NCBI GenBank assembly: GCA_964016885.1
Contig: OZ024746.1
Span: 60,202,001-60,266,000, forward strand
Direction of reading: 5' to 3'
Source: Eledone cirrhosa
Taxonomy: Eukaryota
DNA length: 64,000 nucleotides
The position numbers and the translations under genes are program-made. Positions 1 to 64,000 of this stretch are shown in pieces. The notes below the pieces were generated by a model. The model saw only the letters and a program-made list of their open reading frames with translations. It was not told the origin of the DNA and did not search any database. Numbering within the stretch: position 1 is the first letter of the stretch; each line of letters starts with the position of its first letter.

Positions 1-1215
1 TAATTTCCTGCGATCAATGAAGAAATCACTAAACATCTCTGACACGTAGCAGAGCTGTTGAAATATCCGAAGTGGTGGAAGGAACCGCATGGCGTTTTTG
101 ACTTGTCAAATGATTTGGCGTGGATGAGTATTGACTTTGAATTTAAAATACAGGCTTAGTAATGTTCGTCAGTTTATCAAACTGGGAAGTAGATATTTTT
201 TTTATGTGACGCGTATATGGAAAACAGAAGCACATATTGTAGAGTTAGTCTAGACACCGAGACGCCACCACTCTGTATGTAGCTTATTTGTTCAACAAAA
301 ACTTATTACTAACAATTCAATTTCTTTTTTCACAGTTCTTGTGATTCCGAGATTTATTTTGTTGCGTAACCCTTGTGCGATTTTCCAAAAATCGTTGAAC
401 TCACTATCATATTTTATGGACAATTTCCATCACTTTGAATTTTAATACAGCATTAAATGAATCAAAAATTGTATTAGGGAGGTTATTAATTCATGACTAT
501 GTGGTTTCGAGTTGCACTATGTGGTTTCGGGTTTAGTTTCGTTGCATAGCACCTTGGAGTACTATCGCCTCGAGTTATTAAGTACCTTGCGATTGAAATT
601 TGGTAGCTGGAAATTGAAGAAATCCATCGTGTATGAATGTGTGCGCGCGCACGACTATTTATACCGAGTAATCTATCGGTTCGACAAAAATAGATAAAAT
701 AAGTACCAGGCTTAAAAAAAATTAAAGTGTTACCCCGCATGGCCACACTTTAATGGCTAAAACCACGGAAAAAAAAACAATGCAATAATTTTTTCTTAGA
801 TTTTATTAATAACTACGTTATATCATGGAACTCCAGAATGTTTTCACAGAACCTCCCTGGGAAATCATGAATAATGAAACGTATCGATTTCTAAAACTGG
901 CACAAGCCACCGAGTTCAGGTAATTAGTCCGACCTCAGAATATAATTGGTAGTTTTTTTACCGACACCGGAAAAACAGAAAATTTAGCTGGACCCGTCCA
1001 AATTTCAATGCAATACGCAAAGGGAGGTAACTAAATATCGCAAGGTGTTTTCGGTTCCTATTCTACTATCCAGCACCGTAAACATTATGTGCGTGTGTTG
1101 GATCACTGTTGTTTCCGCTGTAGAGTGTTCCAGTTGTTCGAATAACGGAAAGCCAGTTTGTAGAATAAGCGTGTAAATGGCTGAGCATTCCACAGACACG
1201 TGCACTCCTATCGAT

Positions 1216-1397
1216 ATAATTGTTTCTACTTTAGGCACAAGGCCAGCAATTACCCAGTGCATTACTGGTACTTTATTTTATCGACCCCGTAAGGATGAAA
1301 GGCAAAGTCAACCTCGGCGGGATTTGAACTCAGATCGTAAAGGGACGTAACTATGCTGGAAAGCATGGCGTCCGACCCTCTACCGATACTGCCAATC
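1216..1397 (-). mobile_element. tRNA-derived SINE
   Basis: Minus strand has A-box-like TGGCAGTATCGG, B-box GTTCAAATCC and central GCCTTTCATCCTTACGGGGTCGATAAAAT; near-identical copies at 6482 and 30000. Confidence 0.85.
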
Positions 1398-1777
1398 GAT
1401 ATAATGTCTGGCAGGTACAATTAATTTTTGCCAGCTGAGTGGGCTGGAGCAACATGAAATAAAGTATTTTTCGCAAAGGCACAACGCACCGGTGTGTATT
1501 CAACTTACCGTCGTGAGCCGAACAGCTCTAACCACTAAATCACTCACCTCCACATGACCGTCAACGATAAAAAACAATGACAAGGTGGTCTTTACATGGT
1601 CGTTTACACCTTGCTCCTTTAAAAACAAGGTACATTGGGAAAGTGATGTCCTAGATACACTCTAAGTAAAAGAAGACGGAGATGCCACTGTTGGAACGCC
1701 TTTGATCATAGGCCTGTTCAATCAAATCTATTAGTAAGATAGGCACAAGAGGTGGGGTGAATAGAAGGGACGTAACT

Positions 1778-2543
1778 CAGTATAACTACTGTTTAGTGTC
1801 TTTCCTCCCCGACTTTTTTTCCTCATAACCTTTTTAGTAATGCATATTTTCCAATGAAATTTTTCTGATATTCACTTTCAAGAATGCAGATTACGATTGT
1901 GTTAGTGTTATATTTTATTTTATTTTCGCAATTCATACTTGTAGAAATGACATTACGTTCCTGTAGAAAATCTATGACATTGCCCTAGCATTCCTTGAAC
2001 CACTACATTACTCCCTGTGTTATCGGAACGTAGTTGGTCACCGTCAGGGGTGGGCCCTGCGAGTTGGAATGGTTATTTCAATGCGTTTCCTTCGCTCTCC
2101 TCCCGAGTAATGCTTTCTCTATTTCTCTATTCTGTCTGAAGGGACCACGAATTGAACGTTCTCCCACATTGTCCAGGATTATATTGTGGCAGTGATTGTG
2201 ATGGTCTGTATGCTTCAGTCCCTAGAGAATCTAATCCATACTTTCGTTGAGCAATGGTAAACATACACTGTCTAAATGTGAGGATAATCATTATCAACAT
2301 GAAATAGGAAAGCACGATGAAAAAATTCCCCCATTCACGAATCGAAAGCATTCAGTAAATGAAAGAATTAACGAACGGGACTATACTATAATAAAAGTAC
2401 AATTTTTTTGTTCATTCCATTAACATAATCGTAATCTACATCGTAGGAAACGTGTCTCTGCAATTTTTGTTTAAAAATATACATTATTAAGAAATTTATA
2501 CGGAAACAAAGTCGGAAGAGGGCACTAAACTGAAGTTATACTA
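1778..2543. mobile_element. old MITE-like DNA transposon with about 130-bp degenerate TIRs
   Basis: AGTATAACTACTGTTTAGTG...CCGACTTT...GATTACGATT at the left end matches the reverse complement of about 2415-2542. Confidence 0.55.
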
Positions 2544-4851
2544 ATAAACTTGTGACATTTTGTCCGGATGTTCTATTGATCATAACTTATACCATAATGA
2601 AACGAAATATTGAAAACATTTCCCATACCTTGGACAATTATTGACATATTTATAACCATTGATAGATTGTCTCCCTTGAAGAATGCCCAATCATAGTTTC
2701 ATTCACTAAAAAGGTGAAAGAACAATTATGGATGCTTTGATGAAACGATGACAGGAGAGAAATTTTTTTTTTTTAAATATGAAAGAAAAAATAGTTGCAT
2801 GGACAAGAGGAAACGTCCTACATATGTATAAGATGGATGTGCGTGTGTATGTATGGATGGATAGACGTGTGTATTTTCAAAGTTTTCACCTATGTGGAAA
2901 GAGCAATTTTTAACCCAGAATTAGAATTTAGTCTAAATCAACTGGGTGGTTATGTGTGTATGCGTCATTGCTTGAGAAGATCTGTATATTTTAACTTATG
3001 TATGTGTATATATACATGCTTGCATGTTTATATGAAAGGTTGCGAATTGGTGAATTGGTAGTATTATAATTTCGTATAAAATACATTACGGTATTCGTTC
3101 CAACTCACTGTTCTGAGTACCAATCCCACCGAGGTTAGCTTTACCGCTCATCCTTTCCAGGTCGATAAAAATAGATGTCTAAGTGTGTATATGCGCTTAC
3201 TACATGCTGAACTTTTGGTATCTTTTATATATTTTCACAGTTCAATTAATAGATTGTAGCTGTAATTTCCTAGTTAGCCGTGACGAAGTCACTACATAGT
3301 TGCTTGACCTGCTAGAAATAACTGCCAAATCGCCCCTAAATTACCCTCTGCTTTCTTAAAGAAAGGAAATAAACATTGGCTAATGTAGTCTAAGATACAC
3401 TATGTTTGAAAACAAAAGACGGGATTGGCCTGTGGCTAAATATCAACAATAAAAACTTTACAATTTATGTTAGTAAAAAATAAGAAGAGAAATCATTATT
3501 TTAATTTTACATAAAAATGAAAAAAAAGGAATAGCCTTGATGAAAAACTAAATATGAAATTTTATTTAAAACTTTCATCAGTGATGAAAGCAATAGAGTT
3601 GAGTTTATTTAAGCTTTTGAGTCAAGGATTTGTATGCTATCTGGACTACATCTGGGGGGGGGGGGGGGATATGATCTGAAACGTTCATGCCCACCTATCT
3701 AGGACCACCTTAAACCCTCTTTTTCCATCACACGACATTCTTAAGTCCCACTACACCAGTTACAGCACCCTAATCTGTTCTCGTCATCATTGTACCCCCT
3801 CCCCACCCTATCTGAGGTCAACCCAAACCTTTCCTCTTTTACATTACCCAACCCAATCACACCACAATTGTCATATATCATTGACATACTTTTTCTCATT
3901 TACATCATCCCTTTAAATCTCACCACACTAGACATATTTATCCCTGTCTCCAAACACGTTCCGCTTGCGATAGGTAACCATCTCTAATGGGCATTTCAGT
4001 TGTATCAACAATCGATAATCTCTCTAGTGCCGGTGAGACAATAAAATGCACCAATATATTCTGTAAAGTAGTTGGTATTAAGAAGAGCATCCAACCGTAG
4101 AAAGCATGCCCTAAATGTTACGTCACGGACATGACAACCTCTTTAATACTAGTTCCACGAAAATGCACCCAGTAAACCCTATAAAGTTATTGGCGTTTAA
4201 GGGTGTTCAGCTGTAGTAAACTTGCCAAACAAAAGGTTGACACGACTCTTCAGTTGTGTTAAGGACATAAGCTCCCTAGTGTTGGTGCCACGATAAATCA
4301 CATTCAGCACACTTTGTAAAGTAATTGCTGATAGGATTGGCTTCAGCCATAAAAGGTTACCAAACAAAGAGCCGAGAGGATTCTTCAGTTATGTTAAAGC
4401 CATGACAACCTCCCTAGCACTGGTGCTACAATAAAACGTACCCAGTGTATTCTGTAAAGTGCGGAAATGTAAGCAAGATGCGGTCTCAGGCCTGAAAGAT
4501 AAATTGTTATATCAAAGTGCCAAATTCTTCATTTATATATATATATATATTTTCGTTTTTTATTTTTTTTTACAATCATGACAGATATAGAACATTTAGT
4601 TGTGTGTATGTCGGTTTTAAAGAGTTTCAGAGGGAGAGGTTTATAAATATACAAACATTATGGTTAATAAGAAAGATATGTTACATGACTTGTTTCGTTA
4701 TGATATGTTTGTCAAGTATCACCTACGGTAACGCTGCCAATGTTGGCTTGCCTCAAAAATTATTAGATGGAGGCTCCAGCACCCCATGTGGTGTATGGCC
4801 GATTGACATACTTAGTGTTGATTTAATATTTTCTTTCGTTTTGATTTATGT

Positions 4852-5110
4852 AATGACCGAAAGAATACGCTTACGAATACGAATGGCCGAAATGGGGTTT
4901 CCTCCGAAGAGTCTTTGGAGTAACGTTAATCGATAGAGTGGAAACTCGGAGGTCAGAGGGTCGCACCAGGTAGAGCCGCTACTTCTACACATTGAGAGAT
5001 CACAGCTCCGCTACTACGGGCATGTGGTCAGAATATCTCAGGAAAGAATCGCTGGACAGATTTTACGGGTAAAACCAACCGGCAGAAGACCCGGGGTTGA
5101 CCCCGTGAAA
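4852..5110 (+). mobile_element. degraded RTE LINE C-terminal fragment
   Basis: Translates VEPLLLHIERSQLRYYGHVVRI...PTGRRP, typical of the RTE ORF end. Confidence 0.7.
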
Positions 5111-6481
5111 GATGGTATTTGTGTTTGCAATTTCAAGCTATCTATATCGTCAAGTTTGGGAAGAAATGTGAACTTTGCTATTATGTAATTTCATGTACAT
5201 CGTTGTTTATTTCGATATAATAAATCTTCAAATAATTGAGTCAGTATCAACTAAGTTAGAAAAAAAGATTGTAACTCGTTGAGCCTTCCATACAATAAAC
5301 TAAATGTTCGGCTGCTTCAGAAAAAAAACTTTTTATTATTTATTTATTTTATTTATTTATTTTTTGCTTTGCTCCAATAATTCATGTAATTTAACTCTCA
5401 CAATGGGAATATTTTTCATTGATGCTTATTCCTTTTACTTTTATTTTTAAAATTATTCCTTCTATTTTCTTGCCTCCCTTAATGGCTATTATAATAAAAG
5501 ACTGAGAATGAATAACTGTGACCTTTTCAACATAATCTGGCCTCAGTATTGTTATTATTATTTTCCTTTGCAGATGATATCAATCATGAAACAAAAAAGA
5601 GAGTGAGTGAATCTTTTGAGATAAATTTTTTTTCTTTCTTTTTTTACTTTTTTTTTTAGACATTAATTCAGGCTTTCAAAGAAAAGTTTGCCAATAGTGT
5701 AATGGGTAGTTGATTTGCAAGATTTCTTCAGCTATTTTAAGAGATACATGCATATACAGTAGCAAGCGTTTTATGACAATTTCCCCTGCTAAATTATGGA
5801 TTAGCCTTGAGAATCCCATGACAGGCCTCATACTCATCTTCGGATACTTTTTGAAGCAATACTTACAACTGGATCCCCTTCCTGGTACCAGCCCTTTTAG
5901 TGACTTCTTACAACACACACAGATATATGGTGTACCTATTCTCAACCGGATATTTATAGTTATGCATATACTGTATGTAAATGCAACCTTACATACATAT
6001 AAATACACTCTTGTACATATATCAACATTTATGAAAGAAGATAAACAGGAAAGGCTTCTTCTTGTCATTTCTTTGAAGCAAGCATGGCATATGATAGCTT
6101 TCTACCTCTCCACACAGCTCTTTGCATCTTCATTATAATCTGAGAGGTATTTTGAACTGCATGGATAGGTAGCAGAGAGGAGATAATGCAGTAATCTAGT
6201 CTGGTTTGTCTCTCCAAATCGGCAGCTGGTGACTGAGCCAATCTTGTAACCCTATCTGACCAAAGCACTCTATTATTATTCTCAGGAAGTTCAGTGCCTT
6301 CCACTGATCCCAGAGGTCTTCAGAAGGGAGGATTTTTATGTCAATTGGAAGAGGGTCATTCTCAAGCCTCTCCATTCAAAGCTAGAGTCTGGAAATGCTG
6401 AAAAGTGATAACAAAATTAACTGGGAACTTATATCTCCAACTGGTACTTTCAATACACACATTTACATAAATATGCGTCAT

Positions 6482-6646
6482 TAGGGTCGGACGCCATGCT
6501 TTCCAGCATAGTTACGTCCCTTTACGATCTGAGTTCAAATCCCGCCGAGGTTGACTTTGCCTTTCATCCTTACGGGGTCGATAAAATAAAGTACCAGTAA
6601 TGCACTGGGTAATTGCTGGCCTTGTGCCTAACGTAGAAACAATTAT
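6482..6646 (+). mobile_element. 5'-truncated SINE, same family as 1216
   Basis: Near-identical to the reverse complement of 1216-1380. Confidence 0.85.
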
Positions 6647-6879
6647 CATTTAAGTACCCTTTCCACACTGACATGGTTTGGACAGGTTGTGCAATTCAAG
6701 TTAGTTCTTAATCAAAGTTAATGTTCCCCTTGATGAGTTGACCACCAAACCATTTTGGCATGATCTCCATGGCTGGACACTCTTACTAACACTGATCACT
6801 TTACAAAGTGCATTTAATAGTGGTACCAGCACTAAAGGGATGACATATCTCTGACAAGACTGAAGAATCCTTTCAGGTG

Positions 6880-7077
6880 ACCATACCAACGTAGTCTTCT
6901 CTCAAGTAAGCAGCATCTGATCCCTCTTATTCCTAATTTCTCACTTAGTTCATTTATACTTTGCTGTTCACTTATATTACTATTACACATCCAACGGAGC
7001 ATGCATGCTCCGTTCCTTTCCAGTCTGCACAGGTCCTCTGCACACAATGCCCATGTCTCACTGCCATTTAACATTGT
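6880..7077 (-). mobile_element. RTE LINE fragment
   Basis: [18 protein letters not shown]...RRLRWYGH, close to the RT at 12150-12350. Confidence 0.85.
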
Positions 7078-7232
7078 ATACAGGCATATCGTATACAGGG
7101 ATATATATATATGTGTATATTTATATATATATGTATATGTGTATATGTATATATATATATATATATGTGTATATATGTATATGTATATATATATATGTAT
7201 ATATATATATATAATGTATATATATATGTATA

Positions 7233-7411
7233 TACGAGGGCAATCCCAAAAGTAAGGTCTCCTTCCGATATTGCAACTTTTCCGTTAAAATCCTGTGGTT
7301 GGTGCTTCGGGAAACCTCAGGAACCAAAATGCAGAGAGCATCCAGAGTGATCCGCCGATCTTTACGCACGTTTTCCTCGGAAGGAGACCTTACTTTGGGA
7401 TTGCCCTCGTA
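7233..7411. mobile_element. mariner-derived MITE
   Basis: TIRs TACGAGGGCAATCCCAAA(A)GTAAGGTCTCCTTCCGA at both ends, TA-flanked; interior (-) encodes [15 protein letters not shown]...[11 protein letters not shown], a mariner HTH segment. Confidence 0.8.
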
Positions 7412-7629
7412 TATAATAACTGCGCGAAATTCGCACTTGGCGATAGCGTTCAACGGGAGCTCCATTCTCAATGGCTGCCAAGCCAAGATTGAGCATCCCA
7501 GCGAAGCGCACGCATGCTTGTTTGGGAGTGAAGGAAGTACCAATCACAACAGTATTGCCAACAGCCGTACGAACAGTTTCTCTGCGTCCCCATCGCTTTG
7601 GAGACCTTACTTTTGGGATTACCTTCGTA
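7412..7629 (-). mobile_element. 5' end of a mariner transposon (TIR, UTR, transposase start)
   Basis: Third TIR at 7599-7629; ATG gives [17 protein letters not shown], resembling a mariner transposase N-terminus. Confidence 0.75.
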
Positions 7630-7925
7630 TATATATATGTATATATATGTATATGTATATATATATATGTATATATATATGTATATGTATATATGTATAT
7701 GTATATGTATATATGTATATGTATATATATATATATGTATATATGTATATATGTATATATGTATATATATATATATGTATATATGTATATGTGTATATAT
7801 ATATGTATATGTATATGTATATATATATGTATATATGTATATGTGTATATATATATATGTATATGTATATATATATATATGTATATATGTATATGTATAT
7901 ATGTATACGTATATATGTATATGTA

Positions 7926-8234
7926 TGTGTTGTTTCCTTGAGCAAGACACTTTATTTCACATTGCTCCAGTTTACTCAGCTGTAGAAATGAGATGATAGG
8001 ACTGGGGTCCTTATCATTCCACTGCAAAGTGGTCGTGGAGGTGCCATGGCAAAAAAGCACGCAGCCCACACTGTAAAGTGGACGTGTAGGCGCCACGGAA
8101 AAAAGCACCCAGCACTCACTGTAAATGAAGTTGATGTTAGGAAGGGCATCCAGCTGTAGAAATCAAGCCAGAATCAGTTCCCGTCCCACCCTTGCAAGCA
8201 GGGAAAAAGTGGACGTAAAATGATGATGATGATG

Positions 8235-8235
<1 letters not shown>
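7926..8235 (+). mobile_element. 5'-truncated SINE with RTE-shared 3' tail ending in (GAT)n
   Basis: TCCTTGAGCAAGACACT core; 8020-8175 matches the RTE 3' UTR at 39220-39370; (GAT)n then (TA)n. Confidence 0.7.
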
Positions 8236-8331
<96 letters not shown>

Positions 8332-8447
8332 TTATATATATATATGTATATATATATATATGTACATGTATATATATATGCATATGTATATGTATATTTA
8401 TATATGTATATGTATATATATATATATGTATTTGTATATATATATAT

Positions 8448-8862
8448 ATCATCATCATCATCATTTTACGTCCGCTTTTCCCTGCTTGCAAGGGTGGGAC
8501 GGGTCTTATTCAGCACAGCATCTCTCCACTTGTCACAATCCTTCGTCATCTCCACCGTGAGCTTCAGCTATCTAAAGTCTGTTCTCACCACCTCCGCCCA
8601 TGTTTTTCGTGGTCTACCTCTACCACGTCTTCCTTCAACTGGCATTTCCTGACACTTCTCCACCCTTCGGTCATCCTCCATGCGCATCACATGTCCATAC
8701 CATCTAAATCTCCTCTCTCGTACACTACACTCTATCCCTCTCAGACACAATTTCTCTCTCAACACATCCATGCTGGGTCGGTCGTTCACGCACATTGACA
8801 TTGCACATCCAACGTAGCATGCTTGCCTCATTTCTCTCCAGCCGTCGCATATACTCTGCAGT
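8448..8862 (-). mobile_element. RTE LINE 3' fragment
   Basis: [12 protein letters not shown]...[12 protein letters not shown]; (GAT)n tail abutting (TA)n. Confidence 0.85.
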
Positions 8863-9544
8863 TTCGAATTAGTTTCGGGACTCTGAATTATTATTTCGTG
8901 GTAGTTTCTTTAGTATTTTGGCCCCCTACTTGTTGACCTGTCACTGTAAGATATACTCGGTTGATTACTACTAACTCTTAAAATTGTCTCACTACAATTC
9001 CGTCCTACCTAGTAAACTTTTCTATAGTTTAGCAGTACCAGTGAGAGACTTGATGATTGTGGTTAGGGAATAGTAACAAAAAATTGTTTTTTATATTTTT
9101 AACATTCTTGGTATTCTTCTATATATTTACTCCATATTGATTTACTTATTGTTTCGACTTCCTCCCCCTCCCCCTCCCTAGTATACTTGCTTGACCTCCT
9201 GCCCTTAGGATCCTGCTGTAGTTGGCACTATCAACGCACGACTGGGTCTCCTCCACTCCCTCTTCCTCTTTCTTCTACTGGCAGGTTCAGCTGCACCTTG
9301 CTTCCACAAATTGCCATGATAGAATTATGTGTCTCAACAACAAACTTTTGACCAATCCTTGTGACAATCACTTTTACCATATATATATATATACAATGCC
9401 AAAGATAAAGACAAATTCAACGCATGGACGAGAATGCAAGGACTCCTCCTTTTTGTTTCGGCCGCGGATGGTTAACATAACCCCCCCCCCCCCCCCCGCC
9501 TCTCCCACCCTCCAAACGCAATCCAAAACTTCAGAGTTGGTACC

Positions 9545-12500
9545 ATGAATGTAGGCACCTTAAAGGGTCGCTCTAACGAGGTTGTAGAAATGCTTGAACG
9601 TAAGGAGGTCGATGTTTGTTGTATTCAAGAGACCAGTTGGAGGGGTGGGTCTGCTAGATTCATCGTGGGTAAAGAACGATGCTATAAACTTTTCTGGGTG
9701 GGAAATGACAATGGGCTGGGTGGAGTAGGAATCATGGTAGCAGAAAAGTGGGCAGATAAGATAATAGACGTACATAGAGTGAACGACAGAATAATTAAAA
9801 TAAGACTTGTCCTCAATAGAACTACTGTGACAGTAATTTCTGCGTTCGCACCCCAATCCGGACTGTCCGGCACTATAAAAGACAGATTCTATGAGACAGT
9901 GATGCTCACTACCTCCCAATTAACCGACAGTGACTATATAATTATTGCTGGCGACCTAAATGGTCACGTTGGACGGCTATGACGGAATCCATGGAGGCTA
10001 TGGGTTTGGTACTAGAAATGAGGAAGGCTCCAGAATCCTGGAATTCTGTGACGCAAATAACCTAACTATCTGTAACACTAACTTCAAAAAACGAGACAAT
10101 CACTTGATCATCTATAGATCGGGGGAACACACAAGCCAGGTAGATTATATCCTTACCAGGAGACGTGACAGAGTGTCTGTTGTAAACACTAAATCCCTCC
10201 CCCATGAAGAATGCACCTCTCAACATAGACTCATAATTAGCGACCTCATAGTCAGGACGAGACGTACTCGACAACAGAAGAAGACTATCCTCAGGAGAAA
10301 AATATGGAAGTTAAAGGACTCCACAGCCAGTAATAAATTTAAAAGCATATTACTTGATGCTTTTGATAGTAAGGAAGAGCAATTAGAGTCGTACAATATA
10401 GAGGAACAGTGGGAATTCCTGAAAGCTAACATGCTGAAGGCGACAGATGAAACCTGTGGCTGGAGCAGACCTATAGGCAGGAGGAGAGTAACTTGGTGGT
10501 GGAACAGTAAGATGGAGAGGTCAATCAAGGCCAAAAAGTAGGCTTGGAAAGCATGGCGGGATGGGGGAAGTAGAGAAGACTATCAAGTGGCCAGGAGGGA
10601 AGCTAGGAGACAAGTGTACTTCGCCAGAAGGGAAGCAGAGGAAAGAAAGTTCAAGCATGTTTACAACGCGAGGACCAAAAACGTGAGGTGTTTAGGATTG
10701 CTAGGCAATGTGTCAAGGAAAACAGTGATATTGTCGGGGAGAAGTGTGTCCTTAATGATGATGGTATACTTGCCATCACTGACGCTGAAAGAAGGTAGCT
10801 TGGAAGTGTCACTACGAAAGGCTACTAAATGAGGAGAATAATTGGGAGAAAGACAGTCTCTCCCACATCGACCCAATAGAGGGACCAGCACTGCAAGTTG
10901 AAGGTAGTATAATAAGTAAGGCGATCAAAGACATGAAGACTGGCAAGGCGGCCGGGCCTTCGGAAATAGTTGCCGAAATGCTGAAAGCATCTGGAACGGT
11001 GGGACACACTACGGTCACCCGGATAGTAAACCAAGTCATACAGAATGGGGTCATTCCGAAGGACTGGCGCAGCAGCAGCATCATTAACTGTTACAAGGGT
11101 AAAGGTGATTCTCTAGATAGGGGAAACTATAGAGGCATTAAATTAATTGACCAGGTCATGAAGGTCACAGAAAAAGTAATAGCGCAACTAATCAGAGAGC
11201 GAATTGATCTAGACGAAATGCAGTTCGGGTTTGTGTCAGGTAAAAGTACAACAGACGCTCTTTTCATTGTACGACAACTACAGGAGAAGTACCTAGCTAA
11301 AAGTAAACCCCTATACTTAGCTTTTGTTGACTTGGAGAAAGCCTTTGACAGAGTACCCCGCTCGATTATCTGGTGGGCCCTTAGAAAACTAGGTGTTGAT
11401 GAATGGCTTGTGAGAGCTATACAAGCCATGTATAAAGAAACAGTCAGCAAGGTTAGAATTAACAACGAATATAGGGAAGAGTTTAGCGTAAAAGTTGGTG
11501 TTCATCAGGGCTCTGTCCTTAACCCGCTACTATTTATTATTGCCCTTCAGGCTATAACAGAGGAGTTCAAGACCGGCTGCCCATGGGAACTCCTATATGC
11601 AGATGATCTAACGCTCATAGCTGAATCAATGGCTGAACTAGAGAAGAAATTCCAAACATGGAAGCATGGCCTAGAGTCAAAAGGCCTTAAAGTTAACTTG
11701 TCTAAGAGTAAAGTTCTAGTTTGTAGGAAGGAAAATAGGGCACCGGTCCCATCTGGGAAATGGCCATGCTCAGTGTGTAGGAAAGGAATAGGCAGAAACT
11801 CCATTTTATGTTCCAAATGCAAAGTATGGGTACATAAAAGATGTAGTGGGATCACAGGTAAGCTAACTAAGAATATAGATTTTACATGTGGCCGGTGCTC
11901 TGGTGCAATAAGTAGCAGCAAGTGCCCACAGAATACTAACTCATTCAATTGCACAGATGGTTCTATAGAAATAGTGGACAGCTTCCGTTACCTGGGTGAC
12001 AAAATCAGCAGTGGGGGAGGGTGCTCTGAAAGTACAGTAGCTAGAGTCAGAACGGGATATAAAAAGTTCAGAGAGCTTATACCACTATTGGCCGCTAAAG
12101 GGTTCTCTCTAAAAATGAAAGGCAGACTGTATGATGCCTGCATACGAACAGCAATGTTACATGGCAGTGAGACCTGGGCTTTGTGTGCAGAGGATATACG
12201 CAGACTGGAGAGAAACGAAGCTTGCATGCTCCGCTGGATGTGTAATAGTAATATACGTGAACGGCAAAGCATAAACGAACTAAGGGAGAAATTAGGAATA
12301 AGAGGGATCAGATGTTGTTTACTCGAGAGAAGACTACGTTGGTACGGTCACGTGATGCGCATGAAAGACGACAGCTGTATAAAAAAAGTGCAGGGCGATA
12401 AAAATAAACGGTAGCCACGGAGTAGGCAGACCAAGAAAAACCTGGGACGACTTGATAAATTCCGACCTCACACACTTACACCTCTCCAAGACAATGTCAC

Positions 12501-13054
12501 TGGACCGAGAGCTTTGGCGCTACACAGTTATACAGAAAACCCGCCTTGCCTAAGTACAAAGCGAAACCTAAAGTCAGTAGGCACCTCTAACGAAATACAC
12601 CACCGTCCCACTACCCGCACCCCATCGACACCACCCCCTTAAATGTGAAGTTATGTTGGTACCACAACATCCAGTCCGAAACAAATGAGGTCGTGTAGGT
12701 GTCACGACAAAAAAACACACAGTCCACGCTGTAATGTGGCCGTGTAGGTAACACGGTAAAAACCTCTCAGTACACACTGTAAACGTGGTTGGTGTTGGGA
12801 AGGGCATCCAGCCGTAGAAAACCCGCCAGACGTGTAGGTGTCACGACAAAAATACACAGTCCACGCTGTAATGTGGCCGTGTAGGTAACACGGTAAAAAC
12901 CTCGCAGTACACACTGTAAATGTGGTTGGTGTTAGGAAGGGCATCCAGTCCTATACGAGCAGCACAACCAATCTTGCCTCAGGTGGGAAAACTCCCGTCC
13001 AAACCCATGCAAGCGTGGAAGATGGACGTTAAACGATGATGATGATGATGATGA
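9545..13054 (+). mobile_element. near full-length RTE-clade LINE (APE endonuclease + RT), disrupted
   Basis: MNVGTL/CCIQET/GDLNGH/SQVDY/SQH APE motifs; DLEKAFD, HQGS, YADD RT motifs; frameshifts and a stop near 9975, 10540, 10650, 10790, 12385; 3' UTR has a duplication of about 137 bp and a (GAT)n tail. Confidence 0.95.
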
Positions 13055-13058
13055 TATA

Positions 13059-13149
<91 letters not shown>

Positions 13150-13397
13150 GAAAGGTATAGAAAACATTGTAGCAAAAAGCCAACAGTATTCCATGATATA
13201 TAAGTGACTATAGCGTCAAAATGGGAAAATAGTTAACGTAAGATGTGGGAAAAATAAATCAAACTCATCTCAACGAGAATCAGAATATAGATTCATCCAC
13301 AGAATTTAGTGAAATCCAGGGAAAAATCAATAGAGCCTTAACTCATGATAAAATAAAGTTTAAAATACTCATCCTTCAATTTGGAAAAACTTCAAAT

Positions 13398-13477
13398 GCT
13401 GTGTATAGTCTTAAAGACTATTTCACGAAAACTTTCAGTGGAGATGGTCACGGTTGGAATTCGATCCTCAGCAGAGC
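13398..13477 (-). ncRNA. type I hammerhead ribozyme
   Basis: GCTCTG-CTGAGGA-TCGAA..TTCGT-GAAA-TAGTC TTTAA GACTA-TA^CACAGC; full stem III; one stem I mismatch. Confidence 0.75.
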
Positions 13478-14036
13478 TCAACTCGATAACCAAAATTCTC
13501 ACAGTTTAATATGCCAAAAAAGGGAATTTAAAACAGGCTAGTTCACCATCATGCGTGATTATGAAAAATAAAACGCACATGTGGAAGGACAGGGCTGGTG
13601 ACGTGAGAATGAGACGAATGTTTGTTTACAAGAAACAAACAGTAAAAAAACATTCCGAAAAAAGCTCTACACTAAGGAGTTCAGCAAAAAGCAATATTAT
13701 CACGGTTTTTTATAAAAAAATACCGGGATTAGTCACAAAAATAATTTAAGCACTCTAGGAAAGAAATCCGAGTATAAATATATAAATGAAAGGTATAGAA
13801 AACATTGTAGCAAAAAGCCAACAGTATTCAATGATATATAAGTGACTATAGCGTCAAAATGGGAAAAATAGTTAACGTAAGATGTGGGAAAAATAAATCA
13901 AACTCATCTCAACGAGAATCAGGATATAGATTCATCCACAGAATTTAGTGAAATCCAGGGAAAAATCAATAGAGCCGTAACTCATTATAAAATAAAGTTT
14001 AAAATACTCATCCTTCAATTTGGAAAAACTTCAAAT

Positions 14037-14116
14037 GCTCTGTATAGTCTTAAAGGCTATTTCACGAAAACTTTCAGTGGAGATGGTTATGGTTGGAATT
14101 CGATCCTCAGCAGAGC
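14037..14116 (-). ncRNA. type I hammerhead ribozyme (second unit)
   Basis: Same fold with perfect stem I GCTCTG/CAGAGC and one stem III mismatch. Confidence 0.75.
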
Positions 14117-14191
14117 TCAACTCGATAACCAAAATTCTCACAGATTAATATGCCAAAAAAAGGGAATTTAAAACAGGCTAGTTCACCATCA

Positions 14192-15596
<1,405 letters not shown>

Positions 15597-17418
15597 TAAT
15601 GGAAAAATTTGAACAGCGACAAAACAGAGAGGCAGTACAACGAATGTTTATTAATTTCACGCTCTGGAGAGTGGGGTGTTGGTGGGGGACGACGTTTCGG
15701 GCATAAGCCCTTCCTCAGGTGGGAACAGAGTTCAAAGGGTGTGTAGGGGAGTGGTGGAGAGACATATAGCGAAAGGAAACGGTGCGAATGAAAAAATAAA
15801 AAATAAAGATAAAAATAAAAATAAAGCATGATCAAAATACAAGGAATGAGATAAATTTAAAATAAAGGCATGATCAAAATAAACTGAAATTAAAAGGGGG
15901 GTAAACAAGTGGTGGAAGGGTGTGGGGGGTGTAGGGGTGGTGGCGGTAGAGTGGGGAGAGGGAGACGGGGTGTCCGAGCGGGGAGGGCTGAAGGTGGTGT
16001 GTGTGTGTAGGTGTGTGTGTGTGTATGTGAAAGTAAGGGTTGGGGGAAGAACGGGGTTGCATGTTCAGGAAGAGGTGTGTGTGGGGGTTTTGTGGGTCGG
16101 AGTGTCTGTGCGTGTGTGGATAGAGGGGTGGGGGGAGAGGAATCAGGAGGCTGAGGGTGTAAATATGTGGTGGAAAGCACGTGTGTGTGGGGTTTAAGCG
16201 TGTTGTGGGTGTAGGTGGCGTGTGGAGAAAAACATTTTTTTGGGGTGTGTGTGTGGGTGAGTTATATAGGTGATTACGTAAGAGGATGGTTGAAAAGTTG
16301 GTAAATTCCGAAGATGTTTAGTGGATTGGTTGTTGGTCAATTTCTGCGTGTGGGTATTCCATGAAGCGATGGTCGGAAGAGGAGAGATGTGGGGTGCGCG
16401 CACAACAGGAAGTGGTCAGCAGTGGGAGTGCTGTGGTCTGTTTGTGCTGGGAGGTGGTCCGAGGGCATAGCAGCAGTCGGTGGAATGGTAAAGGGGCGAG
16501 GATGGGTAGGTGTGAAAGTTGGAGTGAGGAGGGTGTTTGTGTGTATTAGTAGGGGTGTTAGTGGGATGAGTGAGTGTGGAGCGAGGGTGTGAGTGGAGCG
16601 GGGAGAGAAGGGTGTGTGTGGTTCTATGGAGGGAGTGTGGTGTACTGGTGTGTGTGTAGTTAGATGAAGAGGTGTTAGTGGGTGTTAGTATACGGGAGGT
16701 GGGGAGGGGTTGAAAGCAGGTGTGAGTGGGGGTTAGTGGTGGTAGGGTGTGTAGAGTTGGTGGTGTACGAGGGTGTGTGGGTACGTGTGCGTGGGGTTGG
16801 GGGTGTTAGTGATGTTAGTTGCGTGTGGGGTGGGTGGTGTAAGTGGGTGCGTGTGTTCGTGTGCTTGGGGTTAGGGGGTGTTAGTGAGGTTAGTTGCGGG
16901 GTGGTGGGATGGATGTGTGGGGGTGAGAGGTGTGGGGGTGAGGGTTAGTGGTGGTAGTAGGGTGTGTGTTTAGTGTGAGCGCGTGTATATATGTGCCGGT
17001 GGGTGTGTGCGTGTGATAAGGAGAGGGGAGGAGGAGAAGAGGGGAGGGAAGGGATGTTAGTATGTTAGTTGGGGAAGGGTGGTCAGATGAGGGGTGGAGT
17101 GGAGGTGTTAGTATTGTTAGTTGTGGGGTGGGCGGTGAAAAGGAGGGGTGTGTTAGTGGTGTTAGTGGGAGATAAGTGTGGGGGAGGGGGCGGTCGAAGG
17201 CTAAAGGAATAAGGGTGGGGAGTTCAGGCCGGAGGGAGTGTGGGTCTGTAAGATGAAGATAGTTCGTTGTTCGACCGTAATGCGATTGGCGGGGCTTCCG
17301 TGGCACTGGAGTGGGCCACAGACTGTGAGATGGCGTGCGGAATGTCCAGGGCCACCAAAGTGGCGGGCGATGGGGGGAACTGCCCCCGAGACGAATATCC
17401 CGGAGGTGCTCCGTGATA
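15597..17418 (-). mobile_element. 5'-truncated Neptune-like PLE (GIY-YIG C-terminus plus long C/A-rich 3' UTR)
   Basis: 17415 to 17200 reads [25 protein letters not shown]...[17 protein letters not shown] with one frameshift; HHR-like core and AATAAA near the 3' end; (TA)n on both sides. Confidence 0.75.
15688..15722 (-). ncRNA. hammerhead-like core with degenerate stem I
   Basis: CTGAGGA-A-GGGC TTAT GCCC-GAAAC GTC GTC; stem I does not pair well. Confidence 0.5.
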
Positions 17419-17480
17419 TGTATATATATATATTTATATATATGTATATGTATATATATGTATATATATGTATATGTATA

Positions 17481-17536
<56 letters not shown>

Positions 17537-17540
<4 letters not shown>

Positions 17541-17741
17541 AACCAGTAAGACCCCGACGGCTGAGCTCAAGCCGTTTCGACGGCTAATTCTGGACAGAAT
17601 TAGCCGTCCAGAATTAGCCGTCGAAACGGCTTGAGCTCAGCCGTCGGGGTCTTACTGGTTCCTATTACCCACTCTACTACCCCAAGTATTGAGTACTTTG
17701 GTGCGTTATGGTCCACCTGGTTCCTTACCACATTTCCTTCG

Positions 17742-17743
<2 letters not shown>
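17537..17743. mobile_element. about 200-bp fold-back element (59-bp IR + 79-nt tail) in (TA)n
   Basis: 17537-17595 is the reverse complement of 17606-17664; second copy at 37518; diverged arm at 26772-26822. Confidence 0.8.
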
Positions 17744-17801
<58 letters not shown>

Positions 17802-17831
17802 AGTATTGTAATAAACAACATAAGGCAATTA

Positions 17832-17892
17832 TTTCATTTACCAGTGGTTTCTTAAAAGCAAAAAAATTTTGCTTTCAATCATCAGAATGAAA
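17832..17892 (-). ncRNA. type I hammerhead ribozyme
   Basis: Reverse complement of the HHR at 30861-30921. Confidence 0.85.
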
Positions 17893-18013
17893 AAATCCTG
17901 GCGTATTTATTGACGTTGGATTTTAAAAACAAAAATGCAATCTATATGAAAGTGCGGCTGGAAAAGGAAGAAGGAAAGGAAAAATTAAATAAAAACACAC
18001 ATGCAAACACACA

Positions 18014-18047
<34 letters not shown>

Positions 18048-18231
18048 AATATATACATACACATATATGTATATATACACACATACATACATACACACAT
18101 ACATACACACACACATATATACACACACACATATATATATGTGTATATATATACATACACATACATATACACATACATACATACACACATAAATATCAAC
18201 ATATCTATACATACACATACATATATACAAC

Positions 18232-18260
<29 letters not shown>

Positions 18261-18264
<4 letters not shown>

Positions 18265-18444
18265 AAGTTATATATTAATATATATGATAAACACAAAACG
18301 TGTTTGTATTGTAACAATACAAACACGTTTTGTGTTTATCATATATATTAATATATAACTTGTATTTCACTGCTCAGAAATGCCTCTTTTTTTGAGCTGA
18401 TTAATTGTAAACGACTAAGAGTTTAATCTCTAAATATAATATAG

Positions 18445-18445
<1 letters not shown>
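18261..18445. mobile_element. fold-back mini-element (52-bp IR, 1-nt spacer, 80-nt tail)
   Basis: 18261-18312 pairs with 18314-18365; arm plus tail homologous to 39521-39645 (-). Confidence 0.7.
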
Positions 18446-18487
<42 letters not shown>

Positions 18488-18492
<5 letters not shown>

Positions 18493-19106
18493 AAATTGAG
18501 GTTGGTAATGGCACATGGAATATATAAGAGACAGAATACTTTTTTGTGAAAAAACATAATTTTATAAGGTAAGGAAATAATAAAGGGTATAAAAAATGAC
18601 CGGTTTCGATGGGTCTGCAAAAGCCATCTTTTCAAATGTTGATTAATATTAAGAAAAATTAATAATACGAAGAGTTAAAATTTGAGACTTGAAAATTCAA
18701 GTATAAAATTCATTGTGGGATTTCATAGCAGTTTTCATCTAGGTAGCAACAACAGGTTGACTGCTGTGTCCCTTTCTGGTATACCAGAAAGGGACACAGC
18801 AGTCAACCTGTTGTTGCTACCTAGATGAAAACTGCTATGAAATCCCACAATGAATTTTATACTTGAATTTTCAAGTCTCAAATTTTAACTCTTCGTATTA
18901 TTAATTTTTCTTAATATTAATCAACATTTGAAAAGATGGCTTTTGCAGACCCATCGAAACCGGTCATTTTTTATACCCTTTATTATTTCCTTACCTTATA
19001 AAATTATGTTTTTTCACAAAAAAGTATTCTGTCTCTTATATATTCCATGTGCCATTACCAACCTCAATTTTCTCTATAACCTTCGTTTTGTGTAGAAAAT
19101 TACACT

Positions 19107-19110
<4 letters not shown>
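18488..19110. mobile_element. 588-bp spacer-less palindrome + 35-nt tail, with degenerate HHR
   Basis: Centre 18781/18782; AACAT-TTGAAAA-GATGG..CCATC-GAAACCGGTC-ATTTT at 18923-18970 and its mirror. Confidence 0.8.
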
Positions 19111-19180
<70 letters not shown>

Positions 19181-19802
19181 GATATTAAACAAATGGAAAC
19201 TATATTTATAAAACCATATTTATTTCGTTATATATATTTCTGGGATATCATATTAAAAATATGGTATGCCTTCCTCAGACAAAATACAATACATAAGCTG
19301 TTTTATAAATAATTATTGACATACCTTATAATAATGCAACTTCCATTTAAAAAGTTGATTTGGTAGTGAAACTGTTATGACAGTTATATAGAAAGAAAAA
19401 CGAAGATGAGAAGAAGAAGATGAAGAGATGTATGTAAATAAAAAGAAAGAAGAAGATGAAGAGATGTATGTAAAGAAAAACAACAGAGCGAGATAGAGAG
19501 ACAAGGAGATATGGGAGAGAGAAATACATTGAGGAAGTGAAAAAATATAGTAGGCAGCTTTTGGACAGATGATCATCGTATATGTGAGATGTTAAGGAGG
19601 GAAGGTATACAGTTAAACTAGCCGACACATAAATCACGTCCAGTGTATAGGAGAAAAAGAAAGAAAGATGATATATTTAAAATATATTAAAAATATATTA
19701 TGTCTCATCCATTTGAATTATCAATTTTTATGAATTAGGTATTATAATGTAAATATCAGTATTCATGAATGAGACACATATCCATAATGTGTTGAAAATG
19801 AC

Positions 19803-21432
19803 TTGCCAGTCAGGTTGATTGCACCATCAAAATCTGACCTGGGTAAACTTAGCAAGAACATTCTAGACAGAGTGATACAGCAAATTAAGGACTTGAATTG
19901 TTTACCTGGCTTGACCTTGTGGAAGGGAACTGGGGTGGTCATTGAGTGGTTTAATGAAATTAAATATAACAATAATAATAAATTTATTCAACTAGATATT
20001 GCTAACTACTATTCATCCATTACCCCTAATCTACTAAATAAGGCACTAAATTACGCATTCAAGCATACAGACATAACTAGCAATGAAATGCACATTATAT
20101 TATCGGCAAGGAAAACTTTGATAGAATTTAATAACCAACTATGGACTAGGGCAGATAGAGATAATAATTTTGACATTACTATGGGATCATCAGACTCAGC
20201 TCAGGTAACGGACCTTGTGGGCCTATTTATAATTAATTCGCTGCATAGGAAAATACCCGGTGTTACCAGAGGTTTATATAGAGATGACATGCTTTTACTT
20301 ATTGAAAATAATAACTCTGAACTAAATAAGAAAAGAAAACAAATTATACAATTTTTTAATTACCTTAATCTAAAAATAGAAATTGAGAATAACCATAGAA
20401 TAGTCAATTTCCTAGACGTAACATTTAATCTCAACACGTCTTCACTATCCATTTCACAAGTTAAATGAAAACTTGAATTATGTCAATTTTAGCTCCAATC
20501 ACCCCAGATCTGTCAAAAATACTATAGTGAACTCTGTTCAAAAACGTATCTCTAGAATCTCTTCCAATAAAAATATTTTTGACGAAAAAGCCCAATATTA
20601 TAATGAAGCTTTAGCTAGAGCAGGATATAGTGATAAAATTATGTACATCGATAATAGACAAACTAACCAAAATAACAACAATTTTAATTACAGTAACAAC
20701 TATAATAGAAAGCACTACAATAATTTCAAAAACCAGAAAAGAAATAGAACTAGAAATATAATTTGGTTTGCCCCCCCTTTCTCACTAAACATTAAAACCC
20801 ACATCGCTAAACTATTTTTTAATGCTCTTGACAAACGCTTCCCTAGAACACATAAGTATCACTCAATTTTCAATAGACATACTATAAAATTAACGTACTC
20901 GTCCACCAAAAATTTAGCACAAAATATTAATAGAATAAATAATAGGAATCTAAAACCTAGCCAAAATACCGAAAATAGCCTAAACAATATTCAAGTAAAA
21001 AACTGTAACTGTAGAGATAGATCTAAATGTCCGCTAAATAACAATTGCTTAGTTAAAAATATAATATACAACTGTAATGTTAGAACTGATTTAAATTCTT
21101 TTAATTATGTTGGTTCCACCTCGACAGAATTTAAACTTCGCTATAATAATCACAAAAATTCTTTCACGGATCCAAATAAAAAATCTTCAACATTGCTGTC
21201 AGGGTTACTCTGGCAACTTAAGCATGATAAAGTTGGATATTCGATGGTTTGGAATATAGTCTCAAAAGGGATTCCTTTTAATTCCTCTTCTGAGACATGT
21301 GACCTCTGCGCGGAGGAGATATTCTTTATACTAAAATCTAAAAATTCCCTTAATTTACGAACCAATTTATTCAGCTGCTGCAGACATAGATTGAACTCAA
21401 CTTTTAAATATAAATATAAATTTAAAATGTAG
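19803..21432 (+). pseudogene. PLE RT + GIY-YIG endonuclease, one frameshift near 20440
   Basis: QLDIANYY, FDITMGS, GLYRDD; CNCRDRSKCPLNNNC linker; NIIY...YVGST. Confidence 0.9.
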
Positions 21433-22687
21433 TATAAAATGTAGTATATTTACTTAAGATATTTAACTATTTATGAAACTTGGAGATAAATCTTTCGATT
21501 CCTTCAATTTTTTTTAAAACCTTTCTACATGAATATATAATTAATGAGATTAAATAAACTACCCTAAAATTGGCGTTGTCCCCAATCTTTTGAATAAATT
21601 TTTAAGCTGGATAAACTTCTATAATAAATATAAGAGCAGTTGTAGAATAAGTTTTGATTGATTTCTGCTAAATAAGGCTTGGTGAACAATTTTGGTTTTG
21701 TTTGCTTTTGATTCTGATTTTATGTGACCGATATGCGTGGCATACTATGTTCTCTTGCGTCCCTAGATACTCTGTGGAGTGACGAAGATATTCTTGGCGT
21801 TTTTAATTTTTAATATTGATATCTGTTGTCTACTCTATGCTTGATCGATAATCATGCAAGTGAGGCTGGAATGTTATTTTAAATGTTAATGTATATCTTA
21901 TATATTTTATGTCTATATATATGTATATATGTATGTAAATGTATGTAGGGTGGAATCTTTTGTAACGCAATGAAGTTTTTCATAAAATATAAGAATTTGT
22001 GGAGCATATCACGTAGGTTCACATGTGTGTCTATATTTATCAACTTGAATTTGAGATTACCTTCTCTTTTCTCTTTTTCTTTTTTCACGAGAATGCATAT
22101 ATACTTATGTTTGAAGTTTTATCTCAGATTTTGCTTATAGACCTAAGAATTTTTAAACTAAGCATGTGGTCATTTTTTTCACACATTATGGATATGTGTC
22201 TCATTCATGAATACTGATATTTACATTATAATACCTAATTCATAAAAATTGATAATTCAAATGGATGAGACATAATATATTTTTAATATATTTTAAATAT
22301 ATCATCTTTCTTTCTTTTTCTCCTATACACTGGACGTGATTTATGTGTCGGCTAGTTTAACTGTATACCTTCCCTCCTTAACATCTCACATATACGATGA
22401 TCATCTGTCCAAAAGCTGCCTACTATATTTTTTCACTTCCTCAATGTATTTCTCTCTCCCATATCTCCTTGTCTCTCTATCTCGCTCTGTTGTTTTTCTT
22501 TACATACATCTCTTCATCTTCTTCTTTCTTTTTATTTACATACATCTCTTCATCTTCTTCTTCTCATCTTCGTTTTTCTTTCTATATAACTGTCATAACA
22601 GTTTCACTACCAAATCAACTTTTTAAATGGAAGTTGCATTATTATAAGGTATGTCAATAATTATTTATAAAACAGCTTATGTATTGT

Positions 22688-22751
22688 ATTTTGTCTGAGG
22701 AAGGCATACCATATTTTTAATATGATATCCCAGAAATATATATAACGAAAT
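22688..22751 (+). ncRNA. type I hammerhead ribozyme (intact mirror copy at 19222-19285, -)
   Basis: ATTTTGT-CTGAGGA-stem II (CATATT/AATATG)-GAAATATATATA^ACGAAAT. Confidence 0.75.
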
Positions 22752-22880
22752 AAATATGGTTTTATAAATATAGTTTCCATTTGTTTAATATCGTAAACCT
22801 ACTCCAGAAACTGTTGAGTGCTTTTATATCAGTTATAAAATATTTACTCGTTGTAACCCAACAATCTTAAATAAAACTTT

Positions 22881-22957
<77 letters not shown>

Positions 22958-22999
22958 ACATACACATACATATACATACACATATACATACATACACAC

Positions 23000-23042
<43 letters not shown>

Positions 23043-23045
<3 letters not shown>

Positions 23046-25553
23046 AAAGTTTTATTTAAGATTGTTGGGTTACAACGAGTAAATATTTTATAACTGATAT
23101 AAAAGCACTCAACAGTTTCTGGAGTAGGTTTACGATATTAAACAAATGGAAACTATATTTATATTTATAAAACCATATTTATTTCGTTATATATATTTCT
23201 GGGATATCATATTAAAAATATGTTATGCCTTCCTCCGACAAAATACAATACATAAGCTGTTTTATAAATAATTAGTGACATACCTTGTGATAATGCAACT
23301 TCCTTTTAAAAAAGTTGATTTGGTAGTGAAACTGTTATGATAGTTATATAGAAAGAAGAAGATGAAGAGATGTATGCAAATAAAAAAAAGAAGAAGATGA
23401 AGAGATGTATGCAAAGAAAAACAACGGAGCGAGATAGAGAGACAAGGAGAGAGAGAAATACATTGATGGTGAAAAAACATAGTAGGCTGCTTTTTGACAG
23501 ATGATCATCGTATATGTGAGAGGTTAAGGGAAGGGATACAGTTAAATTAGTGTATAGGAGAAAAAGAAAGAAAGATGATATATTTAAAATATATTAAAAA
23601 TATATTATGTCTCATCCATTTGAATTATCAATTTTTATGAATTAGGTATTATAATATAAATATCAGTATTCATGAATGAGACACATATCCATAATGTGTG
23701 AAAAAAATGACCACATGCTCAGTTAAAAATTCTTAGGTCTATAAACAAAAACTGAGATAAAACTTCAAACATAAGTATATATGCATTCTCGTGAAAAAAG
23801 AGAAAAGAGAAGGTTATCTCAAATTCAAGTTGATAAATATAGACGCACATGTGAACCTACGTGATACGCTGCACTGATTCTTATATTTCATGAAAAACTT
23901 CAACTGATTTAAATTCTTTTAATTATGTTGGTTCCACCTCGACAGAATTTAAACTTCGCTATAATAATCACAAAAACTCTTTCACGGATCCAAATAAAAA
24001 ATCCTCAACATCGCTGTCAGGGTTACTCTGGCAACTTAAGCATGATAAAGTTGGATATTCGATGGTTTGGAATATAGTCTCAAAAGGGATTCCTTTTAAT
24101 TCCTCTTCTGAGACTTCTGACCTCTGCGCGGAGGAGATATTCTTTATATTAAAATCTAAAAATTCCCTTAATTTACGAACCAATTTATTCAGCTGTTGCA
24201 GACATAGATTGAACTCAACATTTAAATATAAATATAAATTTAAAATGTAATATAAAATGTAGTATATTTACTTAAGGTATTTGACTATTTGTGATACTTG
24301 GCGATAAATCTTTCGATTCCTTAAATTTTTTTAAAACCTTTCTGCATGAATATATAATTAATGAGATTAAATAAACTACCCTATAATTGGCGTTGTCCCC
24401 AATCTTTTGAATAAATTTTTAAGCTGGATAAACTTCTATAATAAATATAAGAGCATTTGTAGAATAAGTTTTGAATGATTTCTGCTAAATAAGGCTTGAT
24501 GAACAATTTTGGTTTTGTTTGCTTTTGACTCTGATTCTATGACCGATATGCGTGGCATACTATGTTCTCTTGCGTCCCTAGATACTCTGTGGAGTGACGA
24601 AGATATTCTTGGCGTTTTTAATTTTAATATTGATATCTGTTGTCTACTCTATGCTTGATCGATGATCATGCAAGTGAGGCTGGAATGTTATTTTAGATGT
24701 TAATGTATATCTTATATGTTTTGTGTCTATATATATGTATATATGTATGTAAATGTATGTAGGGTGGAATCTTTTCTAACGCATTGAAGTTTTTCATGAA
24801 ATATAAGAATCAGTGCAGCGTATCACGTAGGTTCACATGTGCGTCTATATTTATCAACTTGAATTTGAGATAACCTTCTCTTTTCTCTTTTTTCACGAGA
24901 ATGCATATATACTTATGTTTGAAGTTTTATCTCAGTTTTTGCTTATAGACCTAAGAATTTTTAACTGAGCATGTGGTCATTTTTTTCACACATTATGGAT
25001 ATGTGTCTCATTCATGAATACTGATATTTATATTATAATACCTAATTCATAAAAATTGATAATTCAAATGGATGAGACATAATATATTTTTAATATATTT
25101 TAAATATATCATCTTTCTTTCTTTTTCTCCTATACACTAATTTAACTGTATCCCTTCCCTTAACCTCTCACATATACGATGATCATCTGTCAAAAAGCAG
25201 CCTACTATGTTTTTTCACCATCAATGTATTTCTCTCTCTCCTTGTCTCTCTATCTCGCTCCGTTGTTTTTCTTTGCATACATCTCTTCATCTTCTTCTTT
25301 TTTTTATTTGCATACATCTCTTCATCTTCTTCTTTCTATATAACTATCATAACAGTTTCACTACCAAATCAATTTTTTTAAAAGGAAGTTGCATTATCAC
25401 AAGGTATGTCACTAATTATTTATAAAACAGCTTATGTATTGTATTTTGTTTGAGGAAGGCATAACATATTTTTAATATGATATCCCAGAAATATATATAA
25501 CGAAATAAATATGGTTTTATAAATATAAATATAGTTTCCATTTGTTTAATATC

Positions 25554-25555
<2 letters not shown>
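23043..25555 (+). mobile_element. second, shorter copy of the same PLE family with inverted tailed pLTR
   Basis: 23043-23903 is the inverted 3' end including the tail; 23903-24250 is the GIY-YIG end; HHR cores mutated (CGGAGGA at 23181-23244, TTGAGGA at 25443-25506). Confidence 0.9.
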
Positions 25556-25638
<83 letters not shown>

Positions 25639-25787
25639 CATACATAACCATACAAATATACACATACATATACATACATATCACAAACACGTACATACAA
25701 ATATAAACACACACATATATATGTGTGTAAAACTCATTCTTAGATAATTCATATGAACCTTATTTAACTCTAAAATATATATATATA

Positions 25788-26170
25788 TTTCGTTTCTGAA
25801 TTTGTTTAGCAAGATTCTTTATCTGAAATCGTGTGTTGAAACCGATATTGTTATACTTTGGGAGGGTCATGTTTCCAATAAGAAACACACGCACCTGTTG
25901 CACAGACTGAGCACACAACACACACACAGAAACAAAATGGCGTAGGACAGAACAAAGGAGAGGCACAGAAACAAAGAAAGGAATCCCCAGTCACTGAAGA
26001 GGTCACAGAGTGTGTGACGAAAGAACTATGACTATATATAAACAACTATCTGGTTGTGGAACCAACCAACCAACCAGAAATTTATAAATTTATAAATTTA
26101 TTATAATAAATTGAAGTGAAAGCAACTGGTGCGTGTGTTTCTTATTGGCAACATGACCCTCCCGAAGTAT

Positions 26171-26178
<8 letters not shown>
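25788..26178 (+). mobile_element. non-coding mini-PLE-like element: tail + about 55-bp IR + HHR
   Basis: 25846-25901 is inverted relative to 26122-26178; HHR inside; (TA)n flanks. Confidence 0.75.
25989..26033 (+). ncRNA. minimal type I hammerhead ribozyme
   Basis: AGTCA-CTGAAGA-G-GTCACA GAGTG TGTGAC-GAAAG AA CTA^TGACT. Confidence 0.7.
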
Positions 26179-26223
<45 letters not shown>

Positions 26224-26627
26224 CACACATATACACATACATACATACTCACATACACATATATACCTACACACACATATATACATACACATACGTATGC
26301 ATACGTACATACACACACACACACACACACACGCATATACATATATAACTCAATATATATATATATGAGAAAGAACATAATTATATATATATATATAAAA
26401 AATAAATATTGTATATATAAAAATAAAAATGAAAATAAAAAGTTGGGAATACGACAAATAATAAATAAAAAAATATATATTTAGAAAAGGGTATAAATGC
26501 TTATAGCATATTTAGAGCACTCAACAAATTCCTGGAGCAAAAGATCAATGAAAATAATCATTAAATCACTATATGTAATGATGCATGTACATACGCCCTT
26601 ATACATATATACATATACATATACACA

Positions 26628-26707
<80 letters not shown>

Positions 26708-26739
26708 ACCACAGAAATACACACACACATACAATTACG

Positions 26740-26773
<34 letters not shown>

Positions 26774-26938
26774 GGAAAAAGTCTGACCCCACGGCAAAGC
26801 TCAAGCCTTTTCTGAGGCTATTATATATATACACACACAAAACCATTATATAAAAAAATACATATACACGCACAAATATACACGCGCCCATACACACACA
26901 TTAAATCTATATATACACACATACATACAAACACATAT

Positions 26939-26979
<41 letters not shown>

Positions 26980-27452
26980 TATATACACACATACATACAT
27001 ACACATAAATATATACACACACGCCCACAAATACAACAGAAATATATAATATATACGATTATATATACATATACATATACATAGATATAAACATACATAC
27101 ACACACATATATACATACACATATACATATACACACACATATACATACACATATATATATACATATATATATATATACATATATACATATATATACATAC
27201 ATATACATATATACACATATACATACATATACGCAACACAAAAAAAAAATTAATATCTAAAAATAAAAAAAATGTTTGGTATGTGAAGGGTAAGGCAAAA
27301 AAATAATAGGGGGCGGGGGGAGGGGGGAAATAAATGACATAGGAAAAGGTTTAAATATAAGGGGAGATAAGGGAGAAAGAGAATACAAGAGTACAGAGCG
27401 TGGATTCAGCAGGTAAAAAAATCGTACTGGAAGTAAAGAGCAGAGAAGGAGT

Positions 27453-29250
27453 TCAAGGTGGTTGAGTTATCATAGGAATGTCAATCCAGTTACAGATCAG
27501 ATGTGATTTCAGATGAGGACAACATCTGAAGATCTCGGTCTTTGAGTTCAGGCAAGCAGAAGTGGCTTTCAAATTTTGCAAAATCCTATATTTTTCTGTG
27601 GTACACAAAGAACAATCTTTGTGCCCCTTTGGTACTCCCTCGAATGGTCTAAAATAGACCAATCGATAGAGTACGGATGTTTTTATCCTTGAATCCTCAC
27701 ACCTTACTTGCGAGGGCCGTTGTTGTTCGTTTATCGGAGTGCTTAAAAGAAGCGACATGTTCATAAAACCTGGTTTTAAACCTGTCCTGGGTCATGCCAA
27801 CATATCGCTCACTCCTGGCTGGCTGGTTGTTGATTAAAGGTGTCACTTTAGCCTCATAAACAACAGATTTGGTGTTACATTTGCCCTGCAATGGGCAATC
27901 ATCCGGATTCCTGCAACTGCATCCTGGATTTGTTCACGTATGATTTGAATTAGTGATCTTGGACTTCATTGATGGGCAACAGGAGTAACTGATCTTAACT
28001 ACATTTCTATTAAATATCTTATAATATCTATGATTGGGAGGAAAATGTTTATCTAAGAGTTCAAGGAATTTCCTTCCTACATTAGTTTTGACAGTTAGAG
28101 AGAAGGGGGTGTAAACCAAATAATTTTCCTTTTCCTATTATTGTGGTTAGTTTTATGGGTGGGGAGTAGGTAAATAATAAATTTGTTCTGTAAAACCGCT
28201 GTTTTTAAGGGCTTTATTATAATAAGGGGCGGCTTTATTAAAAATGTCTATAGACGAAGATAAGGTAGAAATCCTACGGCTAATGTTGGGAATAAGATTT
28301 TTAAAAACTATAGGGGGGATGGCAAGACTCTTTGTGTATATACCTAAGATTTTCATTAGGTTTATGATAAGGTTTAAAAGAGGCGGTAAGTAGATCAAGA
28401 TTAATGTCAAGAAAGTTAGCATTGGTAAGGTTCGTATCTATAGTAATTTTAAGGTTAAGATTAGCAAAAGTATTGATTAAATCTTAACGGAATTTTATCA
28501 AGGTTATGGCCGTTGGTGGTATGAGAAACTGCCAATCCGTCATCACGGTATAAACCGATATTATGGGAAGGAAATTTCTCTTTGAGGGTGTGGAGAAGGA
28601 ATAATCCTACTAAGTCACACACATCCGCACTGTCATATGAACCCATTGCAACATCAAAAGAGTTTTCAGGGTTTGACTTTTTAACCCAAATATTTTCATT
28701 AGTAAAGAGTAAAGTTTTTCTAGCATGAAAGATAAAGTTTTCTTCTAATTTAGAAATATTAATGAAGGGTCTTGCAAACTCTAAGGCATTAGTTAATAAG
28801 GAAACAGTAATAGAGGGGTAAAAATCAACAATATCAAATTGGGTAAATCTACACTTATTTTTACCTTGTATATTATTAAACCAAGAAATAACAGAAGAAG
28901 TATTTAGCCACTGTGATAGGTCTCTCTTAGTTCTAATTTGGAGAATTATTTTTCTTAAGATTTTTTTACTTGCAAGGCTAACTTCGGATTTAGCCGGGTT
29001 AATCAGTCTACAACTAGGTCGATTAGTAAAGTCTAATTTATGGTCTTTAAGGGTAATATATTCTTTACGCTTAGCTAGGCTTTCAATTCCGTTGTCTATT
29101 TTTAAAGAACTAGCTAGTTCTTTAGCTTCTTTATTAATAATATTGTAGGTATTATTATTAGTTAATTGATATTTGTTGGTGATACTATTAGTTAAAAGTT
29201 GGTTATGCAAAATACTATTAACTTCAAAGAGATTATATATTAATACAATA
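27453..29250 (-). pseudogene. PLE RT + GIY-YIG, multiply frameshifted
   Basis: CRLINPAKSE, QFDIVDFYPS, FDVAMGS, GLYRDD; CSCRNPDDCPLQGKC; VVY...YVGMT. Confidence 0.9.
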
Positions 29251-29431
29251 ATAATTATGTTCTTTCTCATATATATATATATATTGAGTTATATATGTAT
29301 ATGCGTGTGTGTGTGTATGTACGTATGCATACGTATGTGTATGTATATATGTGTGTGTAGGTATATATGTGTATGTGAGTATGTATGTATATATGTGTAT
29401 GTGAGTATGTATGTGTGTATGTATATATATG

Positions 29432-29538
<107 letters not shown>

Positions 29539-29666
29539 GTTAAATAAGGTTCATATGAATTATCTAAGAATGAGTTTTACACACATATATATGTGTGTTT
29601 GTATTTGTATGTACGTGTTTGTGATATGTATATATATGTATGTGTATATTTGTATGGTTATGTATG

Positions 29667-29740
<74 letters not shown>

Positions 29741-29999
29741 TATATATATATATGTATGTAGGTGTGTGTATGTATGTATGTGTGTGTATGTATGTATATG
29801 TGTGTGTGTGTGTGTGTGTATTTGTGTATGCGTATGTATGCGTTTATGTATTTGTATATGTATATTTATGTGTGAGAGTGTGTGTATATTTATTTTTACG
29901 TATGTATGTGTACTTGCATTAGCGTTTATTGCTTACCACGTGTGTTTGTTCATTTATTTGTTGCCTGTATCGCTGTCAACACTATAATAGTCTTTATAT

Positions 30000-30194
30000 G
30001 TGGATTGGCAGGTGGATTGGCAGTATCGGTAGAGGGTCGGACGCCATGCTTTCCAGCATAGTTACGTCCCTTTACGGTCTGAGTTCAAATCCCGCCGAGG
30101 TTGACTTTACCTTTCATCCTTACGGGGTCGATAAAAATAAAGTACCGGTAATGCACTGGGTAATTGCTGGCCTTGTGCCTAAAGTAGAAACAAT
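30000..30194 (+). mobile_element. full-length tRNA-derived SINE with 17-bp TSD
   Basis: TATAATAGTCTTTATAT at 29983-29999 and 30195-30211; A and B boxes present. Confidence 0.9.
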
Positions 30195-30449
30195 TATAAT
30201 AGTCTTTATATTCATTTTTATGTTTTTTATTATTATATATTTTTTCTTATATTTATTTGTGTGTGTGAGTATGTAGAGGTGTGTATATATTTCTATTTTT
30301 GTGCATGCGTATGTATGCGTGTATATATGTGTGTATGTATGTGTATATATGTACGTGTGTATATTCGTATGATTGTGTGTATGTATGTATGTATGTGTAT
30401 GTATATGTGTATGTATATGTATGTGTATGTGTATGTGTGTATGTGTGTG

Positions 30450-30493
<44 letters not shown>

Positions 30494-30637
30494 GTTGTAT
30501 ATATGTATGTGTATGTATGGATATGTTGATATTTATGTGTGTATGTATGTATGTGTATATGTATGTGTATGTATATATATATATACACATATATATGTGT
30601 GTGTGTATATATGTGTGTGTGTATGTATGTGTGTATG

Positions 30638-30718
<81 letters not shown>

Positions 30719-30860
30719 ATGTATATATTTGTGTGTGTGTGTGTGTTTGCATGTGTGTTTTTATTTTACTTTTCCTTTCCTTCTTCCTTTTCCAGCCTCA
30801 CTTTCATATAGATTGCATTTTTGTTTTTAAAATCCAACGCCAATAAATACGCCAGGATTT

Positions 30861-30921
30861 TTTCATTCTGATGATTGAAAGCAAAATTTTTTTGCTTTTA
30901 AGAAACCACTGGTAAATGAAA
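30861..30921 (+). ncRNA. type I hammerhead ribozyme
   Basis: TTTCATT-CTGATGA-TTGAAAGCAAAA TTT TTTTGCTTTTAA-GAAACC ACT GGTA^AATGAAA; all three stems pair. Confidence 0.88.
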
Positions 30922-31109
30922 TAATTGCCTTATGTTGTTTATTACATAACTATTAAGCTCTGTTACCTACATAGAGCACTCTTTTTTCCTTGTCTTTTCC
31001 GACGGAATTACTTCATTCACACATATATATATGTATATGTATATATATGTATATATATGTATATATATATATATATGTATATGTATATATATGTATATGT
31101 ATATGTATA

Positions 31110-34100
31110 TGTATCTATCTATCTAAGGCGGGTAAAATTCCCGAGATCCATGGACGAGTTCTCTCCAGCGGTCTCTGTCCCTCATTATCGCTGCCATATC
31201 CTGAATCTCCAACAGACCAGTGTCTGTCCTTAGGGCATCAACATATGTTAACCTTGGTCTTCCTCTTCTAGTGTGTCCATGTAGGGACTCCCAAAGGAGC
31301 ACTGAGTGCAATGTCAACTCTGGATGTCGGTGAGCATGTCCAGCCAACCTCAGTCTCCTCTGTGTCACTTTTGAGCTGACTTTTGGGATGCTCCCATACA
31401 GCTCTGAGTTTTTCATCCTCAGTGTATACTGATTAATGTTCAGAGCCATCCTCAGCATTCTCGTGTAGCACCCATCCACCATCTGAGTGAGTCTCTTGGT
31501 CAGTGTCCAAGTCTCAGACCCATACAGCAGCACAGACTCCACTACAGCAATGAAGAGGCGGATTTTCAGGTCTCTACGAAGGTCCGACTTCCACACCGAT
31601 CTCAAGCTGTGACACGCCGCCCAGGCCTTGCTCTTCCTCTCAACCACATCATCTTCCGTATTCCCAATCTTTGCTCCCAAATACAGGAAGTCCTCAACCA
31701 ACTCCAGCGGCTTCCCGCCTACATTAGTGATCCCCTCTGGCTTCTCAACATTCTCTACCAGATATTTTGTTTTAGTCTCATTCATTCTCAGCCCCACACT
31801 CATCGACACAGTCTCAACCTCCCGCATCAAACTCTCTGCCTCCTTCACTGTATTTGTCACCAAAACTATGTCGTCGGCAAATTCAGCATCCGATACCTTT
31901 TTCGCCCCAACTCTCCTGCTCTGAGCCGGTGCTACAGTAAAGCCAGTGTCCTGGTGTTTCTCCAGTGCAAGGCGCATACAATAGTCCACTACGATGATAA
32001 AAAGGTAGGGAGCCAATGTATCTCCCTGGAGCACTCCAGCCAGTATCTCAAAGAACTCTGTCATCCCATCAGGTGTAATGACTTGGGCTTTGGTGTTGGT
32101 GTAGAGCAGTGATATCAGGTCCACTATCCTCTTGGGGATTCCATAAGCCTGTAAGATCTTCATCAGGCAGTAACGGTCCACAGAATCAAAGGCCTTCCTA
32201 AAGTCAATGAAAACCATGACCGCAGGAAGGCACTTTGCTCTAGCTCCCTCTAATATCCTCCTCAGCATCAGGATGTGACTGGTGGTTGATCTACCCTCTC
32301 TGAAGCCGTTCTGGTTGTCCCTGAGCTTCTTCTCCATCTCAGGCTGGATCCTGTTAAGAATCATCCTGTTGAGGGTCTTTGCCACAAGTGACGTCAGTGA
32401 GATCCCCCGGTAGTTGTTGGTGTTAGAGAGATCTCCCTTCTTTGGCACTGGGACGATGTTACTGATCCTCCACTGATTCGGGGCAACTCCTTTCTCCAGT
32501 GCCCCGTTACAGAACCCCAGGATGATATCATCAAAATCACACCTCTTCATCACCTCTGATGCCACTCCATCTTCTCCATGAGCCTTGCCCTCCTTGATCT
32601 TCTTCTTGGCTCTCTGAAGCTCCTCTCTGGTGAAGGGCTCTGTCTCAACATCCAGTTCCTCAAACAGCCGCCTGATCTCCCCAGTGCTCCGGGCTGTGGA
32701 GGGTGGCTCTCCTAGTAGGGTCCTAAAATGGTCTAGCCATTTCCTCTTCCTATCCTCGGGCCCCGTTCCCTGGATCTGACTCGAACACCTTTTCTTCCTC
32801 CCTGTGATGTCCTGGGTATGACATTAAACTACATCCAGTGGCAAGGCTCCAGTTCGGGAGTTCAGGAGATGTGGGGAATGTGGAGTTACCCCTTAGTTGT
32901 CATGACTCCCAGGTCTGCCCTGGCCCGGGGTGGTAGTACCTGTTAGGGCTCCATTTATGGGTTAAATAACTACCTTATTCAAGTGGCGCCGGTAAGGTAT
33001 TGTCAGCCATTGAAAAGAAATATGGAGAGTCGATCTAACAGCACTAGGGTTAGAGCCCCTAATTACACTGTCAAGGAGCAGCCTGGTCGTTATGACTCTG
33101 CTGGCTTAGAGCCACAGAGAGGGCCAGTGGATGATGGATCAGCTGTCTCTGAGACAAATATAAAGAATGCAGTTTTGTCCTGCAGAAGAGCCATCAAAAT
33201 GGGCACTTTGAATGTGAGGACTATTCGAACGCTGGAGAAGAGAGAGGAGTTGGGACATCTGTTCGAGGAGAGTGGTATACAGATACTTGCGATCCAAGAA
33301 CACAGGATTCTACACGATGAGCCCGTGAGGAGTGTGATGATCGGGAGGAAGAGCCAGCTCATCACTACATCGGCAGTGAAGAACACAACAAATGCTGCAG
33401 TAGGAGGTGTGGGTTTTGTGTTCAGTGCAAAAACCAATCTGTTGGTGAGGGAAATAATGCCTATCTCCCCGCGAGTGTTGAGGGTGACCTTCAATGGAAA
33501 CCCAAGACTGACAGTCATCTCAGCCTATAGTCCAACCGAGGGGGACAGTGATGTGAATGCCGAGGAGTTCCATGAGGAGGTGTGTAGAGCTGTCAACACC
33601 ACTCAGGCACACAATATCCTGCTTGTTTTGGGGGACTTCAATGCACATCTGAGTAAGGAGGGCAGTGAAGATCCTTGCTGGTACTTCCATAACAACACCA
33701 ACCGAAATGGAAGACTACTGAGAGACACCCTGCTGGAGGCGAACTTGATGGCGACCAACCTAAGGTTTAGGAAGAATCTGGGGAAGATGTGGACCTACAT
33801 CTCAGATATGCACCTGTCCAAGTCCCAGATTGATTTCATTCTGGTGAGGAAAAAGTGGCGGAATAGTGTTCTGAACACGGAACCATACAGCTATTTCAGT
33901 ACACTGGGTAGTGACCACCGGCTTGTTATGAGTGAGGTCCGCGTGAGCTTAAGAAAGAGCAAGGCTCAGCCCCGGAGAACAATCTATGACTGGGGAGCTT
34001 TCAAGGAAGATGATAAGCTACAGGAGAGGTTCACAGTGGAAGTGAGAAACAGGTTTAGTGCTCTGTGTGGAGAGTCAGAGGAGAGAGAGATTGGATGGTT

Positions 34101-34430
34101 GGATGGACTGAGGAGAGTGTGACGAGGAGGTACGGGCACTTCACCAATGCAGTGGCGAAAGCAAGTGAAACCCTGGTGCCGAGGAAAAAGAACAAAGGGA
34201 AGCACGTCAGCTCTGCAAACCCAAAAGTGTGTGCAGCCAGAGAACACCTGAAATCTGCCAGGGACCAATTCTATGCTGATCCTACGGAGGAGAGGATGGA
34301 GACTGTGGAGGTGATGAGGGAAGAGCTCTGTACCGCTTACACTGAGGTCAGAGAGGAGGCACTGATAGAGAAGATTAGAAGTGTGGAGAGAGCGGTTGAC
34401 AGATCTGGATGTAAGGAGAGCTGGATGATC
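31110..34430 (-). mobile_element. RTE-type LINE with inverted 5' half
   Basis: RT on minus 32810 to 31123 (DFRKAFD, LQGD, FADD) with (TAGA)n tail; 5' UTR and APE on plus 32811-34430 (TLNVRT, AIQEH, GDFNAH, SDH). Confidence 0.92.
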
Positions 34431-34445
34431 ATGTATATGTATATG

Positions 34446-34518
<73 letters not shown>

Positions 34519-34551
34519 ATATATATATATATGTATATATATATATGATTA

Positions 34552-34603
<52 letters not shown>

Positions 34604-34604
34604 A

Positions 34605-34672
<68 letters not shown>

Positions 34673-34845
34673 GTATATATATATATGTATATGTATATAT
34701 ATATATGATTATATATATATATGTATATATATATATATGTATATATATATATGTATATATATATATATGTATATATATATGTATATATATATATATATGT
34801 GTATATATATATGTGTATATATATATGTGTGTATATATATATATG

Positions 34846-34876
<31 letters not shown>

Positions 34877-34905
34877 GTATATATATATGTATATATATAC
34901 ATATG

Positions 34906-34936
<31 letters not shown>

Positions 34937-34937
34937 G

Positions 34938-34982
<45 letters not shown>

Positions 34983-34983
34983 G

Positions 34984-35074
<91 letters not shown>

Positions 35075-35128
35075 GTATTAAGGATACTATTTATGGTTAT
35101 GTATATACTAAAACCTTTTATAGTTATA

Positions 35129-36312
35129 CTAGCATTAAAGCCCGGCGTTGCTCGGGGTCATTAAGTTACCAAAGTTAGGTTGCACCACCCATTTTATGGC
35201 AGCACTTTTTTGTCTGCCAGGCACTGGGTGAATGAATTGCAGACCTGGAAGCAGGAGCTGCGCCAGCAGTGACAATTGTAGTTTCGCCTATGGATATTAT
35301 CTCTGTGCAAAAAAGTGTTGAAATTTATTTACTTGCGCAACACGCGCGTAGACGATGCCAGCCGAACAACAGAGCTGCGATGGAGTTGTTCTGCCTGGTT
35401 GTCTGTGTTTTCTAAATTTAAGACAGTAGGGAGGGTTGTGATATGAGGGAGAGTTAGCTGTTGTTTCTAGCAGGTTTAGTGACCTCATAGAGGATATGTG
35501 TTTTCTAAATTTAAGACAGTAGGGAGTGGTGTGATATGGAGGAGAGTTAGCTGCTGTTTCTAGCAGGTTTAGTGACCTCATAGAAGATATGTTTTCTAAA
35601 TTTAAGACAGTAGGGATGGGTGTGATATGGGGGAGAGTTAGCTGCTGTTTCTAGCAGGTTTAGTAACCTCATAGAGGATATGTGTTTTCTAAATTTAAGA
35701 CAGTAGGGAGTGGTGTGATATGGGGGAGAGTTAGCTGCTGTTTCTAGCAGGTTTAGTGACCTCATAGAGGATATTATTGTTTATCATTATCTATAAAAGG
35801 CAGATTGTTGTTGTTGTTGTTGAAGTGAGTGTGCGTTTGTATGCGTTTGGAAAAGAGGTTTTAAAAAAGATTTATCGCTTGTTGTTGAATAAATGTATCT
35901 GTTGCTTTTGAATAATTGTCGTTTCGTATGAAATGTAATAATTTGAAGTATAAAAGAGAAAGTAGCAAAATGTGTGGGTTGTAGATAGAGGTAAGCAGAT
36001 GATATGACAGAGTAATACGGACAGTATCACCATCAAGCTTGGAAAGAGAAAGTAGCAGAAAGTATGAAGTTGTATAGATTTTGAATGGTAGTGAAAAGAG
36101 TTTAGCAGTTTAAATGACAGAGAAAAATCGTAAAATATTGAGTTTTATCTATTTTTTGCGTAATTGTGGGTGAAATTGAAAAAATGAGATGTGCCAAGAC
36201 GCAATCGAAACTATTTCGAATACTGAATTGTAAATTTCAATTGAAGAAATTCTATATCGTAGATTACTATAAGAAAGGAGCATGACCACACACTGAGCTT
36301 TATAGATTATGA
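35129..36312 (-). mobile_element. non-autonomous Helitron
   Basis: Minus strand: A|TCATAATCTATAAAG start; end hairpin CCCGAGCAACGCCGGG, 8 nt, then CTAG|T. Confidence 0.7.
35404..35773. repeat. about 92-bp minisatellite x4 inside the Helitron
   Basis: Units at about 35404, 35497, 35590 and 35681. Confidence 0.9.
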
Positions 36313-36849
36313 TATATATTATACCCTAAATAGTGAAAGACAGTAATTTATTACTATCTTATTACCAGCTCAATGTAACAACATCAGTTGTTTTACAGAG
36401 CAGTTATATAGAGATTACATGAAACAAAGTTCTGTTTAAATCATTTATTTGCTTACAATTGTTTCTTCCAAACCGAGGTTTGGAGTCTTCGGAGCAATTA
36501 TTCAGTGATTTTTTACATACTTGACCTCCTTTTAAACACAAGAGACATATAGAAACATATGTATATATTGACCCACAGTGGGTTGACATCCATTATAATA
36601 ATATAGCATGGTAATTTACATACAAAGATTACAGTCATATTAAAGGACAAAATTAAAGTTTTAATTAAAATTAAAATTAAAATTAAACATTGGCAGTCTA
36701 CTAAGATAAAGCAAAAGGAAAGTTTGGAGTAGCCAGTGTATGCAACAGTCACACGTGTGGCACGCACGCGTGTCCTATTTATACAAGATTATAGTGCGGC
36801 AGATTGTTACAAGTAAAACAAGCAGTCAAAGCACACTAGTATTTTAATT

Positions 36850-36990
<141 letters not shown>

Positions 36991-36991
36991 G

Positions 36992-37046
<55 letters not shown>

Positions 37047-37059
37047 ATCTATATATATG

Positions 37060-37138
<79 letters not shown>

Positions 37139-37151
37139 ATCTATATATATG

Positions 37152-37188
<37 letters not shown>

Positions 37189-37221
37189 GTATGTATATCT
37201 ATATATATGTATATATATATG

Positions 37222-37256
<35 letters not shown>

Positions 37257-37279
37257 GTATATATATATCTATATATATG

Positions 37280-37330
<51 letters not shown>

Positions 37331-37419
37331 TTATATGTATATATGTATATATATATATATATGTATGTATATATATGTATTTATATGTATATATGTATAT
37401 ATATATATATGTATGTATA

Positions 37420-37790
<371 letters not shown>

Positions 37791-37792
<2 letters not shown>

Positions 37793-38460
37793 AAATAAAG
37801 TTAAATAAAAAGTCAAATGATTAAAATTTAGCTTCGTTTATTACTGCTATATATATTTCAGTGACAGCCATCTTTGGCTGTGACCTCTTCAGGCAGTTTG
37901 AATTAGTATGGTATAGACAAGTACATATGTTGTTGAGGTGTATAATATTGTCAATACTCTGATATGCCCAGTTCCTGGTTGGGTTGTTATTTCACTGAGG
38001 AACTGGAATCATATAAATTCAAACAAACGAATTTCAGTGTCAAAGGTCCTCTTCTCCTCTCATTGGTCAGTTATTAGAACATTCCTCATTCTAAGTGTTG
38101 TTATTGTTGGAGTTAGCTTAAAAAATTGATAAAATGGCAGAAGGGACAAGGTGTTAAAGGAACAAAATAACAAAAAAAGTGTCAAACTTCCCATTGGTCA
38201 GTTCTGAGAGCATTCCTCAGTCAGAAGTCTATAGCATTCTTTCTGGGGTGAGGCTCCCTGTAGTGTTTTTGTTTGCTATTGTGATGGCTGTCACTGAAAT
38301 ATATATAGCAGTAATAAACGAAGCTAAATTTTAATCATTTGACTTTTTATTTAACTTTATTTTACACTACTCCGGAGTAACCAAACGAACCTGCGCACTT
38401 CGTCGAGTGCTCCAGTCTGCTTACTGAGGTGTTGGTATACAACCAACATAAACTCAAAAT
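37791..38460 (-). mobile_element. non-coding mini-PLE-like element with inverted tailed arm
   Basis: 37791-37872 is the reverse complement of 38283-38364; tail 38365-38460; HHR in the left arm. Confidence 0.8.
37843..37897 (-). ncRNA. minimal type I hammerhead ribozyme
   Basis: ACTGC-CTGAAGA-GGTCACAGCC AAAGAT GGCTGTCACT-GAAATATATATA^GCAGT. Confidence 0.85.
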
Positions 38461-38520
38461 ATATATGTTTATATATATATATGTATATATGTATATATAT
38501 ATATGTATATATGTATATAA

Positions 38521-38659
<139 letters not shown>

Positions 38660-38744
38660 ATACATATATATATATATGTATGTATATATATATGTATATA
38701 TATATATATATGTATATATATGTATATATGTATATATATATATG

Positions 38745-38787
<43 letters not shown>

Positions 38788-38872
38788 GTATATATATGTA
38801 TATATATATATATGTATATATATGTATATATATGTATATATATTTATATATATATATGTATATATATGTATA

Positions 38873-39522
<650 letters not shown>

Positions 39523-39693
39523 TATTAATAATGAGTTCAAATCTCAGGTAGTCCTTTACAATGAAATAGCTCAAAGAAAGAAGTATTTCTGAGCCGTGTA
39601 ATACAAGTTAATATAAATTAATATATTTGATAAACACAAATACCAACATACATATATATATATATATACATACATATATATATATATACATAC

Positions 39694-39740
<47 letters not shown>

Positions 39741-39753
39741 CATATATATATAG

Positions 39754-41040
39754 AGCCAAAGAAATGTAACAACTTTAGCAGAAAAAGCTTGGACGCTCAG
39801 GGATAGTGATCAAAAGTTTACTCTAAAATGGGAGAAATTAGCTAAAACCCAAAGCTTTTCCAGGAGCCTAAATTTCTGCAAATTATGTAATCTTGAGATT
39901 TATTACATAATCACACACAAGAAGAAATTGCTGAATAACAGAATTGAACGAACATTATTCTGCCGTCACAGAACTAAAACCCTTTTTTCCCACTACAAGC
40001 CGAATATTACATAAAAGAGGGACATCCCCCCAACTATATAAACCTCATTCTAGTTAGAAAAATATAAAAACAATCTCTTCTCAACATATATTAATAACCT
40101 TAAATTACCACACTAATAATGGAAAGATATACTGATGAAAATAGGTGCAAATATGCGATAATGAATGTGTCTAAAAACGTCCATAAGTATGTATATATAT
40201 GTGAAAATGTATATAAATAAGTAAATATATATATATGTTTGATGTGTATAGTAGGATGTAAGTGTATTCATGTATTAAAGTGCTTATATATATATATATA
40301 TGTATATATATATGTGTGTATATATATATATGTATAGATGTGTATTTATATGTATATGTGTACACATAGACTAGAGTATGTATGTATATATGTGTGTGTC
40401 TATGCGTGTGTATATAAAGATAAGTTGAGTATGAAAATGTATACACATGAACGCGTATGTATGTACATGAATACATGTGTGTATATATATATGTATGCAT
40501 GTGTATATGTATGTAAGTATGAATATGTGAATGTGAGTATATGTATTTTGTAGAGATGTGCAAATATATTCGTGTGTGAATGCGTGGGTGAAAGGATACG
40601 TACACTTGAAAGAAAAATTTAAGTCTGAATGTTAATTAAGTGCAAACACAAAACCAACCACGCATATCTTTACTATCTCTAATCCTTCTATAAATTTAGA
40701 AAAATAACCAATAATATATTCTATAAAAATGTCAAAACAACAGATGGGAATCTAATTACTCACTGCCACCAAAAAATTCTCACTGCTATCAACAAACCAC
40801 TCCCTCAACTATTCTTCTAACAACTTCACCCCTCCCTCCTAATATTCTCTATAAAAACCAAATAGGTCCTCAATAATATTATTCTGATGAAATGACAGTA
40901 AATAATAACATTGAAATATTGAATGTCTGCATAACTAAAACTTTTGTAGATAGCAGCTGTTTTCAGGTTATGTAACTGTTACAGAAACACGTGTCAATAA
41001 ATTCCTTTCAACTAAACTGTAACCATTCAAATCTTTCTAT
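39754..41040 (+). mobile_element. 5'-truncated Nematis-like PLE
   Basis: 39754-40014 reads TTLAEKAW...LKWEKL...CKLCNLE...LLN...FCRHR*; microsatellite-rich 3' UTR; terminal HHR. Confidence 0.8.
40879..41000 (+). ncRNA. type I hammerhead with about 93-nt stem II domain
   Basis: TTATT-CTGATGA-(TGACAGT...ACTGTTA)-GAAACACGTGTC^AATAA; palindromic stem III. Confidence 0.7.
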
Positions 41041-41149
41041 ATATATATTTATATATATATATATGTATATATATATACATGTATATATATATGTATATAT
41101 ATATGTATATATATATATGTATATATATAGATATAGATAGGTAAATATA

Positions 41150-44100
41150 CACGGGTGTGTATGATTGTGTATAGAAGATTATATTAATAAGAGGAATTCC
41201 AACTTTGTCTGATTTACTCGTTTTATTTACAATCCTTTAAAATATATATAATGGTATTATAATGAAATAGTATGATAGAATATTAAATTCTAAGTGTTAA
41301 TTGAACAAGTACTTTCATGCTTTCGCAATCTTCAGGTTCATGATATGTGGTGACAGTCGAGTTTGCAATTTTCAACTGTAATGAGATGGGTAAATTTCCT
41401 ACCTTTTATACATTTTATACAGAGAAAAGTGGCTCCAGAATGCAAAGCCCTGTAAACTGTATTTCAACCAATCAGTGTGTAGTTTCACTGAATTACTACA
41501 GCTGATTGGTTTAAGCGTCACGGCTGGTTGAGCATGCTAACGACCAATAGTCATATCCAACGTATCAATTGTTTTGCTTTTTGAAATGATGAAAATAGCA
41601 TTTTCTATTAATCATCACCATCAACATCACTTTTATTATTATTATTATTGTTGTTGTTGTTGTTGTTGTTAGTGGTCGTGGTCATAGTGGTAGTAGAAGT
41701 AATACCCCTAGGCGTTATTATTGTTCATTTAGCTTGGGTTTGAATTTATCAATAAAATTCTTTTCTTTGATTTTTCTCTTGATTTCACTTGGGCTGTGTA
41801 ATTTGTAGAATGTGAATATTATAAATATTCCCTGACCACATGTTGCCAGGTGGCCGCTTAGGGGTATCTGACGGACATTTGGGTCTCTGATTTGTTGACG
41901 GTGTACCCGTGCACGTTCCGATAGTGCATTTCCAGTTTGACCGACATATAGTTCTTCACAATTCGGGCATTTAATGCAGTAAATTAGATTTCTGCTTTTG
42001 CAGTTCATATTTGCATTTGGGAATATTTTTCCAGTTTTTGTTTTCATATATTGACCGGCGTGTATGGATTGACATGTGCCGCATCGATTATCATTGCATT
42101 TAGATACAGTGAATGATTGGTCTTTGTTGTTAAGGTCAAACTTTGCTTTTGTTAGCAATTGCTTCAAATTTTTTGGCTGTCTTTTACTAAGAGTCAAAGA
42201 TCGATCTGTGATTAAGCCTTTTAATTCATTACTTTGAGCAATGATCGGTAGGTTTGCTTTGGCAGTGTTGAAGATATTCTGGTAACATGGGTTGTGTGTC
42301 ATTATAAATGGTATGACCAGTTCTTGGTTTCTTCTTCCTTGGGTTGTTCTAAGTTGTTGTATAGGTATTTTTATAGCCCGCTGTATGCCATTTTCTATAA
42401 GTAGAGATGGGTATTTTTGTTTGAGCAAAAATTCTCTTAGTTCTGTTAGGCGTTTGTACCTGGTATTCGTATCTTCTACAATGGTACAAATTCTTCTGGC
42501 TAGGCAGTATGGGATGTTGCGTTTTGTATGAGGTGGATGGCACGACTTAAAATTCAGATATTGATGGGTGTCTGTGTGTTTATAATATATATCCGTAGTA
42601 ATGGTGGTGTCGTTTTTGATTATCATTATATCTAGGAATGGTAATTTGGTCCTACTCATCTCTTTTGTGAATTGTAGAGATGGGTGTAGGTTATTCAGGA
42701 GGATATTGAACTCATCCAGAGTATCTAGAGATTCTGTCCAGATGATGAAACAGTCGTCAAGGTATCTCTTCCAAGATTTTTCAATGTACTTTCTAAAGTC
42801 AGTACTATATTTTTCCTCTATTTCTTGGTAGAGTTGTTGTTCTAAGTATCCCATTACAGAGTTCGCGTAAACGGGAGCAAACTTCGTTCCCATCGCTGTG
42901 CCTCTAATTTGGATGTAATTCTTTCCATTGAAGAAGAAAGTGTTGTTTTCCAGAATAAGTTTAACTGCGTCTAATATAAATGGCGCTGTGAATCTAATGG
43001 GAATCACTTCTCTATGTTTTTCCACCCAGTATTTAACCGCCTTTATTCCTAAATCATGTGTAATGTTGGTGTAAAGGCTTACCACATCAAAACTGAGTAG
43101 AAGTGAATTCGTTTCCGTGGTTTTGGGAAGATGGGACAGGAAGTCGATATCATCCCGGATGAAACTGGGTATGTGAATACATAGTGGTTTCAAAATAATG
43201 TCAACAAAATTGCTTAGACGGTGAGTGGGGCATGTTGGACCAGCTATAATAGGTCTAAGTTTTAAGTCTTTTAGGTGTAATAATTTAATGTACTCACTGT
43301 TTTGTTCTCTTACTGCCAGTTGTATTTCTTTTGACTTGTGAACTTTCGGTAGGCCATACAGGTTGCTGGGTTTCGACTCAAAATTGGTGATGTAGTCTCT
43401 TTCCTTATCAGTAAATGAGTTGTGGTATTTTGAAGCCAGGTTGTTGATCTTCTTCATGATGTTGTGGTCTATATTTGACGATATTTTATAATAGAATGTT
43501 GTGTCTTTCAGTTGTTCCTCAACCAAATCCTTGTAGTATTCAGTATCCATTATAACAACTGCACCCCCTTTATCTGCTTGTTTAATTATTATTGTTTTAT
43601 CATTTTGTATACGTTTAAGTGCAGACATTTATGATTTGTTAATGTTTGGCCTAACATTAGTATTATGTCTAAGAGGAAATTTAGACAGGATGTCAATGTA
43701 TTGGTCGAGATAGATATTTCTTCCTTTTGGCGGAGTGAAATTTGATTTATTCTTTACTAGTGATTCATCACTCTCATTATTTTTATCAGCGAAGAATTCT
43801 ACAAGACGTAATTTTCGACAGAATTCTTGGGTATCCTCCTTCAGTTCTTGGTGGTTGACTGTTGGAGTCGGTGTGAATTTCAGTCCTTTTGACAGAATTT
43901 GCATTTCATCATTGTCAAAATCTCTTTTAGATAAATTAATTATTTTAGGATCTACGTGTACAGCTGTTTTGGGTATGTTTCCTCCTGGAGTTTTTCTTTT
44001 TCCGGTTTTTGTTGTCCTGACGTTAAAAAATGAATTTTTCTCTGTTCAGGATTTATATTCCTGTTGGTGTTCGCTTGATGAACTTTTGGTCGTGATATTA

Positions 44101-44477
44101 TATTTGGTTTCGTTATGTATTTTGTCCTATTTTTGGTATTCTGTATATTATTTTTCTTCCTGTTAGCATTATTTTTAACAATCTGGGAAAATGACCTAGG
44201 TTTGCTTTCAGGTTTAGATCGTTTTTTCGTCCAGTTTCTTGTGGGCAATCTCTGTTGAGATCTTGAGAGTGATCTGGTTATTCTACGTTTTGTTTCCACA
44301 TTCCTTGTTGGTAGTCTCTGTTGAGATCTTGAGAATGATCTCCTGGTTTTACTACTTCTCATGGTCTGGTCAAATGAATACCTATCGTGTTTGTGCTTTT
44401 TGTTCATGTTGTGTGCGATAGGGTGTTTTTGTAGAAAAAGCGAAGAGTTATTACCGTAGTTCTTTGATTCAAGGTAA
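41150..44477 (-). mobile_element. near full-length Neptune-like PLE
   Basis: LSKGLKFTPT, KQADKGG, YGLPKVHK, FDVVSLY, GTAMG, RYLDD, CNDNRCGTC linker, NLIYCIKC..YVGQTG; in-frame TAA at 43629 and a frameshift near 43960; (TA)n flanks. Confidence 0.95.
41302..41340 (-). ncRNA. minimal type I hammerhead ribozyme
   Basis: TGAAC-CTGAAGA-T TGC GAAA GCA T-GAAAGTACTT^GTTCA. Confidence 0.8.
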
Positions 44478-44501
44478 TATATATGTATATATATGTATAT
44501 A

Positions 44502-44640
<139 letters not shown>

Positions 44641-44677
44641 CTATATATATATATATGTATATGTATATATATATATG

Positions 44678-44739
<62 letters not shown>

Positions 44740-44755
44740 TATATCTATGTATATA

Positions 44756-44816
<61 letters not shown>

Positions 44817-44839
44817 GTATATATATATATGTATATATG

Positions 44840-44874
<35 letters not shown>

Positions 44875-44974
44875 GTATATATGTATATATATATATGTGT
44901 ATATATATTCTAAGAAGCACCTATAACATGTTATCCATGTGCAACCATGCAGTATTCTTCTCCCCATTTTTTTC

Positions 44975-45190
<216 letters not shown>

Positions 45191-45206
45191 TGTATATATA
45201 TGTATA

Positions 45207-45309
<103 letters not shown>

Positions 45310-45380
45310 GTATATATATGTATATATATATATATGTTTATATATGTATATATATGTATATATATATATATATATGTGTG

Positions 45381-45429
<49 letters not shown>

Positions 45430-45479
45430 TCTAAGAAGCACCTAATGCTGTTATAAAATCATGGTGCTACTACAAAAAT

Positions 45480-45712
45480 ACCCAATCCACCCTTTAATGT
45501 GGTAGTGCTGGTGCCATAATAAAATGTTCCCAGTACACTCAGTAAAGTCGTTGGTGTTAGAAATGGCATCCATCCGTAAAAAACCCAGCCTAAACAAAAT
45601 GTACTAGTAGGACCTAGTCACCTCACCGGTCTGACCTCAACACGTGACAGCCATCTAACACATGCAATCATGGAAAATAGATGTTAAATGGTGATGTTGA
45701 TGATGATGATAA
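45480..45712 (+). mobile_element. degraded SINE/RTE-tail element
   Basis: GTTGGTGTTAGAAATGGCATCC and a (GAT)n end, as at 8130-8235. Confidence 0.55.
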
Positions 45713-45713
45713 T

Positions 45714-45753
<40 letters not shown>

Positions 45754-45872
45754 CCATACCATGGTGGTGATGATGATGGTGGTGATATATACATATTTAT
45801 ACTTATAAATATGTGTATATATGTCTATAGCTATATATATAAATATGTGTATATACATATATATATACACAC

Positions 45873-45915
<43 letters not shown>

Positions 45916-46082
45916 CATATATATATACATACATATATGTATACATACATATATGTATTCATATGTATATATACATACATATGTATATATACATACACAT
46001 ATATGTATACATATATGTATACATATATGTATGTATATGTATACATATCTGTATGTATATGTATATATACATACATATATGT

Positions 46083-46153
<71 letters not shown>

Positions 46154-46703
46154 CACACTCCAAATATATATATAAAGTATGTGTATATGTATAAATCGAT
46201 ATTTCCTAACGCTGCTAGTCTTCCATAGTTGTCGACAGCAGCCGCTCCAGTCAATCATCATCCGGGCCTTTACTCCGCCATAACACTCTACCAACTCGTC
46301 ATCAGCTCAAACTAAAAACACAGACACACAGATAGAGAAAGTGACACAGAGAAAGACAGACTTTGACTGAACTGAAAGGTATCGTTATTCGTTGGTAGTA
46401 ATAGCAGTAGTAGTGGTAGTATTAATAATAACTGCAGTAACAAACTACTACTACTGCTATATACTATCATCGTTATCGTATTACTTTTGCCGGGGCAATT
46501 GAAGTAGGTCTTTATATATATATACAAACATATACATATATACTGAAGTGGGTGTTTAAAATACCATTGTACTTTAAACATTAATTGAATTAGCACTCAA
46601 TACGTGTAATCAGAGTGTAATATATATATTTATTTATATATATATATTTATATTTAAAAAAAAAACCCGCCGTTTGCTTGGTTCGGTTTTTTTCTCACCA
46701 AAG

Positions 46704-46795
46704 ATGTTATCGCGGTCGATACGAGCCGAGACCCGTAGCCGGGCCAAGGAAGATATCAAACGAGTTATTAATGCCATTGATAAAGTTAGGAAATG
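46704..46795 (+). CDS. BCL7: BCL7-family SWI/SNF (BAF) subunit, first coding exon
   Basis: [30 protein letters not shown](W) matches the conserved BCL7 N-terminus; 92 nt followed by a GTAAGT donor splitting the Trp codon; absent from the supplied ORF track. Confidence 0.95.
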
Positions 46796-47310
46796 GTAAG
46801 TTTGTTTTATTACTTTATATACTATATATTTATATAGTCACAACTAACAGCCGACACACACTGGCGGTGTTTATTTGTTTTCCATGTATATATTTGCCCT
46901 TCCTCCTTCCTCAACGCAACCATTATTATTATTATTATTATTCAATTACACTCTCTCTATATTTTTTTCTTCCTGTGATCCACCTCTCCTCTCTCTTTCA
47001 CTCTCTCCTTCACATTCTATATGTTCACCTTCTCTCTCACTCTTTTACCCTGTCTCGAAGTCTCTCTCTTCCTCCCACTCTCTCTCATTTCCCCTTTGCT
47101 CTATTCTTATCTCTTCCCATTTTTCTTTGTTCATTTTCCCCATCTGTCTTTTTGTTCTCCTGTCTGTCTTCACTACTTTTATCTTCCTAAATTCACATAA
47201 TGGGTAAAATGCTCAGGGTCGCCTCTTGTGTGGGAAATTAACTGTAATGTGAAAATAGCATATAATCTATTAATATCTACCTATTTACTCTCTCTACGCG
47301 CATATATCCT

Positions 47311-47356
<46 letters not shown>

Positions 47357-48793
47357 ATTAAATATTAGACAGGAACAAAAAACAGAGAGGCAGTACAAAT
47401 GGTAGTTTATTAGTTTCACGCTTATCTAAACTTCTTTGTTTATCTGCCTTAAATTTTAATTTAGATCTCTTTTATGTAACTTTCTCTCATATGTATATAT
47501 CTATCACTTTCATTGTCACATGTTGTCTTACTCTTACTGTCTCATATTCCATCCTTTTCTCTCAAATACATTCCTACTCTATCCATTCAACCTATCTCCC
47601 TTTCTGTCTTCATATATTTATATTATGATCGTCATGTAACATCCATTTTCCTTCTATTCATTCTCTCTCAAACCCAAACACTCCCACTTTCTCTATCCAT
47701 TCTACCTATCTCTCTCTATGTCTGTGCGTGTGTGTGTGTGTGTGTGTATATATATACAATCGACCCCCTCTCTCTATATCTCTAGAATACCACCTCCTAC
47801 TCTCTCAGTACAACACTATCTCACACCAACACAACATATTTCGTTATATATATACTACCAAATAAAATCACCCACACCCAACTCTCTCTATGTATTCTTA
47901 CACACGCACACTTACCAGCACCCCATTCTACCTACCTAGGTAGGTAAAGCGGGTTTGTTTTGTTGTGATAATCACTTTATTCCACGTGTTCTTCACCACA
48001 CCACACTGTGCACTTTTAGTTCGATACATTCGCTCTCTCCTACATATACAAAATGGCTAACAAACGAAACGCACCTATCCATTAATATACACACATATAT
48101 ATATGCGTGTGTGTGTGTTCGCGTCTATGTATGTATATATGTATATATATATATATATATATAAGCACTCAATACATATATAAGTAGATAACAAAATTTA
48201 TATTTTAGAAAGAAAGGTTGACGAAAGTGACTGCGAAATTACGCTTGGGATCTGTTTACAATATATACGTTAAGACCTTCTTCCTGCTATTTCAAGCGTT
48301 AAACTAATATATTTCTACCATATACCGTTTGTTTTATTATTTCTGATTACCTTTTATATATATATATGTATATATATATATGTATGTATGTGTGTGTGTA
48401 TAAAAAAACGATCAAGTTTAAAGTAATTGGATTTTTATTGTATCGACCTGTGTGTATAATTGTTTCGACTTTTAACACAAGGCCAGCAATTAAATCAGTG
48501 CATTACTGGTATATATATAAATATAATGAATTGACGGATGAACCCCTGTGGTTGCTCGCTCTAGTAGAAGTAGCAGCTAAATCTTCGAATGCCAACCTAC
48601 TACCATCTTAAGATGACGTATATCCATTCTAAAAATGACACAATAGATGAGATGGTCGCGACTGGAACACTTTTATTCATTGTGGCTAAACGAATGAGGC
48701 TTCTACGTGGTCTCTTGACTTGCCTGGCATATCAGCCATTACTCCCTCAATTCACACTATAACAGCGAAGACCAATTTGCTACAGAAGTCATC

Positions 48794-50990
<2,197 letters not shown>

Positions 50991-50991
50991 T

Positions 50992-51172
50992 AGCACTCAC
51001 TGTAAATGAGGTTGGTGTTAGGAAGGGCATCCAGCTGTAGAAATCAAGCCAGATCAGTTCCTGTATGAGCAAGGCATGGTCAGCCGACCAGACACTGCCC
51101 ACAACAGGACAACCCGTCTAACCCATGCTAGCGTGGAAGAACGGACGTAAAACGGTGATGATGATGATGATG

Positions 51173-51174
<2 letters not shown>
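50992..51174 (+). mobile_element. RTE 3' UTR terminal fragment
   Basis: Appears identical to 39304-39486. Confidence 0.9.
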
Positions 51175-51241
<67 letters not shown>

Positions 51242-51340
51242 CATATACATATATATATATACATATATATATATACATATATATACATATATATATATAT
51301 ATACATACATACATATATATATATACATACATACATATAC

Positions 51341-51379
<39 letters not shown>

Positions 51380-51718
51380 CATACATATACATACATACAT
51401 ACATACATATATACATACATACATACATATATATATACATACATATATATATACATACATATATATATACATACATATATATATACATACATATATATAT
51501 ATACATACATATATATATATATACATACATATATATATATATACATACATATATATATATATACATACATATATATATATATATATACATACATATATAT
51601 ATACATACATATATATATATATATATACATACATATATATATATATATACATACATATATATATATACATACATATATATATATATATACATACATATAT
51701 ATATACATACATATATAT

Positions 51719-51759
<41 letters not shown>

Positions 51760-51763
<4 letters not shown>

Positions 51764-53379
51764 TAACGGAGGAGGATGTGGTGTACGCCATTGATGAAAT
51801 TAGAACAGACTCGGCTGCTGGACCTGATGGATTCCCAGCAGTTCTCCTAAAAATATGTAAGCGGGCCTTAGCAACTCCACTGAAGATGCTCTTCAGAAGC
51901 TCCTTGGCTAGCGGTGTACTACCCAGGGAGCTGAAAGAAGGCACAATATGCCCTATCCATAAAGGAGGTAGTAGAGTGGAGGCCAAGAACTATAGGCCAG
52001 TCTCCCTGACGTCGCATATCAGTAAGGTCATGGAGCGAGTTGTCAGAAAGAAACTAATCACTTTCCTCGAAGAAAATGACCGCCTGACTAGCACGCAACA
52101 TGGCTTCCGCCCAGGAAGAAGCTGCCTTACACAGCTGCTACATCACTACGACTGGGTACTGAGACAACTACTAGACAGCTCACATGTAGACGTGATATAT
52201 CTTGACTTTGCGAAGGCCTTTGACAAGGTCGACCACGGAATGATATGTCACAAACTACACGGACTCGGCATAACTGGAAAAGTAGGTGAGTGGCTGCATG
52301 GCTTCCTAAGGGACAGAAGCCAGGCAGTCGCAGCAAATGGGGCCCTCTCGAGGGAAACACCGATAACAAGTGGGGTGCCTCAGGGGACAGTCCTGGGACC
52401 ACTACTGTTTTTGGTGGCTCTCTCGGACATGCCCTCTGTGGTGCATGCAACAACATCCCTCACTAGCTATGCTGATGACACTAAGGTAGCACAGGCAATC
52501 AAAAACCCGGCTGACGCTGCCCTCTTACAGCAGGATCTGGATGCCATATACAGATGGGCGGAAGAAAACAACATGCAGTTTAATGCTGGCAAATTCCAAG
52601 CCCTACAATACAAACCTGCAAACACAAATATAGCGGAACACAGCTACACAGGACCAGGAGGGACCGATATCCCCGTGTCAAAATCGATACGAGACCTGGG
52701 CATAGACATGAGCGATGATGCATCTTTTTCTTCACACATCATGAAGGTGGCGACAGCATGTAGACGATTCGCTGGCTGGATCTTGAGGACTTTCCTTACA
52801 AGAGATCGAGACACCATGTTGACACTGTGGAGGACTTTTGTCCTAAGCCACCTGGACTACTGCTCCCAGCTGTGGTCACCCCATAGTGTCAAACTAACCA
52901 CGGAGCTTGAGGCAATCCAGCGAAGCTACACCAAGAGGATTGCCAAGATGAGGGAGACAAGCTACTGGGAGAGGCTGAAGGAACTGAACCTCTACTCCTT
53001 GGAGCGAAGACGGGAGAGATACGCAGTGATCTACATGTGGAAAATCCTGGAGGGACTAGCACCAAACTTTGGCATTGGGAGCTGGACCAACCGTCGAACA
53101 GGACGTCACTGTGTGGTGCCAAAGGTCCCGTCTTCCACATCTAGAATAAGGAGCAGGTATTGCAATAGCCTGGGATTCAAGGGCCCTCAACTCTTCAACA
53201 GGCTGCCGAGGCATCTGCGAGACTTGCATGACGTGGAGGTGGATGTCTTTAAGAAACATCTCGACACCTTGTTATCCAGGATCCCGGATGAGCCCACAGC
53301 AAGACACGAGGGAAACCTAAGGGCAGCAGCAACAAACTCCCTCCTACACCAGTGGCCGACCTATACAGGCTGGAGATAA
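51760..53379 (+). mobile_element. 5'-truncated CR1/L2-group LINE, uninterrupted RT ORF (533 aa)
   Basis: [42 protein letters not shown]. Confidence 0.92.
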
Positions 53380-53639
53380 AATGTGTAGCAACAAGGGCCG
53401 CCATTAAAACCCACCCAACAGTCCGACAGAAAGTTGTAACTTTAAAATTTTGCTTAGAGAAGTAAAAGAGTAATGGTTGATAGCTACAAGGGAGATAGAA
53501 AGAGAGAGGAAGGAAGGTCGATATTAATGTCACACCACAGTCGGGCCAGGAGTGGCGCGACAAAATTTTCACAAGGACTCGCATCTTAGCAGAGGTGAAT
53601 ATATTGGGGGTCAGTGTGTTACAATGTTTAGACTTATAG

Positions 53640-53945
53640 GATGAAGTTGAGAACTTGATTTACGCAATAACTTGCGGTGGGTGCAAACACAACTACATAG
53701 GACAGACGGGCACCTCATTACGCAAAAGAATGACCATCCACCGCCAACAAATCCGGGACGCTAACACAAGAAAAATCCCCTTGAGCAGCCATATTGCGAA
53801 CTGCGCAGGAATGACACTACCCAACTTTAAAATCTTCCCCTTCTACAAGTGCTCAGATTCGTTCACACAGCAACAAAGAATAAACAAAGAAAATCTATTC
53901 TTCAACAAATTTAAACCAAAACTAAACGGGTTATCACCCCAATAG
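53640..53945 (+). mobile_element. Neptune-like PLE GIY-YIG fragment
   Basis: NLIYAITCGGC..YIGQTG..HRQQIRD..IPLS, paralogous to 41718-42000. Confidence 0.85.
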
Positions 53946-54336
53946 AATTGTCATAAAATATAAACACACATACGCACGGAATCACTACTATTAAAGACCA
54001 GAGACCAATTCTGTAGAATCAGGTTTATTCATTGACAGACCATGCCTTTGTGTGACCAACACATCCATGTTAAACCCTGCACGTGCACACACACATATCT
54101 ATATATATATGCGCACACAGAATTCACCACTGTCGGTTGCGGGGCCCAATCTACATGAAGAACTCAATGTGATCAGAATGACTTCTATTTTAATTTCACT
54201 GCCCCAACTTCTTATATTATGGAAAAAATATATGTGTCTGTATGTATATATATATATATATATATTTGAAGGCCATTTCTCTGTGTGTGGGTGTATGTAT
54301 GTGTATATGTGTGTGTGTGTGTATGTATGTGTGAGG

Positions 54337-54422
<86 letters not shown>

Positions 54423-54431
54423 GTATATATG

Positions 54432-54464
<33 letters not shown>

Positions 54465-54617
54465 GTATATATGTATATATATATATATGTATATATGTAT
54501 ATATGTATATATATATGTATATATGTATATATATGTATATATGTATATATATGTATATATATGTATATATGTATATGTATGTATATATGTATATGTATGT
54601 ATATATGTATATGTATG

Positions 54618-54666
<49 letters not shown>

Positions 54667-54689
54667 GTATATATGTATATATATATATG

Positions 54690-54758
<69 letters not shown>

Positions 54759-54801
54759 GTATATATATATATGTATATATATATATGTATATATATATAT
54801 G

Positions 54802-54846
<45 letters not shown>

Positions 54847-55139
54847 GTATATATATGTATATATATATGTATATATATGTATATATATATGTATATATAT
54901 ATGTATATATATGTATATATATATGTATATATATGTATATGTATATATGTATATATATATATATGTATATATGTATATATATGTATATATATATATATGT
55001 ATATATATATATGTATATATGTATATATATGTATATATATATATGTATATATATGTATATATATATATATGTATATATGTATATGTATATATGTATATAT
55101 ATGTATATGTATATATGTATATATATATATATGTATATG

Positions 55140-55170
<31 letters not shown>

Positions 55171-55195
55171 GTATATATATATATGTATGTATATG

Positions 55196-55228
<33 letters not shown>

Positions 55229-55293
55229 GTATATATATATATGTATATATATGTATATATATATATATGTATATATGTATATATGTATATATG

Positions 55294-55324
<31 letters not shown>

Positions 55325-55405
55325 GTATATATATATGTATATATATATATATATGTATATATGTATATATGTATATATATATATATATGTATATATGTAT
55401 ATATG

Positions 55406-55452
<47 letters not shown>

Positions 55453-55519
55453 GTATATGTATATATGTATATATATGTATATATATATATATGTATATAT
55501 GTATATATGTATATATATG

Positions 55520-55566
<47 letters not shown>

Positions 55567-55621
55567 GTATATGTATATATGTATATATATGTATATGTAT
55601 ATGTATATATATTTATATATG

Positions 55622-55670
<49 letters not shown>

Positions 55671-55707
55671 ATATATGTATGTATATATATGTATATGTAT
55701 ATATATG

Positions 55708-56399
55708 TATAGCGATTAGGTCTTCAAAATGTTTATTATAAACATACAGAATATTTTCGAATATTCTATGTCTATATTCACATATATATCGCTATTTCAG
55801 AGCATTTATTCCAATTTCTAATTTCTGCCGGACCGGCAACCGCTCTTTCAAACCAGTTCCTGTACACAGCTAAGTATTCTATAAGTCTCTAGCTGTGTCA
55901 TTCTCGATAAAAGCACTGGATATGTAGTCCTGATGATTTCTAACAAGAATGAAACGCGTAGATTACTTCCCTTGCTTTTATCGAGAATCTAATTGTAATA
56001 CGTGACGTATTCTATTCTATAGCGATTAGGTCTTCAAAATGTTTATTATAAACATACAGAATATTTTCGAATATTCTATGTCTATATTCACATATATATC
56101 GCTATTTCAGAGCATTTATTCCAATTTCTAATTTCTGCCGGACCGGCAACCGCTCTTTCAAACCAGTTCCTGTACACAGCTAAGTATTCTATAAGTCTCT
56201 AGCTGTGTCATTCTCGATAAAAGCACTGGATATGTAGTCCTGATGATTTCTAACAAGAATGAAACGCGTAGATTACTTCCCTTGCTTTTATCGAGAATCT
56301 AATTGTAATACGTGACGTATTCTATTCTATAGCGATTAGGTCTTCAAAATGTTTATTATAAACATACAGAATATTTTCGAATATTCTATGTCTATATTC
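55708..56399 (+). mobile_element. retrozyme-like tandem array, 310-bp unit x2.2
   Basis: Units at 55708, 56018 and 56328, apparently identical; HHR in each complete unit; long (TA)n flanks. Confidence 0.85.
55924..55966 (+). ncRNA. minimal type I hammerhead (repeated at 56234-56276)
   Basis: GTAGTC-CTGATGA-T TTCT AACA AGAA T-GAAACGCGTA^GATTAC. Confidence 0.85.
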
Positions 56400-58994
<2,595 letters not shown>

Positions 58995-60174
58995 CATCGT
59001 TCCTGTGTCAGTGTTGAACAAAAAGGTGACGTGGTTGCCTTAACACCGTATGGCATAAATTCAGGCTGTTCAGTTTGTTTACAAACGAACAAAGCGACGT
59101 TAGCGCCGCTAAACTGATACGTGCATATATGTATGTGTACCTGTATGCATATGTATATATATATGTATATATATATATATATGTGCATGCTACTGTACGT
59201 CTGTATACATATATGTATGTACGTATACATGCATACTTACATTTAAGTAAGTGCCATACTAAGAGTGAGAAATGAAATTTCGTTTTCATTTTGTTTCAAT
59301 TTATCGTTTTCGGTATGCCTGACCGATTTAACTCACTCAATATGCAAATTAGGCTGCTCAGCCGTTAATTTTCATAAGGAAAGTATATACTTTCGAACGT
59401 TCAACTATCTGGCAGATGGGTAAACGGTGCTGATGATAGCTAACAAGCTTGAAACTAGTACATCGTTCCTGTGTCAGTGTTGAACAAAAAGGTGACGTGG
59501 TTGCCTTAACACCGTATGGCATAAATTCAGGCTGTTCAGTTTGTTTACAAACGAACAAAGCGACGTTAGCGCCGCTAAACTGATACGTGCATATATGTAT
59601 GTGTACCTGTATGCATATGTATATATATATGTATATATATATATATATGTGCATGCTACTGTACGTCTGTATACATATATGTATGTACGTATACATGCAT
59701 ACTTACATTTAAGTAAGTGCCATACTAAGAGTGAGAAATGAAATTTCGTTTTCATTTTGTTTCAATTTATCGTTTTCGGTATGCCTGACCGATTTAACTC
59801 ACTCAATATGCAAATTAGGCTGCTCAGCCGTTAATTTTCATAAGGAAAGTATATACTTTCGAACGTTCAACTATCTGGCAGATGGGTAAACGGTGCTGAT
59901 GATAGCTAACAAGCTTGAAACTAGTACATCGTTCCTGTGTCAGTGTTGAACAAAAAGGTGACGTGGTTGCCTTAACACCGTATGGCATAAATTCAGGCTG
60001 TTCAGTTTGTTTACAAACGAACAAAGCGACGTTAGCGCCGCTAAACTGATACGTGCATATATGTATGTGTACCTGTATGCATATGTATATATATATGTAT
60101 ATATATATATATATGTGCATGCTACTGTACGTCTGTATACATATATGTATGTACGTATACATGCATACTTACAT
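58995..60174 (+). mobile_element. retrozyme-like tandem array, 466-bp unit x2.5
   Basis: Units at 58995, 59461 and 59927; the HHR spans the unit junction. Confidence 0.85.
59423..59467 (+). ncRNA. minimal type I hammerhead (repeated at 59889-59933)
   Basis: AACGGTG-CTGATGA-T AGCT AACA AGCT T-GAAACTAGTA^CATCGTT. Confidence 0.88.
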
Positions 60175-60177
60175 ATG

Positions 60178-60287
<110 letters not shown>

Positions 60288-60325
60288 CATATGTATATAT
60301 ATGTATATATATATATATACATATG

Positions 60326-60363
<38 letters not shown>

Positions 60364-60393
60364 CATATGTATATATATATATATATACATATG

Positions 60394-60449
<56 letters not shown>

Positions 60450-60455
60450 CATATG

Positions 60456-60511
<56 letters not shown>

Positions 60512-60552
60512 CATATGTATATATATATATATACATATGTATATATATATAC

Positions 60553-60603
<51 letters not shown>

Positions 60604-60609
60604 CATATG

Positions 60610-60738
<129 letters not shown>

Positions 60739-60740
60739 GG

Positions 60741-60807
<67 letters not shown>

Positions 60808-60810
60808 TGG

Positions 60811-61011
<201 letters not shown>

Positions 61012-61041
61012 CATATGTATATATATATATATATACATATG

Positions 61042-61079
<38 letters not shown>

Positions 61080-61109
61080 CATATGTGTATATATATATAT
61101 ATACATATG

Positions 61110-61201
<92 letters not shown>

Positions 61202-61659
61202 TATGTATGTATATATATATATATACATATGTATATATATATATATATATACATATGTATATATATATATATATACATATGTATATATATATATATATAC
61301 ATATGTATATATATATATATATACATATGTGTATATATATATATATACATATGTATATATATATATATATACATATACGTATGTATATATATATACATAT
61401 GTATATATATATATATATACATATACGTATGTATATATATATATATATGTATGTATATATATATATATATACATATGTGTATATATATATATATATACAT
61501 ATGTGTATATATATATATATATACATATGTGTGTATATATATATATATATACATATGTGTATATATATATATATATATACGTGTGTGTATATATATATAT
61601 ATATACGTGTGTATATATATATATATATGTATGTATATATATATATATACGTATGTATA

Positions 61660-64000
61660 TAACTTTGAATAACTTTGAAATGTTTTGGCCAGTATTGGCC
61701 CAGGCCATGTCTAACTTAATAGCACCACCTGGCGAAGTCTTTCAATTCAGGATTTGGGCACCATGGCCCATTCGAGAAGAGAATTACTGTTTGCGGAGAC
61801 ATATCCGGGTGTGGGTGGTTTGTCCGGGATTACTTGGAGGAATTTGTCCAAAGACTTCTTGAATTTTGTGTGGTCAGTTTCTGTTTTGACGTGTCCTGGT
61901 GTGATGTTGAAGAGAGCAGGGCCGATTGAGGTGAAATAATTGTGCCGTATTGTTGTTATGAGTTGCGATTTAGATTTTTGAATGGGACGGTTAGCACGGG
62001 GCCCAAGCCTTGGGTGTATCTTGAAGGCGATGCCAACATCATTTGGGCAGTGATGATGGAACATTTTCCACATCATGCAGATAATATAACGCTCACGGCG
62101 ACGTTGGAGTGAGTAAAGTTTCAGGTTTTCCAATCGACCCCAGTAGTCAAGGTCTGACATGCCATCTATCTTTTTCGTGATTGCCCTTTGAGGAGCTTCA
62201 AGTTTCATGATACTTTGTTTCGTGTGGGGAGACCACAGTGGACAACAGTATTCAAGGTGTGGTCGGGCGAAAGTAGAGAAGAGAAGGATAATGGTGCGGG
62301 AATCTCTCGACTGGAAGGTTCTGAGGATCCAGGAACACATTCTGCGGGCCATGTCAACTTTGCTGCTTATATGCGTGGTCCAGCTTATGTTGCTGTCCAC
62401 GGTTACTCCCAAGTCTCTGATGTTGTTAGATGCCACGAGAGTTTCCCCGGAGGGAAGGGAGTACGGGAGTTTCAGAGCATCCTCTTTTCCAAAGTGGATC
62501 AGTTCGAATTTGTCTTCGTTCAGTAACATGTTGTTCTTTTCTGCCCATTGGGTAACAGCCAGTAGGTCTGACTGAAGGCTTATCCGGTCATCCACGCCAT
62601 TGATGACCTTTTGGAGCTTGGAATCATCAGCGAAAATTTTAATGTTGCTGTGTTTGATGATGTCAGTGATGTCATTAATATAGATGATGAAGAGAAGTGG
62701 GCCCAACACAGTGCCTTGTGGGACTCCACTACTGACTTTGGCTGGGCTTGATTTGACTCCCTCAACTACAACATGTTGGGTTCTGTTTGACAGGAAGCTC
62801 TTGATCCACTGCAGCAGCTTTCCAGTGACACCAATATTGGACAGCTTTCTCAGTAGAATGTTATGATCAACCCTGTCAAAGGCCTTGCTGAAATCAAGGT
62901 AGATAACATCAGTGTTGGAACCCTCTCCCAAGGCTCTCAAAATGTCATCAAAGTGATGCAGTAGTTGCGTCAGGCAATCCCTTCCATTACGGAATCCATG
63001 CTGGTTGGAGTTCAGCATATTGTTACTCTCAAGGAAGTGGGTCATTCGCGATCTCACCACTCGCTCAAATACCTTAATGATATGAGAGGTGAGTGAGATT
63101 GGACGGTAATTCACGGCAAGGGATTTGTTTCCCTTTTTGAAAACTGGGACAACAGACTGGGATAGAAGGTTTTCTGGCACATATCCAGCATCCAGTGAGT
63201 TCCGCCACAGATTGGCAAGAGGAGAAGCAAGTTGGTGTTGACACGCCTTCAAGACACAAGCAGGGAACCTATCGGGACCTACTGCTGAATTATGCTTGAT
63301 TTCCTTTATTGCCGCCAAGACATCAGGGGCGCCAAACGTTATGTCCGATAAGGTGTAATGGGGAGTAACATCGCCGATACAGCCCAGATCGGCCATATCA
63401 GGATTGCTGAAAACAGAGCAGTATTGTTTCTGCAGTATCTCACCCATGGTTTTAGCATTGTCTTGAAGAGTGCCATTTTCATCAATTAGAGGGCCAACAG
63501 TAGAGCCAGTGATTTTGTGTTTTTTTGCAAATGAAAAGAACACTTTGGGATTGAGTTTGATCTTCTCAATGGCCCAGGCCTCTTCAGCTCTTCTCTGATT
63601 GTTGATGAGGGACATTATGTTGTTTTGGAGGTTATGTTTTTAATCTCTAGTGATGAAATGGCAGTCAAGTTGATGTGTTGCTGCTGACAGTATTTCAGCT
63701 TGTTGATTTTTTTGTTCGTTCTCTTAATTTTTCTGATGAGTGTTTTTCTATTTCTAGGGATTCTGCTCTTAGATTTGTTTATAGTTCTTAATGGGGTGTG
63801 TTTAGCACATATGTTTGTAACAGTGTCCACAAATGTCTGCCAGGACTTTTTGATGTTAGTGGGTGTATGAGTGTGCGTGAAGGACCAGTCGACATGTGCA
63901 AGATCATGACTGATCGCTTCCCAGTTTGCATTGTGGAAATCCATAGCGTCAAACGGATGGACAGGAGAAATGACATTGGGTTTGTATATTGGACGGTGGA
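61660..64000 (-). mobile_element. CR1/L2-group LINE running off the window
   Basis: ORF 61747-63615 with YLDFSKAFD, GVPQG, FADD; frameshift near 63620; short 3' UTR ending (TTCAAAGTTA)2 at (TA)n. Confidence 0.92.

What the first reader, a model, noticed from the sequence alone, without database searches (positions are those of the whole stretch)
55708..56399. 310-nt retrozyme-like array
Seen: 2.2 apparently identical non-coding units, each complete unit with a minimal type I HHR and palindromic stem III (ACGCGT), between long TA tracts; the array ends are permuted relative to the cleavage site. Established: this matches non-LTR retrozymes, which give circular RNAs and are thought to be mobilised by PLEs. 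Inference: rolling reverse transcription of a circle; likely a young, uncatalogued family.
Basis: partly seen in the sequence, partly recalled or inferred. Interest (0 to 1): 0.82.

Follow-up and report, generated by a model that had tools for sequence, protein, structure and literature searches.

The report
Young hammerhead retrozyme in TA microsatellite
A 310-base repeat carrying a self-cutting 'hammerhead' RNA motif is a new, recently inserted family of a known kind of animal jumping RNA (a retrozyme), and its ends, a second such repeat nearby and a neighbouring Penelope-type transposon point to how it is copied into the genome.

Summary
Real. 55708-56399 is 2.23 perfectly identical 310-nt non-coding units in a 7-kb (TA)n tract, with two type I hammerheads that would release one 310-nt monomer. 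The ribozyme has canonical metazoan geometry (6-bp helix I, 4-bp helix II, palindromic helix III), not the published 'minimal' form. A second, unrelated 466-nt array 2.6 kb away has the same motif: all 14 differences are compensatory (7 of 13 pairs), and that array starts exactly at its predicted cleavage site. A TA-flanked Neptune-type Penelope element in the window has a hammerhead of the same build. In one public run the unit is very abundant and varied, with (TA)n junctions suggesting one fixed 3' end and variable 5' ends. Verdict: new family of animal non-LTR retrozyme, probably inserted by a Penelope-like RT/endonuclease. Cleavage, expression and circles are not shown; a linear multimer template explains the array as well as a circle. 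The unit is held near-identically under 17 coded organism labels, most likely by carry-over; real cross-species spread is not excluded. The scan noted similar TA-targeted tandem elements and retrozymes on other DNA (unchecked notes).

The parts
55708..56399 (+). Array A: 2.23 identical head-to-tail 310-nt non-coding units
55961..56270 (+). Predicted cleavage-to-cleavage monomer, 310 nt (candidate circular RNA)
   Evidence: hammerhead positions; circular fold -67.8 kcal/mol, z -4.17, 60% paired
55900..55988 (+). Hammerhead 1 with extended helix I: distal 16-bp helix, 3-bp helix, internal loop 1, 6-bp helix I (55924-55929 with 55961-55966), core 55930-55960, U.U + 4-bp helix II with AACA loop, ACGCGU helix III; predicted cut after 55960 (GUA)
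   Evidence: sequence
56210..56298 (+). Hammerhead 2, identical; predicted cut after 56270
56092..56099 (+). Internal ATATATAT run (unit 132-139), the longest alternating run of the unit; the array's 3' end and the best-supported (TA)n loose end of run X3 fall here
55708..55711 (+). 5' junction: TATA shared by the flank and unit positions 58-61
54350..55707 (.). Left (TA/TG)n tract, inferred insertion target
56400..58992 (.). (TA/TG)n tract between arrays A and B
58993..60174 (+). Array B: 2.54 identical 466-nt units of an unrelated family; hammerhead cores 59430-59460 and 59896-59926; first non-TA base 58995 is the first base after the predicted cut
41140..44476 (-). Near-full-length Penelope-like element of Neptune/Nematis type (DKG, C-x4-C-x2-C linker, C-terminal GIY-YIG), (TA)n on both sides, hammerhead of the same build at 41335-41307; candidate for the kind of partner, this copy carries a premature stop

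Best explanation
Array A is one recent insertion of a non-autonomous, hammerhead-bearing retroelement (animal non-LTR retrozyme). Steps: (1) tandem units are transcribed on the + strand [inferred]; (2) two hammerheads pair their palindromic helix III and cut after GUA, releasing a 310-nt monomer that a host ligase can close [motif shown; cutting and ligation inferred from PMC7229834]; (3) a Penelope-like RT/GIY-YIG protein, probably Neptune-type, nicks (TA)n DNA and starts reverse transcription at a fixed internal site about 130-140 nt downstream of the cut [fixed end seen in sequence data; enzyme inferred]; (4) the RT copies more than two unit lengths from a circle or an uncut multimer, and the far end is joined at any short TA match, giving variable 5' ends [inferred]. 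I put the family assignment at about 0.93, PLE mobilisation at about 0.8, an active ribozyme at about 0.7, and a circular rather than linear template at about 0.55.
For: Perfect tandem identity and chance controls. Hammerheads of arrays A and B share nothing else (only a 29-nt 83% match apart from AT-run and short chance matches) yet all 13 helix pairs hold in both and 7 change on both sides; 4 of 500 shuffles reach this, slid registers pair 27-50%. Loop 2 AACA fits RNnA and a U follows helix I, the tertiary contact of PMC2632901. The active fold costs only 1.5 kcal/mol in the circle. ACGCGU self-duplex -7.5 kcal/mol. Array B begins exactly at its predicted cut, 1 of 58 TA-preceded positions. 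Run X3: 574 contigs, 233 of them under 99% alike; (TA)n loose ends behind unit 139 (10 contigs) and before unit 30 and 101 (1 contig each), against 129-139 and 58-61 in the window. TA-flanked PLE with U.U, tetraloop and 6-nt palindrome in its own hammerhead; (TA)n bias is described for Neptune and Naiad PLEs (PMC8557442); PLE RT starts internally, downstream of its hammerhead, on AT-rich nicks (PMC11167929).
Against: No cleavage, transcript or circle is shown. The U.U at the base of helix II weakens the motif (axolotl HHR_Amex2: 22% cleavage in 1 h as monomer); only 1 of 9 predicted retrozyme dimers cleaved in vitro in the 2026 preprint. About a quarter of X3's depth at 55945 reads G for the 3' A of loop 2, the tertiary-contact base. 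Rfam gives only 19.2 bits against a 52-bit threshold. Units A and B show no homology to the ends of the four local PLE segments tested. B's 3' end (unit 248) is not at its longest TA run (160-188), so priming by homology is not general. The B start argument is post hoc, one of two arrays, and the cut triplet itself ends in TA. Only 8 of 30 loose-end rows were shown, and a loose end of (AT)n behind an internal AT run could partly be repeat expansion. That X3 is the window's species is inferred. No TSD can be read inside the microsatellite. The - strand folds as well as the + strand (z -5.22).
Confidence: 0.75

Rival explanations
1. Same family, but no circle is involved: the PLE protein copies an uncut linear multimer transcript from a homogeneous donor array, and the hammerhead only trims 5' ends.
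For: Hammerhead mutants did not change insertion by the purified anole PLE and unprocessed RNA was the dominant substrate (PMC11167929). Array B's start at the cut site fits a linear template with a cleaved 5' end. Weak helices II and III would leave many junctions uncut.
Against: Units within each array are 100% identical although the family in X3 carries variants, as a single circle would give; circles were found for all three animal retrozymes tested in PMC7229834; the long extended helix I closes the monomer ends.
Confidence: 0.35
2. The unit is the orphaned pseudo-LTR of an autonomous PLE; the array is a 5'-truncated tandem insertion of that element's end, not an independent parasite.
For: PLEs insert as partial tandems and carry hammerheads in pLTRs; 24 of 57 Xenopus retrozyme families matched known TEs, 21 of those 22 TEs being PLEs. 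The local PLE has a hammerhead of the same build.
Against: No coding sequence joins the unit in the window; no homology to local PLE ends; none of the 8 loose-end rows shown leads from the full unit into a long unique sequence other than (TA)n (22 rows not shown); perfect 310 periodicity leaves no ORF remnant.
Confidence: 0.1
3. A locally duplicated minisatellite or an assembly artefact with a chance or dead hammerhead.
For: It sits in a long microsatellite where assemblies slip; identical units could be a collapsed or duplicated read; activity untested.
Against: Two other runs give the same unit as a perfect head-to-tail contig (X1, X4); chance rate 0.007 per window; compensatory changes between A and B; other (TA)n junction positions in X3.
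Confidence: 0.03
4. The 310-nt circle also exists outside this genome, as a transmissible RNA or a horizontally moved element shared by many species.
For: 20 of 24 listed runs hold 0.75-1.00 of the 28 sampled words, under 17 coded organism labels in 16 studies (16 labels without the possible source X1). X1 and X4 give a lone, flankless 340-nt circular contig with 0 differences. PMC7229834 calls retrozyme sequences species-specific.
Against: Depths of 128 and 10 against 2-6 x 10^5 summed in X3 (the tool warns that this is no copy number), with no variants and no flanks, are what low-level carry-over of one organism's most abundant repeat into other libraries would give; labels may be close relatives; run types are unknown; 3 of 20 holders were laid.
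Confidence: 0.07

Closest known systems
Metazoan non-LTR retrozymes (PMC7229834): Mytilus 350-390-bp and axolotl Rtz_353/HHR_Amex2 families
   Same: Non-coding tandem unit of 310 nt, GC under 50%, one type I hammerhead per unit, self-paired predicted circle, PLEs in the same genome; U.U at the base of helix II as in HHR_Amex2.
   Different: Different sequence; helix III is a 6-nt palindrome (dimer-type) in an invertebrate; short dispersed array inside (TA)n with an apparently fixed 3' end, which the passages read do not describe; expression and cleavage untested.
Vertebrate non-LTR retrozymes as PLE derivatives (bioRxiv 10.64898/2026.07.22.740005)
   Same: Meets its definition of an 'active' array (two consecutive units with complete hammerheads); co-occurs with PLEs.
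   Different: No sequence homology to the local pLTRs; the link here is hammerhead build, target and end pattern. No molluscs among that study's sampled groups as described in the text.
Neptune-type Penelope-like elements (PMC8557442; mechanism PMC11167929 for a Poseidon element)
   Same: (TA)n surroundings, hammerhead upstream of the 3' end, permuted partial-tandem insertion, internal start of reverse transcription.
   Different: No RT or endonuclease; no inverted 5' copy; no 30-40-nt tail discernible.
Minimal PLE hammerheads, min-HHR (PMC4209133)
   Same: Conserved core, palindromic 15.2-16.2 region, predicted to work as dimers.
   Different: Helix I 6 bp and extended rather than 4-5 bp; helix II 4 bp rather than 7-8; U.U rather than G10.1-C11.1; loop-loop contact residues present.

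Membership tests
Metazoan non-LTR retrozyme | Head-to-tail repeat of about 150-450 bp | tested here: met
   310 nt, 2.23 units
Metazoan non-LTR retrozyme | Type I hammerhead in each unit; at least two consecutive complete motifs | tested here: met
   local fold -31.4 kcal/mol
Metazoan non-LTR retrozyme | GC under 50%, no protein, no LTR-internal region | tested here: met
   GC 34%; longest ATG ORF 30 aa; no tRNA gene in window; units abut with no spacer. PBS and PPT were not searched for separately.
Metazoan non-LTR retrozyme | Stable, highly self-paired predicted circle that leaves the hammerhead accessible | tested here: met
   z -4.17 against 100 shuffles; 60% paired, active fold costs 1.5 kcal/mol; the - strand folds equally well
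Metazoan non-LTR retrozyme | Multiple genomic copies | tested here: met
   Run X3: 574 contigs, variants, three other (TA)n junction positions; host identity of X3 inferred; no genome held
Metazoan non-LTR retrozyme | TSD longer than 4 bp when present | tested here: inconclusive
   Best match 5 nt inside a microsatellite
Metazoan non-LTR retrozyme | Co-existence with hammerhead-bearing PLEs | tested here: met
   RT + GIY-YIG ORF at 41721-43628 with hammerhead at 41335; second core at 15718
Metazoan non-LTR retrozyme | Species-specific unit sequence | tested here: inconclusive
   Held under 17 coded organism labels; carry-over likely but not shown
Metazoan non-LTR retrozyme | Self-cleavage; accumulation as linear and circular RNA | not testable with these tools
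   No run known to be RNA could be laid; circular contigs arise from tandem DNA as well. Indirect only: array B starts at its cut site.
min-HHR of PLEs (PMC4209133) | Helix II 7-8 bp, helix I 4-5 bp with poorly defined loop 1 | tested here: not met
   Helix II 4 bp, helix I 6 bp plus extension
min-HHR of PLEs (PMC4209133) | G10.1-C11.1 pair | tested here: not met
   U.U
min-HHR of PLEs (PMC4209133) | Palindromic 15.2-16.2 and loop 3 | tested here: met
   ACGCGT; shared with canonical metazoan motifs
Rfam hammerhead families (clan CL00010) | Score at or above gathering threshold | tested here: not met
   0 matches in window; HH9 19.2 bits against 52, E 0.026, model 1-77/77
pLTR of a local PLE | Sequence homology to an autonomous element's end | tested here: not met
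   blastn of A and B against four PLE segments: only AT-run and 17-nt matches; rest of genome not available
Catalogued Dfam/Repbase family | Match to a library consensus | not testable with these tools

The most novel reading that the evidence does not exclude
The 310-nt hammerhead circle is a currently active element that both integrates into (TA)n through a Neptune-type protein and moves between animal species as RNA or by very recent horizontal transfer, so that near-identical copies occur in many unrelated hosts: a retrozyme caught at the border to a viroid-like agent.
Probability: 0.07. Interest if true: 0.85.

Novelty: new member of a known kind. Interest (0 to 1): 0.42.

Why it matters
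Which enzyme moves animal retrozymes, where it starts copying and whether the template is a circle are open questions (PMC7229834, PMC7761336, PMC11167929). Two young, perfectly identical arrays with readable junctions, one starting at the cut site, beside a TA-flanked PLE with the same hammerhead build, give a concrete RNA-protein-target set on which to test them. As a family it is ordinary; as a test case it is a good one.

Tried and rejected
No whole genome held, so no direct copy survey. Rfam at gathering score: 0 in the window; miRNA hits at E-value level lie on the TA tracts and were rejected. Pattern of the shared A/B hammerhead: 0 in viral contigs, 0 in genome contigs, 1 in metagenome contigs (L001), rejected as chance because helix II does not pair and no helix I forms. 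No RNA holder listed in the run search; this says nothing on expression. X23 and X24 (another sample of organism H) hold next to none of the words and X21 (raw Hi-C reads of another sample of organism K, 1938 million letters read) laid 0 reads; the tools state that these are no proof of absence and no test, so I do not count them. The repeat finder on the whole window was swamped by microsatellite. No host gene identified: 4 candidate ORFs without Pfam match, Atlas hits under 0.9. Bacterial promoter scan at chance level and not applicable. No look-alike sequence of A or B in earlier scan notes, none for this genome. Priming by annealing to an internal AU run was considered as the general rule and dropped, since B does not follow it. 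ViennaRNA's zero probability for monomeric helix III is partly built in (2-nt loops are disallowed). PMC11888127 and PMC10886601 passages added nothing.

Full report
1. Observation. The array is as described. A shift of 310 gives 382 consecutive identical positions (55708-56089 against 56018-56399); other shifts from 300 to 319 give at most 29. It is 692 nt, 2.23 units, 34% GC, with no ATG ORF over 30 aa on either strand of the circularised unit. It lies in a (TA/TG)n tract running 54350-61661. Hammerhead cores stand at 55930-55960 and 56240-56270 on +. The core pattern has 5 matches in the window and 0.00 in 100 shuffles; a full descriptor finds 5 sites in the window and 0.007 per simulated window over 300 simulations. 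Counting from the predicted cut (after GUA at 55960), the array starts at unit position 58-61 and ends at 129-139, so it holds one complete monomer, 55961-56270.

2. The ribozyme. Helix I has 6 pairs, then an internal loop, 3 pairs and a 16-bp distal helix; helix II is a U.U opposition plus 4 pairs and an AACA loop; helix III is the palindrome ACGCGU. PMC4209133 (parts 1-2 of 4 read) defines canonical metazoan motifs as helix I 6 bp, helix II 4 bp, helix III 1-2 bp with a palindromic loop, and minimal ones as helix II 7-8 bp, helix I 4-5 bp, G10.1-C11.1. This motif is canonical in build. Loop 2 fits RNnA and a U follows helix I, the loop-loop contact of PMC2632901 (passages). Rfam HH9 covers it end to end but at 19.2 bits against 52. 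As a hairpin, one pair with a 4-nt loop costs +6.0 kcal/mol, while the palindrome pairs with itself at -7.5, so dimeric cleavage is expected. In the predicted circle helix I forms with probability 0.85-1.0, helix II 0.13-0.16, and forcing the active fold costs 1.5 kcal/mol. The circle folds better than shuffles on both strands (z -4.17 and -5.22), so folding does not pick the strand; the hammerhead does. GUA is listed among natural cut triplets in the abstract start of PMC1636495 (search listing only). Against activity: U.U weakens the axolotl HHR_Amex2 (22% in one hour as monomer, better as dimer; PMC7229834, outline and parts 2-4 of 6 read), and 1 of 9 predicted dimers cleaved in bioRxiv 10.64898/2026.07.22.740005 (parts 1-3 of 5 read).

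3. A second array. At 58993-60174 lie 2.54 identical 466-nt units, unrelated to A except for the hammerhead (29 nt, 83%). Over the 43-nt motif the two differ at 14 positions, all in 7 pairs changed on both sides; all 13 pairs hold in both; 4 of 500 shuffles reach this and slid registers pair 27-50%. With two sequences and a structure that I drew from them this is not a probability, but no unpaired core or loop base differs. Array B's first non-TA base, 58995, is the first base after its predicted cut. If a junction needs a preceding TA, that is 1 of 58 positions; post hoc and one of two arrays, about 3%. It suggests a template whose 5' end was made by the ribozyme. B's 3' end (unit 248) is in the loop of a small predicted hairpin, not at its long TA runs.

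4. Beyond the window. No genome is held. The run search with one unit (28 words) lists 24 runs; 20 hold 0.75-1.00 of the words, under 17 coded organism labels in 16 studies; X1 is marked as a possible source. I laid 3 of the 20 holders and one raw run on one unit. X3 gives 574 contigs (341 at 99% or more, 142 at 95-99, 79 at 90-95, 12 below), summed depth 2-6 x 10^5 (no copy number, as the tool warns), two listed variants (A55945G, C56082T), and among the 8 of 30 loose-end rows shown, (TA)n behind 56099 (10 contigs) and before 55990 and 56061 (one each). These are unit positions 139, 30 and 101; the window's ends are 129-139 and 58-61. All three 5' junctions fall on a short TA match, and the 3' junction on the unit's longest AT run. 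X1 and X4 give one 340-nt head-to-tail contig each, 0 differences, no flank, depth 128 and 10. A circular contig does not show a circular RNA; tandem DNA gives the same. I read the many labels as carry-over of one organism's very abundant repeat (inference), with close relatives and true spread as alternatives.

5. The partner. A Penelope-like element at about 44476-41140 (-) has RT and C-terminal GIY-YIG, DKG and a C-x4-C-x2-C linker, which PMC8557442 (passages) gives for Neptune and Nematis and links, as a hypothesis, to (TA)n bias. It has (TA)n on both sides, one premature stop and a frame change near its 5' end. Its hammerhead has the same U.U, tetraloop and 6-nt palindrome and lies about 165 nt upstream of its 3' end. 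Its best listed relatives are at most 65% identical; the named animal hits among the 120 listed are bivalves. The host is thus probably a marine invertebrate; a cephalopod look of the repeats is my recall, from no call. A and B have no homology to the ends of this or three other PLE segments. PMC11167929 (parts 1-2 of 4) shows a purified PLE protein nicking AT-rich DNA and starting reverse transcription inside the RNA, some 85-92 nt past the hammerhead cut, without homology to the target and without need of cleavage.

6. Mechanism. Shown: arrays, motifs, covariation, junctions, co-occurring PLE. Inferred: transcription, dimeric cleavage, ligation, PLE-driven insertion from a fixed internal start, copying over two unit lengths, 5' joining at TA. 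A circle (0.55) and an uncut multimer cannot be told apart from these data.

7. Novelty. The kind is published (PMC7229834; review PMC7761336, passages). I found no paper on this family or on retrozymes targeting microsatellites in the listings; these search a partial library, the supplement of PMC7229834 could not be read, and Dfam and Repbase were not available. Earlier scan notes describe similar TA-targeted tandem elements and retrozymes on other DNA (unchecked). Verdict: new member of a known kind, interest 0.42; the cross-species reading has probability about 0.07.

Noticed in passing
window 58993-60174 (+): Second retrozyme-like array, 466-nt unit with a long (AU)n hairpin, circle z -8.78; starts at its cut site.
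   Followed up: yes
window 41140-44476 (-): Near-full-length Neptune-type PLE between (TA)n tracts, hammerhead at 41335-41307, one premature stop and a frame change that may be the natural ORF1 frameshift.
   Followed up: partly
window 15599-17415 (-): C/A-rich segment between (TA)n tracts with a hammerhead core at 15718-15688 about 90 nt from its end; probably the 3' part of another PLE; helix I is weak.
   Followed up: partly
window 19788-21432 (+), 23903-24247 (+), 27513-29288 (-): Broken PLE-like ORFs related to each other (31-44% identity; one 98% partial duplicate); Hydra-clade look is recalled, no Pfam match.
   Followed up: partly
window 53652-53927 (+): GIY-YIG remnant, 50% identical to the Neptune-type ORF end, 430 nt before the (TA)n tract that holds the arrays.
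   Followed up: partly
window 35080-36850: Segment between (TA)n tracts with a 93-bp unit repeated four times (35404-35774) and short terminal inverted motifs; Helentron-like by recall.
   Followed up: no
window 17540-17665: Perfect inverted repeat of about 55 nt directly after a (TA)n tract.
   Followed up: no
window 55945 (run X3): A read as G in about a quarter of depth, at the 3' A of loop 2; allele or RNA editing cannot be told.
   Followed up: no
window 55914-55956 (run X1): A 168-nt contig at depth 2.6 matches only the hammerhead stretch with 5 differences: perhaps a third related family.
   Followed up: no
window 55960 to 56006 (run X3): One low-depth joint (2.65) leaves exactly at the predicted cut site.
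   Followed up: no
window 9476-12414 (+), 31123-34122, 51763-53379 (+), 61747-63998 (-): Four LINE-type RT ORFs (Pfam RVT_1), one with a PHD finger, several abutting (TA)n tracts.
   Followed up: no
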